The notes below the pieces were generated by a model. That model made no database searches and was not told the origin of the DNA. It was given only the letters and a program-made list of their open reading frames with translations. Positions 1 through 64,000 of a stretch of DNA of 64,000 nucleotides are shown piece after piece (within the stretch, counting starts at the first letter, position 1; the number at the start of each line of letters is the position of its first letter). This stretch comes from Candidatus Doudnabacteria bacterium RIFCSPHIGHO2_12_FULL_48_16 (lineage in GTDB: Bacteria; Patescibacteriota; Doudnabacteria; UBA920; O2-02-FULL-48-8): NCBI GenBank assembly GCA_001780035.1, contig MFEY01000007.1:331146-395145 (forward strand). The letters are read 5' to 3'. A program made the position numbers and the translations under genes.

Positions 1-56
1 GCTTGGGCCAGACGCTGGATCAGGGTTTGTAAAATATTATTCGACGGGTTATTCAT
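1..56 (-). CDS. hypothetical protein, N-terminal fragment (gene runs off left edge)
   Basis: ATG at 56-54 on minus strand opens a frame reading MNNPSNNILQTLIQRLAQ to the window edge; no motif, no clear SD. Confidence 0.25.
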   Translation of the reverse strand, partial: MNNPSNNILQTLIQRLAQ

Positions 57-121
57 ATTTGAAATAATCATAGTAATATAGTAGATTTTACTTCTTAAGT
101 CAACCTCGTTAAAATGACTCT

Positions 122-541
122 ATGGCCAGTTACAAAAACCTCGACCTAAAACAGCTCCACCGCCTGGCGGCCGCCCTGGCTCTAACGCTTAAGGGCCGTG
201 GCGCCACCATCGGCCTAACCGGAACCTTGGGCGCGGGCAAAACAACCTTTGTCCAAGGCTTTGCCAAAGCTCTGGGGATCAAAAAAATTTCCAGCCCGAC
301 ATTTGTGATTCGGCACGATCACCGGGCCAGACGATCCAATCTTTATCATCTGGATTTTTACCGGCTGACCAAAGCCAGCCAGCTTAAAAATTTGGGACTC
401 ATGGAACTGTTGGGCCGGAACAATTTGATTCTGATTGAGTGGGTGGAAAAATTTTCGAAAATTGAAAAGCTCTGCGACATTGTTGTTACGTTTAAGATTA
501 AACCCGGAAACGTCCGTGACATTACCATCAAAGCTAATTAA
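122..541 (+). CDS. tsaE: tRNA t6A37 biosynthesis ATPase TsaE (YjeE family)
   Basis: 139 aa; P-loop GTLGAGKTTF and length/sequence typical of TsaE. Confidence 0.85.
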   Translation: MASYKNLDLKQLHRLAAALALTLKGRGATIGLTGTLGAGKTTFVQGFAKALGIKKISSPTFVIRHDHRARRSNLYHLDFYRLTKASQLKNLGLMELLGRNNLILIEWVEKFSKIEKLCDIVVTFKIKPGNVRDITIKAN

Positions 542-1664
542 AGCCTGTTTGATCGCCGCACCCCTGTTTTTGGCGCCGATGTTTGCCCATGCCGCAACTT
601 TTGCCTTCAACAATCAAACCTGGGAGATTGCGGTCCAGGTCGACAACTACACGCCACAGCTTTTGACCCGCAATGACGGGGATCTGGCAATTTTGGCGCG
701 GGCCGTTTTGTTTGGGCAGACCAATTTGCCAACAGCCGGTCTATTTGCCCCCACCACCATTAAGGAAGTCATGAAACTCCCTGCCCAAATCAACCAGCAG
801 TCGGCCGGGGCCGAGCTGACGATTGAAAATAAACGGGCCACGCACTTTATCCCCGGACAAAACGGACAAGCGCTCGATCTCTATGCTCTGCGCCAGCAAC
901 TGCTCGCCGACGGGTCCCAGCCGCTGCCGGTCCTGATTTCGGAGCCAACTGTTAAGCTTGCCAGCACCAATATCCTTGGAATTAATGAACTCGTGGCGAT
1001 CGGCGAATCAAACTTCAGCGGCTCACCCAGAAACCGTATCCACAATATCGCCGTGGGCGCAGACAAATTTGACGGTTTGATTGTGGCGCCGGGGCAAGAA
1101 TTCTCATTCAATAAATATCTGGGCGACGTCGACGCGGAACACGGGTTCCTGCCGGAGCTGGTGATTAAACCGGGAGGGGTGACGCCGGAATTCGGCGGCG
1201 GGCTGTGCCAGGTCTCTTCCACCACCTTCCGCGCGGCCATGAATGCCGGCCTGCCGATCACCGCTAGGCGCAATCATTCATTCGCCGTCCAATACTATGC
1301 GCCCCAAGGCACCGATGCCACAATTTACCCCGGCTCGGCGGACTTAAAATTCATCAATGACCTGCCCACTAGCCTGCTGATCCACACCAAAATTGTAGGC
1401 CGCAAACTTTATTTTGAATTTTATGGTACCAAGGACAGCCGGACCATAACCTTTGACGGCCCCACACAATATGACAAAAAACCTGACGGCTCCATGAAAG
1501 CAACCTGGACCAAACATGTCACCAAAAACGGCCAGCTCGTCACCCAAGTCTTCAAAAGCACCTATCTGCCGCCTGCGCTGTTCCACCGTGACGCAGTCGA
1601 ACAACCCTCCACCCCCAACCCGGAAACGCCGACCACCCCTATCACCCCACCATTAACCCAATAA
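435..1664 (+). CDS. VanW domain-containing secreted protein
   Basis: GGGLCQVSSTTFRAAMNAGLPI core typical of VanW; signal-like LIAAPLFLAPMFAHA; tracked start overlaps tsaE, real start probably near 534-579. Confidence 0.75.
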   Translation: MSGWKNFRKLKSSATLLLRLRLNPETSVTLPSKLIKACLIAAPLFLAPMFAHAATFAFNNQTWEIAVQVDNYTPQLLTRNDGDLAILARAVLFGQTNLPTAGLFAPTTIKEVMKLPAQINQQSAGAELTIENKRATHFIPGQNGQALDLYALRQQLLADGSQPLPVLISEPTVKLASTNILGINELVAIGESNFSGSPRNRIHNIAVGADKFDGLIVAPGQEFSFNKYLGDVDAEHGFLPELVIKPGGVTPEFGGGLCQVSSTTFRAAMNAGLPITARRNHSFAVQYYAPQGTDATIYPGSADLKFINDLPTSLLIHTKIVGRKLYFEFYGTKDSRTITFDGPTQYDKKPDGSMKATWTKHVTKNGQLVTQVFKSTYLPPALFHRDAVEQPSTPNPETPTTPITPPLTQ

Positions 1665-1666
1665 CC

Positions 1667-2908
1667 ATGTTTACTTTTCACCCCGATCAAAAAATACTCA
1701 ACCGCTACGCGCAAGTTCTCGTCCGGTTTGCCCTCGGTGGCGGGAAGGGCATCAAACGCGGAGAAGTCGTCCGCGTCAGCGCCAACGAATCAGCCCGGCC
1801 GCTATTTTTGGCTGTGTGCAACGCTGTCGTCGACGCGGGTGGCCATGTCATCTCCCACTACGCGCCGGATGATGAACAAGGCGACAAGCGCCGCAATGAA
1901 AGCTATACCCGATATTTTTATGAACAAGCGGAACAGCATCAATTGGATTTTTTTCCGGACAAATATCTTAAAGGTTTGATGAACCAGATGGATCACTCAA
2001 TCTTCCTGCTCTCAACCAATGATCCCCATGCCCTCCGGGGAGTGGACCCGAAAAAAATTATGCGTCGTGGCGTCGCCCTCAAACCGTTTATGGATTGGCG
2101 AAATGAAAAAGAGTGGGCCGGGAAATTTACTTGGACCATTGCCTTGTATGGCACGGCCGCCATGGCCGCCGAAGCCGGGCTGTCAGAAAAAGCATATTGG
2201 AATCAAATCATCAAGGCGTGCTTCCTGGATCACCCCAATCCGGTCGCGAAATGGAAACAAATTTACCGCGAATTAGAAAAATATCGAACCAAGCTCAACA
2301 AGCTCGCACCCCAGACCGAATCGCTCCACGCGGTGGGGCCAGATATGGATTTATGGGTCAAGCTGGGCGAGAAACGCCAGTGGCTCGGCGGCAGCGGGCG
2401 CAATATTCCCAGTTTTGAGCTCTTTACTTCGCCGGATTGGCGCGGCACCGAGGGCTGGATTCGCTTCAACCAACCCCTCTATCGCTATAGCAATAAAATT
2501 ACCGGCATCCAACTGTGGTTTAAAAACGGCCGGGTGGTGAAAAGCTCCGCCAAGTCGAATGAAAAATTGTTAAAACAAATGATCGCGACTCCGGGCGCAG
2601 ACCGGATTGGTGAATACTCTTTGACTGACCGGCGGTTTTCCCGCATCACCAAATTTATGGCGGAAACCCTCTTCGATGAAAATATGGGCGGTCCTCAAGG
2701 CAACACCCACCTCGCTCTCGGCATGTCCTATCGGGACACCTATGCCGGCGACGCCGCGAAGCTGACCAAAAAACAAGCTCTGGCGCTGGGATTTAACGAC
2801 TCCTCGGTGCATACGGATATCATCTCCACCACCCCTCGTGTTGTCACCGCGCACCTCAAAAACGGCTCCCGCAAAATTATTTACGCCAATGGCCAATTTG
2901 TCTTGTAA
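1667..2908 (+). CDS. aminopeptidase, M29 (AmpS/PepS) family
   Basis: 413 aa; IPSFELFTSPD, IGEYSLTD, ETLFDENMGG, THLALG, SVHTDII motifs as in thermophilic metalloprotease M29. Confidence 0.8.
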   Translation: MFTFHPDQKILNRYAQVLVRFALGGGKGIKRGEVVRVSANESARPLFLAVCNAVVDAGGHVISHYAPDDEQGDKRRNESYTRYFYEQAEQHQLDFFPDKYLKGLMNQMDHSIFLLSTNDPHALRGVDPKKIMRRGVALKPFMDWRNEKEWAGKFTWTIALYGTAAMAAEAGLSEKAYWNQIIKACFLDHPNPVAKWKQIYRELEKYRTKLNKLAPQTESLHAVGPDMDLWVKLGEKRQWLGGSGRNIPSFELFTSPDWRGTEGWIRFNQPLYRYSNKITGIQLWFKNGRVVKSSAKSNEKLLKQMIATPGADRIGEYSLTDRRFSRITKFMAETLFDENMGGPQGNTHLALGMSYRDTYAGDAAKLTKKQALALGFNDSSVHTDIISTTPRVVTAHLKNGSRKIIYANGQFVL

Positions 2909-2943
2909 TTACCAGGCACGAGGACTAGTGCTATACTTAAATC

Positions 2944-3981
2944 ATGATTGAAACCAACGAAATAGAAACTGATATTATAAATCCCGTCTCAATGCCTGAC
3001 GAGAGCTTGTTTGAGGCAACTCTACGGCCCCAGAAACTCGCCGAATATGTGGGCCAGGAAAAAATCAAGGAAAATCTAAAAATTTTGATTGACGCTGCCC
3101 GCGGTCGCAAAGAAACTCTAGAGCATATTTTATTCTACGGCCCCCCAGGCTTGGGCAAAACCACGCTGGCCCACATCATCGGCCGGGAAGTCGGCGTCAA
3201 TGTCAAAGTCACCTCCGGCCCGGCCATCGAAAAAGCCGGAGATCTGGCCTCAATCCTGACCAATTTGGCGGAAAATGATATTTTGTTCATCGACGAAATC
3301 CACCGCCTGAACAAAACCGTGGAAGAAATTTTGTATCCCGCCATGGAAGATTATTGCCTCGACATTGTCCTCGGTAAGGGCGCGGGGGCGAAAGCAGTTC
3401 GCCTCGACATGCCCAAATTTACCCTGATTGGGGCGACCACCCGGATCGGCCTGCTGACCGGCCCGTTCCGCGACCGGTTCGGCATGACTTACCGCCTGGA
3501 TTATTACGAGGAACCGGAGATCGAGAGAATTATCGGCCGGGCCGCCAAAATTTTAAATATCGGCATTGATGACCCCGGCAAAAAAGAAATCGCCAAGCGC
3601 TCCCGCCGCACGCCGCGCATCGCCAACCGGCTGCTGAAGCGCGTGCGGGATTTTGCCCAGGTCAAAGCCGCAGGCAAGATTACCGAAGACATCGCCCATC
3701 AAGCCCTGTCCATGATGGAAGTGGATGAATTGGGTCTGGATCAAAACGACCGGCGGATTTTGGAAGCCTTGATCGAAAAATTCGGCGGCGGCCCCACCGG
3801 CATCTCATCCATCGCCGCGGCCACGTCGGAAGACCAAGGCACGATCGAAGATATTTACGAACCCTACCTACTCCGCTTGGGCCTGATTGAGCGCACCCCC
3901 AAGGGCCGGGTCGCCACCCCTGCCGCTTACGATCATCTCAAAAAACCGGTCAAGAAACCGGCCGGGCAAACTCTTTTATAA
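2944..3981 (+). CDS. ruvB: Holliday junction branch migration helicase RuvB
   Basis: 345 aa; Walker [10 protein letters not shown], Walker [11 protein letters not shown], full-length RuvB-like. Confidence 0.95.
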
Positions 3982-3988
3982 ATTTCTT

Positions 3989-4216
3989 ATGACTCCTGAC
4001 ATTTACCAACCCACCACTCTCGGCCATACGATTTTGGCTTTGGCGTTTTACGTTTTGATGGCTGGGTTTGTGATTTACAGCCTCGTGGCGCTTTATTCGC
4101 TGCTGCGGTTTGGTCGCTCCATGATTCTTGCCATTATCGTCGCGCTGCTCTACCTAATTATCTCGGCCAGCCTCTACGCGGCGGCCGTCGGCAATCTTAA
4201 CGGCATTAAGTTTTAG
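3989..4216 (+). CDS. small membrane protein (2 TM), unknown function
   Basis: ATG at 3989 just after ruvB stop; hydrophobic segments; tracked ORF start 3887 lies inside ruvB. Confidence 0.5.
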   Translation: MTPDIYQPTTLGHTILALAFYVLMAGFVIYSLVALYSLLRFGRSMILAIIVALLYLIISASLYAAAVGNLNGIKF

Positions 4217-4222
4217 AATCCT

Positions 4223-4792
4223 ATGTATTGGCCGAAGTTCAAACGAACCATTATGTTTCCGGGGCAGCAAGCCGACGAAGAAGTGCTGCTCGTGGTACGC
4301 GAGCACTGGCTGGTTTTTCTAACCAAGCTGCTGGCTTGGCTGATGTTCGCCGCTTTTTTAATGCTCGGTGATTGGGCGATCAATGTTTACGCCCCGGTCC
4401 TTAATACCGCCCCTTATCTTGGCTACGTCAATCTGCTTAAAAGCATCTACTTGATGTTTCTCGTACTCGGCCTGCTAATCCTCTGGGTCATGTATTATCT
4501 CAATATTCAGATTGTGACCAACCAGCGAATCGTGGATATTACCCAGCGCTCGCTCATCCACCATACGATTTCGGAATTGCATCTGAGCCGGATCGAGGAT
4601 GTGACGGCGGAAGTTTCCGGCATCTTTGGCACCTTCCTCGACTACGGCAACGTCTACATCCAGACCGCGGGCGAAACCGAACGGTTTACCTTTAACAAAG
4701 TCCCCAACCCGCAGCGGATCGAAAAAATGATCCTCGATCTTTACGAACAGCTGCCGGAAGACCTCAGGGGCCACCCCCACGAAAAAAAATAA
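4223..4792 (+). CDS. membrane protein with bacterial PH (bPH_2/YdbS-like) domain
   Basis: two TM helices followed by a segment resembling PF03703 PH domains. Confidence 0.6.
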   Translation: MYWPKFKRTIMFPGQQADEEVLLVVREHWLVFLTKLLAWLMFAAFLMLGDWAINVYAPVLNTAPYLGYVNLLKSIYLMFLVLGLLILWVMYYLNIQIVTNQRIVDITQRSLIHHTISELHLSRIEDVTAEVSGIFGTFLDYGNVYIQTAGETERFTFNKVPNPQRIEKMILDLYEQLPEDLRGHPHEKK

Positions 4793-4797
4793 AAAAC

Positions 4798-4818
4798 AAA
4801 CCGCCTCAACGGCGGTTT
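4798..4818. terminator. bidirectional intrinsic terminator
   Basis: AAACCGCC-TCAAC-GGCGGTTT hairpin with A-run upstream and T-run downstream between convergent genes. Confidence 0.7.
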
Positions 4819-5882
4819 TATTTTAGCTGGTTATTTTCAACCTTAAAGATCTGCACATCCTTGGCGAGTTTTGGCAAATGATGTTCTTCCGTAGTTGTGA
4901 TAAAAATTTGATGGCCGGTTAACGTTTCCAGCAATTTCGTCCGGCGAATTTCATCGAGTTCGGAAAACACATCGTCCAGTAGGATGACCGGCTTACTCTC
5001 ACCATTCGTTAAATATTCGGCCTGCAGTAACTTGAGTGCCAAAATCTGGGCGCGCAATTCGCCGCGGGAGGAATTATAAATATTCAGTTCCCCATTTTTT
5101 TTGATCAAAAAATCATCCCGATGCGGGCCCAGCAAATTTTTACCAGCCCGGATTTCCGCCGGCTCCAACCGGCCCAGTTCCGCCAAAAATTCATTCTCGT
5201 TCGCGAACCGGTTAGCGCTTACAAATTCAATCTGATATATATGATCAAAGTTGGTGAGGTCACGGTTGACCTGATTAAAGCGGCGGTTCAAAAACCCGAT
5301 CAGTTCTGTGCGCTTGACCCAAATAGTTAGGGCTGTTTTGGCCAATTCCAGGTTCCAATAATCAAGCTCGCTCCTTTGACCCTCCCCGCGCCCCAGCAGC
5401 TGCAGGAGCGCTCCACGCTGCTTCAAGACATGCTCTAGCGAAGACAGACTCAGCACATACAGGGAGTCCCGCTGGCCGAGCACCTCGTCCAGATATTTGC
5501 GGCGGAAGACGGGACCCAAAATGAACAAATTCAAATCATTGGGGACGAACAGCACGGTAGCGAAAGTTTGCCACAAGCTCCGTTTCGTTTTTTGGCCATC
5601 GAGTTTAAATGAGCGCTTAACCAAACCGGACTTTTGGACCACGGTTTCCATCTGCCGGTTGCCCGCTCGGCCCTGGAGAGCAAAATAATCTTCCCGGTGG
5701 TTGATCAGCAGCTCATCCGGAGCGCGGAATGACCTGAGGCGCGACAAAAAATAAATGCTTTCGAGCAGGTTGGTCTTGCCGGACGCATTGGCTCCCAATA
5801 TCAAAACGAGGTCAGAGTTGAAACTGACCTCAAGGTTTTGATAGTTACGGAAATTTTTTAAAACCAGATTGGTTAATCTCAT
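4818..5882 (-). CDS. recF: DNA replication and repair protein RecF
   Basis: 354 aa; N-terminal LVLKNFRNY...GANASGKTNLLE P-loop; position after dnaN. Confidence 0.93.
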   Translation of the reverse strand: MRLTNLVLKNFRNYQNLEVSFNSDLVLILGANASGKTNLLESIYFLSRLRSFRAPDELLINHREDYFALQGRAGNRQMETVVQKSGLVKRSFKLDGQKTKRSLWQTFATVLFVPNDLNLFILGPVFRRKYLDEVLGQRDSLYVLSLSSLEHVLKQRGALLQLLGRGEGQRSELDYWNLELAKTALTIWVKRTELIGFLNRRFNQVNRDLTNFDHIYQIEFVSANRFANENEFLAELGRLEPAEIRAGKNLLGPHRDDFLIKKNGELNIYNSSRGELRAQILALKLLQAEYLTNGESKPVILLDDVFSELDEIRRTKLLETLTGHQIFITTTEEHHLPKLAKDVQIFKVENNQLK

Positions 5883-6983
5883 TTACAGTTTAATCGGCAT
5901 CACGATATACAAATAATTATCGCGCTTAATCGGCACAATCGCCGCCGGCGAGGAATCATTAATCATTTTGAAAATCACACCTTCCTCGGACAGGTTATTA
6001 AGACAATCCAGCAGATAGCGGAAATTAAAAACAGCGGAGTTGTCGCCCCCGGTAACTTTGGCCTTAACCTGCGTGGTATTTTCGCCGGCGGCCATGGAGG
6101 AGGCGGTGACGGTCAGACCGCTGTCCGGCCGAACTTCGATCGTGATGTTGTTCGAGTCCGGAGCAAACAAGGCTGTGGCTTTTAACGCATGTAGCAGGTC
6201 TTCGCGGGGGACTTCCACCATGGTTTTAAATTCTTTGGGAATAATCTGCCGGTAATCCGGGTATTGGCCGTCGATCAGGCGCGAGATTAGTTCAGTATCA
6301 TCAAATTTGAATAGGACTTGGGATTCGGAAAAATAAATTTCCACCACGCCTTTGCCTAGCCCCAAAATCTTATATAGCTCGCCAACCGTGCGGGCCGGGA
6401 TGATAACCTCTTTCTGGCTGCGGGCCGGCTCCAGGAGAGTTGCGGTACGCTCAGCCAACCGATACCGGTCAGTGGTCGCAATCCGGACGCGATCATTCTC
6501 AAAAGCCATGAATACGCCGGAAATTTCCGGTTGGGTTTCGTTGGCGGCAGCAGCCCAGGCGGTTTCGGACAAGGCGTTTTTGAGCTCCTGACTGTCGATT
6601 TTGGCCAACGGCTCTTCGGTCACCTGCGGGATCAGCGGAAAATCTTCAGATGAAAGGCCTTTGATACTGGTGTGGTAGTTCTCCGATTCCAGCTTCAGGG
6701 TATTGTTTTCTGTCGTTTCGATCTCAACTTTCTCGGTCGGCAGGTTATTAATATATTCATTAATAATCCGGGCTGGCACGGTGATCGCGCCCTCTTCTTC
6801 AATTTTGCCGCCGACCCAAGTGTTAACCCCAATTTCCAGATTGGTCGAAGACAGTTTAACCCGGCCCTCATCTGTTTTTATTAAAATATTATTCAAAACC
6901 TGAAGCGGATTACCAGATCCGACAATCCGGCTAACCGCAAATAAACCTTTCTTTAAATTATCCCGCGTGCAAGTTATTTTCAT
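5883..6983 (-). CDS. dnaN: DNA polymerase III beta sliding clamp
   Basis: MKITCTRDNLKKGL start at 6983 (M43 of tracked ORF); full-length DnaN-like; between dnaA and recF. Confidence 0.93.
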   Translation of the reverse strand: MKITCTRDNLKKGLFAVSRIVGSGNPLQVLNNILIKTDEGRVKLSSTNLEIGVNTWVGGKIEEEGAITVPARIINEYINNLPTEKVEIETTENNTLKLESENYHTSIKGLSSEDFPLIPQVTEEPLAKIDSQELKNALSETAWAAAANETQPEISGVFMAFENDRVRIATTDRYRLAERTATLLEPARSQKEVIIPARTVGELYKILGLGKGVVEIYFSESQVLFKFDDTELISRLIDGQYPDYRQIIPKEFKTMVEVPREDLLHALKATALFAPDSNNITIEVRPDSGLTVTASSMAAGENTTQVKAKVTGGDNSAVFNFRYLLDCLNNLSEEGVIFKMINDSSPAAIVPIKRDNYLYIVMPIKL

Positions 6984-7199
6984 AAAGAGTTTATAAAAAC
7001 AATAATGATAATAGAAGTTGTGGTTTTGTGTAAAAGATTTATTTATCCGATTTTTGTTCGAGGTATTTGGTTTAAAAAATTTAACGAACTGTCTGTAAGC
7101 TGTGAACAAGATTCTGACAAGTTTTGTTTTTGGAAACTAAATATTTTTTTATTCAATTTCCTCCACAGCTTATTTGTTCTTACCCACAACATTTGAACA
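6984..7199. promoter_or_regulatory. dnaA-dnaN intergenic region with DnaA-box-like 9-mers (possible origin half)
   Basis: TTACCCACA 7180-7188 (8/9 to TTATCCACA), TCCTCCACA 7159-7167 (7/9), TGTGAACAA 7101-7109 (7/9 on minus strand); AT-rich. Confidence 0.5.
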
Positions 7200-8537
7200 T
7201 CATATCAGATACAACCGGTCGCGGATTAAATCAATTTCCTGTTTGGTTGAACTTTTTTCTTTAATGATCCTCTCAATTTTATCAATCGCATGGATAACCG
7301 TGGTGTGGTCGCGCCCGCCAAACAAATCGCCGATCGACGGCAGGGAGGTTTCCAGTTCCTTGCGGATAATATACATGGCAATCTGGCGCGGGTTGACGTA
7401 TTCTTTCTTGCGGGATTGTTTGACCATATCATCGGTGGTGACGTTGTAAAAATCCGCCACCGCCTCAATGATTTTTTTGGCGGAAACCCCGCGTTTTTTG
7501 GGCGGGGTGATGACATTGACCAAAACACCCTTGACTTGATCGAGCGTTGGTTTGGTGTTGTTGAGCTGGCAATAAACCATCAGGCGGTTAAGCGCCCCTT
7601 CCAGTTCGCGGATATTGCTTTGGATGTTTTCGGCAATGTAATTGAGCACATCCGGATCGATATTGTAGTTTTTCTCCCGGGCTTTGGTTTTCAAAATCGC
7701 CAACCGGGTTTCCAGATCCGGTGATTGGATATCTGCAATCATCCCCCACTCAAACCGCGAGACCAGCCGCTCTTCGATGGCTGGAATTTCCTTGGGCAGC
7801 CGGTCGGAAGTCATGACCACCTGCTTGTTGTTCTGGTGCAGGGCATTGAAGGTATGAAAAAACTCTTCCTGGGTCCCTTCCCGGCCGGCCAGAAACTGAA
7901 TATCGTCCACCAGCAAGACGTCCACGTTGCGATAAGTGGACTTGAACTGGTCGGCGCGCCCTTGGGACAGGGCGGTCACAAAGTCGTTAGTGAATCGCTC
8001 AGAGGTAACATATAAGATTTTGGCTTCCGGCTCGCGCTTTAACACTTCTGCCCCAACCGCTTGCATCAAATGGGTTTTGCCCAGGCCGACGCCGCCGTAA
8101 ATGAAAAGCGGATTATAGACTGAGCCCGGTTTTTTGCTGACGGCCAGGCTGGCCGCGTGCGCGAGTTGGTTGTGGGACCCAACGATAAAGGTATTAAAGA
8201 CGTATTTGGGGTTGAGAGTTTGATTTTCGGCCCGTCGGGGAGCCACACGCGATGCTTCCCGGGACATGGATGGAGTAGTGGGGGCCGGGAAATTGTTGGC
8301 GATCTGGTATTTAATTTCTTTGATTTCCGGCAGGAGGGTTTTGGCGGCCCTGAGGATTTCGGGATTATATTTGTTCTGCAGCCATTCCTTGGTGAAGGCA
8401 TTGGGAACGCCAACAATCAGGCTGGAGTCTGCTTTTTCGGTGATGGTGGTGTTCTTGAACCAGGTGGTGAAGTTGGCTTTTGAAAGGGTTAATTCGAGAT
8501 TTCCGAGAATGGCTTGCCAGAGCTGTTGATTAGTCAT
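7200..8537 (-). CDS. dnaA: chromosomal replication initiator DnaA
   Basis: 445 aa; GGVGLGKTHL Walker A, LLVDDIQF Walker B, C-terminal DNA-binding domain. Confidence 0.97.
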   Translation of the reverse strand: MTNQQLWQAILGNLELTLSKANFTTWFKNTTITEKADSSLIVGVPNAFTKEWLQNKYNPEILRAAKTLLPEIKEIKYQIANNFPAPTTPSMSREASRVAPRRAENQTLNPKYVFNTFIVGSHNQLAHAASLAVSKKPGSVYNPLFIYGGVGLGKTHLMQAVGAEVLKREPEAKILYVTSERFTNDFVTALSQGRADQFKSTYRNVDVLLVDDIQFLAGREGTQEEFFHTFNALHQNNKQVVMTSDRLPKEIPAIEERLVSRFEWGMIADIQSPDLETRLAILKTKAREKNYNIDPDVLNYIAENIQSNIRELEGALNRLMVYCQLNNTKPTLDQVKGVLVNVITPPKKRGVSAKKIIEAVADFYNVTTDDMVKQSRKKEYVNPRQIAMYIIRKELETSLPSIGDLFGGRDHTTVIHAIDKIERIIKEKSSTKQEIDLIRDRLYLI

Positions 8538-8749
8538 AAAGGGGATTCTGAATAGGGGCTAAAAGTAAATCTTTACCCATTTTAACAGATAAGTTATCCC
8601 CACGTCCATTGAAATTTTTTGGCTAACTTAAGCTAAAAATATAAGCCATTGTTTATAATATGTGGATTACCGGTGTATTAGTCTCACCTACTCGTCCATT
8701 CGTGACAAAAATTGGAAATTATATTATAATCATGGGGTCATTTTAATGT
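8538..8749. promoter_or_regulatory. candidate oriC segment / divergent promoters between dnaA and rpmH
   Basis: TTATCCCCA 8594-8602 and TGTGGATTA 8661-8669 (reverse complement TAATCCACA), each 8/9 to the DnaA box; AT-rich tract 8700-8730. Confidence 0.55.
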
Positions 8750-8884
8750 ATGCAACCAACTTATAACCCCAAAAAGCTCCATCGCAAACGGGTCCATGGC
8801 TTCCGCAAACGGATGCGCACCGGCAACGGCCGGGCTGTGCTGTCCCGCCGCCGGGCCAAGGGCCGCAAACGCCTGACGGTTTAA
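8750..8884 (+). CDS. rpmH: 50S ribosomal protein L34
   Basis: hand translation [44 protein letters not shown]; too short for the ORF track; stop overlaps rnpA ATG (TAATG). Confidence 0.93.
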
Positions 8885-9222
8885 TGCCGAAGTTAACTCT
8901 TCTTAAAACTGAAAAAGATTTTTCAGCTTTTCGCAAAAGCCAATCCTATCACTCAAAGCTCCTAACGCTTCGTGTTCACTTTGCGGCAAACCAAAACTTT
9001 CCACGTTTTGGTTTTATTGTCCCCAAAAAGGTTCTGGCCAAAGCCACGGCGCGCAATTTGGTCAAACGCCGGATCAAAAACCTGCTGGTTAAGGTCCAGC
9101 CCCGGCTCAAACCGGCCGACCTGCTGTTCTTCCCGAAAGCCGGCCTGGTCAAGATCAAATTCGGAGAGCTGGAAGAGATCGTGAATAAATTATTTACCGA
9201 CGCGCGATTATGGAAATCCTAA
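8884..9222 (+). CDS. rnpA: ribonuclease P protein component
   Basis: 112 aa basic protein; FGFIVPKKV...ARNLVKRRIK motif; follows rpmH. Confidence 0.9.
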   Translation: MPKLTLLKTEKDFSAFRKSQSYHSKLLTLRVHFAANQNFPRFGFIVPKKVLAKATARNLVKRRIKNLLVKVQPRLKPADLLFFPKAGLVKIKFGELEEIVNKLFTDARLWKS

Positions 9223-9437
9223 AATCTGTCAGCAAATTTTTGGCCCTGCCGCTGGTCGGCCTGGTCGTGGTTTATCAGAAAACACTTTCACCCGACCATG
9301 GACCGCAGCAAATTTTGTATCCGTATGGCTACTGTCAGTTTTATCCGTCCTGTTCGGAGTTTGCCCGGTTAAGTTTATTAAACGACGGCTTGCTGTCCCT
9401 GCCGCAAATAATTAACCGGCTCATTCGCTGCCGCTAA
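9210..9437 (+). CDS. yidD: membrane protein insertion efficiency factor YidD
   Basis: 75 aa; YQKTLSP...CQFYPSCSEFA motif. Confidence 0.88.
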   Translation: MEILKSVSKFLALPLVGLVVVYQKTLSPDHGPQQILYPYGYCQFYPSCSEFARLSLLNDGLLSLPQIINRLIRCR

Positions 9438-9441
9438 ATTT

Positions 9442-10140
9442 ATGTCATATTGGTTTAATTTAATTTTAGTTTATCCCCTGCTCAATCTGTTGGTCTTTTT
9501 TTATCACTATATTCCGGACATCGGGGTGGTGATTATTATTTTGACGGTGCTGACGCGGCTGTTGCTCCTGCCATCGTTTCACAAGCAGCTCAAAAGCCAG
9601 AAAGTCATGAATGAGCTGCAGCCAAGAATGACTGCTCTCAAAGAAAAACATAAGGACGACAAAGAAGCGCACGCTAAGGCCATGATGGAGCTTTACAAGG
9701 AACATAAAGTAAACCCCCTAAGCGCCTGCCTGCCGTTGCTTATTCAGCTGCCGATTTTAATTGCCCTCTACCAGGTCTTTATCCAGAGCCTCAATGGCAC
9801 CCAACTGCACGGTCTGTATTCCTTCATTGCCGATCCGGGCCAAATTAATCCCATGTTTTTGCACTGGATTAACCTCGGGGGCCGCAATGTCGCCATGGCG
9901 ATCGTTGCCGGTTTGCTCCAGTATTTTCAAAGCCGGCTGATGCTGCCCAAGCAGCAGAGCGCCGATACCACGACCAAGATGATGCAATACCAGACGCTCT
10001 ATTTCCTGCCAGCCGTGACGGTTTTTATCGGCATGCGGTTTCCGGCCGGTTTGACCCTCTACTGGATTGTTACCACCCTGTTTGGCATTGCCCAGCAATA
10101 TTATATTTTAAGAAGAGAAGTGCAACCGGTTAAGGTATGA
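9442..10140 (+). CDS. yidC: membrane protein insertase YidC/Oxa1
   Basis: 232 aa polytopic; short YidC type; synteny with yidD and jag. Confidence 0.88.
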   Translation: MSYWFNLILVYPLLNLLVFFYHYIPDIGVVIIILTVLTRLLLLPSFHKQLKSQKVMNELQPRMTALKEKHKDDKEAHAKAMMELYKEHKVNPLSACLPLLIQLPILIALYQVFIQSLNGTQLHGLYSFIADPGQINPMFLHWINLGGRNVAMAIVAGLLQYFQSRLMLPKQQSADTTTKMMQYQTLYFLPAVTVFIGMRFPAGLTLYWIVTTLFGIAQQYYILRREVQPVKV

Positions 10141-10244
10141 ATCCCGTTATAAATTTTGCGTGGTTAACTACTGGCAAAAGCTATATTTTACGGGTTGATA
10201 ATAAAAATTATATATTATATTAACTAATCACTATTTCTAACGGG

Positions 10245-10763
10245 ATGAACGAGATACTTAAAAAAATTATTTTAGACTTACTGCGGCAGATGGGTTTTGA
10301 GGCCGAAGTTTATGAGCGGATGGAAGAAGACCGCACGGTTTTTAATGTCAAAACTAGAGACGCTCAGCTGTTGATCGGCAAGCAGGGTGCGAATCTGCAG
10401 GCTCTGCAGCATCTGATCCGAATTTTGTTTCGCAAGCAAACCAATGATGACCCGTCTCGCCCGGCGCGAGCCGAGGCGGACCGGTTTCCGTTTGCCGTCG
10501 ATATCGATGACTACAAAGACCAGCGCAGTTTGTATCTGAAGGAGTTGGCGCGCAAGGCCGCCCACCACGTGCGCCAAACCCGTAAGCCGGTGTCACTCGA
10601 ACCTATGCCGGCGCATGAGCGCCGGGTGGTCCATTCTTATCTTTCACTTTATAATGATATCGGTTCCGAAAGTGTGGGGGTGGAACCGAATCGCAAATTG
10701 ATTATCAAGCCCAAACAAAAACCCAAGGACAAGGATGGGTTTAATTTCGTCGAAAATAGTTAA
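10245..10763 (+). CDS. jag: Jag/KhpB RNA-binding protein (KH + R3H domains)
   Basis: 172 aa; C-terminal R3H-like ERRVVHSYL; follows yidC. Confidence 0.8.
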   Translation: MNEILKKIILDLLRQMGFEAEVYERMEEDRTVFNVKTRDAQLLIGKQGANLQALQHLIRILFRKQTNDDPSRPARAEADRFPFAVDIDDYKDQRSLYLKELARKAAHHVRQTRKPVSLEPMPAHERRVVHSYLSLYNDIGSESVGVEPNRKLIIKPKQKPKDKDGFNFVENS

Positions 10764-11545
10764 GCCCGGATCTTTAGTGGTTTAGAAATTTGCCAGATCA
10801 ATTCAAATTGGCCCTTTAGCATTTCAGCCAATTCTTCACTTTCAATCAAAAACCCGAAATTTTCCCGTGAGGATGAGATAAACCTCACGGTATTTTTGTA
10901 TATGGCGTACCCCAGGGAAAAATTAATGTTTGTTTGCGCGATTCGGACTTCCCTTTTGAATTCTGGGCCGAAAGCTAAGAATTTATGAACTTTGATAGAC
11001 GGGATTTGGTTTTGTGGCCAAATCACCTTGATTTTGATGTTGTTGGCTAATCTTTTTTTGTTGAATTCTTCTATAAAGTCAGGACCCAAAGTCTCCAACA
11101 CGTTCAGTATCGGCCAATAAGCCAAGAGGGTTATGTTTTCGTAGAGCAATAAATCCTTCATCATTTGCCGAAGTTCTTCCTGAGTTTCGAATAGCTGCAC
11201 CCGGGGCTGAAACAATTTACCATTCTTAGTATGTATACTTTTTAATTCATTCAAGGCTTGGCGGGCTTCAATAAGTTTATTCTCTTTTTCTTGGATTAAG
11301 AGATTGATTTTTTCGTATGGTGAAATAGCGAATAGTTTAATTCCATTTTTGAGAGTCTCAAAGACCAGACCCAGTTTAGTCATCTGGTCTAAAGAATTAT
11401 ATACTGTCGTCCGATTGGACTTTATTTGCTTAGCCAGAGAACTGGCTTTTTGAGGGCCGGTTAGAAGCAGGACCTCAAAAATTTGTATCTGAGAAGGATC
11501 CAAAGCAAATACTGAATAGATTGATTTTAAGTTCATTGTTGTCAA
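10760..11545 (-). CDS. TrmB-like winged-helix transcriptional regulator (paralog 1 of 5)
   Basis: N-terminal wHTH (IQIFEVLLLTGPQKASSLAKQIKSNRTTVYNSLDQMTKLGLV), coiled linker, C-terminal domain ending FELIWQ; stop overlaps jag stop. Confidence 0.7.
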   Translation of the reverse strand: MTTMNLKSIYSVFALDPSQIQIFEVLLLTGPQKASSLAKQIKSNRTTVYNSLDQMTKLGLVFETLKNGIKLFAISPYEKINLLIQEKENKLIEARQALNELKSIHTKNGKLFQPRVQLFETQEELRQMMKDLLLYENITLLAYWPILNVLETLGPDFIEEFNKKRLANNIKIKVIWPQNQIPSIKVHKFLAFGPEFKREVRIAQTNINFSLGYAIYKNTVRFISSSRENFGFLIESEELAEMLKGQFELIWQISKPLKIRA

Positions 11546-11615
11546 ATTGTCTCAACAGTCTTTACAATATATTATATTATTTGCATAATGTCAAATCAAC
11601 TTGATGGAGGACAAC

Positions 11616-12263
11616 ATGAAAAAACGATTGTTGGTAGTCGATCTGGGTTACACGCAGGGCCAATCGGTTATCGGCCAATTCCCCGAGTCTACGGAATTGA
11701 AGGTCGTGTATACATTGGAAGAGGCACATGAGGAAGTTCGGCCCAAATATGGTCATACGTGGGAAGAACTGTGGGCGCAGTATAGGCCGAACCATGCAGG
11801 AGGCAATACTCAATGGTGGCATCATTTCAAAATAAGACGTGAGAAGTTACTCCAATCGCGCCTGCCATACTGGGACGCAGTGTTGACTGACTTGTGGGAG
11901 AACGACACAGATCAGATTCCCGTAGGGTTTGGAATAGCCACGATCGCTGTATTCTCCGGGGCCAAATACGTAGGGATTATGCAAAGGCGTAGTCGCAAAG
12001 ACTCCATCTTTCATTGGCTGCCAGGTTTAGGTTTTGATAACCCATCATGGTTGCAGATCGAAGAAAGAAAAGTTATCGTGTCTAACGACCAACCATATGG
12101 GAAGGGGTGGTGTGAGCAGTGGAACGATCTTTTGAGAACATCGGTGGTCTCCAATGAATTCCCCACGGATAGTTACACGAACCAGCGGGTAAAGATGGAG
12201 GAAATGGGCGGCTATGAGGCAGCTGTAAACCACTACTGGCCAGATCTCATCAAACCTAAATAA
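11616..12263 (+). CDS. hypothetical Trp-rich protein
   Basis: GGAGG SD 5 nt before ATG 11616 (M6 of tracked ORF); no family recognised. Confidence 0.55.
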   Translation: MKKRLLVVDLGYTQGQSVIGQFPESTELKVVYTLEEAHEEVRPKYGHTWEELWAQYRPNHAGGNTQWWHHFKIRREKLLQSRLPYWDAVLTDLWENDTDQIPVGFGIATIAVFSGAKYVGIMQRRSRKDSIFHWLPGLGFDNPSWLQIEERKVIVSNDQPYGKGWCEQWNDLLRTSVVSNEFPTDSYTNQRVKMEEMGGYEAAVNHYWPDLIKPK

Positions 12264-12276
12264 AGCCTAAATAAAA

Positions 12277-12305
12277 GCATGGCTCAGTCGCTGACTGAGC
12301 CATGC
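12277..12305 (+). terminator. intrinsic terminator (13-bp stem)
   Basis: GCATGGCTCAGTC-GCT-GACTGAGCCATGC followed by TAGTTTTT; 21-nt core is repeated at 13171. Confidence 0.75.
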
Positions 12306-12335
12306 TAGTTTTTATATAGCGTTGGCGATAAAGAT

Positions 12336-12428
12336 TTAATCTTGGATATAGAACAGACTGATCATGAACCAAAATAAGATCGCCAGATCGTTTTTGAAGT
12401 AAGGGACATCGACCAAGTCGTGCAGAAT
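12336..12428 (-). pseudogene. 3'-terminal remnant of an O-antigen-ligase-like gene (31 codons + stop)
   Basis: hand translation HDQLILHDLVDVPYFKNDLAILFWFMISLFYIQD* versus the C-terminus of the 14385-15587 gene ...ILHGLVDVPYFKNDLAVLFWFAISLFYLDN*. Confidence 0.8.
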
Positions 12429-12520
12429 CAGTTGGTCATGAACCCGCCCGCAAATTGGTGATCCGGCCCAAACAAAAACCCAAAGATAAAGATGGGTTTA
12501 ACTTTGTGGAAAACAGCTAG
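12425..12520 (+). pseudogene. 3'-terminal remnant of a jag gene (31 codons + stop)
   Basis: hand translation ESVGHEPARKLVIRPKQKPKDKDGFNFVENS* versus jag C-terminus ESVGVEPNRKLIIKPKQKPKDKDGFNFVENS*; all differences in the last 13 codons are synonymous. Confidence 0.8.
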
Positions 12521-12556
12521 AAATTAAATCGTCCCGATTAATCGGGACGATTTTAC

Positions 12557-12832
12557 TTAATCGCGCTTTGGCTGACCGTTTGAATATTGGTGGATCAGCG
12601 AAGCCATCAGAGTTTGATACGGAATACCTTTTTGTAGAGCCATCGCTTTTATCTTCAACAAGTCGCTTTCCGATAGGCGAATGTTAACATTTCTTGTTTT
12701 ATCTAAAGCAGCCTTCGCGTATGCTTGGTAACGCAATTTCTCAATTTTTTGATTAGAGACAGGCTTAACTTTACCCTTTTCATAGGATTTTATTATCTCT
12801 TTTTCGTAATCATCGAGTTCTAAATATTGCAT
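12557..12832 (-). CDS. brnA: BrnA-like (CopG/RHH) antitoxin
   Basis: 91 aa; downstream partner of the BrnT-like ORF; C-terminal NIRLSESDLLKIKAMALQKGIPYQTLMASLIHQY resembles BrnA RHH region. Confidence 0.65.
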   Translation of the reverse strand: MQYLELDDYEKEIIKSYEKGKVKPVSNQKIEKLRYQAYAKAALDKTRNVNIRLSESDLLKIKAMALQKGIPYQTLMASLIHQYSNGQPKRD

Positions 12833-12835
12833 AGT

Positions 12836-13111
12836 TTATTTATTAATTAAGTATTTCTTAGTCGCCTTACGGCTCGGGATAATAGTTTTTAAAAAGATTT
12901 TTTTATCATCTTCCACAAAAGGAACCAAGTAAGCGTAATGATTGATTTCAACCACAAAGATTTTTTGGTTGAGGTATTTTTTTGAGTTCGGGTGTTCTAG
13001 GATGTCGAGTAACCGACCCTCATTTAAGGCTATAATGATATACTCAAATCCTATACCGCGGCTATCTATTAGCTGAATATTTTTATCAACACTCCAGTCA
13101 AAATACTTCAT
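12836..13111 (-). CDS. brnT: BrnT-like (DUF497) ribonuclease toxin
   Basis: 91 aa; FDWSVDKN start and C-terminal IIPSRKATKKY resemble the BrnT family; 3-nt gap to antitoxin gene. Confidence 0.65.
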   Translation of the reverse strand: MKYFDWSVDKNIQLIDSRGIGFEYIIIALNEGRLLDILEHPNSKKYLNQKIFVVEINHYAYLVPFVEDDKKIFLKTIIPSRKATKKYLINK

Positions 13112-13170
13112 AAATATAGTTTATGACAAAGCATACTATTTGTCAATATATAGGTTCAAATAAAAAGGAA

Positions 13171-13193
13171 CGGCTCAGTCGCTGACTGAGCCG
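13171..13193 (-). terminator. terminator hairpin sharing a 21-nt core with 12281-12301
   Basis: CGGCTCAGTC-GCT-GACTGAGCCG; on minus strand followed by TTCCTTTTTA; just downstream of the 13207 stop. Confidence 0.65.
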
Positions 13194-13206
13194 TGCCGCC
13201 GACTTT

Positions 13207-13500
13207 TTAAGTTGGCGGCATTCGGAACGAATCCAAGAGCGCGGCAAGAAGCTTCGATTTACCCAATTTCTTGATAGGCCCACTTGCTGTAAAGCGTGTT
13301 CCTGTCCAACGCACTATTTTGTGTGCGATCCGGCCGATTACGATGCCCATTGGCAGAGATATCGCGAAGGACACGTACCACGCATGTAGCCATCTCGCAA
13401 CAAAATCGTCAACGAAACCCAAGTTCCGCCAGGTCGCCACGCCGGTCACGAGTAGGCTCATGAACAGCATCCGGAGCACTTGCTCTGCGTACCAGACCAT
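13207..13500 (-). CDS. small membrane protein, DUF2798-like
   Basis: strong SD AAGGAGGA before ATG 13500 (M22 of tracked ORF); two-TM pattern resembling DUF2798. Confidence 0.5.
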   Translation of the reverse strand: MVWYAEQVLRMLFMSLLVTGVATWRNLGFVDDFVARWLHAWYVSFAISLPMGIVIGRIAHKIVRWTGTRFTASGPIKKLGKSKLLAALLDSFRMPPT

Positions 13501-13629
13501 TATTCCTCCTTTGTGTTGCCAGAGTGCAACGATATAGATTATCAGTTCTAGGAATATATACAATAATTTGGGCAGTTATTTCGAGATATTGACAAAAAGC
13601 CAATAAATAAGGCATTATATAGGCAATTA

Positions 13630-14388
13630 ATGCCGCCAGTTTTTATGGCAGAATCCCAATTAGAGCGCATTCTTATCGAATATGGGCTTAGACAAAAACA
13701 AGCCAAGGTTTACTTGGCGTGTTTGGAAGTGGGTTCAGGCACCGTGCTGAAGATCGCCCAAGCCGCTGGCATGCCCCGTTCCACTACGGAACTGGAACTG
13801 AACCACTTGTTGGACAGCGGTCTGGTCTCCATGTATAAAAAGAAAAGCGTGAAGTATTTTAGTGCCGATGACCCTCATTCGCTTTTGAATTTACTGGAAG
13901 AAAAATCCGAACTAATCCAAAGAGCGCTGCCAAAATTTGTTTCTTTATATGGCAGCAATAAAACCAGGCCCTCAGTGCGATTTTACGAAGGCCGTCAGGG
14001 GTTGAAGCTAGTCTTAGGTGAAATACTTGTGGAAGCCAAGGAATTAATTTCACTTGGTTCAGCAGAGGATTTATTTAAAGTTTTGGAAGACTTTCCGGAA
14101 TTCGTAATGAAAAGAGTGGAACGTAAAATTCCTGTTAAAGTTATTCTTATAGATTCTCCGAAGGCCAGAGAGAGAAAGCTTCTGGGACCACAACAGCTTC
14201 GGCAGGTAAGACTGATACCGGAAACTTACAGTTATCACGGTCAATACAATGTTTGGAACAACAAGATCGCGATGTTTTCCTTTGGCCGTAATTTGTCAGC
14301 TGTGGTAATAGAAAGCCTAGAACTGGCGCAAATGCAAAAGGCTGCCTTTAATTTTATGTGGGACAGCCTGGAGGTCAAGAGAAATTAA
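13630..14388 (+). CDS. TrmB-like winged-helix transcriptional regulator (paralog 2)
   Basis: KQAKVYLACLEVGSGTVLKIAQAAGMPRSTTELELNHLLDSGLV wHTH; C-terminal AFNFMWD; stop overlaps ligase stop by 4 nt. Confidence 0.7.
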   Translation: MPPVFMAESQLERILIEYGLRQKQAKVYLACLEVGSGTVLKIAQAAGMPRSTTELELNHLLDSGLVSMYKKKSVKYFSADDPHSLLNLLEEKSELIQRALPKFVSLYGSNKTRPSVRFYEGRQGLKLVLGEILVEAKELISLGSAEDLFKVLEDFPEFVMKRVERKIPVKVILIDSPKARERKLLGPQQLRQVRLIPETYSYHGQYNVWNNKIAMFSFGRNLSAVVIESLELAQMQKAAFNFMWDSLEVKRN

Positions 14389-15587
14389 TTGTCTAAGTAA
14401 AATAGTGAAATCGCAAACCAAAACAGCACGGCTAAATCATTCTTGAAATAAGGGACATCGACCAAGCCGTGCAAAATCACAATCAGCAGGAATGCCGCGG
14501 CCGCCAGGCCCCACACCGTGGGGTGTTTTTTTTGCCGCTCGCCGACGGCACCTATGATCAGACCAAATGCCAGCAGCCCAAGCAAGCCGGTTTCGAGCCA
14601 GAAGTTCAGAAAAATATTGTGCGGATAATTGAGAATCTCTCCTTGAAAGTCGGCCGCGCTCAGAGTCGTGCGAAAACCGTGCAGTCCGTTGCCCAAAAAT
14701 GGTTCGTCTTGGATTTTTTGGATGCCAAGCCGCATGAGCTCCAGCCGGGCGTCACTGGAAGCATCGGAGACGGCGGAGACGAGCCGTTGCCGGATCGGAG
14801 CCACTCCCACTCCCAATGATCCGAGCAATACCAGGGTGACGATGGTCAGTACAGCCCGGCCGCTGTGGTTTTTGATCAGGAACAGAGTCAGGGTAATTGC
14901 AACCGCGAGCCAGGCGCCCCGGGAAAAGGTGAGAATCAAGGCCGCGGCCATGAGCAGGAGCCCCAGAATTTCCAGCCATTCGCGTTCAAATAACCGATAT
15001 TTTTTGTAAATTAAAATCGCAAACAGACCAAACAACGGCGCCAGGAACAAGGCCAGGGCATTCGGATAATCGAAAACCGAAGTTATGCGCTCCGGTTCTA
15101 TCCCCGTGCCCCAAAATCGGATTGGCAAGCCGGACAGGGTAAAATATTGGACGACGCCGAACAGCGAGATTAATCCGGAGCTCACAAACAATCCCTGCAG
15201 CGCCAATCTGATATTTGATTTTTCTTCCCATAGCAACACTAGCGCGTAAAATACCAAGACTGGTTCGATAAAGAAAGCCTTCAGTTCTCCCAGGGCCTTA
15301 AGTTTTTCCGGCGAGAGATAGGCGGCCACAGACGCGGCCAGTAAAAATAACCCGATGATCCAATTGAGCCGGCCGAGTTTGCGAAGCGGCCGGAAGTCCG
15401 GCTGTTGGGCCAGCAATCCGACAAGAAAAGCCAGGATTAAAACTTCAAGCAGAGTGGTTGGCAATCCCAGCAGCGTGAATCGGACTTGATAAGCCGGCAG
15501 CAAAAACAGCAGGACGGCCAAAGCCCAGCCAGGTTTTTTGAAAGCCAGATATAAGAAACAGACACTGATGACAAAAATGATCGTCAT
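14385..15587 (-). CDS. O-antigen ligase-like (Wzy_C) polytopic membrane protein
   Basis: 400 aa, about 10 TM; FSRGAWLAVAITL motif typical of Wzy_C/O-antigen ligase family. Confidence 0.7.
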   Translation of the reverse strand: MTIIFVISVCFLYLAFKKPGWALAVLLFLLPAYQVRFTLLGLPTTLLEVLILAFLVGLLAQQPDFRPLRKLGRLNWIIGLFLLAASVAAYLSPEKLKALGELKAFFIEPVLVFYALVLLWEEKSNIRLALQGLFVSSGLISLFGVVQYFTLSGLPIRFWGTGIEPERITSVFDYPNALALFLAPLFGLFAILIYKKYRLFEREWLEILGLLLMAAALILTFSRGAWLAVAITLTLFLIKNHSGRAVLTIVTLVLLGSLGVGVAPIRQRLVSAVSDASSDARLELMRLGIQKIQDEPFLGNGLHGFRTTLSAADFQGEILNYPHNIFLNFWLETGLLGLLAFGLIIGAVGERQKKHPTVWGLAAAAFLLIVILHGLVDVPYFKNDLAVLFWFAISLFYLDN

Positions 15588-15590
15588 TTA

Positions 15591-18170
15591 TTATTTGGCG
15601 ACATTGATTGATATGCTGTTTTGAATTGTCCCCTGGCCGGGCACATGGGCAAATGCCGAGAGCCGGTGGGCACCGTTATCAATATGCGGAATGGTGAAAC
15701 TAAAGGGCGAATTATTTTTGGTTCCAATCTGCTGATCATCCAGATAAAGTTCGACTGACGTCGGTACGAACCCCGTAACGTCAACCTGCACGGTCAGCGG
15801 CAGCTTATTGATGATCTGATTATTGACCGGCGCGACAAAGCTCACCAGCTTGTCATTGCTGCCCGGCGTTCCATCCAAGCCGCCGCTCCCGGCTGACCCA
15901 TCATCCTCTTCAGTCGGCGGGTAGGCAAAGCCGGCGGCCAGGGCCCAAGCCCGAACCGGGTTTTCCCAGTTGGGATTATTGGGCATTTCCGAATGCAGCA
16001 CGGTGTAGACCCGGTTTTCCAGCGCATCCGGCGGGGTCAGGCTGGAGGCTTTTAAGCCGTTGTATTTGTTGATGGCCACGGAGATGTGGACGTCGTCGAA
16101 ATCTTTGGGCAGGGCGAAGCTGGCAAAAACTTCGCTCTTGGTCGACGGGGTCAATTCGGTCGGCAATTTACCGGAAATAGCATCCACCACCACGCGCTGG
16201 ATGCCCGGCGGCTCAGCAAAGGTTTCCGCCGGCGTTCCTTTGAGCGCATTGAGCATAAACTGACGCCAGATCGGAGCGGCCACGATGACGCCGTCCGCAC
16301 CGCGGCGCATGACGGAAGAATCGTTGTTGCCCACCCAGACGCCGGCTACCAGCGAGGGAGTAAAGCCCAGGGCCCAGCCGTCCTTCCATTCTTGGGTCGT
16401 GCCGGTTTTGGCGGCCACCACCCGACCGGGCAAAGTTAACGGCGAGTTGGGCCCGAAGACAAATGCGCGCGCGTCGTTGTCAGTCATGACGCTGTCAACT
16501 TCGTAGGCGACTTGGGGGTCAATCACTTCGCGGCCCTCGCCCGGCTTGTATTCTTCCAAGACGTTGCCCTGGCCGTCCTCCACTTTCAGAATCGGTGTTG
16601 CCTCGTGCCGGATTCCCATATTGGCAAAGACCCCCATGGCTGAGACGTGGTCCAACAGTTTAAGTTCACAGCCGCCCAAAACCAGGGCCAAGCCACAGCG
16701 ATCGGCGCTGATGTCCGAGGTAATGCCCATGTCTTTGGCCGTATCAATGGCATTTTGGACGCCGACCAGGGCCAGGGTTTTAACCGCCGGGATGTTTAAC
16801 GATCCGGCAAACCCTTTGCGGATATTCACGATCCCGTGGTTGGCGCCGTCATAATTGCCCGGGGCGTATTCCTTGCCGCCGTAGGTGCCAAACACGGTTC
16901 GCACATCCACCAGCATCGTAGCCGGGCTCAATCCCTGTTTGAAGGCGGTGGCGTAAATGTAAGGTTTGATTGAGGATCCGGGCTGGCGTTCGCGCAGGGC
17001 GACATTGACCTGGCCGTCGTGTTCATCGTCAAAATAATTGCGTGAGCCGACCATGGCCAGAATCTCGCCGGTCTTTGGATCAATTGCAACCAGCGAGGCA
17101 TTGGAGGCGTTGTTTCGTTTTTCATTGATGGTCACACCATCGGTAACCGCTTTTTCCGCTATTTGCTGCAGGTTCCAGTCCAGCGAGGTCGTAACTTTGA
17201 GGCCGCCCACTTCCAAAGTTTGTTCGCCGTATTTTTCCGCCAGCAAGCTTTCCACGTAGAGCACGAAGTGCGGGGCCAGGATCGCGTCGCGGACTTTGTT
17301 GAAGGTCACTTTTTCCGCCTTGGCGGTCTCTGCCTGATCATGAGTGATGTATCCTTGCTCGGCCATTTGATCGAGCACGTAATTTTTTCGGCCATCGAGC
17401 CGGTCGCGGTTCGGCCCGCTCGGGTTATAAAAACTTGGCGCCTGGGGCAGGGCCGCGACATAAGCGGATTCGGCCAGGGTCAGATCGTGGGCGTGTTTGT
17501 CGAAGTAAGTCTGTGCGGCCGCTTCGATCCCGTAGGCATTCTGGCCGTAAGGAATTTCGTTTAAATAAAAACCGAGAATCTGGTCTTTGGAATAGCGCTG
17601 ATCCAGTTCGACGGCCAATACAATCTCTTTGATTTTCCTGACCCAGGTTTTTTCCCGCGTCAGAATGGCGTTGCGCACAAATTGCTGGGTGATGGTGGAG
17701 CCGCCCTGGCTGAGACTGCCGGAGGTTAAATCCACCCAAATCGAACGAAGAATTCCGGTCCAGCTGACCCCGGAGTTTTTATAAAAATTTTTATCCTCGA
17801 TTGCGATCGCGGCCTGCTTGGCATAATCGGGAATCTCGCTTAAGTCAATCAAAGTCCGCTTGGCCTCGCCATGAACTTCATACAACAGCGTCGTGCCGTC
17901 GCGGGCGTAAATTTTGGTCGATTGGGGAATCAGCCGCGTATCCAGTTTGGCCGGGTCAGGCAGGGTCAGGGCGATGACGGTAAACGAGACGCTGACAAAG
18001 AGCAGGCAGAACCCGCCGAAGTAAAGGACGAACCGGGTGATTTTTTGGCGATAAGCCTTGTCGCTGCGGAATCGTTCCACGAACCGGCGCGGCCAGGCGG
18101 TGGCCAAACCCCAGATTTTTTTGATCGAAAATTTGCGGTGTTTGTTCCAATTGGATTGGATGTAAGCCAT
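15591..18170 (-). CDS. class A penicillin-binding protein (glycosyltransferase + transpeptidase)
   Basis: 859 aa; GT51 motifs IEDKNFY, GGSTITQQ; transpeptidase SSIKP and KTGTT; extra C-terminal beta-rich domain. Confidence 0.92.
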   Translation of the reverse strand: MAYIQSNWNKHRKFSIKKIWGLATAWPRRFVERFRSDKAYRQKITRFVLYFGGFCLLFVSVSFTVIALTLPDPAKLDTRLIPQSTKIYARDGTTLLYEVHGEAKRTLIDLSEIPDYAKQAAIAIEDKNFYKNSGVSWTGILRSIWVDLTSGSLSQGGSTITQQFVRNAILTREKTWVRKIKEIVLAVELDQRYSKDQILGFYLNEIPYGQNAYGIEAAAQTYFDKHAHDLTLAESAYVAALPQAPSFYNPSGPNRDRLDGRKNYVLDQMAEQGYITHDQAETAKAEKVTFNKVRDAILAPHFVLYVESLLAEKYGEQTLEVGGLKVTTSLDWNLQQIAEKAVTDGVTINEKRNNASNASLVAIDPKTGEILAMVGSRNYFDDEHDGQVNVALRERQPGSSIKPYIYATAFKQGLSPATMLVDVRTVFGTYGGKEYAPGNYDGANHGIVNIRKGFAGSLNIPAVKTLALVGVQNAIDTAKDMGITSDISADRCGLALVLGGCELKLLDHVSAMGVFANMGIRHEATPILKVEDGQGNVLEEYKPGEGREVIDPQVAYEVDSVMTDNDARAFVFGPNSPLTLPGRVVAAKTGTTQEWKDGWALGFTPSLVAGVWVGNNDSSVMRRGADGVIVAAPIWRQFMLNALKGTPAETFAEPPGIQRVVVDAISGKLPTELTPSTKSEVFASFALPKDFDDVHISVAINKYNGLKASSLTPPDALENRVYTVLHSEMPNNPNWENPVRAWALAAGFAYPPTEEDDGSAGSGGLDGTPGSNDKLVSFVAPVNNQIINKLPLTVQVDVTGFVPTSVELYLDDQQIGTKNNSPFSFTIPHIDNGAHRLSAFAHVPGQGTIQNSISINVAK

Positions 18171-18210
18171 GTTTTTAATTGTATCAAAAAATTGCTATAA
18201 TGTCTTTACT

Positions 18211-19362
18211 ATGAATGAATTACTCACCCGCTCGATTTCCGAAATTATTGACCGGAAGCATTTGGAAGATAATTTGAATTCCGGCCAAAAACTCCGGGTA
18301 AAATTGGGCATTGATCCCACGGCCGCCAAGCTTCATTTGGGTCACGCCGTCGTGCTGCGGATTTTGCGGCGTTTTCAAGACGAAGGACACACGGCGGTCT
18401 TAATCATTGGCGACACCACCGCGTCCATCGGTGACCCCTCGGGGAAAAACGAAACGCGGCCGGCGCTTACTGCCGAACAAATTGCCAAAAATTTTGCTAC
18501 GTATGAAAAACAAGCCTTGAGGATTTTGGACAAGTCTCGGCTGGAAGTCCGCTGGCAATCCGAGTGGTTCAAAAATTTCAATCTTAGCGATGTGATCAGG
18601 GAAGCAGCCCAACTTTCCGCCGGTTGGATTCTTTCCCACGAAACTTTCCGCAATCGTTTGCAGCACGGTCAGCCCTTGGCTTTTCATGAATTATTGTATC
18701 CGTTGGTCCAGGCCTATGACTCGGTGGCGGTGCAGGCGAATGTCGAACTGGGCGGGCCGGATCAAAAATTTAATTTGTTAACCGGTCGGGAGCTGATGCG
18801 GTCACACAAAATGGAGCCCCAAGACATTGTCTTGGGGAAATATTTGATCGGTACCGATGGTCAGAAGATGGGGAAAACCACCGGTAATTTTATCGCTCTG
18901 GAAGAAGAGCCATTTGAAATGTTTGGTAAAGTTATGGCCTTGGTGGACGAGGTTGTGATTGATTATTTTGAGAACGCGACCACTGTGCCGGTGGATGAAA
19001 TTAAAACAATTGAAAAAGAACTGAAAAAAGGGACCAATCCCCGTGACATTAAAAAACGGCTGGCGGCGGAGATTGTTACTTTGTATCATGGCGAGCAGGC
19101 CGCCAGTGTAGCCTCGGATGAATGGCAGAAAGTTTTTAGCAACAAAGAAAAACCCACGGAGATTGAAGAGGTCAAGGTGAAATCAGAAAATATAGTTGAT
19201 GTTCTTGTTGAAACAAAACTAGCCTCAAGCAAAAGCGAGGCCAAGAGATTGATTGAGCAGGATGGTGTAAGGATTGATGATCAGATTGCTTCCGAGGAAT
19301 CAGACACAAGTTCTGGTAATTTAATTCAAGTTGGAAAAAGAAGGTTTATAAAAATTAAGTAA
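18211..19362 (+). CDS. tyrS: tyrosine--tRNA ligase
   Basis: HLGH (HIGH) and KMGKT (KMSKS) motifs, C-terminal S4-like domain; start at MNELLTRS (M15 of tracked ORF). Confidence 0.9.
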   Translation: MNELLTRSISEIIDRKHLEDNLNSGQKLRVKLGIDPTAAKLHLGHAVVLRILRRFQDEGHTAVLIIGDTTASIGDPSGKNETRPALTAEQIAKNFATYEKQALRILDKSRLEVRWQSEWFKNFNLSDVIREAAQLSAGWILSHETFRNRLQHGQPLAFHELLYPLVQAYDSVAVQANVELGGPDQKFNLLTGRELMRSHKMEPQDIVLGKYLIGTDGQKMGKTTGNFIALEEEPFEMFGKVMALVDEVVIDYFENATTVPVDEIKTIEKELKKGTNPRDIKKRLAAEIVTLYHGEQAASVASDEWQKVFSNKEKPTEIEEVKVKSENIVDVLVETKLASSKSEAKRLIEQDGVRIDDQIASEESDTSSGNLIQVGKRRFIKIK

Positions 19363-19471
19363 TTACTCCCCCGTTGACTCTCTTCTGACGCACCCCCTCT
19401 TATATTAAGAGGGGGTTTTAGATTGCTTATTTACTCCTCCCCTTAGAATAAGGGGAGGGTGGGAGGGGTTA

Positions 19472-19500
19472 TTGACCTTGGGTCTTAAAACTGCTATCTT
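19472..19500 (+). promoter_or_regulatory. putative sigma70-type promoter of the GC-rich small ORF
   Basis: TTGACC (19472-77), 17-nt spacer, TATCTT (19495-500). Confidence 0.4.
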
Positions 19501-19562
19501 AATGAGCTTACTTGACCGGGCGAATCCGGTCCGTATGGCGACGAAAGGCAGCAGGGGGAAAA

Positions 19563-19826
19563 ATGAAGAACGCAGGAGCAAAGCGACAGACCGGTGGCGA
19601 GAGCGGAACCGATCGGCCATCGCGTCGCCGCACGCCGACCGAGCGCATGCCGACGCGGGAGCCGGGCACGGGCGGCGACGCGGATGACCAGGGCGGTCAG
19701 TCCGATCGCCCGGCGTGGGACACGCCGACCGACCGCTTGCCCACGAGCGACCCGCCGCCGGCCGATGAAGCGGATACGGCCGACGCGGCGCCCGATCGCG
19801 GACAGGCCACCACGGCGATCGCGTAG
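19563..19826 (+). CDS. hypothetical low-complexity Pro/Thr/Asp/Arg-rich protein (87 aa) in a very GC-rich patch
   Basis: SD GGGGG 4 nt before ATG 19563; internal repeat TPTERMPT / TPTDRLPT; strong terminator follows; every frame is open here, so coding status is uncertain. Confidence 0.35.
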   Translation: MKNAGAKRQTGGESGTDRPSRRRTPTERMPTREPGTGGDADDQGGQSDRPAWDTPTDRLPTSDPPPADEADTADAAPDRGQATTAIA

Positions 19827-19849
19827 AACGCGACGCGGACAACCAGATG

Positions 19850-19890
19850 GACCGGGTGTGCAGTGACAGTGCACATCCCGGTCTTTTTTT
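19850..19890 (+). terminator. strong intrinsic terminator
   Basis: GACCGGGTGTGCA-GTGACAG-TGCACATCCCGGTC followed by T7. Confidence 0.8.
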
Positions 19891-19891
19891 A

Positions 19892-19941
19892 TTCCGACCT
19901 CGACAAAGTCGAGCGTCGGAACTCCGACCGAAGCGTCGGAG
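19892..19941. repeat. two-hairpin TTCCGAC/GTCGGAA module (copy 1)
   Basis: TTCCGAC-CTCGAC-AAA-GTCGAG-C-GTCGGAA then CTCCGAC-CGAAGC-GTCGGAG; shares TTCCGACC, GCGTCGGAAC and (opposite strand) CCGACGCTTCGG with 32170-32304. Confidence 0.75.
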
Positions 19942-19946
19942 TTTTC

Positions 19947-20411
19947 TTATCGTCCGATTCCAGACCAGGCGATCGCGCACGCATCTGCGGCATCATCGGG
20001 TTTGGGAATTTTTTTCAGTTTCAAAAGTTTGACGATCATGGTCTGCACTTGTTTTTTGTCCGCCTTGCCATAGCCGGTCGTGGACATTTTGACTTGCAAC
20101 GGCGTGACTTCAATCATTTTGAGTCCGGCTTCAGCCAAAGTTACCATGACCATGCCCCGCGCCTGCCCGACGGTCATCGCGGTTTTGACATTGGTTTCGA
20201 AAAACAACGATTCGATGCAGGCGCTGTCCGGTTTTAATTTTTTGATTAAGGTGGTTAAATCTTTTTTGATTTCCAAAAGCCGGGCCGGCTCGGCCGTCCC
20301 CGCCTTGGTCGTGATACAGCCGCATTCCAGCAAAGAAGTTTCCTTGCCAGTATGTTTGAGGAATGCATAGCCGGTGCGCGCTATCCCTGGATCAATTCCT
20401 AGTATGATCAT
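19947..20411 (-). CDS. ruvC: crossover junction endodeoxyribonuclease RuvC
   Basis: 154 aa; MIILGIDPGIARTGYA start typical of RuvC. Confidence 0.92.
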   Translation of the reverse strand: MIILGIDPGIARTGYAFLKHTGKETSLLECGCITTKAGTAEPARLLEIKKDLTTLIKKLKPDSACIESLFFETNVKTAMTVGQARGMVMVTLAEAGLKMIEVTPLQVKMSTTGYGKADKKQVQTMIVKLLKLKKIPKPDDAADACAIAWSGIGR

Positions 20412-21124
20412 AAATTTACGTTACTATGAACCGCCACGACATCATCGTCTTCATTCAGCGCATCGAGTAGAGTTTGAATTTTGATAGCATCATCCAGAGC
20501 GACTTCCACTGATTGCTGCGGGCGCATAATAAGCTCGCTCGAAAGCGTTTTTATCCCCTTGGCCTCGATAAACTTTTTGGTTTTTTCCAGGTCCATCGGC
20601 AGAGTGTAAATTTCCAATCCTTCTGGCGTTTCTTTCACGTCTTCGACTCCTTGGTCAATCAATTCCAGAGGTAAATCCTCGGCGCCCTTCTGCTTCTCCA
20701 CCAGGATCTGGCCTTTGGACTCAAACATCCAAGCGACGCTGCCCTGCTCCCCCAGGCGGCCGTTATTTTTCGTAAAGATGTTGCGAACGCTTTGGAGTGT
20801 GCGATTGGTGTTATCAGTCACGGTTTCTACAATCAGGGCCGAGCCGGCGGGTCCATATCCTTCATAGGTAGCTTGCTGGATGCTTTCTTTGCCTTCGCCT
20901 TTGCCGCGCGCAATCGCGCGTTCCACATTTTCCTTGGGCATGCCGACTTCCTTGGCTTTATCCATGGCCATACGCAACTGAAAATTAAACGTCGGGTCAG
21001 CCCCGCCTCCGGTGCGCACCGCCACCGTGATGTTTTTGGCAATTTTAGTAAAAGCCTTGCCCTTGCGAGCATCCGTGATTGTCTTGGCCCGTTTGATTGT
21101 ATTCCATTTACTGTGTCCACTCAT
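20408..21124 (-). CDS. yebC: YebC/PmpR family DNA-binding regulator
   Basis: 238 aa; MSGHSKWNTIKRAK start is diagnostic of the family. Confidence 0.92.
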   Translation of the reverse strand: MSGHSKWNTIKRAKTITDARKGKAFTKIAKNITVAVRTGGGADPTFNFQLRMAMDKAKEVGMPKENVERAIARGKGEGKESIQQATYEGYGPAGSALIVETVTDNTNRTLQSVRNIFTKNNGRLGEQGSVAWMFESKGQILVEKQKGAEDLPLELIDQGVEDVKETPEGLEIYTLPMDLEKTKKFIEAKGIKTLSSELIMRPQQSVEVALDDAIKIQTLLDALNEDDDVVAVHSNVNL

Positions 21125-21129
21125 AAAAA

Positions 21130-21876
21130 TTATTTTATAATCTTATCATACGGCTCCGCTTGTTTCCAAGCAAACTCAAATAATGTCCGAAGCGACTGAT
21201 GAATGGTTTTGCTTTGAATTAATACAGCAAAAATATGCGGTTGATAGGAAAAAAACACCACGTTGCCATCGAATAAGCAATTATCTGTGAGAAATTCTTC
21301 TCCGGGTTTGGTAAATCGTTGTTGGTAATATTCAGTATGAGTTACATTTTCCGCGAATTTGAGGTCCGCGGGATTTTGAGTCAAAATCTCCAAGACTTTA
21401 GTTTTTTTGGCCAGTGTGTTGGCAACTAACTTTTTTTCATAATCCGGATAGATGGTGACAAAATCTCGGATAGTGCCGAAAAAAATAACCTCTTTGGCAT
21501 TTAAAATTTTATCATATAAATCTTTTATCGCTTCTTTGCCTTCAAACAATAAAACCTGTGGTTTATTTTTTGGTTCATTATAGACGGCCAGTAGGTTAGG
21601 CATGAACCTTTTGACTAGCTCTTGTTTGCGATTCAGATCCGAGAGGATTTTGTCCGGCGACTCTGGCATGTATAAAATCTTCTTCGCTCGCGGTACTAGA
21701 GCGGCCAATCCCTTCTTCTGTAGCTCGTCGAGGATCAGATAAGTCGTGGGGCGCTTAGTCCCCGCTTTCTTGGCGATCCCTTCAACTGAAGAGGTACCCA
21801 ATTCCAATAAAGCCATATAGACCATGGCTTCTTTTTGGTTTAATCCGATTTTCTCCAGTATTTCTGCGATTTCCAT
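21130..21876 (-). CDS. TrmB-like winged-helix transcriptional regulator (paralog 3)
   Basis: QKEAMVYMALLELGTSSVEGIAKKAGTKRPTTYLILDELQKKGL wHTH; C-terminal LFEFAWKQ; divergent from ABC operon. Confidence 0.72.
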   Translation of the reverse strand: MEIAEILEKIGLNQKEAMVYMALLELGTSSVEGIAKKAGTKRPTTYLILDELQKKGLAALVPRAKKILYMPESPDKILSDLNRKQELVKRFMPNLLAVYNEPKNKPQVLLFEGKEAIKDLYDKILNAKEVIFFGTIRDFVTIYPDYEKKLVANTLAKKTKVLEILTQNPADLKFAENVTHTEYYQQRFTKPGEEFLTDNCLFDGNVVFFSYQPHIFAVLIQSKTIHQSLRTLFEFAWKQAEPYDKIIK

Positions 21877-21899
21877 TTGGTTCTCTTCAGATTAGATCT

Positions 21900-21936
21900 C
21901 CCCTCTCCTGACTAGGAGAGGGGCCGGGGGTGAGGT
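21900..21936 (-). repeat. REP-like element (CCCCTCTCC hairpin + GGTGAGGT tail), copy A
   Basis: its reverse complement matches 56380-56416 at 33 of 37 positions by hand alignment. Confidence 0.7.
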
Positions 21937-21970
21937 TAGCCCAGTCAACTTATCAGCATTTTGCTCTTTT

Positions 21971-22059
21971 GTCAATAATTCTGACAACATAACAACTAAA
22001 GATAAAAAAAGCTTTATATAAGCTATTATTTGACTATTATATAAGTCAGAATTATTGAC
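21971..22059. promoter_or_regulatory. candidate operator: perfect 15-bp inverted repeat pair
   Basis: GTCAATAATTCTGAC (21971-85) and GTCAGAATTATTGAC (22045-59), 59 nt apart, in the divergent TrmB-like/ABC intergenic region. Confidence 0.5.
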
Positions 22060-22113
22060 CTAAGGATTAATAAATGGTATTATTACCCGTTAAAACAGTA
22101 TTAATCATTATTT

Positions 22114-23097
22114 ATGAAAAAACTATATGCGGGGTTTGGGGTTGTGGTATTGCTTGTTGTTTTAATCATGGGATTGAAAGGTTTAAACCATTCTCAGGAC
22201 AGTAAGTCAGCCACTCTAAAGATCGGACTTAATCCGTGGATCGGCAATGGGCTGTATTTTATCGCTCAGGAAAAAGGATTCTTCGAGGCAAATAATATCA
22301 ACGTTAAGCTCGAGAGCTTTGACGATGGCGCAATCGGCAAGCAATTGTTAAATAGTGGGAAAGTGGATGTGCTTCCTATTACGCCTGAAACCGTAGTGAT
22401 AATTAAAGATTCGGGTCTGGGCATTAAAATTATTGGAATGACGGTTGCCAGTAAAGGCGCTGATGGCATAATTGCGACTAGAGATGTTCAGAATCTTACC
22501 GATCTTCGCGGTAAAAAAGTTGCATTCGAAGTTGGCTCCCCTTCTCATTTCCTGCTGTCTTATTTTTTAGATCAGCAGAATTTAGATACCAGTATTTTGG
22601 ATGTGGTTAATACCACAGCCCCTGATGCCGGAGCTGCTTTCGTGGCGGGTCAGGTGGACGCCGCTGTAACTTGGGAGCCGTGGCTGTCCAAAGCAAGCGA
22701 ACGACCAGGTGGGCATGTCTTGCTGAGTTCTAAAACCATGGAATTATTTCCTGACATGATGATTATCAGGAACGATGTACTCGAAAGCAACCCAGAAGCA
22801 GCCGCGGCTCTATTGCGCTCTTTGTTTGCTGCGATTGATTGGATAAATGCCAACAATGACGAAGCGGCTGAAATTATCGGGAAAAATTTTCAAATCTCCC
22901 CGGAAGAAGTTAAGGCACAGCTTGCGACCATCCAGTGGTTAACTTATGACGATAACATTGTCAGCTTCAAATCTGGCCAGCCTCAGGACTTGCTGCAAAA
23001 AGCCGGGGATCTCTGGCTTAGACTGGATTTGATCCGGAATCCTATTAGTGGCACTAATTTGGTTGATGACTCTATATTAATTAATCTCTATAAATGA
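22114..23097 (+). CDS. ABC transporter substrate-binding protein (NitT/TauT, NMT1-like)
   Basis: 327 aa with signal/anchor; resembles sulfonate/nitrate/taurine-type binding proteins; operon with permease and ATPase. Confidence 0.75.
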   Translation: MKKLYAGFGVVVLLVVLIMGLKGLNHSQDSKSATLKIGLNPWIGNGLYFIAQEKGFFEANNINVKLESFDDGAIGKQLLNSGKVDVLPITPETVVIIKDSGLGIKIIGMTVASKGADGIIATRDVQNLTDLRGKKVAFEVGSPSHFLLSYFLDQQNLDTSILDVVNTTAPDAGAAFVAGQVDAAVTWEPWLSKASERPGGHVLLSSKTMELFPDMMIIRNDVLESNPEAAAALLRSLFAAIDWINANNDEAAEIIGKNFQISPEEVKAQLATIQWLTYDDNIVSFKSGQPQDLLQKAGDLWLRLDLIRNPISGTNLVDDSILINLYK

Positions 23098-23876
23098 AAT
23101 TAGAAAGGAAAATCAGCAGGAATAAATATATACTCTTCGGATCCGCAGGATTGCTGGTTTTCCTTTCTGTTTGGTCGTTACTGACGTATACAGGATTAGT
23201 GCCAGCGTTCTTTCTACCGCCACCGAGCAAGGTATTATCGGCTATTGCAGATTTGCTAATCAAAGGGAATTTGTTGGGCGATATCTTCGCCAGCTCTTCC
23301 AGGATTTTTTTTGGTTTCCTTTTGTCTCTAGTGGTAGCTTTGCCTATTGGAATTGCCCTCGGTATATCACGGAAGTTTGAGGCGTTCATAGAACCCATTA
23401 TCGCCTTTATTCGATATATTCCGCCCTCTGCATTTATACCATTAGCAATCATTTGGTTTGGGATTGGGGAGCTTGAAAAAGTCACGATATTGTTTATGGG
23501 GATAGCGCCTTACTTGACATTATTGATCGCTGACGTTGTCATAAACAGCCGTAGGGATTTGGTTGAGGCTGCCTTAACTCTCGGAGCTGATCATCAAAGC
23601 GTGATCCTTAAAGTCATACTGCCAAACTGTTTTCCTGGGATTTGGGACTCGTTACGGATCATGATGGGGGCAGCTTGGACTTTTGTGATTATCGCAGAAA
23701 TTGTCGGAGCAAGTGCCGGCTTGGGACATTTGATGATTGAATCGCAGAGATTTTTAAGAACTGACAATATTTTTGGCGGGATTGTTGTGATTGGGTTTTT
23801 GGGACTGACTACGGATTATTTTTTTAAAGTAACTTACAAGTCGTTATTTAAGTGGACCGAGAAATCCAATGCTTGA
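23094..23876 (+). CDS. ABC transporter permease (NitT/TauT family)
   Basis: 260 aa, about 6 TM, BPD_transp_1-like; 4-nt overlaps with both neighbours. Confidence 0.8.
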   Translation: MKLERKISRNKYILFGSAGLLVFLSVWSLLTYTGLVPAFFLPPPSKVLSAIADLLIKGNLLGDIFASSSRIFFGFLLSLVVALPIGIALGISRKFEAFIEPIIAFIRYIPPSAFIPLAIIWFGIGELEKVTILFMGIAPYLTLLIADVVINSRRDLVEAALTLGADHQSVILKVILPNCFPGIWDSLRIMMGAAWTFVIIAEIVGASAGLGHLMIESQRFLRTDNIFGGIVVIGFLGLTTDYFFKVTYKSLFKWTEKSNA

Positions 23877-24615
23877 AATATCAAATATTTCTAAATTATA
23901 TAAACATAACGACCAGTGGTCGGAAGTTATCAAAGATGTCACCTTGCCGATTGCAGACCGGGAGTTCATTGCGATTGTAGGACCGAGCGGTTGCGGTAAA
24001 ACAACACTACTCAAGATTCTTGCGGGGTTGCTGGAACCTTCAAGCGGCAAAATTTTACTGGACGGCAAAGAGATCACCGCACCGGGAAAGGACTTGGGGT
24101 TGGTGTTCCAGGGCTTCACGCTTTTCCCCTGGTTGAACGTCTGGGAAAACATTGCCTTCGGATTAAATATAAGAAACTTGAAGCAAGAAGAAGTGGTAAA
24201 GACCGTGAATCATTATTTAACCGTAACTGGCCTAAAAGACTTTGCTGAATATTTTCCCAAGGATTTGTCCGGAGGCATGCAGCAAAGGGTTGCCATTGCG
24301 CGTACTTTGGCCAATAATCCCAAGATATTGTTGATGGATGAGCCGTTTGGCGCTCTCGACTCCCAGACCCGTTCGCAGATGCAGGAGTTCTTGACCCGTC
24401 TATGGGAAGCAGAACATAAAACAGTTGTTTTTGTTACTCACGATGTAAATGAAGCGGTTTTTTTGGCTGATAAGGTCTATGTTTTTAGCCCCCAACCCAC
24501 TGAGATAAAAAAAGTTTTTAACGTGCCTTTCCCCCGCCCACGTACTCACGCGCTTAAACGTACTAAGGAATTTTTTGACTTCAGTAATCAAGTCGCACAC
24601 GAGTTCGAGCAATAG
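23869..24615 (+). CDS. ABC transporter ATP-binding protein (NitT/TauT family)
   Basis: Walker A GPSGCGKTT, signature LSGGMQQR, Walker B LLMDEPF. Confidence 0.9.
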   Translation: MLEISNISKLYKHNDQWSEVIKDVTLPIADREFIAIVGPSGCGKTTLLKILAGLLEPSSGKILLDGKEITAPGKDLGLVFQGFTLFPWLNVWENIAFGLNIRNLKQEEVVKTVNHYLTVTGLKDFAEYFPKDLSGGMQQRVAIARTLANNPKILLMDEPFGALDSQTRSQMQEFLTRLWEAEHKTVVFVTHDVNEAVFLADKVYVFSPQPTEIKKVFNVPFPRPRTHALKRTKEFFDFSNQVAHEFEQ

Positions 24616-24688
24616 AAATTAATTTGTTGAACAGAGTTAAATTAAGGTATAAATAATACAAGTATTAATACACCGAAAGGAAGATTAT

Positions 24689-25420
24689 ATGGGCAGAGGA
24701 GATACTACTAACAGGCCATCCGATCCAAGCAATCCAGAGGCGCAATCAAGTTCGCTGGAAATCTTACAAAGGAGAATGGCACAATTACAAGAACAGACAG
24801 CTTCTGCGCAGAGAGAGAAAGAGGCAGCCGTAGGCAGAAAACAGGCAGATTTGGCTAGGACTCTAACTGCACACCAAGGTGCCCAATTGGAAAAGCAAAG
24901 AGTGGCTGCTGGGATAGAACAGACTAAAGCAGAATTAATACAGTTTGAGGCGGTAAAGCAACAAGCCAAAGCCGCAGGGATTGCAGTAGAGGACGACGAA
25001 GGATTTACGGCTGCTTTTCAGGCAGAAAAGAATAGGTTGGCAGAATTAGAACAAAGTCAAAGGGAATTAACAATAAGGATCAATGTTCTGGCAAGTGATC
25101 CTGAAGCTGTGGCAGGAATAAAGACTGAAATCGAGGCAAATAACAAGAAAGAATTGGAAGAAACAGAAACAGATATGCGCATGGCTTTACTTGAATTCGC
25201 ACTTAATTTACGGAATAGATTTATTGATTCTGATCATAGACCAGGCGACGTAGCAGAAGAAATGAGGCAAGCACTCGAATCCTCTGAAACACTCGACTCC
25301 CTTACTGCTCAGGGTGAAGTTTTTAGGCAGCATGAATATAATATCGGGCAAGATCGAGTTGCAATAAGATATCTTGAACTTAAGGCAAAAGCACAAAGTC
25401 TTAGGGAATCAGGGAAGTAA
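24689..25420 (+). CDS. hypothetical coiled-coil protein
   Basis: 243 aa, Gln/Glu/Ala-rich heptad-like sequence, no signal peptide; promoter/5' region paralogous to the next gene. Confidence 0.55.
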   Translation: MGRGDTTNRPSDPSNPEAQSSSLEILQRRMAQLQEQTASAQREKEAAVGRKQADLARTLTAHQGAQLEKQRVAAGIEQTKAELIQFEAVKQQAKAAGIAVEDDEGFTAAFQAEKNRLAELEQSQRELTIRINVLASDPEAVAGIKTEIEANNKKELEETETDMRMALLEFALNLRNRFIDSDHRPGDVAEEMRQALESSETLDSLTAQGEVFRQHEYNIGQDRVAIRYLELKAKAQSLRESGK

Positions 25421-25440
25421 AAGAATTTACCGGTTAAAGA

Positions 25441-25467
25441 AAACTGCCTCGAATTGAGGCGGTTTTG
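25441..25467 (+). terminator. intrinsic terminator
   Basis: CTGCCTC-GAATT-GAGGCGG followed by TTTT. Confidence 0.65.
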
Positions 25468-25658
25468 AAATTTATTTATACAAATTGCTGTGCGTGTGGG
25501 TTAAAATTAACTCCCCCGCAACCCCTCCCTGTCGGGTTAGAATAGACAGGAGTTTTTTCCAGCAGATTTAATAAGTTAGTCTGTTGAAAAGAATTAAATT
25601 AGGTATATAATAAGGTTAGAAAAAGTAACTAGCTTTGTTGTAAAAAGAAAGGAAAAAT

Positions 25659-26312
25659 ATGGGGACAGAAACTGAAGATGATGAGCAGGCAAAAGCAAAT
25701 TTTAAATTTCCTGAAAATCGTGTAGAAGATCCTAGCCCAGTAGCCGTTGAATCCAGAGACAGTCAAGCCGAAAAAGCAGAAGCAAAAATAGAGCAGAGTC
25801 TGACCGAGTGCCTGAATTTGGCACAAAACGATACTGACAGAGAAGATGTAAAGTATCTTTTCAGACAATTTTTAACAGGGTCTAGTTCGGTAGATAAGAC
25901 AGAAAGGTTACGAGGACTAACCCCTGACAACATACAGATTCTGGAAGCGAGAATAAACCGGGTTAGTGAATACGCAAAACTTCACATGGCGGTTTCGCAT
26001 ACAGGTGAAGCTTGGCAAGAAGCGAAAGGTAAATTTACTGAAGATTCAAAAGAATATCAAGCCGCACAAAAAGCTTATAAAGATACCCTTGAATCATACA
26101 ATGTTGCCAGAGCAATGGTCGCCGCTTCCGATGTTGAAGTTATTAAATACAATGATCCGAATCTTGAAGACGACGAAAACTTGCGAAGAACAGCATTTGA
26201 ACTTGATACCGCCACAAAGTATACGGATTCAGTGGATAGCCTGCCTTATTCCCAGCAGGAAATTAGGGCTATCCGGGCCAGAAGTGAAGCCAAGAATAAA
26301 TTAAGTTCTTAA
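25659..26312 (+). CDS. hypothetical acidic helical protein
   Basis: 217 aa, acidic; starts MG like its upstream neighbour; no family recognised. Confidence 0.55.
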   Translation: MGTETEDDEQAKANFKFPENRVEDPSPVAVESRDSQAEKAEAKIEQSLTECLNLAQNDTDREDVKYLFRQFLTGSSSVDKTERLRGLTPDNIQILEARINRVSEYAKLHMAVSHTGEAWQEAKGKFTEDSKEYQAAQKAYKDTLESYNVARAMVAASDVEVIKYNDPNLEDDENLRRTAFELDTATKYTDSVDSLPYSQQEIRAIRARSEAKNKLSS

Positions 26313-26330
26313 ATCTAAATCGAGATAACT

Positions 26331-26358
26331 AAAACCCGCCAGGCTTGGGCGGGTTTTT
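26331..26358. terminator. bidirectional intrinsic terminator
   Basis: AAAACCCGCC-AGGCTTG-GGCGGGTTTTTT between convergent genes. Confidence 0.8.
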
Positions 26359-26362
26359 TATT

Positions 26363-28846
26363 TTATATCAATGCGGTGGAGGCAACTTTGTCGCCGGCAT
26401 CCAGAGTCATAATTTTGACGCCCTGGGTGGCGCGGCCGAGGGTGGAGATCTTACCCACCGGCGTGCGCAGCGCCTGGCCGAGTTTGGACAGCACCACCAG
26501 GTCATGCTCTTCGGATTTGTCGATCACATGCAGGCTGACAATTTTGCCGGTCTTAGGGGTGACTTTCAGCGTCTTGATGCCGGAGCCGCCGCGGTGTTGT
26601 TTTTTGTAGAATTTCAAGTCGGTTTTTTTGCCCAGGCCGTTTTCCGTCACAATCAGCAGCTGGATGTTGTCGAGGCTTTCTTTCTTGCTGACTAGGTCCA
26701 TGCTGATCACGACGTCGTCCTTTTTAAGGCGCATGCCTTTGACCCCGGAGGCGGTGCGGCCCATGGGCCGGGCATCTTTTTCGTCGAAGCGGATGGCCTG
26801 GCCGTTGGCCGTGGTGAAAATCACGTCATCTGTGCCGGCGGAAGATTTGACCCAGCGCAGCTCGTCGCCGGGTTTGATTTTGATGGCAATCAGGCCGCTG
26901 CGGCGGACTTTGACGAACTCCTCAATTGGCGTTTTTTTGATCAAGCCTTTTTTCGTGGCCAGGACCAGGAATTTGGCCGCGGTTTTTTTGGAAATCGTCA
27001 GTACGGCCGAGACCAGCTCGTCGCTGGGCAGATCGAGGAAATTGACCAAAGCCTGGCCGCGCGCGGTGCGCGAGGCTTCTGGCAGCTCATATACTTTGGT
27101 GGCAAAAACTCGGCCCTTGGTTGTAAAGAACAGGATGTCGTCGTGGGTGTTGGTGGTCTTGAGCCATTCAACCACGTCCTCTTCTTTGGTCGCCATGCCG
27201 ATCACGCCCTTGCCGCCGCGGCCCTGGGATTTGTAAGTATCCGTCGGCAGGCGCTTGACATAGCCGGATTTAGTGATAATCACAATCGCCTGCTCTTCCG
27301 GAATCAGGTCTTCCGCCTTGAATTCGCCGATCGGCTGTTTGACCAAGACGGTCTTGCGCGGGTTGCCATATTTGTCCTTCAGTTCCAGCAGTTCGGTTTT
27401 GACCACGCCGCGGATCTTTTTCTCGCTTTTGAGCAGCGTTTCCAGCTCTTCGATCAGCTTCATTTTTTCTTTCAGTTCGTCATCAACTTTTTTGCGCTCC
27501 AGACCCGCTAACGCGCGCAGCTGCATTTGTAAAATTGCCGTCGCCTGTTTGTCCGACAGCTTGAATTTGCTCATCAGGCTGGCGTGGGCCTCTTCGGTCG
27601 TGTCGGATTTGCGGATGGTGGCAATGACGGCGTCGATATGGTCGAGGGCTTTTTTCAACCCCTCCAGAATATGCGCCCGGTCTTTGGCCTTGTTCAGATC
27701 GAACACGGTCCGGCGCGTAATAATCTGGATCCGATGTTTAATGTAATATTCCAAAGTGTTCTTCAGATTCAAAACCTGGGGCTCAATGCCATCCACCAGG
27801 GCCAGCATGTTGACGTGGAATGTTTCCTGCAGCTGGGAGAATTTAAACAGTTGGTTGAGAATTTTGTTCGGCAGGGCTTCTTTTTTCATTTCGACCACGA
27901 TCCGGACGCCGTCCTTGTCGGATTCGTCGCGCAGGTCCCGGATACCTTCGATTTTTTTGTCCTTGACCAGTTCGGCGAATTTTTCCAGCAGCGTGGCTTT
28001 GTTGACCTGGTAAGGAATTTCAGTAATTAAAATTTTGTGCATCCCCTTTTCTTCCACGATTTCGGTTTTGGCCCGCATGACGATCGGCCCCTTGCCCGTG
28101 GCATAGACTTGCTTGATCGTATTCCAGTCATAGATAAAGCCGCCGGTTGGGAAATCCGGGCCCTTTACAAATTCCAGCAATTCTTCGGTGGTGGTCGCCG
28201 GCTCTTCGATCAGTTTGACGGTGGCATCCACGATTTCACCTAAATTGTGCGGCGGGATATTGGTGGCCATGCCGACCGCGATCCCCAGGGTGCCGTTAAG
28301 CAGCAAGTTTGGGGCTTTGGCCGGCAGCACGCGCGGCTCCTGCCTGGTAGCGTCATAGTTTTCCATCCAGTCCACGGTGTCTTTGTCGAGGTCGGAGAGC
28401 ATCTCTTCGGCCAGGGCCATCATCCGCGCTTCGGTGTAACGCATGGCTGCGGGCGCGTCGCCATCCATGGAGCCGAAGTTGCCTTGGCCGTCGATCAGCG
28501 GATAGCGCATGGCAAACTCTTGGGCGAGGCGCACCAAAGAATCATATACGGCCACGTCGCCGTGCGGATGGTATTTGGCCAGCACTTCGCCAACAACTGC
28601 CGCGGATTTGCGGAATTTGGCGTTGTTGCGCAGGCCTAGCTCGTTCATGGCATAGAGAATCCGCCGGTGCACCGGCTTTAACCCATCCCGGACATCGGGC
28701 AGGGCGCGGGAAACGATCACGCTCATCGCGTAATCGAGATAAGATTCTTCCATTTCGCGTTCGATAGAGCGCGAGTTGACAGAGCCGATATTGGTGTTGG
28801 CCGCGGTTTTAATTTCGGACATTGGGGGATTGGTTAAGTTTGTCAA
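26363..28846 (-). CDS. gyrA: DNA gyrase subunit A
   Basis: 827 aa; AAMRYTE active-site region, C-terminal beta-pinwheel repeats; start could be M9 at 28822. Confidence 0.96.
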
Positions 28847-29357
28847 AATCCAAATCTAATTCCTGCCTGAAAATTTTATCAGGATTTTTTTCCAAAAATA
28901 GATTGTCAAAACTGAGCACCCCGGTTTTGTCGTTGGTGGCTTTGAAATTCATGATCCCGAAAATCTGGGTGTGGGACAGGACTTTTTGGGCCAGAGGCTG
29001 GCCTTGCCGGTCCAGCAAGCTGCCGGGATGCAGGCTGCCTTCGTCAACCGTCAAAGAGATGTCATCTGTTTTGGAAACGTTCAGGATATCATTGGTCTCA
29101 TTTTTGAGGGTAAAGTAGATTTTTAAGCTGCCCGCGATGCGCTCGACCCGCTCCACTCCCAAAAACTGATTGGTCAGTTCGCTGCTCGCCGGCTCCTGGG
29201 GCGGTGCGCTTTGGCCGTCGCTGTTTTTAATCGTTGATTTGAGGTTTACTGTCCAGATGATGAGCAGGCCTATGGCGATGACCACGGTGGTTATCCAGAG
29301 AATTTTAACCCGGGTCTCGTATGGTTGGTTTTGGAGGCGTTCAAGCAAGCGGCGCAT
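28809..29357 (-). CDS. hypothetical membrane-anchored protein
   Basis: 182 aa; single N-terminal TM ([17 protein letters not shown]) then soluble domain. Confidence 0.5.
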
Positions 29358-29360
29358 AAT

Positions 29361-29990
29361 TTACCTTTGCGGAGTTAGGACGACCAGGGATGTCGCCTCG
29401 CCGACCAAATCTTTTTTCTTAAGGCTGAGCTTTTCCTCTTCGGTGTGTTTGCCGCCCATTTCCTGTAAAAACTTATCCAGCTTATCCAGGTTAAGAGCCA
29501 GGCCGGAGGTTTTGTAGCTATGCGGCACGATAATGAAGGGTTCCAGCTGCGTGGCGATTTTGGCGCCGACCTCAAAGTCCAAAATTTGCCGGCCGCCGAC
29601 CGGCACCAAGGCGATGTCGGATCCTTCCAGCACTTCCTTCTGTTCATCGGTTAGCTGCGCTTGTTTGATTGGGCCCAAAAAAGCAATCCGGATCCCTTCT
29701 AGCTCAATGCTGTAAATCGTGGTGGCGCCCAGCTCCTTGTTTTCGGCGCCCGTTCCGATGATAAAGGCTTCTTTGATGTCGTATTCGCCTGGGCCCGTGA
29801 TTATAAACGGCGCGCCAGAGATGGACGAAAAATTATTGCACCAATCCAAGGCGGGATTGGAACAAACAACGACGTCAGCGCCGCCCCGCACCGCGGTTAA
29901 TCCGCTGCTGGAGCCAAACGGGTCGGTAATGATGGTGATGTCTTTGCCGGTAATTTTAAAGCTGCTGAGTCCGAACCAGGAAATAGTCAT
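29361..29990 (-). CDS. metal-dependent hydrolase (MBL fold, UPF0173-like)
   Basis: 209 aa; ISWFGLSSFKITGKDITIITDPF start typical of UPF0173 hydrolases. Confidence 0.65.
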   Translation of the reverse strand: MTISWFGLSSFKITGKDITIITDPFGSSSGLTAVRGGADVVVCSNPALDWCNNFSSISGAPFIITGPGEYDIKEAFIIGTGAENKELGATTIYSIELEGIRIAFLGPIKQAQLTDEQKEVLEGSDIALVPVGGRQILDFEVGAKIATQLEPFIIVPHSYKTSGLALNLDKLDKFLQEMGGKHTEEEKLSLKKKDLVGEATSLVVLTPQR

Positions 29991-30156
29991 TTGGGGATAA
30001 GATTATGAAATTCTGCCTTTGTATTTTAGCAAATTTCGGGCAATTTTGGAAGTCCAGCAGCCCTTGATTTTTCTGCCCCAAAAGCGTATAATTCTCACAG
30101 TTATAGAAGGGGTTTGGATCATCGCAGCGTCGAATGGCCAGACCCAAATTTAAGCA

Positions 30157-31278
30157 ATGAGCAACACAGCAACCATGGACGCCAAAACCATGCAAGAGCT
30201 TTTGGCAGCCGACGGCGGGGAAATCAAAGTCCCCAAAGCCGGCGATGTGATTGAAGGCACGGTTTTAACCGTCGCCAAGAATGAAGTTTATGTCGACATC
30301 GAAGGCATCGGCCTGGGTGTGGTGCGGGGCCGCGAACTTTATGACGAATCCGTGCGTCTCGGGCAACTGAAAGCCGGCGATACGGTTTTGGCCCAGGTCC
30401 TTGAGCCGGAAAACAAGGACGGCAACATCGAATTGTCGTTCCGGGCCGCCGGCCAGGAACGCGTTTGGCAAACTCTGGCCGAACGGCTCAAAGCCAAGGA
30501 AATTATCCAGACCAAAATCATCGAAGCCAATAAGGGCGGGCTCATGGTCGAACTCAACGGCGTGGTTGGATTTTTACCGGTGTCGCAGTTAGCGACTGAG
30601 CATTATCCACGCGTGGAAGAGGGTGACAAAAACAAGATTTTGGAAATTCTCAAAAGCTATGTCGGCCAAACTTTTGACGTACAGATCATTACCGCCGATC
30701 CCCAGGAAGAAAAATTGATCGTCTCCGAAAAAGCTGTCGGCGAGGGCGCCCTCCGCGAAAAGATGGGCAAGCTGCATATCGGTGACGTGGTCGAAGGTGA
30801 AGTTTCTGGCATTGTTGACTTTGGTATCTTCATGAAATTTGGCGAAGGCCTGGAAGGTCTGGTCCATATTTCAGAATTGGCCTGGTCGCGGATTGAACAC
30901 CCCAAAGACCTCTATAAGGTCAGCCAAAAAGTCCAGGCCCAGATTATTTCGATTGACCGGGACCGCATTTCGCTGTCAATCAAGCGCTTGCTGGCTGACC
31001 CGTGGCTCGAATCAATCAAGAAATACCAGGTTGGGCAGATCGTGACCGGCAAAATCACAAAAGTCACGCCTTACGGCGCTTTTGTGGAACTGGATCCGGA
31101 AATTTCCGGGTTGGTACACTCCGTGGAATTATCAGCCGAAGAAGGCAAAGAGCCCGGCGAAATTGTCGCCGTGGGTGATGAGAAACAATTCAAAATCATT
31201 TCCATCGATCCAGCCGATCACCGCTTGGGATTATCTCTTCGAGCCGTGATCGCATCAGCTCCAGCCGAAGCCAAATAA
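30157..31278 (+). CDS. rpsA: 30S ribosomal protein S1 (four S1 domains)
   Basis: 373 aa with repeated S1 motifs (G..V.G.V....GAFV/GIFM, GLVHISE). Confidence 0.85.
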   Translation: MSNTATMDAKTMQELLAADGGEIKVPKAGDVIEGTVLTVAKNEVYVDIEGIGLGVVRGRELYDESVRLGQLKAGDTVLAQVLEPENKDGNIELSFRAAGQERVWQTLAERLKAKEIIQTKIIEANKGGLMVELNGVVGFLPVSQLATEHYPRVEEGDKNKILEILKSYVGQTFDVQIITADPQEEKLIVSEKAVGEGALREKMGKLHIGDVVEGEVSGIVDFGIFMKFGEGLEGLVHISELAWSRIEHPKDLYKVSQKVQAQIISIDRDRISLSIKRLLADPWLESIKKYQVGQIVTGKITKVTPYGAFVELDPEISGLVHSVELSAEEGKEPGEIVAVGDEKQFKIISIDPADHRLGLSLRAVIASAPAEAK

Positions 31279-31293
31279 TTCTCAATAAAAAAA

Positions 31294-31320
31294 CTCTCCC
31301 GGTATGCCGGGAGAGTTTTT
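31294..31320. terminator. bidirectional intrinsic terminator
   Basis: CTCTCCCGG-TATG-CCGGGAGAG flanked by an A-run and a T-run. Confidence 0.8.
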
Positions 31321-31322
31321 TG

Positions 31323-32006
31323 TTATTCAATGCTACTTTCGATGGCGACCAGATCGTTGTAAACGGATTTGTTATTGTTAACCCAATGATCACCCGGCGG
31401 TTGCTTGTAGAGCCCATTCATGCGTTCAAAACTCATTTGGGAATATTTGACCGTAGACCGCAGTGGATATTTGTTTAAGAACCGATTCATGGCGATGACG
31501 CCTTCGCCCAAGTTGTCGCCCATGTCCCAGAGGTCTGAGCCCCCCACCCCCCAGCAATTGGCTTTGTCCAAAGGGTAGCGCCGACAGAGCGTGCTTTCGG
31601 CATTGGCCAGAGCGGTGATTTTTTTCCAGTTGCGCAGGCTGACCAAAGTCGAAGCATAAGGCGCGAGTGGCGAGCGCTGGGAGGCCAGGTAAGCGCCGAC
31701 TGCCGTAGCGAGCTTCTGCTGCCGGATCGCCTGCTGCACCGCCTGCCGCTGATAATACTCGTCGGTTAAGTCTTGGTTTAGCTGGGAGAGGTAATCTTCA
31801 TAGTCGGAAATCCCGGATTCAAAAACCAGGGCCGGACCCAATTCGGGCGCTAGCAACGGCGGCTGGGCATAAGTGACATGCGGCACCAGCGTTGCCAAAA
31901 GCCCCAGCAAAAAGAGGGTAAGTGAAAACTTATGGCGCAGGGCCAGTGTGTTAAAGCTGGCTTTCAGCGGATAATTTTTTATTTTACGAACAATGTCTAT
32001 GTCCAT
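31323..32006 (-). CDS. hypothetical secreted protein
   Basis: 227 aa; N-terminal TM/signal (FSLTLFLLGLLATLVPHVTYA). Confidence 0.5.
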   Translation of the reverse strand: MDIDIVRKIKNYPLKASFNTLALRHKFSLTLFLLGLLATLVPHVTYAQPPLLAPELGPALVFESGISDYEDYLSQLNQDLTDEYYQRQAVQQAIRQQKLATAVGAYLASQRSPLAPYASTLVSLRNWKKITALANAESTLCRRYPLDKANCWGVGGSDLWDMGDNLGEGVIAMNRFLNKYPLRSTVKYSQMSFERMNGLYKQPPGDHWVNNNKSVYNDLVAIESSIE

Positions 32007-32169
32007 TTAGGATTTGTGGGGGTAATCTCAGCAGAACCGTATCAAATTTAAACTGTCGGGTCAATGCTAACATGTGGATTGTCTGTGCAGAATAAGATAT
32101 AATATTTGGAGTTTGCGGTTCAATATGGGATGGCGTCATGGCCGAGCGGTTAGGCAGAGGTTAAGTCTG

Positions 32170-32304
32170 CCCCGACGCTTCGGCCGGGGTTCCGACCCAA
32201 AATTTTGGACTTGGTCTGGTGGCCGAGCGGTTAGGCAGAGGTCTGCAAAACCTCGTACACCGGTTCAACTCCGGTCCAGACCTCCAAAATTTTGGCGTCG
32301 GAAC
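32170..32304 (+). repeat. two-hairpin TTCCGAC/GTCGGAA module (copy 2) carrying a tRNA as cargo
   Basis: UUCG-capped hairpin 32170-32189; stem TTCCGAC 32190-96 / GTCGGAA 32297-303; 12-nt palindrome CCAAAATTTTGG at 32197-208 and 32284-95 flanks the inner tRNA. Confidence 0.75.
32213..32286 (+). tRNA. tRNA-Cys (GCA), intact, CCA encoded
   Basis: hand fold: GGTCTGG/CCAGACC acceptor, GAGGT-CTGCAAA-ACCTC anticodon arm, ACCGG-TTCAACT-CCGGT T arm, U73, CCA. Confidence 0.88.
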
Positions 32305-32416
32305 AAAACCTCGTACACCGGTTCAACTCCGGTTGACGCCTCCAGAATAATAAAATGTAGGTAAACGTAGGAGGATAGAGATTGTCTTTGTCTTTACCAT
32401 CAGATATACTTTTGTT

Positions 32417-32899
32417 ATGAGTAAAGACAGAAAAAAGAAGTGGACAGGAGACCAGTTAAAGAAAGCGGCACAGGAATCCTTTAGTATACGACAGGTAATC
32501 TTTAAGCTGGGTTTAATTCCTGCTGGAGGCAATTATGTTCAAATTCAAAATTATTTAAGGTCGCTTCATATTGATACATCTCATTTTAAAGGGAAGAGTT
32601 GGAATAAAGGGCTAACGGGATTAGTGCGAGCGAGTATGCCCATAGAGCAGATTCTTGTTAAAGAAAGTTATTATCAGAGTTATAAACTAAAAAAGCGTTT
32701 GTTTTCCCTCGGATTGAAGGCCAGGAAATGCGAAGAATGCGGTTGGGCAAAAACTACACCAGAAGGTCGGCTGCCACTAGAGCTAGATCATATTAATGGT
32801 AACCGTAACGACAATAGGTTAGAGAACCTAAGAGTTCTTTGTCCCAACTGCCATAGCTTGCAACCAACTCATAGAGCTAGGAACAAGAAGAAAAAATAG
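32417..32899 (+). CDS. HNH endonuclease (free-standing, homing-type)
   Basis: 160 aa; CEECGW...LELDHINGNRNDNRLENLRVLCPNCHS HNH/zinc motif. Confidence 0.85.
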   Translation: MSKDRKKKWTGDQLKKAAQESFSIRQVIFKLGLIPAGGNYVQIQNYLRSLHIDTSHFKGKSWNKGLTGLVRASMPIEQILVKESYYQSYKLKKRLFSLGLKARKCEECGWAKTTPEGRLPLELDHINGNRNDNRLENLRVLCPNCHSLQPTHRARNKKKK

Positions 32900-32907
32900 T
32901 TTTATTT

Positions 32908-32993
32908 GCCCGGGTGGTGGAATGGTATACACGCAGCACTTAAAATGCTGTGGGCGTAAGCTCTTGAGAGTTCGAATCTCTCCCCGGGCACCA
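32908..32993 (+). tRNA. tRNA-Leu (TAA)
   Basis: hand fold: GCCCGGG/CCCGGGC acceptor, CAGCA-CTTAAAA-TGCTG, long variable arm, GAGAG-TTCGAAT-CTCTC, A73 CCA. Confidence 0.88.
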
Positions 32994-33071
32994 GAAAGGA
33001 AAAGTCAAAGAGTTTTGGGGGAAGAAATTTTTTTAATCACAAAGTCGAAAAAATAATTTACGAATAACCAT

Positions 33072-33695
33072 ATGAATCAAAAAGGATTTGCAAATATAGT
33101 TTTGATAGTAGTAATTATTGCCATTGTCGCTGTTGGTGGATATTTTGTTTTTTCCAAAAAATCAAATCAATTTAGTAAAAGTCCGATACCTACCTCGACT
33201 CAAAATTTCGGTCCAATCGCAGATTGGGAAACATACACCTTGCCGACTACGGACGAATTTTTAAGTCCAGCCCCAGCACTTGGTTTTAGTTTTCGCTACC
33301 CTAGTATTTTTCGGGCTCCAATACTTAGTTTTAATCGGGTTACGCCAGGGGATTCGCCGCGTCGTCAGATTAATATTTCTACGGGTAGCGGGTCATTTCT
33401 AGTAGATATTACCGTTAACGCTCGTAGTTACGGTGGAACAATAGTTCCTGAGTTAAAAAATACTTCGTCAGGTACTGTTGTATCCGGAGATAATCGTACA
33501 CTTACTTACCAGACTGGCCGATTCACTCCTCTAGGAGGTCCTGTGAGGATGTGGTATGTTGGCACTAGAGTTAATGAGGACGCTTACTTCATGATTAACG
33601 GAGATGTCTATTCCATTAGATTCTCGGCCAATGACGATAGTGATCAAACACAACTTGTCCGCCAGATCCTCTCTACAATCAAATTTACGAATTAG
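33072..33695 (+). CDS. hypothetical membrane-anchored/secreted protein
   Basis: 207 aa; N-terminal MNQKGFANIVLIVVIIAIVAVGGYFVF anchor. Confidence 0.5.
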   Translation: MNQKGFANIVLIVVIIAIVAVGGYFVFSKKSNQFSKSPIPTSTQNFGPIADWETYTLPTTDEFLSPAPALGFSFRYPSIFRAPILSFNRVTPGDSPRRQINISTGSGSFLVDITVNARSYGGTIVPELKNTSSGTVVSGDNRTLTYQTGRFTPLGGPVRMWYVGTRVNEDAYFMINGDVYSIRFSANDDSDQTQLVRQILSTIKFTN

Positions 33696-33786
33696 TTTTC
33701 AAAGAATTTGCCGCTAAAGAAAAACTTGCCTGTCCGCCGAAACTTTAGTGCAGGCGAAAAATTGTCAGCGGTGCGGCTCCGCCGCC

Positions 33787-33844
33787 TTTCCGAATTTTCG
33801 CGGGGTGAATTCCCCGCCGCCGCAGGCGGCGAAATGCGTTCGGA
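33787..33844. repeat. compact three-way-junction palindromic element (TTCCGAA/TTCGGAC arms)
   Basis: TCCGAA/TTCGGA and TTTCG/CGAAA outer stem enclosing CGGGG-TGAATT-CCCCG and CCGCC-GCA-GGCGG hairpins with no unpaired junction nucleotides. Confidence 0.6.
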
Positions 33845-33992
33845 CTAATTCAAGAATACTGCACCATAATTTATAGAAGAGTTATTGGAAATAAATAAGC
33901 GGGTAAAACCGCTTATTTTTCAATATGAGCCCTGTAACATTTAACCTGCTTGGGGCATTATATTACTGTGATCACATTATTAACTTCACGAT

Positions 33993-34511
33993 ATGAACTC
34001 GGCGGATGAGCGGTTGTTAGTGGTTAAAGCACAAGGAGGCGACCGCGAAGCCATAGGGCAGCTTTGGGATCTTTTGACCCCCAAGCTTTACGGATATTTG
34101 TTAAACACCCTACGCCACCGTCCCCTCGCTGAAGATATTTTACAGTCGACCTGGCTAAAAGCGATCGAGGCACTCCCCAAATTTCAGCAGAAACATATCC
34201 GTGTCGGCTCTTGGCTGTTTGCGATTGCCCGGAATGAATGCCGGCAACATTGGCGTAAATCAAACCGAGAGGTTGGGTTGAATGCGTCCCTAAACGAATT
34301 GCCAAGCAATACCTATATCGATTCAGAGAATCAAATTTTAGTTGAACAAATGCTGGCCCCTTTATCTGAAGATGATCGGGAATTGATTCGTCTTCGATAC
34401 ATTGCCGATTTGCCCTTGAATGAAATAGCCAAAATTTTGAATCTTAATTTTGTGGCCGTCCGAGTCCGCCTCCACCGAGCTCTCACTCGGGCCAAAAGTA
34501 GCCTTAACTAA
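33993..34511 (+). CDS. ECF-type RNA polymerase sigma-70 family factor
   Basis: 172 aa; region 2 (DILQSTWLKAIE) and region 4 (LPLNEIAKILNLNFVAVRVRLHRA). Confidence 0.88.
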   Translation: MNSADERLLVVKAQGGDREAIGQLWDLLTPKLYGYLLNTLRHRPLAEDILQSTWLKAIEALPKFQQKHIRVGSWLFAIARNECRQHWRKSNREVGLNASLNELPSNTYIDSENQILVEQMLAPLSEDDRELIRLRYIADLPLNEIAKILNLNFVAVRVRLHRALTRAKSSLN

Positions 34512-34516
34512 TACGT

Positions 34517-35632
34517 ATGAATAACCAGCACGATATAGAAGATGTTTTAACTTCCTGGGGTAAAAATTCCCGGCAGGAGCCGGTCAATAATCAGATTTTA
34601 AAATCTGAAATTTTATCGAAAGAATTTGCGACCGCGAAAAAGATTGCTCCGACCAGGGCTTGGCCATTGTGGTTTTCTCTGAGCCTTACTGGTGTTGCCG
34701 TAATTCTATTTTTCGTTAATTTGTTTCCTACGGTTAATTTTTCCTCTCCTAAATTATGGGCACCGTCCGAGAGCAGTCCTACTGCCGGTGTGAGCGCTCC
34801 CCAAAATAGCATCATTGCTCCAGATTATTATCCCAGAGATGTCACGCCTGTTTCCGACAACCGCGAGTTCTTGAAAAAAGATTACAATGCCACTCTTCGC
34901 TCCCGTGACGTTTCAGAATTAGTAGATCGAATTCAAATTACGGTCCGTGGGTTCAATGGCCGCGTAGATGGTTCGAGTGGCTCTGTCAAAAATGGATATG
35001 TTAGCTTTGTAATACCGGCGAGTTCATTGGAGACTTTCCGAGCTCAGATTAAGACATTGGTTCCTGGCAAATTTTATGCAGAGCAAATTTATACGCAAAA
35101 TCTTCTGCCCCAAAAACAATCAATCGAACAAAGCCGAACGGAAGCCGAAAAAACTCTGGCCCAGCTTCAGGCCAGCCGCCAACAGTTAATCACTGCGCAT
35201 TCGTCAGCTGTTAATTCCCTGCAGCAGCGGCTGAATGCTGTGGCCAAAGAACAGACGGCTCTACAGTCGGAAGTAACGTTTGACCCAGCCCGGCAAGCTC
35301 AAATCAACGCTCGCCTGGACCAGCTGGCCAAGCAGAAAATAAGCCTGCAGAGTCAGCTGGTCAGCGAAAACAATTCATACAGCCAGAAACTTGGCTCTTG
35401 GGACAGCCAAATCTCCTATACTCAGACTAACCTGGAAAACATTCAGAAACAGGATCAGAGCCTGGTGGATAATGTTGCCACAGTTCAAGGCTACATTGCC
35501 ATCAATTGGATTAGTCTTTGGGAAGCGGCAGACCTATACATGTCTGGACCGTTAGTCGCTTGGTTATTTTTAGCTGCTGCGCTTGCCGTGTATTTATGGC
35601 AGCGTCGAACGCCAGAAATTTTACTGCCGTAA
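34517..35632 (+). CDS. DUF4349-like membrane protein (possible anti-sigma partner)
   Basis: 371 aa; TM near residue 50, coiled-coil middle, C-terminal TM; 5 nt after the sigma gene. Confidence 0.55.
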   Translation: MNNQHDIEDVLTSWGKNSRQEPVNNQILKSEILSKEFATAKKIAPTRAWPLWFSLSLTGVAVILFFVNLFPTVNFSSPKLWAPSESSPTAGVSAPQNSIIAPDYYPRDVTPVSDNREFLKKDYNATLRSRDVSELVDRIQITVRGFNGRVDGSSGSVKNGYVSFVIPASSLETFRAQIKTLVPGKFYAEQIYTQNLLPQKQSIEQSRTEAEKTLAQLQASRQQLITAHSSAVNSLQQRLNAVAKEQTALQSEVTFDPARQAQINARLDQLAKQKISLQSQLVSENNSYSQKLGSWDSQISYTQTNLENIQKQDQSLVDNVATVQGYIAINWISLWEAADLYMSGPLVAWLFLAAALAVYLWQRRTPEILLP

Positions 35633-35670
35633 GAATTTTAAAAGCCCCCGATATTCGGGGGCTTTATTTT

Positions 35671-36399
35671 TTATTCGATTGTTTTAGCCACTGGAGCCAC
35701 AGCCACGGGTTTCAAAAACTTTTTGTAAGTACCTTTGGTGTAAGCATACCAGGGTTGGAATCCGCGAGCCTTATATTTGAGCAAGGCAATGTCGAGGTTG
35801 AATTTGCAATCCCGCAATTGCTCAACGCTGTAAGGCGGGTGGTATTTGGGATTCCAGTTGATCTGAGCCAATCCGACGTCGAGCGAACCATTGCGGTTCA
35901 CGCCGCGGTTGTCGCGGGTACATTCATGGGTCCCATTTTCACCCTTTAGCACTGCGATAAAGATTTCACACTGGGCCAGACCCATCTTCGGACAGACATA
36001 AGCGCGGATTTCTGGCTCATGCATGTAAACTCGGTCATCGCCCAAAATCTTGGGCGGGAAGGAGTAAGAAGATTTGGTGACCGCAATTGTTTTCTTCGGT
36101 GCAATCACAACTGGAGCGGGCGCGGGATCAACGATCGGTTCCGGTTCAGCCACAGTTTCATCATTATCATTGTTATCAATGAAGTCAGAAATCTGTTGGA
36201 TGTTGGGAATTGTAATTGTTTGAAAGTTTTTTATTTCAAGGACTTGTCGTGTTTTGTTTTCCGCCTTCGCTAAAGCTATGGCGGACAAGTCAGTTGAGGC
36301 CATCGCTGCCTGGGGTAACAACAGGGTTGGCAGGATGGTTAGCAAACTGATCAAGATGATCCGGTTTGCTAAGGTCAACCGTTCAAAACGGCTAGTCAT
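35671..36399 (-). CDS. secreted lytic transglycosylase-like (SLT/lysozyme-like) protein
   Basis: 242 aa; signal anchor; C-terminal GENGTHECTRDNRGVNRNGSLDVGLAQINW resembles the SLT catalytic region. Confidence 0.6.
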   Translation of the reverse strand: MTSRFERLTLANRIILISLLTILPTLLLPQAAMASTDLSAIALAKAENKTRQVLEIKNFQTITIPNIQQISDFIDNNDNDETVAEPEPIVDPAPAPVVIAPKKTIAVTKSSYSFPPKILGDDRVYMHEPEIRAYVCPKMGLAQCEIFIAVLKGENGTHECTRDNRGVNRNGSLDVGLAQINWNPKYHPPYSVEQLRDCKFNLDIALLKYKARGFQPWYAYTKGTYKKFLKPVAVAPVAKTIE

Positions 36400-36605
36400 G
36401 AAATATGTCCTTGCCGATTATGAACCTGGAACCTGAGACCGCCGGCCGAGGTTGAAATTCGGCCAGACTCCATTCAAGGAAGATCAGGTAAGGACCATAA
36501 AACGGTTTGGTTGAGACCTTATAAAAGAGCTTTGATTGCGTGGTAACATAGGGGTTCCTATGTTGCCTGCCCCCGCCTGGCACAAGGCCAGGACGGGGTA
36601 CGCAA
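36400..36605 (-). promoter_or_regulatory. long structured 5' leader (about 205 nt) of the lytic transglycosylase gene
   Basis: at least three stable hairpins (36571-98, 36545-64, 36444-64) between the predicted TSS and the ATG. Confidence 0.45.
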
Positions 36606-36611
36606 CTATCA

Positions 36612-36640
36612 ATATTAGCATAAAACCGGGGTTTTGTCAA
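36612..36640 (-). promoter_or_regulatory. sigma70-type promoter (minus strand)
   Basis: TTGACA (36640-35), 17-nt spacer, TAATAT (36617-12). Confidence 0.55.
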
Positions 36641-36664
36641 GGGTTAAGTCAAAGTGTGCTAGAA

Positions 36665-36693
36665 TTGACCTAGAGGCGATTTTGGCCTATAAT
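36665..36693 (+). promoter_or_regulatory. sigma70-type promoter of the four-tRNA cluster
   Basis: TTGACC (36665-70), 17-nt spacer, TATAAT (36688-93), 17 nt before tRNA-Leu. Confidence 0.65.
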
Positions 36694-36710
36694 TGATAGG
36701 ATTTTTGTTG

Positions 36711-36796
36711 GCGCGGGTGGCGAAATGGCAGACGCACTACCTTGAGGTGGTAGCGCCCGCAAGGGCATGGAGGTTCGACTCCTCTCCCGCGCACCA
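36711..36796 (+). tRNA. tRNA-Leu (GAG)
   Basis: hand fold: GCGCGGG/CCCGCGC acceptor, CTACC-TTGAGGT-GGTAG, long variable arm, CCA encoded. Confidence 0.88.
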
Positions 36797-36798
36797 GA

Positions 36799-36875
36799 GG
36801 ACGCTTAGCTCAGTTGGTTAGAGCGTCTCGTTTACACCGAGAAGGTCGAAGGTTCGAATCCTTCAGCGTCCACCA
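36799..36875 (+). tRNA. tRNA-Val (TAC)
   Basis: hand fold: GGACGCT/AGCGTCC acceptor, TCTCG-TTTACAC-CGAGA, GAAGG-TTCGAAT-CCTTC, CCA. Confidence 0.9.
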
Positions 36876-36903
36876 GAAAAATTGCTATAATAAGAATCCG
36901 CGA

Positions 36904-36978
36904 GCCTCGGTAGCTCAGTGGTAGAGCGCAGCCCTGAAGAGGCTGGCGTCGTCAGTTCGATTCTGACCCGAGGCACCA
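36904..36978 (+). tRNA. tRNA-Phe (GAA)
   Basis: hand fold: GCCTCGG/CCGAGGC acceptor, CAGCC-CTGAAGA-GGCTG, GTCAG-TTCGATT-CTGAC, CCA. Confidence 0.9.
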
Positions 36979-36987
36979 AAATAACGA

Positions 36988-37061
36988 GCAGGTATGGTTT
37001 AATGGTAGAACGCTTCCTTGCCAAGGAAGGGGTGGGGGTTCGATTCCCCCTACCTGCTCCA
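36988..37061 (+). tRNA. tRNA-Gly (GCC)
   Basis: hand fold: GCAGGTA/TACCTGC acceptor, CTTCC-TTGCCAA-GGAAG, GGGGG-TTCGATT-CCCCC, CCA. Confidence 0.88.
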
Positions 37062-37063
37062 AG

Positions 37064-37095
37064 AAAACACCCGATTATTCGGGTGTTTTCTTTTG
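37064..37095 (+). terminator. intrinsic terminator of the tRNA cluster
   Basis: ACACCCG-ATTATT-CGGGTGT followed by TTTTCTTTT. Confidence 0.8.
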
Positions 37096-37159
37096 AAAAG
37101 ATAAATTTAAGGTTACCGGAACGTGGAATAGAATTCTAAATGCAGCAAAAGCTTAAGCT

Positions 37160-37519
37160 CTAGTGTCTATAGTTGGAGTAAATAAGACTAACAATTTTGA
37201 CCAAGTTAATTGCAATTAACCCTGCAAGCAACCAGTAGTCTAAAGCGTGATTAAACAACTGCACCAACACGCCGATTGATAGAATAACGGTTCCAGCGAT
37301 TAATGCTAACCGGTTGGATGTATATCTGTGCTGCATATCTCTTTCATCTATGATCTTACCTTCACCAACCAAAGATATAGCGACCACATAAACCCCTAAT
37401 AATAATGAAACCGAAATTATTTGCTCCATGCTCATTGAATCAGGGGTTCCTTGCACCAAAAATCCTGTAAGTAAAGCTATTAAAATTAACAGTACCAGGT
37501 AATATATAATAATCTTCAT
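37160..37519 (-). CDS. small polytopic membrane protein (DUF2178-like)
   Basis: 119 aa, 4 TM; usual partner of YozG-type XRE regulators. Confidence 0.5.
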   Translation of the reverse strand: MKIIIYYLVLLILIALLTGFLVQGTPDSMSMEQIISVSLLLGVYVVAISLVGEGKIIDERDMQHRYTSNRLALIAGTVILSIGVLVQLFNHALDYWLLAGLIAINLVKIVSLIYSNYRH

Positions 37520-37523
37520 ATAG

Positions 37524-37721
37524 TTATTTTACGCTAAAAAGTTTTTCTACGGAAACATCAAAAAAACTAGCAAGATTTATAGCCAGTAAAAGCGATGGGG
37601 TATAGTTGCCTTTTTCAATGGCGACTATCGTTTGTCTCGATACTCCCACGGCTTCTGACAATTGCTCTTGGGTCACGTTTTTTTTGATTCTTAATTCTTT
37701 AATATTGTTTTGAATTGTCAT
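37524..37721 (-). CDS. XRE-family helix-turn-helix regulator (YozG-like)
   Basis: 65 aa; IKELRIKKNVTQEQLSEAVGVSRQTIVAIEKGNYTPS HTH_3 pattern. Confidence 0.85.
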   Translation of the reverse strand: MTIQNNIKELRIKKNVTQEQLSEAVGVSRQTIVAIEKGNYTPSLLLAINLASFFDVSVEKLFSVK

Positions 37722-37726
37722 TAATA

Positions 37727-38767
37727 TTATCCGAAGGTGAAGGTAAAGGCTTCAAAACCAGCCCCTTCAATTTGCAACTCTAAAATCCGCTGTTTGGAAT
37801 CCGTACCTTCAACAAGAGTATAAAGGCTGGAATCTTGAATCTTTGTTGTTTTAATTAGCTTGCCATCAATTAATACTTTAACGTTAATTTCACTATCGCC
37901 CTTGGCTACTATATGAACATCTTTGGAATAAAAATTAAGCCTGATTTTGCCCGAAGTGCCGACAAGTTTGACGCCTTCATCATTAAATGACCACTGGCCT
38001 TCCAGAGCAAAATTATTCAAAGGAAGCTCAGAAGGAAAATTATATTGTTGATTCGCTTCTGATGGTTTCTGGTTTTTTGAAAGCAGCTCCAGACGCTTTA
38101 ATCCAAAATATATTTCGGGAGTCTCAACCACTTTCTGGATATTTTCTTCCGCCATCTCATTTTCATCACCAAGTCCAATCAGCTGCTGAATGGCTTGTTC
38201 GGTTTCTTGATATTTTCCTTCGCCAAAATGGGTATAAACAATCTTTCCAGATTGATCTATCAAATAATGTGCTGGCCAGTAGCGATTGCTATAGGCTTGC
38301 CAAGTGCCATAGTCATTATCTTGGGCTACAGGATAATTTATCCCATGTCTTTTCAAAGCGGTTTGAACGTTTGATGTGTCTTTTTCAAACGCAAATTCCG
38401 GCGTATGGACGCCGACGACCACAAAACCTTTGTCTTTATATTTCTCATACCATCCTGTGACATAAGGCAGCGTCCTGATACAGTTGATGCATGAGTATGT
38501 CCAAAAATCGATCAACACAACTTTGCCGCGTAATTGCTGCATGGTTAATGGATCTGAACCTGCCTGACCGGCAGGCAGGTTAAGCCAATTTGCAATACCG
38601 GTAAATTCGGGCGCTACGCCATAATTTTCTAATTTAACATCATCCATGGAATCATTTTTAAATAAGGACAAGCTAGTATCAGACCCATCTTTGGTTCTAT
38701 CCAGATAAAATCCGCCAACAACTAGAAAAATTGCGACTATTAAAATGTAGAGATAAGTTTTTTTCAT
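37727..38767 (-). CDS. membrane-anchored thioredoxin-like redoxin (DipZ C-terminal-like)
   Basis: 346 aa; VVLIDFWTYSCINCIRTLP CxxC motif, followed by a beta-rich C-terminal domain. Confidence 0.75.
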   Translation of the reverse strand: MKKTYLYILIVAIFLVVGGFYLDRTKDGSDTSLSLFKNDSMDDVKLENYGVAPEFTGIANWLNLPAGQAGSDPLTMQQLRGKVVLIDFWTYSCINCIRTLPYVTGWYEKYKDKGFVVVGVHTPEFAFEKDTSNVQTALKRHGINYPVAQDNDYGTWQAYSNRYWPAHYLIDQSGKIVYTHFGEGKYQETEQAIQQLIGLGDENEMAEENIQKVVETPEIYFGLKRLELLSKNQKPSEANQQYNFPSELPLNNFALEGQWSFNDEGVKLVGTSGKIRLNFYSKDVHIVAKGDSEINVKVLIDGKLIKTTKIQDSSLYTLVEGTDSKQRILELQIEGAGFEAFTFTFG

Positions 38768-38769
38768 GT

Positions 38770-39471
38770 CTAGAACTTTGGGTTTAATGCCGGGATAAAT
38801 TCCAAAAGTTTGGCTTGGAGCAAGGTATCATATTGAAAATATATGGCTACAGCCAGAAGTAAAATAATAATACCGAATACCTGCTGTAATCTGTGGGCAT
38901 AGGGTGCAATACCTTTGACTTTAGTAGTCAACGCTTGGCCGCCATAGGCAATGGCCAGCATTGGAAGCCCTGCCCCTACCGCATAGGCAATAAGTAATAT
39001 TCCGGCTCTGGTTATATCCTGCTGCTGTGCGACTAAAGTTAAAATTGAACCAAGAATTGGGCCAGCGCAAGGAGCCCAGACAATTCCAATCACCACTCCG
39101 ATTATGAACCCTCCCAAATTTCCCTTGCCCGCACTTCGGCCGGTTTGACTGGCTTTGTTAATCAACCCAGACAAGTGCATTGTCATCCTCTCAAATGGAG
39201 TCGGCCAGATCATGAACAAGGCAAAAATTGCCAGGACAATAGCCGCGCTATTTCTTAAGGCATTTGGGGACAACCCCAAATTTTGGATTATGAAGTTAAG
39301 GGTCAATCCTAGAACCGCAAAGGTCAGAACAAATCCTAATGTTATAAATATCGGTCGGGTTTTGCTTTGCTGGCCTACGGAACTGCCTAAAATAATCGGC
39401 AACGGCAAAAGAATACAAGGAGCGGCAATAGTTAAAATTCCAGCTAAAATTGCAAGTAATACTTCAATCAT
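38770..39471 (-). CDS. ccdA: cytochrome c biogenesis/thiol-disulfide transporter CcdA (DsbD TM domain)
   Basis: 233 aa, 6 TM, conserved Cys in TM1 (AAPCILLPLP) and TM4 (WAPCAGP). Confidence 0.85.
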   Translation of the reverse strand: MIEVLLAILAGILTIAAPCILLPLPIILGSSVGQQSKTRPIFITLGFVLTFAVLGLTLNFIIQNLGLSPNALRNSAAIVLAIFALFMIWPTPFERMTMHLSGLINKASQTGRSAGKGNLGGFIIGVVIGIVWAPCAGPILGSILTLVAQQQDITRAGILLIAYAVGAGLPMLAIAYGGQALTTKVKGIAPYAHRLQQVFGIIILLLAVAIYFQYDTLLQAKLLEFIPALNPKF

Positions 39472-39472
39472 T

Positions 39473-39991
39473 TTATTTTAAATATTTCTTGAGATTATCT
39501 ATGTCGCCACCATTCCATTTGCTGACTTGATTTTCATTATTGTCGATCTGAACGAAAGTGTGCTGATAAGTAACTCCATATTTTTGTTTCAATTCTGTAT
39601 TGGAATCATAATTGGTTTTAAGTACAGTTACACCAGCTGGAATTTCATTGGCGCGGGATATAAATTCAGCATTAGCGGCTTTGCAGAAAGGACACCATGG
39701 AGCGTGGAAAAACAACACGACCTTGTTTCCAGCTTTCTGTTCAGCCTCAACCGTAGCAATAGAATAATCCTTATACGATCCAGCTTTTTGCATCATAGTA
39801 TCGGAATCATCCATCATTTTATCATCTTTCATGATACTCTCGTCAGATTTATCCTCCATCATTGCGTTTTCAGATTTATTATTATTTTGAACTAAAGCCC
39901 AAACTAGCCCAACGCCGATCAATAGAATCACAACAATTGATATTACCAAGGTTTGTGAAAATCCTTTTTGTTTATTCATAAAATTGGACAT
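39473..39991 (-). CDS. membrane-anchored thioredoxin
   Basis: 172 aa; N-terminal TM; VVLFFHAPWCPFCKA active site. Confidence 0.8.
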   Translation of the reverse strand: MSNFMNKQKGFSQTLVISIVVILLIGVGLVWALVQNNNKSENAMMEDKSDESIMKDDKMMDDSDTMMQKAGSYKDYSIATVEAEQKAGNKVVLFFHAPWCPFCKAANAEFISRANEIPAGVTVLKTNYDSNTELKQKYGVTYQHTFVQIDNNENQVSKWNGGDIDNLKKYLK

Positions 39992-40028
39992 TACTTATAT
40001 ATTTTTTAGTTTACGCTTATAACAAATT

Positions 40029-40048
40029 AATGTCAAGTTGACTTGACA
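40029..40048. promoter_or_regulatory. palindrome upstream of the thioredoxin/CcdA operon (candidate operator)
   Basis: ATGTCAAGT-TG-ACTTGACAT, 9-bp arms, about 40 nt upstream of the 39991 start. Confidence 0.35.
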
Positions 40049-40113
40049 TTAAGCAAAAATATTAGAGTCAATATTTATAATTGCGACACGGTCGGGTTTT
40101 TTCTTAGAAGTAT

Positions 40114-40959
40114 TTAGAATTTACGATCGCGACCGACAATGATTTTGAGCGCCTGGGGCAGGACGGAAATCTGCGCCGGGGTGCGGGCTACGATTTTGCC
40201 GTCCACCCGCAGGGGTAGGCCGGCCGGCGTCGTGATTTCCATTTGCCGCACATGGATCAGGGAGCTGCCGGGGATGGCTTCAAAACGGCCGGTGAGAATT
40301 TCGCGACGGTAGCGGAAGGTGCGAAATCGGTTTAGCTTTGGCAACAGCACGACATCGAGCACGCCGTCGGTCGGATTGAACATTTGGGACGATTCCGAGC
40401 CAGTGGCCCGGCTGTTGACCACAATCCCGCCCACGGCGCTGAGCGTGGCGCTAAAGTCATTGTTGTCCGCCGTGAATTTAATCTGAAACGTGGGCATGCC
40501 GAATAAATTTTTCAGGGTTTTGTAGCCCAATCCGCTCAACGGTCCGGCCGGTAGCGCGCCAAAGGTCAGGTTCGACAAAAAAAAGTTACTGTTCACTTGC
40601 GCCAGATCCAGTTCCGCCACGCGGCGCAGGCCGATGGTTTTGGCCGAGTGCTCGATATCGCCCAGCCCCAATATTTCCCCCAGCTCGGTGCGCAGGAGCG
40701 GGATAAAGCCGATAATCACCTCTCGGCCTTTGACCGCGTTGATAACTTCGTGCAAAGTTTCATCCGTGCCGACCGCGACCAGGGTTTTGACCCCGCGCGC
40801 AAGCGCCGTTTCGACCAGCTGGTTGATGGTGCGCAGGCCGGTGACCCGGGCGGTTTCGCCGCTGATCCGATACTCAGACACAGACGAGTACAAAATATTT
40901 TGTACTTGGTCGAAATGCCGTTGTGAAATTTTTTGGGGATCGACGATGTAGTAATACAT
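40114..40959 (-). CDS. diacylglycerol/lipid kinase family protein (YegS-like)
   Basis: 281 aa; LVAVGTDETLHEVINAV is a degenerate GGDGT motif region. Confidence 0.55.
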   Translation of the reverse strand: MYYYIVDPQKISQRHFDQVQNILYSSVSEYRISGETARVTGLRTINQLVETALARGVKTLVAVGTDETLHEVINAVKGREVIIGFIPLLRTELGEILGLGDIEHSAKTIGLRRVAELDLAQVNSNFFLSNLTFGALPAGPLSGLGYKTLKNLFGMPTFQIKFTADNNDFSATLSAVGGIVVNSRATGSESSQMFNPTDGVLDVVLLPKLNRFRTFRYRREILTGRFEAIPGSSLIHVRQMEITTPAGLPLRVDGKIVARTPAQISVLPQALKIIVGRDRKF

Positions 40960-41027
40960 GGGGAGGAAGAACGAATAATGAATTAGGAATTAGGGGAAAC
41001 GCGGCCGTAATTCATAATTCTTAATTC

Positions 41028-41393
41028 CTAATTCGACTCGGAAGCGTTTATCGGGCTCTTGGGTTCGGCCATCTTACAGGCGCCGGAAAAGTAAGCGCCT
41101 TCGCGTATGCCTAAGGAAGCGCAGCTGACATTGCCGACAATTTTGCCGGTTTCCAAAATTACCAGCGCGCCTTTGACCATGACGTTGCCTTTGACTGCGC
41201 CAGCCACGGTGGCATTGCCCGCAATCAAATCGGCATCAATCTGGGCGTTGGGGCCGATGATCAGATCCTGCGCGGTCTGGACTTTGCCGTTGACGATCCC
41301 GTCGATTTTGATATTGCCGGCGCTTTTGAGTTCCCCCTCGATCCGCATGGAGGAGGAAACAATGGTCTCGGCGAATTCTTGTATCTTGGCCAT
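41028..41393 (-). CDS. bactofilin (polymer-forming cytoskeletal protein)
   Basis: 121 aa; repetitive beta-helix pattern IEGELKSAGNIKIDGIVNGKV... Confidence 0.85.
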   Translation of the reverse strand: MAKIQEFAETIVSSSMRIEGELKSAGNIKIDGIVNGKVQTAQDLIIGPNAQIDADLIAGNATVAGAVKGNVMVKGALVILETGKIVGNVSCASLGIREGAYFSGACKMAEPKSPINASESN

Positions 41394-41428
41394 TTTAATT
41401 TATAATTTATAATCTAAAATTTATAATT

Positions 41429-41893
41429 CTATTTGGCGTCCTTTATTGCCTGCATTTCTTCTTCCGTCAGCTGGGTTTCGCTGCGGCCGGCCTTAACGGC
41501 CTTGGCATAAACGCGCGTCCCGTCCCGCCCATGGAGCGAGGACATGACAACGCCTTCATCCTTGGCATTCAGGAGCGCGAGCGTAAAACTGATATTGCCA
41601 CCGGCATCGTCAAACGGGTTGAATCGTACAAAGCCGACTTTCTGGATGTTATTCCGGTTACCGGTAAAAATTGTATCCAGGCTTTCGTCAATCTCTTTGA
41701 TTTGCTGGGTAATTTTGCTGATTGAGCGGTTCTGATCGATCAGGATTTGTTCCAGATCTTTTTTGAGGCCGGAAGAGAAAAATTCCCGCCGCATCCGATC
41801 CAGCCGGTGGAGCTTTAACGCCTGCCAAAAGACGATAATCAAAAGAGCTACGCTTAAAATAGTGCTGATTAAAGCTAAATATTGAGAATCCAT
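41429..41893 (-). CDS. DUF4446 family protein
   Basis: N-terminal TM, FVRFNPFDDAGGNISFTLALLN motif; start moved to M5 because the tracked start overlaps the tRNA. Confidence 0.65.
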   Translation of the reverse strand: MDSQYLALISTILSVALLIIVFWQALKLHRLDRMRREFFSSGLKKDLEQILIDQNRSISKITQQIKEIDESLDTIFTGNRNNIQKVGFVRFNPFDDAGGNISFTLALLNAKDEGVVMSSLHGRDGTRVYAKAVKAGRSETQLTEEEMQAIKDAK

Positions 41894-41904
41894 AAAAATT
41901 TCCA

Positions 41905-41978
41905 TGGTGGACCCGGGGAGAATCGAACTCCCGCCTCAGCAATGCGAATGCCGCGTAATACCACTTTACTACGGGCCC
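41905..41978 (-). tRNA. tRNA-Ala (CGC)
   Basis: hand fold of minus strand: GGGCCCG acceptor with G3:U70, CGGCA-TTCGCAT-TGCTG, GGGAG-TTCGATT-CTCCC, A73 CCA. Confidence 0.82.
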
Positions 41979-41988
41979 ACGTCAACCT

Positions 41989-42171
41989 TTAAAATTTCAG
42001 TAGGTGAGCAAAGAAGGCATCAACCTGGCCCGTAGCGTGGTTGAAAAAATATAGTCCAATCAATGCGGCGAAAAAAACGACATTGAGTGTGACCACAAAA
42101 ATCAAATCTCGGCGGACTTGGGCGGTTTCTTCTTGCTCGTTGCGGATTAAAACAGGGTTATTTTTTATCAT
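41989..42171 (-). CDS. small membrane protein
   Basis: 60 aa with one TM (LIFVVTLNVVFFAALIGLYFF). Confidence 0.4.
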   Translation of the reverse strand: MIKNNPVLIRNEQEETAQVRRDLIFVVTLNVVFFAALIGLYFFNHATGQVDAFFAHLLKF

Positions 42172-42204
42172 AAGTAGCTTGATTATAAAGATAAATTGGT
42201 TTTT

Positions 42205-42432
42205 TTACAAACCGTTGATGGTTTCGTCGATCCGGGTTTGCACGCGCCGCAGCTCGTCGCGGATAAAGCCGCGCTCTTCCCGTTCGTAAATGTTGTCGGC
42301 GGGCACCCGCTCATAGTAGCGGTTAATGATGGCTCTAATTTCGTTGTAGACATCCGAGCGCAGCGTTTCCAGCCGGCCCATGGTTTCATAATGTCGGTCT
42401 TTGGCTTGTTGCTGTTCTTGTTCATCGGCCAT
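42205..42432 (-). CDS. hypothetical small charged helical protein
   Basis: 75 aa; downstream of TrmB-like paralog 4, 10-nt gap. Confidence 0.45.
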   Translation of the reverse strand: MADEQEQQQAKDRHYETMGRLETLRSDVYNEIRAIINRYYERVPADNIYEREERGFIRDELRRVQTRIDETINGL

Positions 42433-42442
42433 ATATTTTGGA

Positions 42443-43192
42443 TTAATTCACTCTTTTCCCTATTTTACCAACTTCCCAGGTAATCTCAAAGAAATTATTT
42501 AAAGTCTGAAACAAATCTTCGGATTCGATAATGATGCCGAAGTTTTCTTTTTTCGTGCCAATGATCGAAACCTTGCGATCATACAAATAAATGGTCATGG
42601 GGAAAATCATTTTTTGCGGCGCGTAGCGCAACTCGCGGAACTCTTTTTGGCTGCTCGGCCAGGTTTCTTCCACCTCTTTGATCTCGGAGCGGATGACCCG
42701 CAGCTTGATCTGGGCCGCAATCCGCTTGGCAACGTATTCGTCCATAAATTGTTTCCCGGGGGTTTTGTATAAGTCCTCCATGGATAGAATGCCGCGTAGC
42801 GTTTTGTTGTTCACGGTCAGAGTGTCTTTGAAAACTTCTTTCATACCCTCGACGCCCTCATAAAATTTAATCCGGGGCCGAAAACCGGCCGAATTAAACA
42901 ACAACTTTAGTTCGGGCAACGCCTCGTCGAGCTTGTGTTCCTGCTCTTTAAGCAACAATTTGAGCTGGATGGGGGGTTCGGCCTCGAAGATCAAGGTCCG
43001 GCCGCGTTGGATTTTCCGGATCAATCCCCGATGGGCCAAGTGTTCCAAGATTTCATTGGCCGTGGTGCGCGGAACCCCGGCTTTATCCGCAATGGTCCGA
43101 ACTTTGGCGCGGCCCAATTCCAAGGCCGCCAGATAAACCTCGGCTTTGGTTTTATGGATTCCTAATTCCCCCAGAACCAGTTTAATATCCAT
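42443..43192 (-). CDS. TrmB-like winged-helix transcriptional regulator (paralog 4)
   Basis: KTKAEVYLAALELGRAKVRTIADKAGVPRTTANEILEHLAHRGL wHTH; C-terminal FFEITWEV. Confidence 0.72.
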   Translation of the reverse strand: MDIKLVLGELGIHKTKAEVYLAALELGRAKVRTIADKAGVPRTTANEILEHLAHRGLIRKIQRGRTLIFEAEPPIQLKLLLKEQEHKLDEALPELKLLFNSAGFRPRIKFYEGVEGMKEVFKDTLTVNNKTLRGILSMEDLYKTPGKQFMDEYVAKRIAAQIKLRVIRSEIKEVEETWPSSQKEFRELRYAPQKMIFPMTIYLYDRKVSIIGTKKENFGIIIESEDLFQTLNNFFEITWEVGKIGKRVN

Positions 43193-43356
43193 TTTGTCGG
43201 AAAATTACGACGACAATAATTAGTTAATTTTGGCTTAGCAAAAGCAAAATTTAAATCTAGATCAATGTGTATATACAACTATTATAGACCAAATATCCAA
43301 ATTCGTCTAAGCTTACCGGTCAACCTTAATTTCGGGTTGATCAGCAGGAGGAAACA

Positions 43357-43551
43357 ATGAAAGCCAGATTTTTCTTCGTCAGATCCGCGACCAGGCCGGA
43401 TCGCCTCAACAAGTTCCTGGCCTCGGTCAAAGTCACCCAGGTTCTTCAGAGTTCGGCCGCGCATACCAATTTCAATTTGGCGTCCGCGGTAATTCCCAAC
43501 CCCTTGGACATGTTGACTCAGATCACGGTTCTTTACGAACCAAAGGAGTAG
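43357..43551 (+). CDS. hypothetical small protein (64 aa), first of three coupled ORFs
   Basis: SD AGGAGG 5 nt upstream of the ATG; no family recognised. Confidence 0.4.
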   Translation: MKARFFFVRSATRPDRLNKFLASVKVTQVLQSSAAHTNFNLASAVIPNPLDMLTQITVLYEPKE

Positions 43552-43553
43552 TT

Positions 43554-43682
43554 GTGCAGAACAAGCAAATTGCGGCGAGAGTGCGGCGTGAACTGCGGAT
43601 CTGGTGGCTGCAGCAGTCCATTGAGGACTTGTTGTCCGGCCGCCGCCCGGTCAGCTTCCAGAAGTTCCTGGGAGGTGCGTAA
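43554..43682 (+). CDS. hypothetical small basic protein (42 aa, GTG start)
   Basis: GGAG 5 nt before GTG 43554; hand translation VQNKQIAARVRRELRIWWLQQSIEDLLSGRRPVSFQKFLGGA; stop overlaps the next ATG (TAATG). Confidence 0.3.
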   Translation: MQNKQIAARVRRELRIWWLQQSIEDLLSGRRPVSFQKFLGGA

Positions 43683-44008
43683 TGGATCCCGGAATTACGC
43701 AGGCATTGCTCAGGCGGCATTTGCGCCTGAACGTTCCGCAGCAGCAGGTCAGCTATCACATCGAAGAGCAGATCCGAAATACTGCCGCTGACATTCCGGT
43801 GATGATTTTTACCGATGGCATCTTGATCCGTGTTGATAAGGCCGACCACCAGATCCGCGAAGCGAGGGTTTCGTTCCAGAGCCTGATTGAGGCCCTGGTG
43901 AAGGACGGCGCGGCGGTTAAGCAGCACGCCAAGTTTCACGGGATGGAGATCGACGAGATCTGCCACATCGTCATCGACGGCGAGGAGGTGCAGCTCTGGC
44001 TCACCTGA
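43682..44008 (+). CDS. hypothetical protein (108 aa), third coupled ORF
   Basis: ATG overlaps the upstream stop; followed by a 10-bp-stem terminator. Confidence 0.4.
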   Translation: MDPGITQALLRRHLRLNVPQQQVSYHIEEQIRNTAADIPVMIFTDGILIRVDKADHQIREARVSFQSLIEALVKDGAAVKQHAKFHGMEIDEICHIVIDGEEVQLWLT

Positions 44009-44020
44009 ACACAAAACTAA

Positions 44021-44062
44021 ACCGGCTGATAGCTTTGACGAACGTCATAGCAATCAGCCGGT
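44021..44062. terminator. terminator hairpin between convergent genes
   Basis: ACCGGCTGAT ... ATCAGCCGGT 10-bp stem with inner TGACG-AA-CGTCA, then a T-rich run. Confidence 0.65.
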
Positions 44063-44065
44063 CGT

Positions 44066-45385
44066 TTATTTTTGCAAAATCTTTTTGAGTTCTTCTCTGG
44101 CCACAGTCCGGTCATCCCACGGGATATAACCGCCCCGGACTGCCATTTTTTGTTCCGCGCCTTTGCCGGTGATCAGAATTAAATCATTGGCTTGCGCCAG
44201 GGCGAAAGCTTTGGCCATGGCTGCGCGCCGGTCCGGAATTTTATATAAATTTTGATTGAGGAGTTTGCCCTGTGCCATGCTGCCTGCCGCCATCTCATCC
44301 ATAATTGTTTGCGGGTCGTCGTCATACGGATCGTCGGTCGTCAGAATCACCACGTTCGCATTTTCTGCCGCGAGTCTTCCCAGCACCGGCCGGCGCGCCT
44401 GATCGCGGCCCCCGCCGGTTGACCCGAGGATTTGAATAATATTTTTTTCGCTCCAATTTTTGATTGTGGCGTAAACTTGCTTCAGGGCTGCGGGTTCGTA
44501 GGCATAGTCAACCAGGACTTGGAATGCCTGGCCCTCATCAACGAGCTCCATCCGGCCCGGGACATTGGGAATTTTTTCCAAGGCGTGCCTGGCCAGGCTC
44601 AGATCAATCCCTAAGCGCGAGGTTATGGCAATCGCAGCTAGGGCATTGTAAAGATCAAAAATTCCTTTTAAATTCAGGCTAAAATCCACGTCGGCCACGC
44701 GGAACGCCACTCCCCGTTCGCTGGCTTTCAAATCCATGCCGCGGATGTTGGCGACTTCTGCTTGGCCGTAAGTTATTTTTTGATCCACGCTGAAGTTCAA
44801 AAATTCCGCGGCCGCACGATCGTCAATGTTAGCCGCAATTATTTTGGGCACGCGCTGCTTGGCGATCGTCTTGTGCGGCAGATTTTGCAAAGTTTCAAAA
44901 TACTTTAATTTTGATTGTTTGTAATTTTTAAATCCCCCGTGCGCTTCCAGATGCTCCGGCGTTAAGTTAGTAAAGACCAGGCAATCATAATGAAGGCCAA
45001 CCTGGCGGTGCTGCAGGATTCCTTCTGAGGACGATTCAATCACAGCAAAGCCGGCGCCGTTTCGCACTCCCTGCGCCAGCAGGCGCTGCAGGAAGAATCG
45101 TCCCGGCATGGTCATCTTTAGATTATTGAGCCATTCGTTTTTGCCGTCGCTGAAACTGACGGTCGACGAGACCACGACTTTGTGCCGGGCCTCGCGTAAA
45201 ATTTCCGCGATCAAATTAACGGTCGTAGATTTGCCGTTGGTGCCAGTCACTCCGATCACGATCAGATTTTCCGACGGCCGGCCATAAATAAAATTGGCTA
45301 AGTGAGCCAGCATTAAATGATACCAGCCAAGCAAGAATTTCGGAATAAATTTTTTAATAAAGTTTTTCAATTTATAATTTATCAT
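44066..45385 (-). CDS. murE: Mur ligase, MurE-like (UDP-MurNAc-tripeptide synthetase)
   Basis: 439 aa; IGVTGTNGKSTT P-loop, VDYAYEPAAL (compare DYAHTPDAL), C-terminal Mur ligase domain. Confidence 0.75.
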   Translation of the reverse strand: MINYKLKNFIKKFIPKFLLGWYHLMLAHLANFIYGRPSENLIVIGVTGTNGKSTTVNLIAEILREARHKVVVSSTVSFSDGKNEWLNNLKMTMPGRFFLQRLLAQGVRNGAGFAVIESSSEGILQHRQVGLHYDCLVFTNLTPEHLEAHGGFKNYKQSKLKYFETLQNLPHKTIAKQRVPKIIAANIDDRAAAEFLNFSVDQKITYGQAEVANIRGMDLKASERGVAFRVADVDFSLNLKGIFDLYNALAAIAITSRLGIDLSLARHALEKIPNVPGRMELVDEGQAFQVLVDYAYEPAALKQVYATIKNWSEKNIIQILGSTGGGRDQARRPVLGRLAAENANVVILTTDDPYDDDPQTIMDEMAAGSMAQGKLLNQNLYKIPDRRAAMAKAFALAQANDLILITGKGAEQKMAVRGGYIPWDDRTVAREELKKILQK

Positions 45386-46709
45386 TTAAAATTTCATGCT
45401 GTAGGTTTGGCAAAGCCGCGAGTAATCCCAGCACGACAAACAGCATGAGTCTCCCCTGCTGAATTGTAACAAAATAATGATCAAACTGTCCCAGGATCAA
45501 AAAAATCAATCCTAGAAAGATCAGGGAAAATTTAAGCGGCCCAACTGGGCCATGCCGCGCGCCGCGGAAAATTTGGATGATGATCAGGACAAAAATAGCC
45601 AAAGCTCCGACACCGGATTCCGCCGCAATGAAAATAAAAATATTATGGGCCGGTTGGTATTGCCAGGCCTTCAAAGCATACAGATCCCGCAGTGCCGGCA
45701 CGTAGTTCCCTACCCCTACCCCCAGCCAGGGATGTTGGGCCACCAAGTTTAACCCTAGGTCATTGAAGAATCCACGGTCTGTAATGGAGGTTTGATTCTG
45801 ATCCAAAACCCGGGTTTTGAGTAGCTCAAAATAAGTTCCATCCGCCTTCGTTAAAACTCCGGCGGACAGGCATGAAACAATGCCAATAATGGCTAAGATA
45901 AGCGATTTTTTCCATTGTTTGTGCCAGAGCCAATAGATGCCAAAGCCCAAATATCCGATGGCCGTGGCCAACCAGGCTAGCCGGGAAAAAGTCACAAAGA
46001 TTCCGAGCGTGATTAAGATCGTTCCACATGAAACCAAGAATAGCCTTAGTTTTGTTTCACGCCTGCCCGCCGAAGCCTCGGCGAAGGCGGATGAAACCAA
46101 AAAAAAGCCCATAAATAAGGCAAAAATCAGGAAAGACGCTAAAACATTGGGGTGTGGGAATGTTCCGTAAGCCCGAATAACCTTCCCTCCCAGAGTATCG
46201 ATCGTGGCTAATCCCGTCGTTCCCAGCGGCGGGATATATTCCCCAAGGAATTTCAGGCCAAGCATATGTTGCACGTGAAACTGCCAGAGAGCCAAAATCG
46301 CCTGGGTAACCCCTAATATAAATAGTATAGTGGCTGAAAGCCGGAACTGAATTGTTTCACGGAATGTTTCACGGAGGTAAATTAGCAGTAATAATAGCTC
46401 AAACCATTTAAAAACCCCGTAAATCCCCAGTTTTATTTGTTTCACGTGGAACACCGAGACTACAACCCAGAGAAATAACCCCAATAATAGCCAGAGTTTG
46501 CTGGTCAGGCTAATTCGAGGGCGCTCAAAAACCAGCCAGCTTAAGAAACACAAAATTAAGATTAAATCAGTCAGATAAACAAAGATGGCCAGGTGGTAAT
46601 TGAAATACCAGGAGATATATGATTGGGCCGGATTATAAAGCATCCGGGTTTGAATGGGCAGCAATAATAGGAATAAATAAAAGAAAACTTCATGAAACCG
46701 AAGTTTCAT
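45372..46709 (-). CDS. O-antigen ligase-like (Wzy_C) membrane protein, second copy
   Basis: FSRLAWLATAIGYL motif, many TM; tracked ORF extends to 46847 but that extension is made of parS-type repeats, so start set at MKLRFHEVFFYLF (46709). Confidence 0.65.
   Translation of the reverse strand: MKLRFHEVFFYLFLLLLPIQTRMLYNPAQSYISWYFNYHLAIFVYLTDLILILCFLSWLVFERPRISLTSKLWLLLGLFLWVVVSVFHVKQIKLGIYGVFKWFELLLLLIYLRETFRETIQFRLSATILFILGVTQAILALWQFHVQHMLGLKFLGEYIPPLGTTGLATIDTLGGKVIRAYGTFPHPNVLASFLIFALFMGFFLVSSAFAEASAGRRETKLRLFLVSCGTILITLGIFVTFSRLAWLATAIGYLGFGIYWLWHKQWKKSLILAIIGIVSCLSAGVLTKADGTYFELLKTRVLDQNQTSITDRGFFNDLGLNLVAQHPWLGVGVGNYVPALRDLYALKAWQYQPAHNIFIFIAAESGVGALAIFVLIIIQIFRGARHGPVGPLKFSLIFLGLIFLILGQFDHYFVTIQQGRLMLFVVLGLLAALPNLQHEILNDKL
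46053..46098. repeat. imperfect palindromic element bounded by parS half-sites, inside the ligase CDS
   Basis: TGTTTCAC-GCCTGCCCGCC-GAAGCCTC-GGCGAAGGCGG-ATGAAACC; encodes the in-frame insert-like AEASAGRRETK. Confidence 0.55.
46438..46453. promoter_or_regulatory. parS centromere-like site
   Basis: TGTTTCACGTGGAACA; its reverse complement TGTTCCACGTGAAACA is the Bacillus-type parS as I recall it. Confidence 0.8.
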
Positions 46710-46773
46710 AAGCCAAGCTGATAAATGTTTCACGCCTGCCCGCCACGCCGCATTTTCTAGAAAATTTAAAAAT

Positions 46774-46789
46774 TGTTTCACGTGAAACA
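46774..46789. promoter_or_regulatory. parS centromere-like site (perfect palindrome)
   Basis: TGTTTCACGTGAAACA, 16/16 palindromic parS consensus. Confidence 0.85.
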
Positions 46790-46938
46790 TAAATTTTTGG
46801 CTAATATTATTGATAAAAGGCAAGGCAGGCGGGTGAAACATTGACATATTGAATAATTTATTTTTTAATAAAAATATGAATTTACATTTTGAGTTTCTGC
46901 TTTTTCAAGATATCATGGAACGTAAGAGGAGGTAACCC

Positions 46939-47187
46939 ATGACGCCAAGAATCGTCGTGGCCAAGGGAGCGGGGTTGATCCGGCAATACGCGCAGCTGCG
47001 TTCCCGCTGGGATCGTGAAGCCTGGCTTGCCAAGGCTGAGCGGGCCGTCAGCTTGTGCACAAGAGATGAAGAAGAAAGGCTCCTGGCCATGATCCGTCTC
47101 ACGCAATATGCGCTGGGACAGGGGAGCCCTTACCCGGATAATAAAGAAGGAGGAGACCATGGGACGAAGGGAGGAGGTTCTCGCTGA
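46939..47187 (+). CDS. hypothetical small protein (82 aa) in a GC-rich islet
   Basis: SD GAGGAGG 6 nt upstream of the ATG; no family recognised. Confidence 0.4.
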   Translation: MTPRIVVAKGAGLIRQYAQLRSRWDREAWLAKAERAVSLCTRDEEERLLAMIRLTQYALGQGSPYPDNKEGGDHGTKGGGSR

Positions 47188-47413
47188 TGCAATTGCGGCG
47201 CTTAATCGAGCCGCCTGGGCTCTGAATGAGCCTTGGTCAGAGCAGAGTGCGCGCCGCAATCAGGACACTCTCGCCGCCATTTGTCGCGCCTTGCCGTATT
47301 GTCAAGGGCAGTGGTCGAGCCGCTTGCCTGGCCATTTCCAGGCCGCGGCCGAGGCTATGAAACAAAAGCTTCTGGCGCGCTTGGCCCAGCCGGGGACACT
47401 CAAGGAGCGTTGA
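47159..47413 (+). CDS. hypothetical small helical protein (84 aa) in a GC-rich islet
   Basis: SD AAGGAGGAG 3 nt upstream of ATG 47159 (M18 of tracked ORF); overlaps the previous ORF by 29 nt. Confidence 0.4.
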   Translation: MGRREEVLADAIAALNRAAWALNEPWSEQSARRNQDTLAAICRALPYCQGQWSSRLPGHFQAAAEAMKQKLLARLAQPGTLKER

Positions 47414-47560
47414 ATGGTCCACCCAATCGTCGATTGAACGCCAGGTAGTCGGGCCGATAGCCAGATAATAAGGCTATCATCCAACACTGGCGTTCGTTCC
47501 TGCTCTAGAAAACATACGGAGATAAATGTATAATATATGAACTTGAAAATTGTTGAAATA

Positions 47561-47590
47561 CGGGGTGTCGTATACCGGTAGTATGCACGC
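47561..47590 (+). pseudogene. duplicated 5' half of a tRNA-Pro gene (fragment)
   Basis: CGGGGTGTCGTATACCGGTAGTATGCACGC matches 25/30 positions of the intact tRNA-Pro 5' half that starts 53 nt downstream. Confidence 0.65.
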
Positions 47591-47613
47591 CACGCCCCCC
47601 ACACCAGTTTTAT

Positions 47614-47687
47614 CGGGATGTAGTATACCGGTAGTACACGCGCTTCGGGTGCGTGAAGACCGGGTTCGATTCCCGGCATCCCGACCA
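47614..47687 (+). tRNA. tRNA-Pro (CGG)
   Basis: hand fold: CGGGATG/CATCCCG acceptor, CGCGC-TTCGGGT-GCGTG, CCGGG-TTCGATT-CCCGG, A73 CCA. Confidence 0.85.
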
Positions 47688-47697
47688 AAAGACGCTC

Positions 47698-47799
47698 GGA
47701 CCTTGCAAAATTACCGGTTGTCGAAATTTAATTAAATTTCGCAACCTGCGTTCTCGACCCGCTTAAAGCGGGTCTGCGAAGGCTAATTTTGCAAGGTCC
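47698..47799. repeat. 102-nt element with perfect 16-bp terminal inverted repeats and two internal hairpins
   Basis: GGACCTTGCAAAATTA (47698-713) / TAATTTTGCAAGGTCC (47784-799); inner GGTTGTCGAAATTT-AATT-AAATTTCGCAACC and GACCCGCT-TAA-AGCGGGTC. Confidence 0.6.
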
Positions 47800-47816
47800 T
47801 CGCTGAAAGCAATTAT

Positions 47817-48416
47817 ATGAAACCTTTAATACTCGGCATTAACGGCTCGCCGAACCAAAACGGCCGCGTGGAACAATATTTAAAACTGGTTTTGAAAGAG
47901 ATCGGCATAGCGGGCGGGACAACCCGGCTTTTAAATTTGCGGAAATACAAGATCTTGCCGCACCGGGGTGCGTTGAATGCCAAAAGTTATTTGGAAAAGA
48001 GCCAAGACGACATGGCTGAACTGGTAAAACAGATTTTAAGGGCCGACGGCGTCATTTTTGCCACTCCCACACACTGGTTCCATGTTTCATCGCTCATGAA
48101 ATTATTTATTGATCGACTGACTAGCCTGGAGCATTACAATTTTTTGTTGGAAGGCAAAACAGCCGGCGTGATCACTTACGGTCCGCAGGGCGGGGCGCTC
48201 AATAGCGCTATGAATCTGCTGATGATCCTGAATCAATGGGGCATGAGTGTCCCGCCATACGGAACGTTGTTTGATGAGGGCCGGCAGGACAAATGGTTTG
48301 CTAGGGACTTGAAGCTCCTAGCTAAAAACATTTTGACCCAAATAAAAATATCCCGGCAGACGAATTGGGGATACAAGGGGGCCAAGTATAAATACCGGCC
48401 GACCGAGCTGATATGA
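47817..48416 (+). CDS. NAD(P)H-dependent FMN reductase / flavodoxin-like fold protein
   Basis: 199 aa; MKPLILGINGSPN start and VIFATPTHWF motif. Confidence 0.75.
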   Translation: MKPLILGINGSPNQNGRVEQYLKLVLKEIGIAGGTTRLLNLRKYKILPHRGALNAKSYLEKSQDDMAELVKQILRADGVIFATPTHWFHVSSLMKLFIDRLTSLEHYNFLLEGKTAGVITYGPQGGALNSAMNLLMILNQWGMSVPPYGTLFDEGRQDKWFARDLKLLAKNILTQIKISRQTNWGYKGAKYKYRPTELI

Positions 48417-48507
48417 GCAGAATTTTTTTCGTAGAGCCGTTATAAGTATTTACAAATCCGCCAAAAATCTATAAAATAAAGTGCAAGTTCACTCGGTGAG
48501 GATTGTA

Positions 48508-48582
48508 GCCCTCGTAGCTCAACGGATAGAGCCGGCGCGTCCTAAGCGCACGATGGGGGTTCAATTCCCTCCGGGGGCACCA
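48508..48582 (+). tRNA. tRNA-Arg (CCT)
   Basis: hand fold: GCCCTCG/CGGGGGC acceptor, GGCGC-GTCCTAA-GCGCA (27:43 mismatch), GGGGG-TTCAATT-CCCTC, A73 CCA. Confidence 0.78.
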
Positions 48583-48601
48583 CAAGGAAAATATTATTTT
48601 A

Positions 48602-48677
48602 GGGCCCATAGCTCATTTGGTAGAGCGCTTCCATGGCATGGAAGAGGTGACCGGTTCGAGCCCGGTTGGGTCCACCA
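48602..48677 (+). tRNA. tRNA-Ala (GGC)
   Basis: hand fold: GGGCCCA acceptor with G3:U70, CTTCC-ATGGCAT-GGAAG, ACCGG-TTCGAGC-CCGGT, A73 CCA. Confidence 0.85.
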
Positions 48678-48698
48678 AAATAATAAGTTAACAAACTT

Positions 48699-48869
48699 AT
48701 GAAGAAGTTATTTTACGGTTCGATGTTCTTGACGATTGCGTCACTGGTTATTGGCATGTTTAGTTTCGATAACTTTCGGGATCGAGTATATTTAGCTGCG
48801 ATGTTGTTGGGTTTTATATCAATTTTTGCCGGGCTGGAATATTTAATCAGAAATGCAAATAAGAAATAG
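48699..48869 (+). CDS. small membrane protein (56 aa)
   Basis: hand translation MKKLFYGSMFLTIASLVIGMFSFDNFRDRVYLAAMLLGFISIFAGLEYLIRNANKK, two TM; preferred over the antisense 69-aa tracked ORF. Confidence 0.4.
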   Translation: MKKLFYGSMFLTIASLVIGMFSFDNFRDRVYLAAMLLGFISIFAGLEYLIRNANKK

Positions 48870-48922
48870 TCAGAGAAAAACAACCCAATTACGGGCTGTT
48901 TTTTAAATGCTAAAATAGTCAT

Positions 48923-49564
48923 ATGAAATTCCCGACGTTCGTTTATGAAACCAAAAAATATAAAGAGGGGCTTTTCTTTGTTGCCGGGTGCGATGAAGTC
49001 GGGCGGGGGCCATTAGCTGGACCAGTCGTGGCCGCGACCGTGATCCTGGATCCGCTCTCGATCGGCAAGCAGCGGTCCAAAACCAAATGGTGGTATCGGG
49101 TGCGCGATTCCAAGACCGTGAATGAGCGGGAGCGCAGCGAACTGGAGCGGTTTATCAAAGATCATTGTCTGGATTTTGCCATTGCCGAAGTCTCGCATGA
49201 AACAATTGATGAAATCAACATTCACCAGGCTGGGATGCTGGCCATGCGCAAATCGGTTGATGGCCTGAAACCAAAACCGGATTTTTTATTTCTCGACGGC
49301 CGGCATACGATCAGGGGTTTGGATATGAAACAGGAAGCAGTGATTCAGGGCGATACAAAAATTTTGTCGATCGCGGCCGCCTCGATAATCGCCAAAGTCG
49401 CCCGGGACAAAATTCTTGGACAGCTTCATGCGATTTACCCACAGTATGGTTTTGGCAAGCACAAAGGCTACCCGACGCGGCAACACCGCGAGGCGATTCT
49501 AAAATTTGGCGTCCTGCCCGTGCATCGCCGCAGCTTTGCCTTCGTGAAACAATGTTTGCGATGA
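48923..49564 (+). CDS. rnhB: ribonuclease HII
   Basis: 213 aa; GCDEVGRGPLAGPVVAA and SIIAKV motifs. Confidence 0.93.
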   Translation: MKFPTFVYETKKYKEGLFFVAGCDEVGRGPLAGPVVAATVILDPLSIGKQRSKTKWWYRVRDSKTVNERERSELERFIKDHCLDFAIAEVSHETIDEINIHQAGMLAMRKSVDGLKPKPDFLFLDGRHTIRGLDMKQEAVIQGDTKILSIAAASIIAKVARDKILGQLHAIYPQYGFGKHKGYPTRQHREAILKFGVLPVHRRSFAFVKQCLR

Positions 49565-49743
49565 AACTTGCCAATCATTGAAACAAGAGCAATTTTCGGC
49601 TATCATTTATGGGCTTGGAGAGGTCGCAGATGCCGCCTCCGGCGGCACCCCGCCTTCATTAGAATTAATCGAGGTGGCGGTGGGTGGCCACCGCATTATG
49701 CGGGGTCCCGCCTACGTCTAATAAATAGTAATGGCGGGATCGA

Positions 49744-49989
49744 ATGAGATTTTACGCATATATTCTCAAAAGCCAGAAGCACGGCAGATATTATGTTGGA
49801 TCAACAAATGATCTTCAAGATCGATTGAAAAGACATAACGCCGGTTATAATAAATCAACCAAGGATGGCGTTCCTTGGGAACTAGTCTATAGTGAAACTT
49901 TTTTGACGAAGCAAGAAGCATACAAAAGAGAATTAAAAATAAAAAGTTATAAGGGCGGTGAAGCCTTTAAGCGCTTGATAAATTTATAA
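49744..49989 (+). CDS. GIY-YIG nuclease family protein (small, stand-alone)
   Basis: 81 aa; FYAYILKS...GRYYVGSTNDLQDRLKRHN GIY-YIG motif. Confidence 0.85.
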   Translation: MRFYAYILKSQKHGRYYVGSTNDLQDRLKRHNAGYNKSTKDGVPWELVYSETFLTKQEAYKRELKIKSYKGGEAFKRLINL

Positions 49990-49993
49990 ATAC

Positions 49994-50083
49994 GGAAGCG
50001 TGGCCGAGTGGTTGAAGGCACGGCTCTCGAAAAGCCGCAGAGGTGAAAGCCTCTCGTGAGTTCGAATCTCACCGCTTCCGCCA
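49994..50083 (+). tRNA. tRNA-Ser (CGA)
   Basis: hand fold: GGAAGCG/CGCTTCC acceptor, CGGCT-CTCGAAA-AGCCG, long variable arm, GTGAG-TTCGAAT-CTCAC, G73 CCA. Confidence 0.88.
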
Positions 50084-50091
50084 AGAAATCA

Positions 50092-50166
50092 AGCTAGTTC
50101 GTCCGGTCGAATGACCGGACGCCCGATCGGATGATCGGGCGACTCCCACCCTCTCCGCCAAGAAAT
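50092..50166 (+). repeat. twin-hairpin insert plus a second copy of the tRNA-Ser 3' end
   Basis: GTCCGGTC-GAAT-GACCGGAC and GCCCGATC-GGAT-GATCGGGC, then CCCACCCTCTCCGCCAAGAAAT, which matches the tRNA 3' end + flank (last 13 nt identical). Confidence 0.65.
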
Positions 50167-50168
50167 TT

Positions 50169-50510
50169 ATGATTATTACTTACGAAGATTTTCAGAAAGT
50201 GGATATCAGACTCGGCAAAATTATTGACGTCCAAGATTTTCCGGAAGCGAAAAAACCGGCATTTAAGCTTCGGATAGATTTCGGGACTGATGTGGGCATC
50301 AAAAATTCCAGCGTCCAAGCCGTCGGCGCCCATACTAAAGAAGAGTTGTTGGGGATGCCAGTGATGTGCGTAGTTAACTTTCCTGTTAGAAAAATTGGCC
50401 CGTTTGAATCCGAAGTTTTAACTCTCGGTTTCAAAAATAATTCAGGAACTGGTTGGATCCTGGCAACTCCAGCCAAAAATTCAGTAAACATTGGTGATCG
50501 ACTGCAATAA
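50169..50510 (+). CDS. tRNA-binding domain protein (CsaA-like)
   Basis: 113 aa; FQKVDIRLGKIIDVQDFPEAKKPAFKLRIDFG typical of CsaA/EMAP-type tRNA-binding domains. Confidence 0.8.
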   Translation: MIITYEDFQKVDIRLGKIIDVQDFPEAKKPAFKLRIDFGTDVGIKNSSVQAVGAHTKEELLGMPVMCVVNFPVRKIGPFESEVLTLGFKNNSGTGWILATPAKNSVNIGDRLQ

Positions 50511-50512
50511 GT

Positions 50513-50968
50513 ATGGACAACGTGCAAGAGAAATTTATGCGGGTCGCTTTGGCAGAAGCCAAGGCTGCCCAAGCCGCGGGCGACTTGCCGTTTGGCGCAG
50601 TCATAGTTTGTGACGACAAAGTTGTTGGCGCAGGCCGTGCGCAAAATAACACGGTCGGCGATGTCACCGACCACGCAGAATTATTGGCCATTCGACAGGC
50701 CTGTCAGACTTTGAGTAAGAACAATTTGTCCGATTGTGTCATTTATTGCAGCAATGAACCGTGTATTATGTGTGCGGCCGGAATCTTTCAAGCCAACATA
50801 CCCAAAGTCGTGATCGGTGTTTCACGGGATGATCTGCCTAATTTTTTACGCCCGCGCCGGATAAAGATTGAACATCTGGCTGAAGATTCCAGTTATAAAA
50901 TTGAAATTATACGGGGTGTTTTGAAAGATCAAATTTTGTCATTGTTTGAAAATATTAAAAATAATTAA
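50513..50968 (+). CDS. CMP/dCMP-type zinc deaminase (TadA/guanine deaminase-like)
   Basis: 151 aa; HAELLAI and PCIMCAAGI zinc-binding motifs. Confidence 0.8.
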   Translation: MDNVQEKFMRVALAEAKAAQAAGDLPFGAVIVCDDKVVGAGRAQNNTVGDVTDHAELLAIRQACQTLSKNNLSDCVIYCSNEPCIMCAAGIFQANIPKVVIGVSRDDLPNFLRPRRIKIEHLAEDSSYKIEIIRGVLKDQILSLFENIKNN

Positions 50969-50977
50969 GCAAAATTT

Positions 50978-51136
50978 ATGGACAACATCAAAGTCAAAGT
51001 TGTCGAGCATGGGGCCAAGGGCGGGGTTTGGTTCATCGGCTGGTTATTTACCATCGGTTTCGTGCATCTCTCATTTGGGCAGGGGGTGCTGGCCATTATT
51101 ATCTGGCCCTACTATCTGGGCAACGCGCTTAGCTAA
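50978..51136 (+). CDS. small membrane protein (52 aa)
   Basis: hand translation MDNIKVKVVEHGAKGGVWFIGWLFTIGFVHLSFGQGVLAIIIWPYYLGNALS; terminator follows; preferred over the tracked 50946-51176 frame. Confidence 0.4.
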   Translation: MDNIKVKVVEHGAKGGVWFIGWLFTIGFVHLSFGQGVLAIIIWPYYLGNALS

Positions 51137-51142
51137 GTTCTC

Positions 51143-51169
51143 AAAAAGTCGCCTCGTCAGCGACTTTTT
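51143..51169 (+). terminator. intrinsic terminator
   Basis: AAAAAGTCGC-CTCGTCA-GCGACTTTTT. Confidence 0.75.
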
Positions 51170-51197
51170 GATATGATTAAGCTAGAGAATTAAAGAA

Positions 51198-51575
51198 ATG
51201 AATATGGGAAGTTTTATTGAGCTCAATGATACGCTACAAATAACGAGAGACCAGGGATTTCCGAAGGAACTGGATCTGACTAGGCATATGAGTAAGCCCT
51301 TTCAAGCGGCAGATTTTGCGGGTCAGGTTTTTGAATTTCGTGATAAGAAAGATCCGCGGGTTTACCATATGCCGCCGGTCAGAGTTTTTTTTGCCGAGAA
51401 CATTGACGGCAAATGGCTTTACTGGGGCCACGCAGAAATTTTGGAAATTAATATCGATACGGTTAAACGCATGACCAGCGGTAAGTATCGAATTACTAAA
51501 ATATTTACTTTCGAAGAAATGAAATCCGCATTTAACTTTCTTGATAATAGATCAGAGATAGACTACTTAAAATAA
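51198..51575 (+). CDS. hypothetical protein
   Basis: 125 aa; no family recognised; abuts the cyclase gene. Confidence 0.5.
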   Translation: MNMGSFIELNDTLQITRDQGFPKELDLTRHMSKPFQAADFAGQVFEFRDKKDPRVYHMPPVRVFFAENIDGKWLYWGHAEILEINIDTVKRMTSGKYRITKIFTFEEMKSAFNFLDNRSEIDYLK

Positions 51576-52178
51576 ATGTATATTGACCTGACACAAACTT
51601 TTGGTCCAGTAATGCCAGTATATCCCGGTGATCCGGCTCCGGAATTGAAACAAATTACCACCATTGAAAAAGACGGTTTTACCGATCATCAGCTCAACAC
51701 AGCGATGCATGTGGGGACGCATATGGATGCGCCGTGGCACATGATTGCTGGCGGCAAACGGATTTCGGAAATTAGCCCTGAGAAATTTTTTGGCCGCGGA
51801 ATCCTGATCGACGTCCGCGGCCGGGACCAAATCGGCCCGGAACTTCTGGCCGGAGCGCAAGCCGGGGATATGGTTTTGGTACTGACCGGTTTTGGTGCGA
51901 AGTTCCACAAGGCGGATTATTATGACACCTATCCGGAACTCACTGTCGAGTTTGCGCAAAAAGCCGCGGAGCTCCAAGTGAACCTGATTGGTCTGGATAC
52001 GCCGAGCCCGGATCGCACGCCGTTTGCGGTCCATAAGATTTTACTGGGCGCGGGTATTTTAATTGTTGAAAATTTAACTAATTTAGAACAATTGTTAAAT
52101 CAAAAGTTTGAAGTCGTCGCCCTGCCGGCTAAGCTGGAAACCGATGCCGCCCCTACCAGAGTGATCGCCATGCTTTAA
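51576..52178 (+). CDS. cyclase family protein (kynurenine formamidase-like)
   Basis: 200 aa; HVGTHMDAPWH motif of the putative cyclase family. Confidence 0.8.
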   Translation: MYIDLTQTFGPVMPVYPGDPAPELKQITTIEKDGFTDHQLNTAMHVGTHMDAPWHMIAGGKRISEISPEKFFGRGILIDVRGRDQIGPELLAGAQAGDMVLVLTGFGAKFHKADYYDTYPELTVEFAQKAAELQVNLIGLDTPSPDRTPFAVHKILLGAGILIVENLTNLEQLLNQKFEVVALPAKLETDAAPTRVIAML

Positions 52179-52191
52179 GCTATTTGGCATA

Positions 52192-52767
52192 TTGACATAT
52201 ACTACCATATTAGCTATGATGATAGTAATTTGTCGTATATATACATATATAAACGTGAAGACTGTAAAAAATCGATTAACCAAACAGCAGCAAGAAGGGC
52301 TCTTGATCAAGCTGGCGCGGGCCGTGGCTTCAGTTAATCGTGCCGAGGAAGGCGCCAAATTCCTTAGGGATTTATTGTCTGAGCCCGAGGTATTTATGTT
52401 AGCTCGTCGGCTGCAAATTGCTGAATTGTTGATGGACGGTTTAACTTATGAACAGATTCGAGAAGAATTAAACGTAGGCTATAATACCATTGCTAAGGTT
52501 CAAACTTGGCTGGAGCTTTATGGCGACGGATATAGGACGGTGATTAACCGGACAATTAAGAATAAAGTAGAAAAAAATATTAATGAACCATTTACAAAGT
52601 TGAAGCGAAAATACCCGATATCGTTTTGGCCGCAGTTGTTGCTCGAAGAGATGATTAGAAACGCCAATCAACGGGAGAAACAAAGATTACGGAATGTGGT
52701 GGAAGGGTTACGGAACAAAACGCAACTCTCGCGTGAGCTAACAAAATTATTAGCTAAAATAAATTAA
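52192..52767 (+). CDS. TrpR-related YerC/YecD family protein
   Basis: RLQIAELLMDGLTYEQIREELNVGYNTIAKV motif; real start may be the GTG near 52255. Confidence 0.65.
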   Translation: MTYTTILAMMIVICRIYTYINVKTVKNRLTKQQQEGLLIKLARAVASVNRAEEGAKFLRDLLSEPEVFMLARRLQIAELLMDGLTYEQIREELNVGYNTIAKVQTWLELYGDGYRTVINRTIKNKVEKNINEPFTKLKRKYPISFWPQLLLEEMIRNANQREKQRLRNVVEGLRNKTQLSRELTKLLAKIN

Positions 52768-53885
52768 TGAAAACCAAAATTTTGGTTTTATGCACCTCGG
52801 TGGGCGGTGGGATCAAATCCACGGCTGACAATGTCGCCGAGCAGCTCAATTTGTCCGGCCGTTATGAGACGCGGGTCGAAGACGTGGAAAAAGTTGAACG
52901 CGGAGTCGTCACTTCCATCATCCGCTCCGGCACGGTTGGCATGTTAAATCACATGCCTTGGCTGTGGGGATTTTTGTATGACGCCCAAATTATTCTGAGC
53001 CTGAGTCTGCCGCTGCGCAAAGTATTGGCTTCGTTTAAATCCAAGCACGTATTGGAGCTGCTGCGCTCCTGGCAGCCGGCAATCGTGATCTCCACCGGCG
53101 TCAACCCGTCCGCCATTATGGCGTATTTGAAATCCAAGGGTCTATATCGCGGCAAATTCGTGACTGTGTTTTCGGATTACCATGTCCAGAGGTTTTGGCT
53201 GCATCGCGAAACGGATTTGTTTGTCTGCAACGTCCCAGAGCAGATTTCCGAGCTAAAACGCTTGGGATATGGCGAAGTGCCAGCCGTCCTAACCGGCACC
53301 CTGATTGCCCAAAAGTTCCACCGGCCGCTTAGCCGGGATCTCGCCCGCGATCAACTGGGCCTGCTCAAGAGTATGCCCCTGGTCCTGGTCGGCGGAGCGG
53401 GCAAAACCCGATCCAGCATGCGAGAAGTGTTCCATCAGCTGCTGCGGAGCTCTCAATCGTTCCAGGTCGTAGCGCTGTGCGGCAGTAATCAGACGTTGAA
53501 GGAGGAGTTGGCCCAAATTTCCGCGCCGGATCGGCACCCGGTAAAAATTTTGGGCTTCATCGGTAACATGGATGTCTGGATGGCGGCCAGTGAAGTTTTG
53601 GTTTACAAAACCGGCGGGCCGAGCATGGCCGAAGCTGTGGCCAAAAAGCTGCCGATTGTTTTCGTCGATGTCCGGCCCGGCCACGAACAGAAAAATTTGG
53701 AATATTTGACAGACCATGGCATTGGGGTTTATGCTCGCAGCCCGCGGGAAGCCCAGCATTGGGTCGAGGAAATTTTGGCTCATCGGCTGAAATTTAACCA
53801 TGAAAAAAGTTTCCAGACCATTGTGCGGCCGCCCGGCGCGATTGCCTTAATCGAGGCGATTGACAGGTTGCATCCGAAAGATTAG
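52767..53885 (+). CDS. glycosyltransferase (MGDG synthase/GT28-like)
   Basis: 372 aa; N-terminal MKTKILVLCTSVGGG and C-terminal GT-B pattern. Confidence 0.6.
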   Translation: MKTKILVLCTSVGGGIKSTADNVAEQLNLSGRYETRVEDVEKVERGVVTSIIRSGTVGMLNHMPWLWGFLYDAQIILSLSLPLRKVLASFKSKHVLELLRSWQPAIVISTGVNPSAIMAYLKSKGLYRGKFVTVFSDYHVQRFWLHRETDLFVCNVPEQISELKRLGYGEVPAVLTGTLIAQKFHRPLSRDLARDQLGLLKSMPLVLVGGAGKTRSSMREVFHQLLRSSQSFQVVALCGSNQTLKEELAQISAPDRHPVKILGFIGNMDVWMAASEVLVYKTGGPSMAEAVAKKLPIVFVDVRPGHEQKNLEYLTDHGIGVYARSPREAQHWVEEILAHRLKFNHEKSFQTIVRPPGAIALIEAIDRLHPKD

Positions 53886-53912
53886 TATTTAGATACTTAA
53901 TGAGTAATCACT

Positions 53913-54386
53913 ATGGCTAAAGAAAAACTTATCAACAAACTTATGGGTTCTCAAACCACCACGGAGGATAGTGACGACGAAATTGCAACCCCGGAAGAAA
54001 CCGAAACCGCAGCTGCCGCTCCGGCCTCTCAGGAAGATTGGCTGTCGGAATACGAAGGCCAATTAACGATTGATATGTATCAGACCAAGGACAACGTGAT
54101 TATCAAATCGACCATTGCCGGCGTGCGGCCGGAAGACATCGACGTCACGATCGCTAATGACATGGTGACGATCCGCGGCGAACGCAAGCGCGATTTTGAA
54201 GCCTCAAGTGAAGATTATTTTTATCAGGAATGTTACTGGGGTTCATTCTCCCGTTCCGTGGTTCTGCCGGTCGATGTCGACATCGAACAGGTCAACGCCG
54301 ATTTGAAGGATGGCATCCTGACCGTGATTCTGCCGAAAGCCGCCAAAGCCAAGGCCAAAAAAGTCAAAGTCGGCGCCAGAGTGTAA
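53913..54386 (+). CDS. Hsp20/alpha-crystallin small heat shock protein
   Basis: 157 aa; alpha-crystallin domain ending GILTVILPKA. Confidence 0.85.
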   Translation: MAKEKLINKLMGSQTTTEDSDDEIATPEETETAAAAPASQEDWLSEYEGQLTIDMYQTKDNVIIKSTIAGVRPEDIDVTIANDMVTIRGERKRDFEASSEDYFYQECYWGSFSRSVVLPVDVDIEQVNADLKDGILTVILPKAAKAKAKKVKVGARV

Positions 54387-54523
54387 GGCAGGTATCAGAT
54401 AATACTAAACAGATAACAAAGAGAAGAAGCAGGCCTGTTGCAGGTCTGCTTCTTTAGTTACGTAATTGCCACGCCACGGCCGGCGCAAATTTGAGCGGCC
54501 CGATGAGCCGGCGGGCCGGAAGG

Positions 54524-54808
54524 TCATTGCGACTTGCTTTGATAGAAGTTATCCACTATTTCGGCGGCGCCAAAAAGATCACCAATTAGAGATCTCACCT
54601 TATAGTCGTTAAGTTGTTGTCCTTCGAGGTCCATCTTCCGTAGAATCAATTGAACGTAGTCCAGCAGTTTTTCTCTTGCTTCGGGGCTGAGATTCCTAAT
54701 TGCCCAGCTCGGAATATCCTCGTCCGTAAGTGTAATTATTCTTTTCAATTGAACCTCCAAAAAAGATAGGGCAAGCCTTGCGACTCGCCCTGGTCCCCAT
54801 TCAATCAC
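54524..54808 (-). CDS. hypothetical protein (94 aa), downstream member of a two-gene unit
   Basis: 4-nt start/stop overlap with the upstream gene; no family recognised. Confidence 0.4.
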   Translation of the reverse strand: MIEWGPGRVARLALSFLEVQLKRIITLTDEDIPSWAIRNLSPEAREKLLDYVQLILRKMDLEGQQLNDYKVRSLIGDLFGAAEIVDNFYQSKSQ

Positions 54809-55398
54809 TTGCCGGGCTTATACACGACATAGGTCCGGACCACGACGTTGCCATGGATATTCTTGAAGGCCGTCGTGGCAATGTTCGTGCCCTTAAGCTT
54901 GGGAACTTTGACGCTGGCGCGCAGGCCGACCCCTGTAGTGGTTTTGGCCGGCTTGCCGTGAGCCTTGTCCTCAAACACCACGACCTGCTCGTATTCAACT
55001 CCGACGCGCCAGCCCAGGGTGTCCGAGGTTACTGGGACCGTCACGAACCCGCTCATCAGCGCTAGATTGCTCCGTAGCTGAAACTCGGTGTAGAGATCGG
55101 TGCGCCGGCTTTTGGCGTAAGACCGGAAGTTGGCCACGGGTTTGACCACACCGTCAGTGCCGATCACGGAGCCGAACATGACTTCTTTCCAGCCCCGGTC
55201 GTCGCGGGTAAGGTACCCCGCGACCAAAAGCAGTTGCCGCGGCGTGCGCGTGGCGTCAGGCACAATGACCCAGCCGGCCAAGTGGCCCGCCTGCCAGTGG
55301 AGCAGGGGTCGGAACTGATAATCATTCGGCGGCGTCTGCGCGGTAACAAGAGAGGGGAGAACGAGCACGGCACATGCGGCCAGAATCAGGTGCTTCAT
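54805..55398 (-). CDS. hypothetical secreted beta-rich protein
   Basis: SD GGAGG 5 nt before ATG 55398 (M8 of tracked ORF); signal peptide MKHLILAACAVLVLPSLVTAQ; alternating beta-strand-like pattern. Confidence 0.5.
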   Translation of the reverse strand: MKHLILAACAVLVLPSLVTAQTPPNDYQFRPLLHWQAGHLAGWVIVPDATRTPRQLLLVAGYLTRDDRGWKEVMFGSVIGTDGVVKPVANFRSYAKSRRTDLYTEFQLRSNLALMSGFVTVPVTSDTLGWRVGVEYEQVVVFEDKAHGKPAKTTTGVGLRASVKVPKLKGTNIATTAFKNIHGNVVVRTYVVYKPGK

Positions 55399-55508
55399 GG
55401 TTTCCTCCATGGAAATCATTAGGGCCGCAATTGGCCGCTAGTTAACAGGTCTTGCCTGTTAACGTCAAAGCATATATTATATAGTTGGAGTGGCCAATAC
55501 CACCACGA

Positions 55509-55524
55509 GGTGATAATTATCACC
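55509..55524. promoter_or_regulatory. perfect 16-bp palindrome just upstream of TrmB-like paralog 5 (candidate auto-operator)
   Basis: GGTGATAATTATCACC, 8 nt before ATG 55533. Confidence 0.4.
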
Positions 55525-55532
55525 ACAAAAAT

Positions 55533-56330
55533 ATGTATCAAGAAACTCTACAATCCTTGGGATTAAGCCCAAATGAGGCGAAAATTTATGAAACCCTGGT
55601 CGGGACTGGGGAGACGACTATTGGGGACATTGCCGTGGCCGCCAAAGTTCACCGGCGGAATGTTTATGATTCCGTTCAACGCTTGATTGAAAAAGGCCTG
55701 TGTTTTGAGGTTTTTTCGAGCGGCGGGAATTTATATAGCGCAGTCGATCCAGGTAAACTTTCCGAATTGGTGGCGGAAAAACAACAAAAATTAGAATTGA
55801 TTTTACCAGAATTGCAAAAGAAATTTCGGAAAGGAACTGAGAAGGAAGAAGCTTACATTTATAGAGGCTTTGAAGGTCAGAAAAATGTTTGGCGTGATAT
55901 ATTGCGAGTTGGTAAAGACAGTTATTTTATTGGAGCCAAAGGAGGTTGGTTTGATCCGCGGATTGATAAAACTGCCCGTGATGTTTTTTTCCGCGAAGCT
56001 AATCGAAAAAAAATAAAATTTACTCAACTATTTGATTATGAAGTTAAGGAGCAAATGCCGGACTTTCCGCGTTATTTTCCAGGAGACTTAAAATATCGCT
56101 TTCTCCCAAAAAAATATTCCACTACTTCCGGGGTTGGGATATTTGGGGATTATGTGATTACTTACACCGGGTTAGGGGTTATTGGCCGAATGGAGGAGAA
56201 TACTGTATTTTTTATTTTACACAGCAAAGATTTGGCAGAATCCTACCGGACTTGGTTTTGGTATATGTGGGAGCAGTCGGAGGAAGATAAAAAGCCACGT
56301 AGCGCGAATCACGAAACACGTAACAAATAA
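55533..56330 (+). CDS. TrmB-like winged-helix transcriptional regulator (paralog 5)
   Basis: start at MYQETLQSLGLSPNEAKIYETL (M17 of tracked ORF); wHTH; C-terminal WFWYMWEQ. Confidence 0.7.
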   Translation: MYQETLQSLGLSPNEAKIYETLVGTGETTIGDIAVAAKVHRRNVYDSVQRLIEKGLCFEVFSSGGNLYSAVDPGKLSELVAEKQQKLELILPELQKKFRKGTEKEEAYIYRGFEGQKNVWRDILRVGKDSYFIGAKGGWFDPRIDKTARDVFFREANRKKIKFTQLFDYEVKEQMPDFPRYFPGDLKYRFLPKKYSTTSGVGIFGDYVITYTGLGVIGRMEENTVFFILHSKDLAESYRTWFWYMWEQSEEDKKPRSANHETRNK

Positions 56331-56379
56331 GCTTGATTTTTATCTGAAATTTTGTCATAATAGTTTGATTCTAGTGACG

Positions 56380-56416
56380 ACCTCACCCCTGGCCCCTCTC
56401 CTCGCCAGGAGAGGGG
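56380..56416 (+). repeat. REP-like element (copy B) in the infB 5' region
   Basis: ACCTCACCCCTGGCCCCTCTCCTCGCCAGGAGAGGGG; 33/37 identical to the reverse complement of 21900-21936. Confidence 0.7.
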
Positions 56417-56437
56417 AATCTAAATTGAAATAAGTAA

Positions 56438-58360
56438 ATGGATATCTCAACTTTATCGAAGCAACTGAATATGTCCTCGCAGCAGCTGCGCTACAAGATC
56501 CGCGAAGCGGGATTTTTCGTCTCGCCCAAGGCCAACAAAATCGACAACCAGCTGGCGAAACAGATTTTGAATTCCTTAAGCCAGAAGAAGCCCGAAACCG
56601 GCGTTCCCGCTGAACCCAAGGACGTGTCCCTCCCTAAGGTCCTGTCAGTCAAAGAGCTGGCCGCCAAATTGGGACTCGACATTACGGTCGTGATCAAAAA
56701 ATTGATCCAAAACGGCGTCATGGCCACGATTAACGAAGAAATCGACTATGATACGGCCGCCATCGTGGCCGGGGATTTGGGATTCAATGTTTCGGAAGTG
56801 CAGGAAGCCACGACGCGGTTGGGGCTGGGCTATATTGCCGATGAAATGAAAAAAGAGCAGGCCGTCAATCCGGAAACTTTTATTGTCCGGCCGCCGATTG
56901 TAGCCATCATGGGCCACGTCGACCACGGTAAAACGACATTACTCGATACGATGCGCAACACCAAGGTGGTCGACACAGAAGCCGGCCGGATTACCCAGCA
57001 TATCGGTGCCTATCAAGTGGCGCACAACGGCAAGTTTGTCACCTTTTTGGATACGCCGGGCCATGAGGCTTTTTCCGCCATGCGCGCCCGCGGCGCCAAT
57101 GTCACGGACATGATAGTTTTGGTTGTGGCTGCGGATGACGGCGTCAAGCCGCAGACGATCGAAGTCATCAACCGGGCCAAATTGACCGCGACGCCCTTGA
57201 TCGTGGCAATTAACAAGATCGACAAGCCGGATGCCAATCTCGAGCGCGTCAAAAAAGAACTGGCGGACTTTGGTGTCTTGATTGAAGAATGGGGCGGCAC
57301 CACTCCGGTGGCCAAAATTTCCGCCCTAACCGGCCAAGGCGTGGATGATCTGTTGGATTTGATTTTGCTCCAGGCCGAAGTCATGGATTTGAAAGCCAAT
57401 CCAACGGGCCAAACTATGGGCACCGTGATCGAGGCGCATTTGTCCCGAACTTTGGGGCCGGTGGCCACCGTGATTGTCCAGAACGGGACTCTGAGCCTGT
57501 CCGATATTGTGGCGGCCGGCAAGGCCTTTGGGAAAATCCGATCAATGATCGACGCGCGGGGCGCTAAGCTCAAAACCGCGCCGCCGTCGCGCGCGCTGCG
57601 AATCAGCGGAATTTCCGACGTACCGCAGGCCGGTGACATTTTGAAGACTTACGCGACTTTGGATGAAGCCAAAATCCAGGCCACGGCCGTGGCCCGGGGC
57701 GAGCGCGCGAAAAAATTTGCGACCACGAAGCAGCTGGCCTTTGCCGGCAAGGATCTGAATTTGATTATCAAAGTCGACGTGCTCGGCAGCCTCGAGGCAA
57801 TCAATGATGCCTTATCCAAACTTAAAAATACGGAAGTCAAAATCAATGTTTTGGATGAAGGCGCCGGCGAAGTCAACGAAAACGACGTGTTGCGGGCCGA
57901 TTCGGCCAGCGGCGTGATCATCGGTTTCCATACCAAAGTCAGCAGCCAAGCGGCGAAACTCGCCCAGGCCAAAGGCGTGACAATTCAGACTTACGATGTG
58001 ATTTACGAACTGATTGAAGACATCACCCGCCAGGTCGTGGACATGCTGACGCCGGAAGTGTTGCGCACGGATCTGGGTCGGGCCAAAATTTTGGCCATTT
58101 TCCGCACGGAAAAAGACAGCATGATTATCGGCGGCAATGTCGCGGAAGGCAAAATCAAGGACGGGGCGGAATTTGAAATCAAACGCGGGGACGAAATCGT
58201 CGGCAAGGGTCTCGTCACCCAGCTGCAGCAAAATAAGATCAAAACCAAAGAAGTCCTCCATGGCTCGGAATTTGGCGCCAACGTCAAAACCGCGACCAAA
58301 ATCGAGGCCGGGGACGTGCTGGTATTGTTTGAGGAAAGCGTCCGCAAGAAAACTTTATAG
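56438..58360 (+). CDS. infB: translation initiation factor IF-2
   Basis: 640 aa; G domain GHVDHGKTTLLD, DTPGH, NKID. Confidence 0.96.
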   Translation: MDISTLSKQLNMSSQQLRYKIREAGFFVSPKANKIDNQLAKQILNSLSQKKPETGVPAEPKDVSLPKVLSVKELAAKLGLDITVVIKKLIQNGVMATINEEIDYDTAAIVAGDLGFNVSEVQEATTRLGLGYIADEMKKEQAVNPETFIVRPPIVAIMGHVDHGKTTLLDTMRNTKVVDTEAGRITQHIGAYQVAHNGKFVTFLDTPGHEAFSAMRARGANVTDMIVLVVAADDGVKPQTIEVINRAKLTATPLIVAINKIDKPDANLERVKKELADFGVLIEEWGGTTPVAKISALTGQGVDDLLDLILLQAEVMDLKANPTGQTMGTVIEAHLSRTLGPVATVIVQNGTLSLSDIVAAGKAFGKIRSMIDARGAKLKTAPPSRALRISGISDVPQAGDILKTYATLDEAKIQATAVARGERAKKFATTKQLAFAGKDLNLIIKVDVLGSLEAINDALSKLKNTEVKINVLDEGAGEVNENDVLRADSASGVIIGFHTKVSSQAAKLAQAKGVTIQTYDVIYELIEDITRQVVDMLTPEVLRTDLGRAKILAIFRTEKDSMIIGGNVAEGKIKDGAEFEIKRGDEIVGKGLVTQLQQNKIKTKEVLHGSEFGANVKTATKIEAGDVLVLFEESVRKKTL

Positions 58361-58362
58361 CC

Positions 58363-58698
58363 ATGAGCCGAAGAACCGAAAAAGTTGCTTCGTTGCTGCA
58401 CCATGAAGTGGGAGAGTATTTGCTTCATTTCGAGCTGCCGGCAATTACCACGATCAGCAAAGTGGAAGTGACGCCGGATCTTAAATGGTGCAAAATTTGG
58501 GTCACAATCCTCGGCGATGCCAGTAAGCAGCAGGCCGTGCTCGCTCAGATCAAAGAGAATTTGCCGGAAATGCAGCGCTCAATCAATCATAAAATGAGCA
58601 TGAAGATCGTGCCGCGGATTTCGTTCGTGATCGACCACGGGGAAGAATATGCTTCCCATATCAACGAGCTCTTAAAGAAAACCCACGATGAGTATTAA
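58363..58698 (+). CDS. rbfA: ribosome-binding factor A
   Basis: 111 aa; follows infB; RbfA-like KH fold pattern. Confidence 0.85.
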   Translation: MSRRTEKVASLLHHEVGEYLLHFELPAITTISKVEVTPDLKWCKIWVTILGDASKQQAVLAQIKENLPEMQRSINHKMSMKIVPRISFVIDHGEEYASHINELLKKTHDEY

Positions 58699-59638
58699 AC
58701 TCCAGTTCAAAAAAGCCCAGGAATTGATTGACCAGTCCACGGTAATCTTTTTGACCACGCATGAGGGCACGGACGGCGACGATTTGGGCAGCTGCCTTGC
58801 CATCTATCAGTATCTAAAAAAGTTGGGCAAAACTCCCCTGATTGGAATTAAAGGAGGCGTGCCGACTAACTTGCTGTTTTTGCCGTTTGTGTCCGAAGTT
58901 GCCGGACCGTTTGAAACGACCGAGGCGGATTTGTTAATTACCTTTGGTTGCTCGCGGATCGAGCGCACCGGCCAGCGGCTGCTGCAAAGTTTCAAGGGGC
59001 CGATTATCAATTTTGACCACCATCCGGACAACACTAACTTTGGCACGGTCAATGTCGTCGACGAGAAACTGGCGGCGGTGGCGCAACTGATCTATTATTT
59101 TTTGCAGTATAAGGAAGCGGCGATTGATCAAAAAACCGCCAACTGTCTGCTGACCGGGCTGTTTACGGATACCGGGGGGTTTAAGCACGTCAACACGTCG
59201 GCCGAAGTGCTTGAGGTCGCGGCGGAACTTTTAAAGCGCGGCGGCCGGATCGATAAGATCGCGTTTGAGACCATGGGCAAGAAGCGGCCGCAGGCGCTTC
59301 GGGCCTGGTCCAAGGGCTTGGAGAATGCGCGGTTTGACGGCGACAAGCGGATGGTGTTTTCGGTGTTAACGGAAGAGGATCTGCGCGAAATCGGCGCCAG
59401 CGACGAAGATCTGGACGGTTTCGTGGAGCTGTTAAACAATTTGCCGCAAGCGAAATTCGCCTTGTTGTTGCGCCAGGACGGCGACGTGGTCCGGGGCAGT
59501 TTGCGATCCGAACCCGACAAGAAAGTGGATGTCTCCAAAATCGCCAAATCGTTCGGCGGCGGCGGCCATAAACTGGCAGCCGGATTCAAAGTCAAGGGTC
59601 GGCTCAAGCGCGCCGGCAGCGCATGGCAGATTGAATAA
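58688..59638 (+). CDS. DHH/DHHA1 phosphoesterase (NrnA-like)
   Basis: 316 aa; HEGTDGDDLGS, FDHHPDN and GGGGHKLAAG motifs. Confidence 0.85.
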   Translation: MSIKLQFKKAQELIDQSTVIFLTTHEGTDGDDLGSCLAIYQYLKKLGKTPLIGIKGGVPTNLLFLPFVSEVAGPFETTEADLLITFGCSRIERTGQRLLQSFKGPIINFDHHPDNTNFGTVNVVDEKLAAVAQLIYYFLQYKEAAIDQKTANCLLTGLFTDTGGFKHVNTSAEVLEVAAELLKRGGRIDKIAFETMGKKRPQALRAWSKGLENARFDGDKRMVFSVLTEEDLREIGASDEDLDGFVELLNNLPQAKFALLLRQDGDVVRGSLRSEPDKKVDVSKIAKSFGGGGHKLAAGFKVKGRLKRAGSAWQIE

Positions 59639-59662
59639 GCTTTATGTTAAAATAAACCCATT

Positions 59663-61879
59663 ATGGCCCGCAAACGAAACCAAGATTCAAACGACTTTCC
59701 CTCATTCAAAAGACCGCAGCTCAATTTAAAGCACGAAACCCGCAAGGGCGTGCTGATTGTGCTGTTTTTGGTCTTGGCGATTGTGTTTGTGCTCAGTTTA
59801 GTTGGCCTCGCCGGCCCGTTTGGCAGCATCACCAACCGGGTTTTGAAGCTGGCGTTTGGATGGGTCGCCTATCTGGTGCCGCTGATTTTTATGTTTGTGG
59901 CCTTTGCGCTGTTTCGGCAGAAGAGCGAAGATGATGCGTCTTCGGTTTCAACCCATGCTTATGTCGGTGCCGTGCTGATTACCTTGACCTTGACCGGTTT
60001 TTTGCATCTGCTAATGCTGCGGTCGAATATTAACCGCGCGTTTGATTTGGTCAAAGAGGGGGCCGGCGGCGGTTATTTGGGAGTACTGACCAGCTATCCC
60101 TTGATGCACTTTATGGGATTCGTCGCCTCGCTGGTGATTTTGCTCGCCGGTATCATTGTTTCATTTCTCGTGACCTTCAATGTTTCCTTCTCCGATTTGT
60201 TTGGCGGCCCGGCCGACGCGCCAGCGCCAAAACCTCTAAATGGCAAGCTGAAAATCAATAATGCCGCCAATGCCGGTTTTACCAAAGAGCCGGTGGGTGA
60301 GCCGAACAGAGTTGCGCTGCGCGAAAAAGTGGAGTTTACGGTCAACGGTCTGGATGATCTGGACAAAGGGATTGCGAAAAAATCCAAAGCCGTGCTAGCC
60401 GCGGATAAAAATTGGAAATTTCCGCCGCTGGATTTGCTGGAGGAATCCAAGACCAAAGTTGATTCCGGCAATATCGAAGCCAACGTCGCGATCATCCAAA
60501 AAACTTTGAATGATTTTGGCATTGACGTCGAGATGGGCGAAGTCAACGTCGGCCCCACCGTCACCCAATATACTTTCCGGCCGGCCGTCGGGGTCAAACT
60601 GTCTCAAATTGCCGGTTTGCAAAATGACCTGGCCTTGTCCTTGGCGGCTTCATCGTTGCGTATGGAGCTGCCGATTCCCGGCAAGGCTCTGGTCGGCGTC
60701 GAAATTCCCAATAAATCTGCGGCATTGGTGCGCGTTAAGGACATTATTGGCAATGCCGCGTTAAGTGAAAATCCGTCGAAGGTGGCATTTGCCCTGGGTC
60801 GCGATGTGGCGGGCCATCCAATGGTCGCTGATTTGGCCAAGATGCCGCATTTACTGATTGCGGGCGCGACCGGCACTGGGAAATCGGTGGCGATCAATTC
60901 AATCCTGATCAGTTTTCTGTATCGGGCGACGCCCTCGGAAGTGAAATTTATTGTCATTGATCCCAAGCGGGTGGAGCTCAATCTTTACAACGATCTGCCG
61001 CATCTTCTGACTGGCGTGATCACTGATCACCAAAAAGCGGTCAATTCTTTAAAGTGGGCCGTGGCGGAAATGGACCGTCGGTATAAGTTGCTGTCCGAAG
61101 TGCATAAGCGCAACATCGGGGAATTTAATAACTCATCTTTGATCAAACTGCCCTACATCATAGTGGTGGTGGATGAGTTGGCTGATTTGATGAGTGTGGC
61201 CCAAAATGAAGTGGAAGCGACCATTGTGCGTTTGGCCCAAATGGCGCGCGCCGTGGGGATTCATTTGGTTTTGGCCACGCAACGGCCGTCAGTTGATGTC
61301 ATCACGGGATTGATCAAAGCCAATGTTACGGCCCGCATGGCGTTTGCGGTGGCTTCTCAGGTGGACTCGCGAACAATTTTGGATATGGCCGGGGCGGAAA
61401 AACTGTTAGGCTCCGGGGATATGCTTTACGTGACTTCGGATTTGCCTAAACCAAAACGCGTGCAGGGTGCCTATGTGAGCGAGAGGGAAATCAAAAAAGT
61501 CGTAGAATTTATCAAAGAGCAAGCCGGCAGCATTATTTATGACGAGCAGATTACAGAGAAGCCGCAGCGGGGTGTGAGCATTCCCGGGTTCGAAGGCGGC
61601 AACGATGATGAAGATGAATTGTTGAACGAAGCGATGGAAATTGTAAAAGCCGCGGGTAAAGCATCGGCGTCATTGTTGCAACGAAGGTTGCGCGTCGGTT
61701 ATGCGCGCGCTGCCCGTCTTTTGGACATTTTGGAAGACAAGGGAATCATCGGCCCCGGCGAAGGCGCCAAGCCGCGGGAAGTCTATATGTCAAATGATTC
61801 ACCGCGCGAACAAGGTTTTGGTGAGTCTGACGAAGCGGCCGAATTTGAAAAGTCTCAAAAGAGCGAAGAGGAAGAATAA
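59663..61879 (+). CDS. ftsK: DNA translocase FtsK
   Basis: 738 aa; N-terminal TMs, motor domain Walker A GATGTGKS, VVVDELADLM, C-terminal gamma wHTH. Confidence 0.95.
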   Translation: MARKRNQDSNDFPSFKRPQLNLKHETRKGVLIVLFLVLAIVFVLSLVGLAGPFGSITNRVLKLAFGWVAYLVPLIFMFVAFALFRQKSEDDASSVSTHAYVGAVLITLTLTGFLHLLMLRSNINRAFDLVKEGAGGGYLGVLTSYPLMHFMGFVASLVILLAGIIVSFLVTFNVSFSDLFGGPADAPAPKPLNGKLKINNAANAGFTKEPVGEPNRVALREKVEFTVNGLDDLDKGIAKKSKAVLAADKNWKFPPLDLLEESKTKVDSGNIEANVAIIQKTLNDFGIDVEMGEVNVGPTVTQYTFRPAVGVKLSQIAGLQNDLALSLAASSLRMELPIPGKALVGVEIPNKSAALVRVKDIIGNAALSENPSKVAFALGRDVAGHPMVADLAKMPHLLIAGATGTGKSVAINSILISFLYRATPSEVKFIVIDPKRVELNLYNDLPHLLTGVITDHQKAVNSLKWAVAEMDRRYKLLSEVHKRNIGEFNNSSLIKLPYIIVVVDELADLMSVAQNEVEATIVRLAQMARAVGIHLVLATQRPSVDVITGLIKANVTARMAFAVASQVDSRTILDMAGAEKLLGSGDMLYVTSDLPKPKRVQGAYVSEREIKKVVEFIKEQAGSIIYDEQITEKPQRGVSIPGFEGGNDDEDELLNEAMEIVKAAGKASASLLQRRLRVGYARAARLLDILEDKGIIGPGEGAKPREVYMSNDSPREQGFGESDEAAEFEKSQKSEEEE

Positions 61880-61961
61880 TAATAGTTGTAATAGTAAGTT
61901 GAAACTCGCAAATTTGCGTGTCGGAATAAATTATTCTATAATAGTATAAATTACCTAAAAT

Positions 61962-62519
61962 ATGATCGAACTCAGAGATAAATCTAGGTTTGACGCTTCA
62001 AAATATGACTCTAGTGAAAAGGCTGACAAAGCCTTTGAAAGGTTGTCATTAGACGAAATTGAACGCCAAAAAGCCGAGCATAGATTTTTAGACGAGAGGC
62101 AGCATGAGCTATATAAGTTTCAGACTGGAATTGGTACAGACATTAGACTTATTAGCCACGAACTTCAATCCAATAGTCCACCAACAGAAATTTCTCGACA
62201 ACGATTGGATGAGTTACAACGTCAATTTAATGGGCTTAAGATAAAAGCTGAAAGATTTTTTCAAGACCAAAAGGAAAAATTTAGAGGAGGTGTGTATCCT
62301 CTGAAAACTGATTTTAGTGTAGTGACTAAAGGGACTGATGTAGGTCATCACTACGATACTGCTTTACATGCAGAACGAGCATCTTTAATAGAACAATACC
62401 AAATTTTAATAATGGCTATTGGTAATTATCAAATAGTTCTTGAGGATCTGGATATACCCAGTATTCAGAGGAGACTGAATGAACGAAAGCAAGCAGGAGC
62501 TGCTAAGGAAGCAAAATAA
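61962..62519 (+). CDS. hypothetical helical protein
   Basis: 185 aa, charged/coiled; no family recognised. Confidence 0.5.
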   Translation: MIELRDKSRFDASKYDSSEKADKAFERLSLDEIERQKAEHRFLDERQHELYKFQTGIGTDIRLISHELQSNSPPTEISRQRLDELQRQFNGLKIKAERFFQDQKEKFRGGVYPLKTDFSVVTKGTDVGHHYDTALHAERASLIEQYQILIMAIGNYQIVLEDLDIPSIQRRLNERKQAGAAKEAK

Positions 62520-62575
62520 TTTAAGTGGGCTTAAGACAAGATTCAAAATGAAATTGCAGAACAAGATTAATTAGT

Positions 62576-62604
62576 TTGACAAAATAATTTAGCGGGAGCA
62601 TAAT
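62576..62604 (+). promoter_or_regulatory. sigma70-type promoter of a candidate small RNA
   Basis: TTGACA (62576-81), 17-nt spacer, CATAAT (62599-604). Confidence 0.55.
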
Positions 62605-62610
62605 TTATTT

Positions 62611-62714
62611 ATTAGAGCGGCCATAGTCCGTCAGAAGTCCGATGCGTTCTCGCATCGGCAGTCGCCAAAAGGCGACTTACTTCTAACGGGCTGAAGAGCC
62701 GTTTTTGTTTTTTG
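62611..62714 (+). ncRNA. candidate small structured RNA (about 100 nt), class unknown
   Basis: own promoter; outer helix CCGTCAGAAG/CTTCTAACGG (1 mismatch) enclosing CCGATGCG-TTCT-CGCATCGG and AGTCGCC-AAAA-GGCGACT; ends in GGCT-GAAG-AGCC + GTTTTTGTTTTTT. Confidence 0.4.
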
Positions 62715-62809
62715 TGATATCATTTAGGCATTAATTGAATTGTTGCATTTTTTGCAACAGCTGAACTTACCGGAATTTCCGGGCAGTTGGGCGGTTTAGG
62801 AGGTATTTT

Positions 62810-63799
62810 ATGGAAATTCAGGAAAATAAGGGCGAAATTATCATTTATAAGGCTGAATCAGGCCCAGAACTTCAAGTTAAACTTGAAGACGAAACTATTT
62901 GGCTTAATCAAGCCGAAATTGCCAGCCTTTTTGACACTGACCGTAGTTCTATAGCAAAACACATAAAAAATCTAATAAAATCAGGGGAATTAGAAGAAAA
63001 AAGCAATGTGCAAAATTTGCACATTGCAAATTCAGACAAACCGGTTAAGTTTTATAATCTAGATTTTATCTTATCCGTTGGTTATCGAGTAAATTCAAAG
63101 AGAGCTACCCAATTCCGTATTTGGGCCACTAAACACCTTCGGGATTATCTTTTGAAAGGCTATCTTGTCAATGAAAAGCGGCTAAAAGAGAATGAGGAAA
63201 TTAAGCTCAAGGAACTCCAGGCGGCTGTGGGACTCATGCAGCAGGCGCTGGAAGTCAAAAGACTTGAAGGTTATGAGAAAGAATTACTCAATATCATTAC
63301 GGATTATGCCAATACCTGGCTGACGTTTTATCAATTTGATGCCGGTCAGTTGCCGCTTCAGGGCAGCAAGAAGTCGGCAAAGTATTTGGAATACGATCAA
63401 ATCAAAAAAGCGATTATACGATTCAAACAACGGTTGCTGAAAAACGAAGAGGCCAGCGAATTGTTTGCTCAGGAAGTTTCGGAAAAATTGCTTTCACTGC
63501 TCGGTAATATCAAGCAGAGCTTGGGCGGGCAGGATGTTTATCCGACGCTGGAAGAAAAAGCCGCCCATCTGTTATACTTCGCGGTCAAAAATCATCCGTT
63601 CGTGGACGGCAACAAGCGGATCGGAGCGCTGCTGTTTATCTTGTTTCTGGTCGAGAATAATTATCTGCACAACAAAAAAGGCGAACGCAAGATCAATGAC
63701 GCGGCGCTGACTGCCGTTACTTTGTTGGTGGCGGAATCCAAACCGCAGCAGAAAGAGGTTATGATCAAGCTGATCGTTAACTTGATCAATAAAAAATAA
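62810..63799 (+). CDS. RhuM-like N-terminal domain fused to a Fic/DOC domain protein
   Basis: 329 aa; N-terminal RhuM-type region (WLNQAEIASLFDTDRSSIAKHIKN, SVGYRVNSKRATQFRIWAT); C-terminal Fic motif HPFVDGNKRIG. Confidence 0.8.
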   Translation: MEIQENKGEIIIYKAESGPELQVKLEDETIWLNQAEIASLFDTDRSSIAKHIKNLIKSGELEEKSNVQNLHIANSDKPVKFYNLDFILSVGYRVNSKRATQFRIWATKHLRDYLLKGYLVNEKRLKENEEIKLKELQAAVGLMQQALEVKRLEGYEKELLNIITDYANTWLTFYQFDAGQLPLQGSKKSAKYLEYDQIKKAIIRFKQRLLKNEEASELFAQEVSEKLLSLLGNIKQSLGGQDVYPTLEEKAAHLLYFAVKNHPFVDGNKRIGALLFILFLVENNYLHNKKGERKINDAALTAVTLLVAESKPQQKEVMIKLIVNLINKK

Positions 63800-64000
63800 T
63801 GCCGACCCCGTTATTTAAAACCAAGACAGTAAAGATCGATACGCTCGGAGAATATTTGGCTTCTGTTCGCAACCAGTTTAATTTCGATATTAAAACTGTC
63901 AGCACCCTAACTCAGATCAAGCCGGCATACCTGGAGCATTTGGAAGCCGGAAGGTTCGCCGCTCTGCCGGCCGATGTTTACGTCCGGGGGTTTTTGAAGA
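63799..64000 (+). CDS. RodZ-like helix-turn-helix protein, N-terminal part (runs off right edge)
   Basis: ATG overlaps the upstream stop (TAATG); LGEYLASVRNQ...YLEHLEAGRFAALPADVYVRGFLK resembles the HTH_25/RodZ N-terminus. Confidence 0.6.
   Translation, partial: MPTPLFKTKTVKIDTLGEYLASVRNQFNFDIKTVSTLTQIKPAYLEHLEAGRFAALPADVYVRGFLK

What the first reader, a model, noticed from the sequence alone, without database searches (positions are those of the whole stretch)
46020..46842. Dense parS cluster with composite half-site/GC-clamp repeats, inside and upstream of a membrane-protein gene
**Seen directly.**
- A perfect palindromic parS, TGTTTCACGTGAAACA, at 46774-89.
- A second full site, TGTTTCACGTGGAACA, at 46438-53.
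- TGTTTCACG half-sites at 46053-61, 46353-61, 46365-73 and 46726-34.
- An inverted GTGAAACA at 46833-40.
- A 13/16 site at 46020-35.
- Three half-sites are fused to the same GC-rich tail (TGTTTCAC-GCCTGCC(C)GCC). Two of these, in inverted orientation (46726-45 and 46822-40), bracket the perfect parS.
- A third forms an imperfect palindrome at 46053-98. It lies in frame within the ligase-like CDS, giving the odd peptide AEASAGRRETK.

**Established knowledge.** ParB nucleates on 16-bp parS sites clustered near the origin. dnaA is about 38 kb away in this window.

**Inference.**
- This is the chromosome's centromere-like region.
- The half-site/GC-clamp units look like a small mobile or expanding repeat that disperses ParB half-sites. 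I have not seen that described.
- The 5' 138 nt of the tracked ORF (46710-46847) is probably not coding.
Basis: partly seen in the sequence, partly recalled or inferred. Interest (0 to 1): 0.55.

Follow-up and report, generated by a model that had tools for sequence, protein, structure and literature searches.

The report
Gene-embedded centromere sites split by hairpin repeats
This is the chromosome-partition (parS) site cluster of a Doudnabacteria (candidate phyla radiation) genome, sitting inside a membrane-protein gene where related bacteria also keep it, and several of its sites have been cut exactly in the middle by small GC-rich hairpin repeats.

Summary
Eight of the window's ten TGTTTCAC 8-mers fall within 790 bp, 38 kb from dnaA.

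In 80 related Patescibacteria loci (1.22 Mb), all 66 near-perfect parS lie in or within 1.5 kb of the orthologous Wzy_C gene. The sites are read in frame as FHVK, QFHVQH and VSRET. Codon choice shows selection on the DNA itself (Val = GTG in 55 of 55, p = 6e-36).

The "half-site + GC clamp" units are ancestral parS or parS-like palindromes split at the dyad by inserts of 30, 30 and 99 nt. The closest ortholog has all three palindromes intact, with no target duplication. The 99-nt insert carries its own perfect parS. The inserts belong to a dispersed GC-rich hairpin repeat that also occurs away from parS and in frame in other genes.

ParB was not found in the window, so its presence in this genome is unverified. 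A relative has canonical parAB 7 kb from its parS-bearing gene. The centromere reading is supported. "Mobile repeat" is partly right. "5' end non-coding" is not supported.

The parts
45372..46847 (-). Host gene: Wzy_C (O-antigen-ligase-like) membrane protein. Likely start is the ATG inside the perfect parS (46790) or the outer ATG (46847). It overlaps the downstream Mur-ligase-like gene.
   Evidence: Pfam Wzy_C, E = 7e-19. P0001 is 100% identical and comes from Candidatus Doudnabacteria. Homologs are 436-448 aa, and many begin MFHVK.
46774..46789 (.). Perfect 16-bp parS, TGTTTCACGTGAAACA. It reads MFHVKQ in the ORF and sits at the centre of the 99-nt insert.
46726..46840 (-). Nested unit. Outer parS halves lie at 46726-33 and 46833-40, separated by a 99-nt insert (46734-46832). 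The insert consists of GC clamp, AT-rich spacer, perfect parS, spacer and GC clamp.
   Evidence: The closest ortholog L206 has an uninterrupted caaTGTTTCACGTGAAACAtat with the same upstream flank. The same architecture occurs in L082, L081, L007, L091, L124, L143 and L160. It folds as a long hairpin: DNA dG = -26 kcal/mol, z = -5.3.
46438..46453 (.). parS with 1 mismatch. It reads VFHVKQ, and the V and K are invariant in 23 homologs.
46267..46282 (.). parS-like site with 2 mismatches. It reads QFHVQH. In gene orientation it is AGTTTCACGTGCAACA, a 16-mer identical in 10 related loci.
46053..46098 (-). Split parS ('VS|RET' site). A 30-nt GC-rich hairpin insert at 46062-46091 lies between the two halves and reads SAFAEASAGR.
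   Evidence: L206, L012, L015, L016 and L019 have an intact GTTTCACGTGAAAC at this codon position. Hairpin dG = -14.8 kcal/mol, z = -3.7.
45834..45879 (+). Split parS-like site ('IVSC|GT'). A 30-nt insert at 45841-45870 is a decayed copy of the same hairpin, in the opposite orientation to the gene.
   Evidence: It is 80% complementary to 46052-97. L206 has an intact TGTTTCATGTGGAACA here.
46020..46035 (.). Degenerate conserved site (12/16). It reads LVSCGT and corresponds to TGTTTCATGTGGAACA in orthologs.
46353..46374 (-). Tandem 12-nt duplication giving two half-sites. It reads RETFRET and is shared with P0002.
46692..46709 (.). Everted half-site pair, ATGAAAC-CGAA-GTTTCAT. It overlaps the alternative start codon M47.
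36261..36289 (+). Copy of the same GC-rich hairpin repeat away from parS. It is in frame inside ORF 35671-36399(-).
33729..33756 (-). Another copy of the hairpin repeat away from parS, just 3' of ORF 33072-33695.

Best explanation
The region is the origin-proximal ParB-loading (parS) array of a Candidatus Doudnabacteria chromosome. The array is embedded in, and just upstream of, a Wzy_C-family membrane-protein gene.

This placement is ancient in Patescibacteria. The DNA sites are kept by selection on the nucleotide sequence. As a side effect they are translated as conserved peptides: MFHVKQ/H, LFHVK, QFHVQH, VSRET and VSCGT.

In this genome, three sites still look usable by ParB (0, 1 and 2 mismatches). 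Three other ancestral palindromes were each split at, or within 1 nt of, the dyad. The splitting was a seamless insertion of a GC-rich hairpin repeat (30, 30 and 99 nt), with no target duplication. These insertions produced the 'half-site + GC clamp' units.

The repeat belongs to a dispersed family that also sits in frame in other genes. It appears to prefer the centres of palindromes or hairpin loops. Its long form carries a perfect parS of its own, so the N-terminal site is replaced rather than lost.

Shown here:
- the sequence anatomy;
- conservation of the sites in relatives;
- the codon bias at the sites;
- the empty-site comparisons;
- the dispersal of the repeat.

Inferred, not shown:
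- ParB binding;
- how the repeat moves (a trans-acting single-strand or hairpin-specific enzyme, or hairpin-mediated gain and loss);
- that short-form split sites are inactive.
For: parS cluster and its position:
- The parS consensus is matched and clustered.
- dnaA, dnaN and recF, and the GC-skew switch, lie 38 kb away.

Conservation in relatives:
- In 80 loci (1.22 Mb), 50 of 66 sites with <=1 mismatch lie in the Wzy_C gene +-300 bp. The other 16 lie within 1.5 kb of it, and none lie farther away.
- Sites occupy the same codon positions and frames across orthologs.
- At 55 FHV[KQE] motifs, Val is GTG in 55 of 55 (background 134/585, p = 6e-36) and His is CAC in 41 of 55 (p = 1.5e-8). Lys is AAA in 32 of 32 and Gln is CAA in 17 of 17. 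At VS[RC][EGA]T motifs, Ser is TCA in 33 of 35 and Arg is CGT in 14 of 14.
- Distant lineages (L025, L029, L048, L068, L056, L030) carry 4-7 perfect sites in and next to the homologous gene.
- L051 has canonical parA-parB 7 kb from its parS-bearing gene. ParB is common in CPR.

Inserts:
- The closest ortholog L206 (65% aa identity) has intact palindromes at all three insert positions, without duplications.
- The same clamp and architecture recur in other genomes and other genes.
- The 29-nt core is dispersed, including at non-parS places and in two other spots of the window.
- GGCGGRCARG is followed by a half-site 5 times out of 43, against 0.16 expected.
- The site-4 insert is distributed patchily on the ortholog tree.
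- The site-4 insert is 77-90% identical between orthologs whose 4-fold sites are only 40-46% identical.
- L204 has a second hairpin inserted in the loop of the first.
Against: - No ParB or ParA gene was found among about 55 ORFs of the window, nor in the flanks of the Doudnabacteria loci. No hit named Doudnabacteria was among the 120 best ParB homologs. A cognate ParB in this genome is therefore assumed, not shown.
- Copies of the repeat away from parS share no common 5' flank, so a strict target sequence is not established.
- The window was chosen because of this feature. Without it, the enrichment at half-sites rests on few cases (2 of 36 motifs, plus variant clamps in L006 and L010).
- The outer half-sites of the nested units are perfect in four lineages, even where the clamps have decayed (L007). 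This hints that they may be functional rather than relics.
- No transposase candidate was identified.
Confidence: 0.7

Rival explanations
1. The half-site + clamp units are functional composite ParB sites rather than damaged ones. In this reading the GC-rich palindrome extrudes as a cruciform or bends the DNA so that the two halves are juxtaposed. Alternatively, each half binds one ParB monomer. Either way, the nested unit would act as a three-part nucleation module selected for centromere function.
For: - The outer halves are perfect in WIN, L082, L081 and L007, although the spacers are unrelated and the clamps of L007 have decayed.
- The clamps next to the halves are better conserved than the spacers.
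- The units fold strongly as single strands.
- Each ParB monomer contacts one half-site without subunit contacts (PMC8367383).
Against: - In orthologs that share the short-form split site, the halves decay: L203 on the left, L204 and L083 on the right. Unsplit sites at the same position stay perfect.
- The same hairpin occurs where there are no half-sites at all, including in GC-rich non-CPR genes.
Confidence: 0.15
2. The inserts arose locally by replication errors at the palindromic parS, such as template switching or snap-back synthesis that grows a palindrome from its centre. No mobile element would be involved.
For: - Insertions lie at the dyad of perfect palindromes and are themselves palindromic.
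- There is no target duplication.
- Seamless presence/absence is compatible with hairpin slippage.
Against: - Local errors would not produce the same 29-nt sequence, with defined asymmetric ends (CCGCC... / ...GGCGGGCAGGC), at different sites, in different genes and in distant genomes.
- The inserted sequence is not a copy of the flanks.
Confidence: 0.08
3. The repeated motif reflects protein-level constraint on the membrane protein (FHVK and VSRET motifs), or a binding site of another regulator such as one of the many TrmB-type HTH proteins. Its resemblance to parS would then be coincidental.
For: - The motifs are strongly conserved as peptides.
- Five TrmB-family genes lie in the window.
Against: - Synonymous codons are fixed to the parS sequence.
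- Sites occur in all three reading frames and in intergenic DNA next to the gene.
- The 16-mer equals the canonical chromosomal parS consensus.
- A second Wzy_C paralog in the window (14385-15587) has none.
Confidence: 0.04

Closest known systems
Chromosomal parS/ParB centromere sites (consensus tGTTNCACGTGAAACa, as in Bacillus subtilis and most bacterial phyla)
   Same: - An identical 16-bp palindrome.
- Several sites clustered within a few per cent of the chromosome from oriC.
- Sites tolerated inside coding sequences.
   Different: - The array is packed into one gene, with up to about 8 conserved positions.
- It stays in the orthologous gene across a whole superphylum.
- It dictates conserved peptide motifs.
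- The start codon appears to lie inside a parS.
- parAB is not adjacent here.
Rickettsia palindromic elements (RPEs) and other intragenic MITE-like repeats
   Same: Short palindromic repeats inserted in frame into unrelated protein-coding genes and tolerated as extra peptide loops (PMC10969869).
   Different: - Much shorter here: 21-30 nt for the short form and about 100 nt for the long form.
- GC-rich.
- No target duplication.
- A marked association with the dyad of a protein-binding palindrome.
- No sequence relation to RPEs was tested.
REP/BIME elements and insertion sequences that target palindrome centres (IS1397/ISKpn1 into REP loops; IS200/IS605-derived PATEs inserting 3' of a short motif, seamlessly)
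   Same: - Hairpin-forming repeats with distinct left and right ends.
- Insertion into the centre of another palindrome, including into a copy of itself (L204).
- No duplication, and apparently seamless loss.
   Different: - Mostly intragenic.
- No GTAG head.
- No RAYT or TnpA gene seen in the window.
- No fixed flanking motif at copies away from parS.

These comparisons rest on my own knowledge of those families, not on a test.
Integrative elements that rebuild their target (for example tRNA-gene-targeting islands that carry a replacement 3' tRNA end)
   Same: The long form lands in a functional cis-site and brings a perfect replacement copy of that site.
   Different: - The element is about 100 nt and non-coding.
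- The target is a centromere site rather than a gene.
- The analogy is functional only.

Membership tests
Chromosomal parS (ParABS centromere) | 16-bp palindrome matching tGTTNCACGTGAAACa | tested here: met
   One perfect site, one with 1 mismatch and one with 2 mismatches.
Chromosomal parS (ParABS centromere) | Sites clustered in the origin-proximal part of the chromosome | tested here: met
   The cluster lies 38 kb from dnaA/dnaN/recF and from the GC-skew switch. There are no other sites in the 64 kb window. The rest of the genome was not seen.
Chromosomal parS (ParABS centromere) | Sites conserved in relatives by selection on the DNA | tested here: met
Chromosomal parS (ParABS centromere) | Cognate ParB (ParB_N + HTH_ParB) encoded in the same genome | tested here: inconclusive
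   None in the window or in the Doudnabacteria locus flanks. Canonical parAB lies next to the homologous locus in L051, and ParB is abundant in CPR.
Chromosomal parS (ParABS centromere) | ParB binds, loads as a CTP clamp and spreads from the site | not testable with these tools
   This needs biochemistry or ChIP.
Classical MITE | Terminal inverted repeats plus a target-site duplication | tested here: not met
   Inverted arms are present, but empty-site comparisons show no duplication.
Classical MITE | Many dispersed copies | tested here: met
   The 29-nt core occurs in 13 CPR places and 6 GC-rich contigs among 2 Mb held. There are two extra copies in the window.
RPE-like intragenic palindromic elements | Palindromic repeat inserted in frame in unrelated ORFs | tested here: met
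   Host genes seen are Wzy_C, UPF0102, ORF 35671-36399 and a NirD-like gene. All in-ORF inserts are multiples of 3, except L081_N and L124 (103 nt each, frames still open).
REP/BIME | Extragenic location and a conserved GTAG head | tested here: not met
   Most copies are intragenic and the ends read CCGCC... / ...GGCGGGCAGGC.
IS200/IS605-derived PATE | Seamless insertion 3' of a fixed 4-5-nt motif, with the cognate Y1 transposase in the genome | tested here: inconclusive
   Copies at parS sit seamlessly after TTTCA(C). Copies away from parS have no common flank. No transposase is in the window.

The most novel reading that the evidence does not exclude
Two linked claims.

First, in Patescibacteria the chromosomal centromere array is hard-wired into one membrane-protein gene. 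ParB's DNA site then dictates conserved peptide motifs, and even the start codon, of that protein across a superphylum.

Second, a family of tiny GC-rich hairpin elements inserts seamlessly into the dyad of these parS sites. Its long form carries a replacement parS, so a mobile element remodels the centromere without destroying it.
Probability: 0.35. Interest if true: 0.8.

Novelty: new variant of a known kind. Interest (0 to 1): 0.62.

Why it matters
- parS arrays are normally treated as loosely placed, origin-proximal sites. Here the array is locked to one coding gene over very deep divergence, which gives a clean natural case of dual coding: a protein sequence shaped by a DNA-binding protein's target.
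- It gives a ready marker for the origin region in fragmented CPR assemblies.
- The dyad-splitting hairpin repeats offer natural 'half-site' and 'nested-site' variants. These can test what ParB needs for CTP-dependent loading.
- The repeats point to a so far undescribed class of very small palindromic repeats that live inside genes of uncultivated bacteria.

Tried and rejected
- **ParB signature search.** I searched six-frame translations for GERRxRA. It found nothing, even in a true CPR ParB, so the motif was abandoned in favour of tblastn with the L051 ParB.
- **ParB homolog search.** The 120 best hits were all other CPR lineages, so it could not show a Doudnabacteria ParB.
- **Strict split-site detectors.** Searches for split sites with gap-free complementary arms missed even the window's own units, because the arms contain indels. 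I replaced them with clamp-motif searches and ortholog comparisons.
- **Metagenome scan.** The scan for GCGGGCAGGC(N)GTGAAACA returned mostly background hits in coding genes of GC-rich bacteria. About 12 low-GC hits were informative.
- **Rfam.** It gave no family for the region.
- **Literature.** Searches for parS in CPR/Patescibacteria, parS in O-antigen ligase genes, split or half parS with hairpins, and DUF4446 found nothing relevant.
- **Rejected readings.** CRISPR repeat: single copies, not an array. Intrinsic terminator: none predicted. Assembly artefact: the same architecture appears in many independent assemblies.
Full report
**1. What is in the sequence**

- The perfect parS TGTTTCACGTGAAACA is at 46774-89.
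- TGTTTCACGTGGAACA (1 mismatch) is at 46438-53.
- TGTTTCACG half-sites are at 46053, 46353, 46365 and 46726, and GTGAAACA is at 46833-40.
- The 19-mer TGTTTCACGCCTGCCCGCC is exact at 46053 and 46726.

- The site at 46020-35 matches 12 of 16, not 13.
- A 14/16 site at 46267-82 was missed.
- A second 46-nt palindromic unit at 45834-79, 80% complementary to 46052-97, was missed.
- An everted half-site pair at 46692-46709 was missed.

The clustering is not chance. Three sites with <=3 mismatches are found against 0.41 expected. Ten TGTTTCAC 8-mers are found against 2.09 expected, and eight of them lie within 790 bp.

**2. Context**

- The source is Candidatus Doudnabacteria. P0001 is 100% identical and its contig is 431,540 bp.
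- recF, dnaN and dnaA lie at 4818-8537 on the minus strand, with yidC just beyond. The GC skew changes sign there. The cluster is therefore about 38 kb from the origin.
- The cluster lies in and just upstream of ORF 45372-46847(-), a Wzy_C (O-antigen-ligase-like) membrane protein. A Mur-ligase-like gene follows it.
- About 55 ORFs of the window were scanned with Pfam. None is ParA or ParB.

**3. The sites are conserved in relatives, in the same gene, and at the DNA level**

An alignment of 23 homologs (46-64% identity) showed that each parS is read as a conserved peptide.
- The N-terminal site reads MFHVK(Q/H).
- A second site reads LFHVK, with V and K invariant.
- A third reads QFHVQH.
- A fourth, in another reading frame, reads VSRET.

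I fetched 80 homologous loci from species-representative genomes. Across them (1.22 Mb), 66 sites have <=1 mismatch. Fifty lie in the Wzy_C gene +-300 bp and the other 16 lie within 1.5 kb of it. None lies in the remaining ~0.9 Mb.

In Doudnabacteria orthologs the sites occupy up to about eight fixed codon positions, always in the same frame per position.

Distant Patescibacteria (Parcubacteria, Moraniibacteriota, Paceibacterota and others, 27-34% protein identity) carry 4-7 perfect 16-mers in and immediately downstream of the homologous gene.

Codon usage shows that the nucleotide sequence, not just the peptide, is selected.
- At 55 FHV[KQE] motifs in 23 genes, Val is GTG in 55 of 55 (background 134/585, p = 6e-36).
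- His is CAC in 41 of 55 (background 96/260, p = 1.5e-8).
- Lys is AAA in 32 of 32 and Gln is CAA in 17 of 17.
- At VS[RC][EGA]T motifs, Ser is TCA in 33 of 35 and Arg is CGT in 14 of 14.

Four-fold sites between these orthologs are only 40-46% identical. These identities are therefore not due to recent ancestry.

**4. ParB**

- ParB is not in the window or in the flanks of the Doudnabacteria loci.
- One related locus, L051, has a canonical parA-parB pair (ParB_N + HTH_ParB + ParB_C) 7 kb from its parS-bearing Wzy_C gene.
- A homolog search with that ParB gave 7004 hits. The 120 best were all from CPR-type sources, but none was named Doudnabacteria.
- The centromere reading therefore rests on the exact canonical consensus, the origin proximity and the conservation. 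It does not rest on a demonstrated cognate ParB in this genome.

**5. What the 'half-site + GC clamp' units are**

The closest ortholog, L206/P0002 (65% identity), has intact palindromes at exactly the three places where the window has composite units.

- **N-terminus.** L206 reads tatgtcaaTGTTTCACGTGAAACAtat. The window reads tatgtcaaTGTTTCAC + 99 nt + GTGAAACAttt. The insert spans 46734-46832.
- **The VSRET site.** L206 reads GTT TCA CGT GAA ACT. The window reads GTT TCA + 30 nt + CGT GAA ACA. The insert spans 46062-46091.
- **A VSCGT site.** L206 reads TGTTTCATGTGGAACA. The window reads TGTTTCATG + 30 nt + TGGAACT. The insert spans 45841-45870.

There is no target duplication at any of them. 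These three places account for the large indels between the two proteins. The others are a 1-aa indel, a 4-aa difference next to the third insert and a 3-aa C-terminal extension.

The half-sites are therefore the two halves of pre-existing palindromes. The GC-rich 'clamps' are the ends of an inserted hairpin.

**6. The insert is a repeat family**

- The ends are defined and asymmetric: CCGCC... on one side and ...GGCGGGCAGGC on the other.
- The same short form splits parS in L006 (21 nt) and in L104 (30 nt, inside a UPF0102 gene). A related copy sits in frame in the UPF0102 gene of L107, where the left flank is only a degenerate half-site.
- The long, nested form is half | clamp - spacer - full parS - spacer - clamp | half.
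- The nested form recurs at the same N-terminal site in L082, L081 and L007. L081 has a second copy splitting LFH|VK.
- The nested form also occurs between mnmE and folD in L091, in a distant Wzy_C gene (L124/L056), and in L143 and L160.
- The 29-nt core CCGCCTTCGCCGAGGCTTCGGCGGGCAGG (<=6 substitutions) is also found away from any parS. It occurs in L002, L006, L008, L010, L012, L041, L042, L081 and L104.
- Variant copies of the same hairpin repeat lie at two other spots of this window. One, at 36261-89, is in frame in an ORF. The other, at 33729-56, is just 3' of an ORF. They were found through the clamp motif GGCGGRCARG.
- With 1-3 mismatches, the core occurs in GC-rich non-CPR contigs. In one of these it sits in frame in a linker of a NirD-like gene.
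- The clamp motif GGCGGRCARG is followed by a half-site 5 times out of 43, against 0.16 expected. Three of those five are in the window itself.
- Nearly all inserts inside ORFs are multiples of three. Of those I measured in intergenic DNA, L091 (68 nt) and L143 (95 nt) are not, and L160 (96 nt) is.

**7. Dynamics**

- The 30-nt insert at the VSRET site is present in WIN, L083, L203 and L204. On a distance tree these lineages are interspersed with lineages that have the intact site, and basal lineages are intact. This needs either repeated insertion at the same point or repeated seamless loss.
- The insert is 77-90% identical among orthologs whose synonymous sites are near saturation.
- L204 has a second hairpin inserted in the loop of the first. 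This suggests a preference for palindrome centres in general.
- After a short-form split, the half-sites decay: L203 on the left, L204 and L083 on the right. This is consistent with loss of function of that site.
- By contrast, the outer halves of the nested units are perfect in four lineages. I cannot explain this under the pure-relic view, so it is the main support for the rival 'composite site' reading.

**8. The start of the gene**

- The N-terminal parS, with its ATG (A|TGTTTCAC...), is in the same frame in all 15 orthologs that have one.
- Twelve of the 23 aligned proteins are annotated as starting MFH.
- The N-terminal nested inserts are 99, 102, 102 and 103 nt long. The 103-nt one still leaves the frame open.
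- A promoter-like -35/-10 pair lies upstream at 46908-46879 on the minus strand.
The start is more likely 46790 or 46847 than 46709, but sequence alone cannot settle it.

**9. Mechanism, as far as it can be stated**

*Established knowledge.* ParB dimers nucleate on the 16-bp palindrome, one monomer per half-site, and then close as CTP-dependent clamps (PMC8367383). By that standard the 0-, 1- and 2-mismatch sites are the working centromere.

*Inferred.* The hairpin repeat enters at the dyad because the palindrome forms a hairpin in single-stranded DNA or is otherwise recognised. Short inserts inactivate a site. The long form brings a replacement parS. The enzyme, if any, is unknown.

**10. Comparison with known systems**

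- The parS array is a member of the canonical chromosomal parS kind, with the ParB criterion untested.
- The inserts resemble Rickettsia palindromic elements in being in-frame intragenic palindromes (PMC10969869).
- They also resemble REP/PATE-type elements in being seamless hairpin repeats.
- They fail the MITE criterion of target duplication and the REP criteria of extragenic location and a GTAG head.
- Literature searches in the held library found no description of parS arrays in CPR, of parS tied to a Wzy_C gene, or of hairpin repeats splitting parS.

**Verdict.** This is a real, conserved centromere array with an unusual gene-embedded, dual-coding layout. It has been remodelled by a small hairpin repeat. 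I rate it a new variant of known kinds.

Noticed in passing
window 41028-41905 (-); also L081 and L083: A DUF4446 gene and a bactofilin gene sit side by side 4-5 kb from the parS array. The order Wzy_C - Mur ligase - ... - DUF4446 - bactofilin is conserved in other Doudnabacteria loci. Bactofilins anchor ParABS in some bacteria, so a link to segregation is possible.
   Followed up: partly
window 36261-36289 and 33729-33756: Two more copies of the GC-rich hairpin repeat lie away from any parS. One is in frame in ORF 35671-36399(-) and reads LSAIALAKAE. The other lies just 3' of ORF 33072-33695.
   Followed up: partly
L137:8081-8109, and L145, L146, L177, L184, L192: The same 29-nt hairpin core, with 1-3 mismatches, occurs in GC-rich (67-69% GC) non-CPR metagenome contigs. 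In L137 it is in frame in a linker of a NirD/AsnC-like gene. The repeat family seems to cross phyla.
   Followed up: partly
L081:3823-3850, and L002 rel 760: A different GC hairpin with a GAAA loop (CCCCGCGAAAGCGGGG, read as HPRESGD) is inserted just after the VSRET-site position in several orthologs (P0017, P0021, P0029).
   Followed up: no
L205:~990-1010 (P0004); also P0010 and P0021: The N-terminal site reads TGTTTCAC-G-GTGAAACA ('MFHGET'), a parS with one extra base at the dyad. It could be a footprint left by loss of a nested insert of the L081 type.
   Followed up: no
L104:2679-3122 and L107:347-832: In two low-GC contigs, a UPF0102 (YraN-like nuclease) gene hosts parS-like sites and an in-frame copy of the hairpin insert.
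   Followed up: partly
window 10760-11545, 13630-14388, 21130-21876, 42443-43192, 55485-56330: Five separate genes with a TrmB-type HTH domain lie in the 64 kb window.
   Followed up: no
window 14385-15587 (-): A second Wzy_C paralog lies in the window with no parS-like sites at all. The array is therefore specific to one orthologous group.
   Followed up: partly
window 8538-9441: The dnaA-yidC intergenic region, at the GC-skew switch, is the likely oriC. DnaA boxes were not examined.
   Followed up: no
window 46939-47413 (+): Two small overlapping ORFs with no Pfam match run divergently from the parS-bearing gene.
   Followed up: no

Follow-up and report, generated by a model that had tools for sequence, protein, structure and literature searches.

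A G+C-rich islet beside tRNA-Pro in Candidatus Doudnabacteria: probably a native operon of fast-diverging small proteins

Features of the islet and its flanks

Between a parS palindrome and a tRNA-Pro gene, the 64-kb stretch of DNA analysed here (the window) carries a G+C-rich islet with two small open reading frames on the forward strand. ORF A (46939–47187, 82 aa) follows the Shine–Dalgarno sequence (SD) GAGGAGG (46926–46932), which ends 6 nt before the ATG. ORF B (47159–47413, 84 aa) lies in a different frame, overlaps ORF A by 29 nt and has an SD of its own, AAGGAGGAG (47147–47155), within the 3′-terminal codons of ORF A; the two SDs stand 5–6 nt before the respective ATGs. A third SD, AAGGAG (47402–47407), precedes a forward-strand mini-ORF of seven codons, MVHPIVD* (ATG at 47414, TGA at 47435–47437). 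Its ATG abuts the stop codon of ORF B (TGAATG), which by position is the final ORF ahead of the mini-ORF and hairpin, and its own stop codon overlaps the 5′ arm of an inverted repeat. Upstream, a consensus scan gave a promoter-like site, TTGAGT-16-TATCAT (46889–46916, forward strand, 9 of 12 matches), within the AT-rich spacer and some 10 nt 5′ of the SD of ORF A; this is the candidate operon promoter. The islet contains three consecutive strong SD–ATG pairs with ideal spacing, and ORFs A and B and the mini-ORF appear in fact to form one coupled expression unit, composed of three cistrons and a hairpin. The original prediction had described both ORFs with their SDs and overlap as well as the inverted repeat, all of which were reproduced at the same positions; it had missed the mini-ORF and the third SD.

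The inverted repeat (9 bp, with arms starting at 47436, GAACGCCAG, and at 47487, CTGGCGTTC) forms the basal stem of a conserved stem–loop (47436–47495, forward strand) that has homologues in 18 other loci. Its variable interior includes the hairpin GATAGCC/GGCTATC. Across 1.36 Mb of loci there is one homologous hairpin per locus, whatever the number of ORFs. The stem covaries, with nine of 11 pairs changed on both sides and 86% of cells paired; none of 500 shuffles reached the observed pairing value, a statistic inflated somewhat by the arms having been located by eye before counting. The G–U pairs fit the ORF-sense strand. The hairpin is predicted in every minimum-free-energy fold, in which the outer pairings (post-ATG region and tail) vary and no consistent alternative helix is formed. 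After the stem, the window (tail TCGTTCCTG) and its nearer relatives have TTCGTC..., and three distant relatives (L099, L082 and L110) have a T-run. A terminator scan of 46600–47850 returned no terminator-like site, the hairpin of the window having no U-tract. In Rfam searches only tRNAs reached threshold in the window, with nothing credible in 46700–47850 at E ≤ 10, and the homologous hairpin gave no match in six related loci.

A second promoter-like site, TAGAAA-17-TATAAT (47506–47534, forward strand, 10 of 12 matches in the consensus scan), corresponds to the conserved post-hairpin tail '..TCTGGAAA..' of the relatives; this putative promoter of the tRNA-Pro unit bounds the operon on the right. 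Beyond it lies the functional tRNA-Pro(CGG) (47614–47687, forward strand), of the variant type CGGGATG.../...CATCCCG common to the window and L009. It is preceded by a duplicated 5′ half of 30 nt (47561–47590) with one mismatch to the common tRNA-Pro of the clade, which starts 65 nt past the inverted repeat (the original prediction had placed the end of the islet about 60 nt before it, in good agreement) and ends 23 nt before the tRNA gene. In three relatives (L009, L097 and L104) a complete inner tRNA-Pro is enclosed by an outer tRNA-Pro shell, and comparison with this intact nested form identifies the 5′ half and the linker CACGCCCCCCACACCAGTTTTAT (47561–47613, forward strand) as the outer tRNA-Pro remnant. 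What had been called a scarred tRNA-Pro is, on this comparison, a feature separate from the operon, namely the remnant of an outer shell. The nested arrangement is independent of which ORFs occupy the neighbouring slot, and the tRNA-Pro is on the opposite strand in half of the relatives. A covarying three-way-junction RNA, of which there are two subtypes (the MAFFT/RNAalifold result covers one), lies downstream of tRNA-Pro; it and the nested tRNA-Pro may be of greater interest to RNA biology than the islet. The literature search found no account of nested tRNAs, and the literature on group I introns in tRNAs of Patescibacteria does not cover tRNA-Pro.

On the left, the islet is bounded by the start of wzy (Wzy_C/O-antigen-ligase-like) on the reverse strand. 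Alignment of orthologues places the candidate start codon within a perfect parS palindrome, ATGTTTCACGTGAAACA (46774–46790), which encodes M F H V K; residues M20-F21-H22 are invariant across seven aligned Wzy_C orthologues, with the consensus start MFHVKQF. The ATG in parS is therefore likely to be the real start of wzy, rather than the ATG of the longest ORF (46847).

Composition and coding signals

The ORF region has a G+C content of 60.4% compared with 47.9% for the window and falls within the top 1.5% of 475-bp windows without being the maximum; 60–62% is reached by other genes of the 64-kb sequence. An earlier hand count of 36 G+C in the 60 nt at 47221–47280 is exact. By codon position, the G+C fractions (GC1/GC2/GC3) are 0.64/0.53/0.60 in ORF A and 0.67/0.54/0.64 in ORF B, compared with about 0.52/0.36/0.57 in typical host genes. 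The excess thus resides at positions 1 and 2, and GC3 (0.60–0.64) lies inside the host range of 0.26–0.76 (median near 0.57), which points to amino-acid composition and not to foreign DNA; we infer that the high G+C stems from the Ala/Arg/Gly/Leu-rich composition of the two products.

In DNA of 60% G+C an ORF of about 80 codons is no rarity, and four further ORFs (61–128 aa) overlap the islet, so that length by itself is little proof of coding. The SDs are more distinctive. Both strands of the window together have 18 strong SD+ATG sites, where shuffled sequence has more (26 ± 4), and four of the 18 fall within 46939–47414. A codon model trained on the long genes of the window ranks the annotated frames of ORFs A and B best of six, weakly, with scores of +0.10 and −0.01, respectively, where typical genes score 0.2–0.4. 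The ORF region folds with ordinary energy (z = −0.43, no excess of RNA structure), and its interpretation as a structured RNA was rejected. Three sampled copies of the species match the window over the shared locus, save for the last ~20 bases of one contig. In NCBI records of metagenome-assembled genomes (MAGs) ORF B is a hypothetical protein, and the annotation of one MAG (L001) replaces the ORF A call of the other loci by a gene on the minus strand.

Both products were modelled with AlphaFold2 (AF2) from single sequences as three-helix bundles, with pLDDT values of 72 for ORF A and 77 for ORF B. ORF A has in addition a Gly/Lys-rich tail that is predicted to be disordered and whose codons hold the SD of ORF B. 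The products are probably small three-helix-bundle proteins that act together. Structure prediction, suggested as a route to their identity, yielded plain bundles with no match in the PDB below E = 0.2 using Foldseek; the generic three-helix bundles at E ≥ 0.2 (among them bS20, BAG and MIT domains) were judged to be non-specific.

Homologues and the slot in related Doudnabacteria

Neither product had been assigned to a recognized family, and this held for ORFs A and B in searches of Pfam, PHROGs, NCBIfam and PADLOC. Searches of viral contigs and GenBank phages gave no match, and a search of 5.8 billion clustered proteins returned only the query for each ORF. An extra phmmer match of ORF B among 1.84 billion representatives (P0128) is a translated tandem repeat matched in seven stretches and was discarded as an artefact. 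The single detectable homologue of ORF A is the second ORF at the corresponding position in L007 (L007_2; BLASTP E = 8e-06, 41% identity over 44 aa; phmmer E = 0.0076 among 7,247 ORFs). ORF B matched none of the corresponding ORFs or families of the relatives. A suspected paralogy of ORFs A and B was unsupported (BLASTP E = 0.57).

The place between wzy and tRNA-Pro constitutes a slot, and of 22 informative related Candidatus Doudnabacteria loci about 20 have a module of this kind in it. The slot is divergent from the wzy–murE operon, whose start codon in the parS site forms its left boundary, and adjoins tRNA-Pro(CGG); it thus has the parS/wzy–murE promoter on one side and, on the other, a tRNA-Pro locus with unusual features of its own. 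The slot holds one to three small ORFs (62–88 aa) on the strand divergent from wzy, many relatives having a single ORF, with unusually strong SDs and raised G+C. The ORFs are chained by translational coupling, the next SD lying inside the last codons of the preceding cistron; an SD within a '...KGG' tail of the upstream ORF is also seen in L004, L007, L093 and L095. In all 19 loci examined an SD–ATG stands 13–22 nt 5′ of the hairpin; the mini-ORF peptides are not conserved among loci and contain no codon run. In position, strand, coupling design and terminal hairpin the islet of the window is the same as the slots of its relatives. The module and hairpin are also present in deep relatives at 36–44% Wzy identity, and the module was never seen elsewhere in the 1.36 Mb of loci.

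Three families of slot proteins, C, D and E, were defined in the present analysis, using local hmmsearch against 7,247 six-frame ORFs with significance at E ≤ 0.03; significant matches were confined to the slot. Family C has nine members, family D has nine or ten and family E is the name given to L007_2, the match of ORF A; a conserved Trp occurs in the related slot families. Profile comparison of ORF A with family D (hhalign E = 0.33) or family C (E = 0.077) was not significant, and L082_1 bridges family D and family E (hhalign E of about 0.002). The profiles of families C and D found no match in the PDB or Pfam, and no account of the slot proteins was found in the literature. The orthology of ORFs A and B with the slot ORFs of relatives is mostly positional, since the link for ORF A is one pairwise match, the comparisons with the C and D profiles are not significant and ORF B is an orphan. 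Substitution patterns indicate that the related slot ORFs are under purifying selection: the second ORFs of L004 and L093 (L004_2 and L093_2) differ with dN 0.088 and dS 0.335 (dN/dS 0.26), and pS exceeds pN in seven of seven slot-ORF pairs tested.

The content of the slot differs by locus (C+D, D alone, C+E with another ORF, or A+B). In L004 and L093 the second ORFs are 84% identical and the adjacent first ORFs are 25% identical. The search for empty-site alleles that had been proposed found them in L170 and L089 only, where the slot next to wzy is empty and the flanks are window-like; L089 has the Wzy closest to that of the window (63% identity). As these two relatives have no ORFs beside wzy, cells may be able to do without the operon. 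None of the sampled relatives is close to the window (MurE identity of at most 70%); L007 ranks second in Wzy identity (56%) and third in MurE identity (67%).

Origin and function of the islet

We propose, with a probability of about 0.68, that the islet is a native, vertically inherited, fast-diverging small-protein operon of Candidatus Doudnabacteria, a lineage of the Candidate Phyla Radiation (CPR), and is not foreign DNA. Transcription would start at the promoter-like site at 46889–46916 and ribosomes would pass from ORF A to ORF B and on to the mini-ORF, whose translation would end at the 5′ arm of the hairpin. This structure, just 5′ of the separate putative tRNA-Pro promoter, may mark or stabilize the 3′ end of the transcript or couple 3′-end formation to translation.

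The original prediction offered two interpretations, a two-component module or the remnant cargo of an integrative element. The former stands, as the coupled unit described above; the latter, in which an element entered at tRNA-Pro and left the duplicated 5′ half as an att scar, is extremely improbable. As in tRNA-targeted genomic islands, the islet adjoins a partly duplicated tRNA gene, has raised G+C and contains orphan ORFs, and the empty slots of L170 and L089 would fit an insertion. However, comparison of the tRNA-Pro neighbourhoods, chosen beforehand as the refuting test, found about 20 related loci occupied, 18 of them with the hairpin, and the module extends clade-wide into deep relatives; with the slot occupied in this way, the island reading fails. 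The tRNA fragment nearly abuts the tRNA from the islet side, so that the islet is not bracketed, and it belongs to the nested-tRNA arrangement whichever ORFs are in the slot. No pair of att-type repeats encloses the islet: of the single tRNA-derived repeat (47561–47590 with 47614–47643) both copies are on the tRNA side, and other short repeats around the islet are in inverted order or are AT-rich chance matches. The stated absence of an integrase was borne out within 4 kb on either side, where the Pfam gene tables list TrmB, MurE, Wzy_C, FMN_red, RNase HII, GIY-YIG, tRNA_bind and deaminase; GC3 is host-like and no viral or phage match exists. The adjacency to tRNA-Pro is best read from this distribution as ancestral synteny and not as a signature of integration. 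Orphan ORFs in a G+C-rich patch next to a scarred tRNA suggest an island, yet the patch here appears to be ancestral, as was brought out most tellingly by G+C at the individual codon positions and by the synteny of distant relatives.

A native slot need not have native contents, and its ORFs may have been swapped between Doudnabacteria lineages by recombination, with the slot and hairpin ancestral and ORFs A and B derived from an unsampled relative. Such cassette-like turnover, which we consider unlikely, would account for the differing ORF combinations, for the contrast between the first and second ORFs of L004 and L093, for the empty slots between window-like flanks and for the orphan status of ORF B. 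It is opposed by the lack of a recombinase, att or attC-like repeat, by the single hairpin per slot at any ORF number and by the host-like GC3. The sole homologue of ORF A is in one of the closest relatives sampled, L007, which fits vertical descent, and with relatives all this distant fast divergence alone could explain the orphans. Integron cassettes likewise combine small, promoterless-looking variable ORFs with an imperfect inverted repeat that has conserved ends and a variable centre, but the hairpin ends (A)ACGCCAG/CTGGCGT(T) differ from the RYYYAAC/GTTRRRY of attC, and the slot has one hairpin, no IntI integrase and no array; an attC identity was rejected on motif grounds.

It is also very unlikely that the islet is a toxin–antitoxin (TA) or other selfish or defence two-gene module beside a tRNA gene. 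ORFs A and B do resemble type II TA operons in being small (about 80 codons each), overlapping and co-translated near tRNA genes, and the module varies between relatives and can be lost. They show no toxin or antitoxin domain in the databases searched, nor do families C and D in Pfam, and the models are plain bundles unlike known toxin folds or RHH/HTH antitoxins, which as single-sequence predictions are moderate evidence. Known TA systems are sporadic and mobile, whereas this module keeps one fixed chromosomal position across a class-level clade, often has one or three ORFs and ends in a conserved mini-ORF and hairpin not known from TA operons. We give equally little credence to the view that the ORFs are untranslated, being part of a non-coding RNA or chance frames in stop-poor G+C-rich DNA with only the hairpin functional. 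The other ORFs overlapping the islet, the minus-strand annotation in L001, the weak codon scores and the orphan status of ORF B would agree with it; the three consecutive SD–ATG pairs where such sites are rare, the annotated frames ranking best of six, the ordinary fold energy without an Rfam match, protein-level purifying selection on the positional counterparts and the confident helical bundles from single-sequence AF2 argue for translation.

Regulatory parallels and significance

The 3′ end of the proposed operon recalls leader-peptide attenuators (the trp, pheA and his leaders and the ermC type) in that a short, apparently SD-driven mini-ORF overlaps the 5′ arm of a stable hairpin. In contrast to these, the mini-ORF and hairpin are at the 3′ end of the operon and not in a 5′ leader, no alternative antiterminator pairing or regulatory codon run was found, the window hairpin has no U-tract, and the downstream tRNA-Pro has an apparent promoter of its own and is inverted in half of the relatives. 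The idea that Pro codons of the mini-ORF sense tRNA-Pro(CGG) was dropped, as only about two in ten use CCG. As with intrinsic terminators, a G+C-rich stem–loop ends the transcription unit, followed by a T-run in L099, L082 and L110; the window hairpin lacks the U-tract, and throughout a class-level clade its basal helix keeps a conserved sequence, which is not known of ordinary terminators. WXG100/ESAT-6-like pairs are similarly tandem, co-transcribed helical proteins of 80–100 aa, and the conserved Trp of the slot families recalls them, but the slot proteins have no W-x-G motif, are modelled with three helices rather than as helix–turn–helix hairpins and have no type VII secretion genes near the slot; this assignment was rejected on motif grounds, the motif being the only feature checked.

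Rather speculatively, the slot could be more than a set of small genes with a terminator, namely a clade-specific protein–RNA device in which quickly diversifying helical proteins are made in a coupled chain, the last ribosome stops on the sequence-conserved hairpin and translation sets the fate of the RNA. A 3′ end might form there, transcription might run on into the tRNA-Pro unit, or the proteins might bind the hairpin of their own transcript. If true, CPR bacteria would have a regulatory or RNA-binding system of their own that has not been described before.

The analysis defines a conserved, strongly SD-driven small-protein locus, comprising families C, D and E and a covarying hairpin, that is absent from Pfam and Rfam. 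CPR organisms have reduced genomes and presumably live attached to host cells. Small, fast-evolving and putatively highly expressed proteins in such organisms are candidates for roles at the host interface or the cell envelope.

Synteny of the islet in other Doudnabacteria

The GC-rich islet (46880–47500) is in the DNA of a Candidatus Doudnabacteria (CPR/Patescibacteria) population of the Rifle aquifer, and several RIFCSP MAGs have entries identical to ORF B and the neighbouring proteins. Its anatomy was reproduced as originally described: ORF A (46939–47187) and ORF B (47159–47413) overlap by 29 nt in different frames and have SD sites at 46926 (GAGGAGG) and 47147 (AAGGAGGAG), an inverted repeat has its arms at 47436–47444 and 47487–47495, 36 of the 60 nt in 47221–47280 are G or C, and the tRNA-Pro 5′ half is duplicated over 30 nt (47561–47590) ahead of tRNA-Pro(CGG) at 47614–47687.

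The original prediction read this islet either as the remnant cargo of a tRNA-associated integrative element or as a two-component module, and synteny with other Doudnabacteria settles its interpretation. Neighbourhoods gathered using MurE and Wzy_C as anchors come from relatives that are all distant (MurE identity ≤70%, Wzy ≤63%) and keep the gene order murE–wzy, divergent slot, tRNA-Pro(CGG), NUDIX and/or FMN reductase, tRNA-Arg, tRNA-Ala and RNase HII. The slot, that is, the interval between the divergent wzy and tRNA-Pro(CGG), is filled in about 20 of 22 informative loci by one to three ORFs of 62–88 residues on the strand divergent from wzy, with strong SDs and a G+C content of 0.45–0.56 versus 0.38–0.47 for the locus. 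An integrative-element remnant is therefore rejected by the refutation criterion of the original prediction itself, since most relatives carry the same kind of module at this site. The wzy-adjacent ORFs are absent from loci L170 (180 nt from wzy to tRNA-Pro) and L089 (80 nt; the contig stops just past the tRNA and this empty-slot call covers only the wzy-to-tRNA interval). One MAG, GCA_034680565.1, contains two murE–wzy versions, L004 with a filled slot and L170 with an empty one, whose MurE sequences are 70% and 66% identical to that of the window; given two different Doudnabacteria loci, this bin probably mixes two species.

The likely start codon of wzy lies within a perfect parS palindrome, ATGTTTCACGTGAAACA (encoding MFHVK; 46774–46790), which is kept in all seven aligned Wzy_C orthologues. 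Further parS-like GTTTCAC/GTGAAAC copies occur within the 5′ region of the gene (46000–46850), where they encode FHVK/FHVQ motifs.

The G+C content of the ORF region (60.4%, against 47.9% in the window) places it in the top 1.5% of windows, but it is not unique, as other genes reach 60–62%. The islet ORFs have GC1 of 0.64–0.67 and GC2 of 0.53–0.54, compared with ∼0.52 and ∼0.36 in host genes, and a GC3 (0.60–0.64) that is ordinary for the host genome; such an excess at the first two codon positions marks a protein rich in Ala, Arg, Gly and Leu, and not imported DNA. Another stretch, of 62% G+C (19405–19980), separates a tyrosyl-tRNA-synthetase-like gene from ruvC; several frames are open there, none with coding signal in the codon model (GC2 0.66), and it has no Rfam match.

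The nested tRNA-Pro gene and its downstream RNA

The duplicated tRNA-Pro 5′ half, previously taken for an integration scar, belongs to a nested tRNA-Pro arrangement seen in L009, L097 and L104. One tRNA-Pro(CGG) sequence is common to most relatives; the window and L009 carry a variant whose acceptor stem has compensated changes, and the partial copy in the window is of the common type, with one mismatch in 30 nt. The order in L009 (1121–1320) is common-type 5′ half, linker, complete variant tRNA, complementary linker and common-type 3′ half, which folds as an outer tRNA shell whose extended anticodon arm carries the inner tRNA (z = −4.2). L097 (1491–1698, minus strand) and L104 (reverse-complement 4850–5140) have the same nested design with a second variant (z = −6.1), and their linker helices differ at three adjacent base pairs, all compensated (CCCGCACCAC/GTGGTGCGGG versus CCCGTTACAC/GTGTAACGGG). 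The outer 3′ half in all three loci is the common tRNA-Pro sequence of the clade, broken in L104 by an extra insertion of ∼38 nt; the window (47561–47687) has kept the outer 5′ half and linker and lost the outer 3′ half. The complete tRNA-Pro(CGG) sits where an older tRNA-Pro shell would have its anticodon loop. Because the nesting is on the tRNA side and does not depend on the ORFs in the slot, the duplicated half is no att scar left by the islet. No account of tRNA genes nested in this way turned up in the literature searched.

A structured RNA of ∼115 nt (47692–47808) directly follows the tRNA-Pro 3′ end, before the FMN-reductase or NUDIX gene. Copies are present on the minus strands of L170 (2532–2650), L110 (188–304) and L100 (1722–1836), and L004, L005 and L007 carry a second subtype, L007 in two copies, one of which follows tRNA-Arg. 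The RNA has conserved ends (ACGCUCGG … CCUCGCU), a three-way junction and no Rfam match; RNAalifold gave 42 pairs for four sequences, 20 with compensated changes.

Coding evidence and slot protein families

Length alone is weak evidence for an ORF in GC-rich DNA, as several other ORFs of 61–128 residues overlap the islet. Strong SD+ATG sites number 18 in 64 kb on both strands, below the shuffled expectation of 26, and four of them fall within 46939–47414, where they open ORFs A and B, a 12-codon ORF and a mini-ORF of seven codons. A model of codon usage derived from the long genes of the window ranks the annotated A and B frames best of six, weakly. The rarity of such sites, the frame ranking and the codon-position G+C all favour translation. 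RNA structure in the ORF region is not in excess (z = −0.43) and the region has no Rfam match. A second strong SD, GGGAGGAGG at 47171, is followed by an ATG at 47187 that shares bases with the ORF A stop (TGATG), the classic coupling layout of the relatives; here it opens the 12-codon ORF (within 47171–47225), which is out of frame with ORF B and may record an earlier frameshift in the second cistron.

That neither product matches a recognized family holds for Pfam, PHROGs, NCBIfam and PADLOC; no relatives of either were found among 5.8 billion clustered proteins or in viral or phage collections, and an exhaustive phmmer search with ORF B against 1.84 billion representatives returned only itself and a tandem-repeat artefact. 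Single-sequence AlphaFold2 models of both are three-helix bundles (pLDDT 72 and 77 for A and B), for which Foldseek found only generic helical bundles in the PDB.

Local profile searches against all 7247 six-frame ORFs of the collected DNA defined slot families C (nine members) and D (9–10 members), with significant matches (E ≤ 0.03) confined to the slot and no match for either profile in Pfam or the PDB. ORF A and the second of the L007 slot ORFs group as family E (BLASTP 8e-06, 41% identity over 44 residues; phmmer 0.0076), and the L082 slot ORF links this pair to family D (hhalign E ∼0.002); compared directly with the C and D profiles, ORF A gave no significant match. ORF B matches no slot ORF or family.

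Substitution patterns show protein-level constraint on the slot ORFs of relatives: pS exceeds pN in seven of seven pairs, and the second ORFs of L004 and L093 give dN 0.088, dS 0.335 and dN/dS 0.26. These ORFs change fast and unevenly. Between L004 (6179–6618) and L093 (1990–2407) the first ORF is 25% identical and the overlapping second 84%, so one cistron has either diverged to an extreme degree locally or been replaced. The family D ORF of L090 (2155–2390, minus strand) is in two overlapping pieces. Either the frame has shifted or the sequence contains an error, so the gene may be in decay there.

The terminal hairpin and the operon

The inverted repeat is the conserved core of the locus. 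In the 1.36 Mb of collected DNA, each genome with the pair ACGCCAG…CTGGCGT has it a single time, always at the 3′ end of the slot ORFs. Other loci have compensated stems: AGGCCAG/CTGGCCT (L010, L169), AGGCTAG/CTAGCCT (L005), AACCAG/CTGGTT (L007, L101), GCGCTAG/CTAGCGC (L099) and GCGCCGG/CCGGCGT (L082). Over 19 sequences, with arms placed by eye, 86% of cells are paired and nine of 11 pairs have changes on both sides; none of 500 shuffles showed covariation as high, and slid controls drop to 32–44% pairing. G–U pairs are few and consistent with the ORF-sense strand, and the interior is 9–60 nt long. The window hairpin has no U-tract; one is present at the homologous hairpins of L099, L082 and L110. 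The promoter-like site TAGAAA-17-TATAAT (47506–47534) downstream matches a conserved tail that, in relatives, comes after the hairpin and ahead of tRNA-Pro.

In every locus an SD and ATG sit 13–22 nt upstream of the stem, and this mini-ORF SD usually contains the stop codon of the ORF before it (TAGGAGG, TGAGGAG). The ORF B/mini-ORF junction in the window reads …AAGGAGCGT TGA ATG GTC CAC CCA ATC GTC GAT TGA, its final TGA overlapping the first stem bases. This layout gives the operon order A, B, mini-ORF, hairpin, a design shared by L007 (C, E, third ORF, mini-ORF, hairpin).

We propose that the operon would be transcribed from the AT-rich spacer that the slot shares with the parS-tagged wzy promoter (a weaker promoter-like site, 46889–46916, lies ahead of the ORF A SD), that its ORFs would be translated as a coupled chain and that it would end at the hairpin, which would form or stabilize the 3′ end. 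As the last ribosome would stop on the 5′ arm of the hairpin, 3′-end formation may depend on translation.

Comparative sequence analysis thus establishes the operon anatomy, its conservation, the covarying helix and, in relatives, constraint at the protein level, and the module reading is retained and extended to A, B, mini-ORF and hairpin. The islet is this lineage's own version of a small-protein operon that the clade conserves together with its terminal hairpin; while not evidently a new kind of system, this operon is new to the databases.

Follow-up and report, generated by a model that had tools for sequence, protein, structure and literature searches.

Rickettsia palindromic elements (RPEs) are repeats of ~150 bp that occur in frame in housekeeping genes of Rickettsia (Alphaproteobacteria), and also in intergenic regions (PMC10969869). 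Other bacteria carry MITEs, such as QMITE1/2 in Coxiella and SPRITE, BOX, and RUP in pneumococci, which have inverted repeats, a target duplication, and a stable fold in the transcript (PMC10969869, PMC5896051). Such MITEs insert near promoters and terminators, cluster or nest, and some of them yield small RNAs or terminator-like structures (PMC10969869, PMC5896051). REPs are extragenic and carry GTAG or CGTC tags (PMC3733652). The literature searched describes no MITE or palindromic element of CPR and contains no match to the repeat sequence analyzed here, which is not proof of novelty.

The region of interest is 62576–62714 of the window (the whole stretch of 64,000 nucleotides that was analyzed), where a preliminary description had placed an orphan promoter driving a three-way-junction RNA upstream of a RhuM-Fic gene. 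This "three-way-junction RNA" is very probably a copy of a mobile element (MITE) widespread in CPR, sitting in the loop of a terminator as a passenger and not as a regulator of Fic. It belongs to a MITE family of CPR (Patescibacteria) that behaves like RPEs: both are short palindromic mobile repeats of reduced genomes, found in frame in unrelated housekeeping genes and read there as extra peptide, a resemblance that is functional only. The CPR family differs from RPEs in its length of 62–74 nt (33–140 nt in the superfamily), its clear 4-bp duplication, its covarying three-way junction, and its length steps of 3 nt. The Correia elements of Neisseria, like those of Coxiella and pneumococci, are MITEs that are co-transcribed or yield small RNAs or terminators. 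The element described here, too, lies close to a promoter and a terminator, in the loop of the latter, but it belongs to another sequence family in other hosts, and its RNA is a predicted one. SPRITE, moreover, supplies its own terminator, whereas here the terminator is older than the element.

All features of the locus lie on the forward strand. The promoter claimed in the preliminary description, hereafter P1, is indeed found at 62576–62604 (−35 TTGACA at 62576–62581, 17-nt spacer, −10 CATAAT at 62599–62604) and agrees with the consensus at 11 of 12 positions. Nine promoter-like sites lie in 61800–64000, where shuffled sequences give an expectation of 4.7, and only P1 and one other reach 11/12. 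Judging from the sequence, its start site would be around A62611–A62614. P1 is kept in 11 further orthologous loci, with an invariant TTGACA, a −10 hexamer, and a spacer of 17–18 nt whose sequence varies while its length is kept (L003, L004, L083, L087, L088, L089, L090, L225, and L226); in L086 P1 is degenerate. A further block resembling an extended −10, TG-A-TATCAT, is conserved 3′ of the U-run at 62715–62723 (P2). The sequence TGnTATnATTTAGG is kept at this place in the window and in L085, L003, L089, L083, L088, L225, and L226; in L090 it lacks the TG, which a 33-nt insertion separates from the hexamer, and the counterpart in L004 is TGATATAAT. P2, downstream of the terminator, is likely to be the own promoter of RhuM-Fic. 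The absence of a plausible ORF in the region was also borne out, the longest one overlapping it having 30 aa on the minus strand. In L225 the gene upstream codes for a Pif1-type helicase and not for FtsK, and the unit of P1 and hairpin is still beside RhuM-Fic. Other small palindromic insertions are present in the same intergenic region of L004, L088, and L090.

The fold claimed for the transcript is largely as described. The outer helix pairs 62624–62638 (the left inverted repeat plus two flanking bases) with 62679–62693 (the right inverted repeat and the first two bases, TG, of the target TGAA), with one C·A mismatch. It encloses two perfect hairpins, CCGATGCG-TTCT-CGCATCGG at 62639–62658 and AGTCGCC-AAAA-GGCGACT at 62660–62677, and the other sequence features described are likewise present at their positions. 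The junction leaves only two bases unpaired, and the loops are not conserved. The terminator had been read as a U-run preceded by a local GGCT-GAAG-AGCC stem: the U-run is there, but the local stem is not kept in L004 and L085. The actual stem beside the U-run is a long-range basal helix, in which the 5′ arm GAGCGGCC at 62615–62622 (core GCGGC at 62617–62621) pairs in the MFE fold with 62696–62704, the core being GCGGC/GCCGU. The 3′ arm, G.GCCGUUU, and the U-run TTTTTGTTTTTTG that follows it occupy 62696–62715, and the same GCCGY plus U-run occurs in all relatives; indeed the whole basal helix GCGGC/GCCGY is kept in all of them, with or without the junction. The segment 62605–62714 folds at −52.2 kcal/mol, against a mean of −26.0 (sd 3.4) for shuffled sequences (z = −7.74), and none of 200 shuffles folds as well.

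The statement that the RNA matches no known family also stands, as the Rfam scan gave no match for 62576–62714: no family overlaps this region even at E ≤ 10, and at gathering thresholds the whole window gives only tRNAs. ARAGORN finds no tRNA or tmRNA in 62576–62714. Several likenesses noticed by eye were rejected on grounds of architecture and for want of an Rfam match, namely, to the start of 5S (GCGGCCATAG), to small SRP, to the hammerhead core (CUGAAGA beside the junction), and to CR-I of RNase P (GAAGUCCG).

Of the 12 orthologous RhuM-Fic loci in Doudnabacteria, only those of the window, L004, and L085 contain the three-way junction, which in all three lies precisely within the loop of the hairpin. 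In the other nine (L003, L083/84, L086, L087, L088, L089, L090-92, L225, and L226) the junction is absent, and P1 (though degenerate in L086), the short hairpin, the U-run, and RhuM-Fic are kept. L086 and L087, the two closest relatives of the window by RhuM-Fic identity (83%), are both among these empty loci. The empty site of L083 reads GGCGGC-TGAA-AAAGCCGC, and comparison with such empty sites places the presumed target, TGAA, in the loop of the original hairpin, its 3′ duplication copy being at 62692–62695 of the window. The duplication is degenerate here: CATA, at 62622–62625, matches TGAA at 2 of 4 positions, and the 5′ copy would have decayed from TGAA to CATA. Filled loci fold at −52 to −58 kcal/mol and empty hairpins at −12 to −15. 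The three filled loci are not monophyletic in a neighbor-joining tree of RhuM-Fic; a single gain was set aside on this ground, the tree being of one protein and weakly resolved. A search with BLAST, nhmmer, and the covariance model found the element in none of 80 RhuM-Fic loci from other taxa, but only in L004 and L085, both of Doudnabacteria.

The compensatory changes that the preliminary description looked for in homologous upstream regions do occur among the three filled loci. Relative to the window, L004 has two compensatory pair changes in hairpin 1 and a compensatory G-C to A-T change in hairpin 2; the 8 stem positions that differ between the two copies all pair as well or better, and 5 of 8 loop positions have changed. 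Over the three orthologous copies, the stems show three compensatory pairs, one repaired mismatch, and one wobble turned into a Watson-Crick pair. A C·A in a stem of L085 is the sole structure-breaking change, and the loops have changed freely. The substitutions between the window and L004 suggest that the copy at this locus has itself been under selection, perhaps because it was co-opted.

The element at 62626–62691 is a 66-nt member of a three-way-junction subfamily, with ends GTCCGTCAGAAGT...ACTTCTAACGGGC, and aligns with 73 other distinct copies. Among the matches listed, these 74 distinct copies lie in unrelated contexts, and their end consensus is CCCCGTTAGAAGT...ACTTCTAACGGGG, with 13-bp terminal inverted repeats conserved at ≥90%. 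The consensus of the junction family is CCCCGTTAGAAGTCC-[hairpin]-GGCAGTC-[hairpin]-GACTTACTTCTAACGGGG. The termini of the window copy deviate from the consensus (GTCCG...CGGGC) by changes that compensate each other; the copy scores 73.9 bits with the covariance model, which finds no other match in the 64-kb window. A single metagenome scan with the junction pattern matched at least 118 contigs, and single contigs carry up to 3–5 copies. The junction is thus not confined to sites upstream of RhuM-Fic, since it occurs in unrelated genes and intergenic regions too.

Of 66 copies among the matches listed, 30 have the same 4 nt on both sides, where 1000 shuffles give 4.0 on average and 12 at most, and another 14 have flanks that differ at one position; the duplication is of 4 bp, and the target consensus is YTNR. 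The same inverted repeats surround unrelated interiors, giving elements of 33–140 nt, and the 33-nt version has no interior at all. Among the matches listed, 67 of 74 copies have a length of 62, 65, 68, 71, or 74 nt, and in as many the element plus its 4-bp duplication has a length divisible by three. The window copy falls outside this period because the loop of its hairpin 2 has 4 nt, where the family usually has 3. This is the only copy of the junction subfamily in the window, and the genome contains three members of the superfamily. A second one, at 10142–10245 (104 nt, AT-rich interior, ends TCCCGTTATAAAT...ATTTCTAACGGGA), lies between ORFs 9442–10140 and 10245–10763, is flanked by perfect TGAA duplications at 10138–10141 and 10246–10249, and is homologous to the third, L145:7075–7182. 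Small noncoding size, shared inverted repeats, duplication, dispersal, and presence/absence polymorphism were thus all found, as in MITEs.

In ~1.3 Mb of loci searched, no autonomous element was found, nor any transposase bounded by such repeats. Where widely spaced or unpaired inverted repeats adjoin long ORFs in these loci, the ORFs are housekeeping genes and one IS110-family transposase, and the latter, in L118, had inserted into a copy of the element. IS1380 elements have ends that begin with CC(T/C) and duplicate 4–5 bp, and piggyBac, with CCC...TAGAAA ends, targets TTAA and excises precisely. The CPR family resembles both in its ends (CCCCGTTAGAA), its 4-bp duplication at a T-T-N-A-like target, and its clean-looking empty sites, and by this analogy an IS1380-family or piggyBac-like enzyme is a candidate source of the transposase, to be taken as a lead. 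REP elements are targets of IS110-family insertions, and the insertion in L118 is a likeness with them, as is the nature of REPs and REPINs (mobilized by RAYT) as short, GC-rich, hairpin-forming dispersed repeats. However, REPs lack the duplication, whereas the CPR family has one, together with other ends and a frequent location within genes, in frame. An IS200/IS605-type PATE and an integron attC site (5′-RYYYAAC ... GTTRRRY-3′, a single bulged hairpin, in arrays) were rejected for the order of the core sites, the duplication, and the unlike hairpins at the ends. In comparison with attC, the motifs here are reversed (GTTAGAA ... TTCTAAC), the fold is a three-way junction, and the copies are dispersed. 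A phage origin was discarded because the viral collection contains no copy: neither the junction pattern nor the pattern of paired inverted repeats matched any viral contig, and twelve 15-mer matches in viral contigs did not fit the covariance model.

Many copies lie inside protein-coding genes. Among the matches listed, 30 of 66 are within ORFs that stay open over 90 nt or more to either side, 13 in forward and 17 in reverse orientation. The frames are open in either orientation, and these copies translate as PVRS...TSNG or PLEV...LLTG. The host genes, among the matches listed, include those for ArgS, PheS, PanC, RsmB, LplA, and a class-III aminotransferase. In PheS the insert is placed between NPKxV and QGFAFGMG and is missing from most CPR homologs. 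For example, a PheS gene that NCBI lists under Candidatus Sungbacteria holds a copy with 16-bp inverted repeats and a TTCA duplication, which lengthens the gene by 105 nt, or 35 codons. The window copy does not follow this pattern: it lies between genes, its length is 66 nt, and the frame that usually reads PVRS contains a TAA stop.

Covariation is heavy in the family as a whole. Among the matches listed, pairing is kept in 97.1% of cells (98.9% in the outer helix), and double changes fill 200 cells, against 50.8 in shuffles, none of 500 shuffles reaching 200. In hairpin 1, 5 of 7 pairs covary family-wide among the matches listed, with all four Watson-Crick pair types in use. Wobble pairs, among the matches listed, number 20 G·U and 30 A·C, with no strand bias. 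This absence of a wobble bias fits a requirement of mobile DNA rather than of an RNA made from one strand. Against the reading as a MITE, a DDE-type cut-and-paste element would not obviously need two covarying internal hairpins; the degenerate duplication and deviating termini of the window copy, and the lack of an autonomous element in the loci searched, also count against it.

These data are consistent with the following course of events. In an ancestor of some Doudnabacteria, a copy of the element would have entered a terminator hairpin that was already there, at the TGAA of its apical loop. This hairpin consists of an A-tract, a GGCGGC...GCCG stem, and a U-run, immediately 3′ of the conserved sigma-70-type promoter P1 and before RhuM-Fic. 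The fold of the insert itself would rejoin the two arms of the old terminator stem, and this may be why the stem substitutions in the three orthologous copies are structure-preserving. Since transcription from P1 would begin 1–4 nt 5′ of the stem, the element presumably forms the main part of a transcript, which would have ~95–105 nt and end at the original U-run. Elsewhere, since lengths step by 3 nt, the element and its duplication amount to whole codons, and this, with frames open both ways, would allow copies to persist in frame in coding genes. The independent small RNA proposed in the preliminary description is retained in part: a discrete RNA of ~95–105 nt with paired ends is plausible because P1 and the terminator are both conserved, but its junction is not specific to the locus.

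That RNA might have become more than a passenger. A copy of MITE origin could now function in these Doudnabacteria as a P1-driven RNA of ~100 nt, perhaps as a stable RNA that acts in trans or binds protein, or by strengthening termination or insulation. A conserved, near-consensus P1, paired 5′ and 3′ ends, the −52 to −58 kcal/mol of filled loci against −12 to −15 of empty ones, and stems that change structure-preservingly, except for the one C·A of L085, around freely changing loops would all agree with such a role. Nonetheless, the RNA is missing in 9 of 12 orthologous loci, including the closest relatives L086 and L087, only three orthologs are behind the argument from substitutions, and the conserved structure is equally explained by the need to hold the split terminator stem together. 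Co-option of this kind we regard as unlikely. A wider speculation, which we also hold unlikely, combines it with a large, hitherto undescribed CPR family of codon-periodic, orientation-independent MITEs that would routinely add 22–35 residues to essential enzymes, PheS and ArgS among them, have a fold needed for mobility via a single-stranded or structured intermediate, and have left one copy in Doudnabacteria as a stable ~100-nt RNA under structural selection. That the family is a functional RNA gene or a ribozyme, dispersed in the form of an RNA module and not as a DNA transposon, is very improbable, even though hairpins 1 and 2 covary strongly and the junction-proximal sequence is highly conserved. 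Against it stand the 4-bp direct repeats at the borders and the same inverted repeats around unrelated interiors, including the 33-nt version without one; an RNA module would not need the 3-nt length period and the open frames; and there is no preferred orientation with respect to host genes (among the matches listed, 13 forward and 17 reverse), no excess of G·U over A·C, and almost no unpaired conserved nucleotide for a catalytic core.

The cis-acting riboswitch or attenuator of the preliminary description, which would govern read-through from P1 into RhuM-Fic, has in its favor the order of promoter, structured leader, U-run, and gene, and the fact that P1 and the hairpin stay with RhuM-Fic even where a Pif1-type helicase is upstream. 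Yet 9 of the 12 leaders compared lack the junction, and there is no conserved ligand pocket, because the junction has only two unpaired bases and the loops vary. Furthermore, the terminator stem encloses the whole element and leaves no competing anti-terminator pairing, the same element is found elsewhere inside coding regions in both orientations, an extended −10 block (P2) is conserved 3′ of the terminator, and Rfam has no match; the proposal is accordingly abandoned as highly unlikely. It had also been suggested that the RNA is an antitoxin or other partner of the Fic/Doc-domain protein, for which adjacency to a gene with that domain is the sole support. The gene occurs without the RNA (9 of 12 loci) and the RNA without the gene, the element being present, among the matches listed, at over 100 sites that have no Fic gene in the vicinity. 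None of the 80 RhuM-Fic loci from other taxa has the element, and there are no tandem repeats as in type III antitoxins. The distribution in effect refutes this idea already, and we give it almost no credence. The reading of the locus as a MITE in a terminator loop is preferred to all of these.

At this locus, the MITE reading removes a tempting candidate for an orphan small RNA, riboswitch, or antitoxin. A mobile palindrome in a terminator loop behind a real promoter mimics a novel structured RNA gene, and metagenome screens for structured RNAs are affected by this MITE family. For gene calling and protein-family alignments in CPR, unexplained inserts of 20–35 residues of the type PVRS...TSNG are to be expected. 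The small CPR genomes concerned here tolerate a prolific MITE family in frame in core translation and metabolic genes, which bears on ideas of how new surface loops arise in the proteins of reduced genomes.

The promoter proposed in the preliminary description, TTGACA-17-CATAAT at 62576-62604 (P1), is present in the window, with 11 of 12 positions matching, and the two hairpins described downstream of it are perfect (62639-62658 and 62660-62677). Both lie within an outer helix that has a single C.A mismatch, and a U-run follows. The fold is stable, 62605-62714 reaching -52.2 kcal/mol vs -26.0 ± 3.4 kcal/mol for shuffled sequences (z = -7.7). GGCT-GAAG-AGCC had been read as a stem abutting the U-run; the actual stem is a basal helix formed over long range, pairing 62615-62622 with 62696-62704 (core GCGGC/GCCGU) and closing the entire structure. 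The feature matches no Rfam model at E ≤ 10, in agreement with the preliminary description, and the whole window at gathering thresholds gives only tRNAs.

The source is a CPR genome, Candidatus Doudnabacteria. Its RhuM-Fic protein shows 100% identity to a protein assigned by NCBI to a Candidatus Doudnabacteria MAG, and NCBI contig MFEU01000009 contains the locus. The genes are, in order, DHH phosphoesterase, FtsK (59663-61879), an orphan 185-aa ORF (61962-62519), the feature, RhuM-Fic (62810-63799), a RodZ-like gene, and RecA. The orphan ORF has no match in Pfam or PHROG and, among the compared loci, lies between FtsK and P1 in this genome only; the stretch that includes it (61880-62575) has the look of an insertion specific to this lineage. 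The 12-nt sequence CAAAATAATTTA is directly repeated, at 62512-62523 and 62580-62591.

RhuM-Fic loci were taken from species-representative genomes and from contigs encoding close homologues. P1 is found in 12 distinct Doudnabacteria-type loci; it is degenerate in locus L086, and the contig of L085 starts inside the stem, leaving only hairpin and U-run visible. The -35 box TTGACA is invariant, the -10 box is CATAAT, TAGGAT, or TAGACT, and the spacer varies in sequence while keeping a length of 17 nt (18 in L089 and, by our count, in L226), which, judged by sequence comparison, is the signature of a real promoter. Nine of the 12 loci (L003, L083/84, L086, L087, L088, L089, L090-92, L225, and L226) are empty, in that they have only a short hairpin about 10 nt after P1, composed of an A-tract, GGCGGC, a loop of about 6-7 nt, GCCGY, and a U-run (-12 to -15 kcal/mol). 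The three filled loci (the window, L004, and L085) have a junction of about 70 nt placed exactly within the loop of this hairpin. The empty site of L083 reads GGCGGC-TGAA-AAAGCCGC, and filled sites read GCGGC-(C/T)ATA-[element]-TGAA-RA(G/A)-GCCGY. P1 and the hairpin with its U-run predate the element, which in the window is a 66-nt copy (62626-62691) in the hairpin loop. In a neighbor-joining tree of RhuM-Fic the filled loci are not monophyletic, and the closest relatives of the window (L086 and L087, 83% identity) are both empty. In L225 a Pif1-type helicase replaces FtsK upstream and P1 and the hairpin are still there; therefore the unit travels with RhuM-Fic. In every locus a near-consensus P1 directly precedes an A-tract/hairpin/U-tract terminator (window 62576-62715; L003, L083, L087-L090, L225, L226), and in empty loci its product would measure only about 30-35 nt.

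An extended -10-like block, TGnTATnATTTAGG, is conserved 3′ of the U-run and is likely RhuM-Fic's own promoter. The spacer upstream of RhuM-Fic is an insertion hotspot. At L088:1330-1440 an element of about 75 nt with CCAGGAAGT... inverted repeats and a TTGA duplication is inserted in the -35 box of P1, at L090:1416-1450 a 33-nt GC-rich palindrome interrupts the extended -10 block, and at L004:2803-2840 a 33-nt hairpin lies between P1 and the stem. Within the RhuM-Fic 5′ UTR, a hairpin at 62739-62761 (also in L085, L003, L089, and L225) keeps its pairing as its sequence changes, with TTGTTGCA...TGCAACAG shared by the window and L225 and ACTACCG...CGGTAGT by L085, L003, and L089; a regulatory role is possible, as is an origin as a further small palindromic insertion. 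The palindrome CCGGAAWTTCCGG at 62770-62782, shared with L225, L226, and L089, is conserved in sequence rather than by covariation and looks like a protein operator, perhaps one through which the RhuM-type N-terminal domain mediates autoregulation. A 14-nt inverted repeat (86% complementary) joins 62767-62780 (TTACCGGAATTTCC) to the first RhuM-Fic codons at 62812-62825 (GGAAATTCAGGAAA) and could occlude the start region of the gene.

The junction belongs to a dispersed repeat family. A metagenome scan, with a pattern of the three segments near the junction that all three Doudnabacteria copies share (GAAGTCC N8-38 GGCAGTC N5-35 ACTTACTTC), matched at least 118 contigs, and the outer helix is common to all matches listed except about nine chance ones. 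Among these listed matches are 74 distinct copies in unrelated contexts, with the consensus (A)CCCCGTTAGAAGTCC-[hairpin 1]-GGCAGTC-[hairpin 2]-GACTTACTTCTAACGGGG(T), and some contigs have three to five copies within 5-14 kb. A covariance model built from the 74 detects a single copy in the 64-kb window, further diverged copies on metagenome contigs, and none in 80 RhuM-Fic loci from other taxa. Of 12 viral 15-mer matches, none is a real copy.

Several features mark the family as a transposable element. In 30 of 66 copies the two 4-nt flanks are the same, and in 14 more they differ by one mismatch (shuffled pairings: mean 4.0, maximum 12), with the target consensus Y-T-N-R. The same terminal inverted repeats surround wholly different interiors, from a 33-nt version with almost no interior to AT-rich versions of 100-140 nt. 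One such superfamily member lies in the window at 10142-10245 (10138-10249 with duplications); it is 104 nt long, with an AT-rich interior, ends TCCCGTTATAAAT...ATTTCTAACGGGA, and a perfect TGAA duplication. It separates ORFs 9442-10140 and 10245-10763 with both the upstream stop and the downstream start preserved: the left duplicate supplies the TGA, and the element's last A with the right duplicate remakes the ATG, the ancestral genes having probably overlapped as ATGA. A homolog of this member lies in the same genome about 3.3 kb past the window end (L145:7075-7182); its score of 27.5 bits with the junction model comes from the inverted repeats alone. Presence at orthologous sites is polymorphic, at the RhuM-Fic locus as well as in PheS. 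The sole transposase found beside any copy is of the IS110 family (L118:1505-3105; DEDD_Tnp_IS110 and Transposase_20); the left inverted repeat of this junction-type copy is replaced, consistent with insertion of an IS110-type element into it. CC-initial ends with a 4-bp duplication at a TTNA-like target recall IS1380/piggyBac as a possible source of the transposase. In the literature searched we found no description of MITEs in CPR bacteria.

Insertion is compatible with coding. From CCCCG to CGGGG, 67 of 74 copies measure 62, 65, 68, 71, or 74 nt, and each of these lengths, with the 4-bp duplication added, is a multiple of a codon. Of 66 copies, 30 lie in frames that stay open for 90 nt or more on each side (13 in one orientation, 17 in the other), translated as PVRS...TSNG (24 copies) or PLEV...LLTG (six copies). 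The hosts are housekeeping genes: arginyl-tRNA synthetase, PheS, an acetylornithine-type aminotransferase, PanC, RsmB, lipoate-protein ligase, and an ArsA-like ATPase. In a PheS gene from NCBI-named Candidatus Sungbacteria, perfect inverted repeats of 16 bp (CCCCGTTAGAGAATTT) occur together with a TTCA duplication, and the gene is lengthened by 105 nt, or 35 codons. The closest homologs of insert-bearing PheS come from Patescibacteria, Sungbacteria, and Parcubacteria; the insert lies between conserved NPKxV and QGFAFGMG, and most homologs lack it. The few off-period copies, including the three 66-nt Doudnabacteria ones, lie outside long ORFs; in the window copy, the hairpin 2 loop holds the extra base. 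The description of the Rickettsia palindromic element (RPE) matches this in-frame behavior (PMC10969869). In conclusion, the junction element is a MITE with RPE-like in-frame behavior.

Across CPR PheS (alignment columns 395-430, NPKxV/QGFAFG), different lineages have inserts of different subfamilies, and others have short remnants, RTTPPGGGV and PLAGGV, that could be footprints or copies in decay; another variable region, earlier in the protein (columns 210-250), also looks insert-derived. An arginyl-tRNA synthetase gene (L129:3393-3587) contains tandem and nested copies of different subfamilies in a single open frame (...PVRDGDALRTLAVSNG...TSNGVYPVRSPIPKGIGSRSARLTSNGV...).

Sequence comparison strongly supports the three-way junction as a fold. 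Paired cells make up 97.1% of the total, and double-change cells number 200 vs 50.8 in column shuffles (0 of 500 as high), columns set by the search pattern being invariant by construction and uninformative. Slid registers lower pairing to 33-48%, and at five positions of hairpin 1 all four Watson-Crick pair types occur. Mispairs are about equally G.U (20) and A.C (30), and copies lie in both orientations within genes; hence, there is no sign of family-wide selection on a one-strand RNA, and the structure fits better a requirement of mobile DNA or the decay of individual copies. A cut-and-paste-type element has no obvious need for two internal hairpins. Between the window and L004, 8 of 8 changed stem positions keep or improve pairing (three compensatory pairs, C.A to U-A, U.G to U-A) and five of eight loop positions have changed; L085 has one disruptive stem change. 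A fold that keeps the terminator arms together would account for the structure-preserving changes; they would also fit the main rival reading, co-option of the element as a functional small RNA, which we consider unlikely. As for the roles first suggested, a transcription unit is plausible and a Fic-specific function is not supported. The riboswitch, attenuator, and antitoxin readings are not supported because most orthologous leaders lack the element, there is neither a conserved unpaired core nor a competing fold, and the element is present at more than 100 sites that have no Fic gene nearby.

With the element inserted as a MITE, transcription from P1 would start at about 62611-62614, 1-4 nt 5′ of the stem, so that the RNA, about 95-105 nt in length and with nearly all of its bases paired, would be the split terminator stem enclosing the element and ending in the U-run. 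The compact fold of the element would keep both arms of the original stem side by side, and termination of the FtsK and P1 transcripts would thus be retained.
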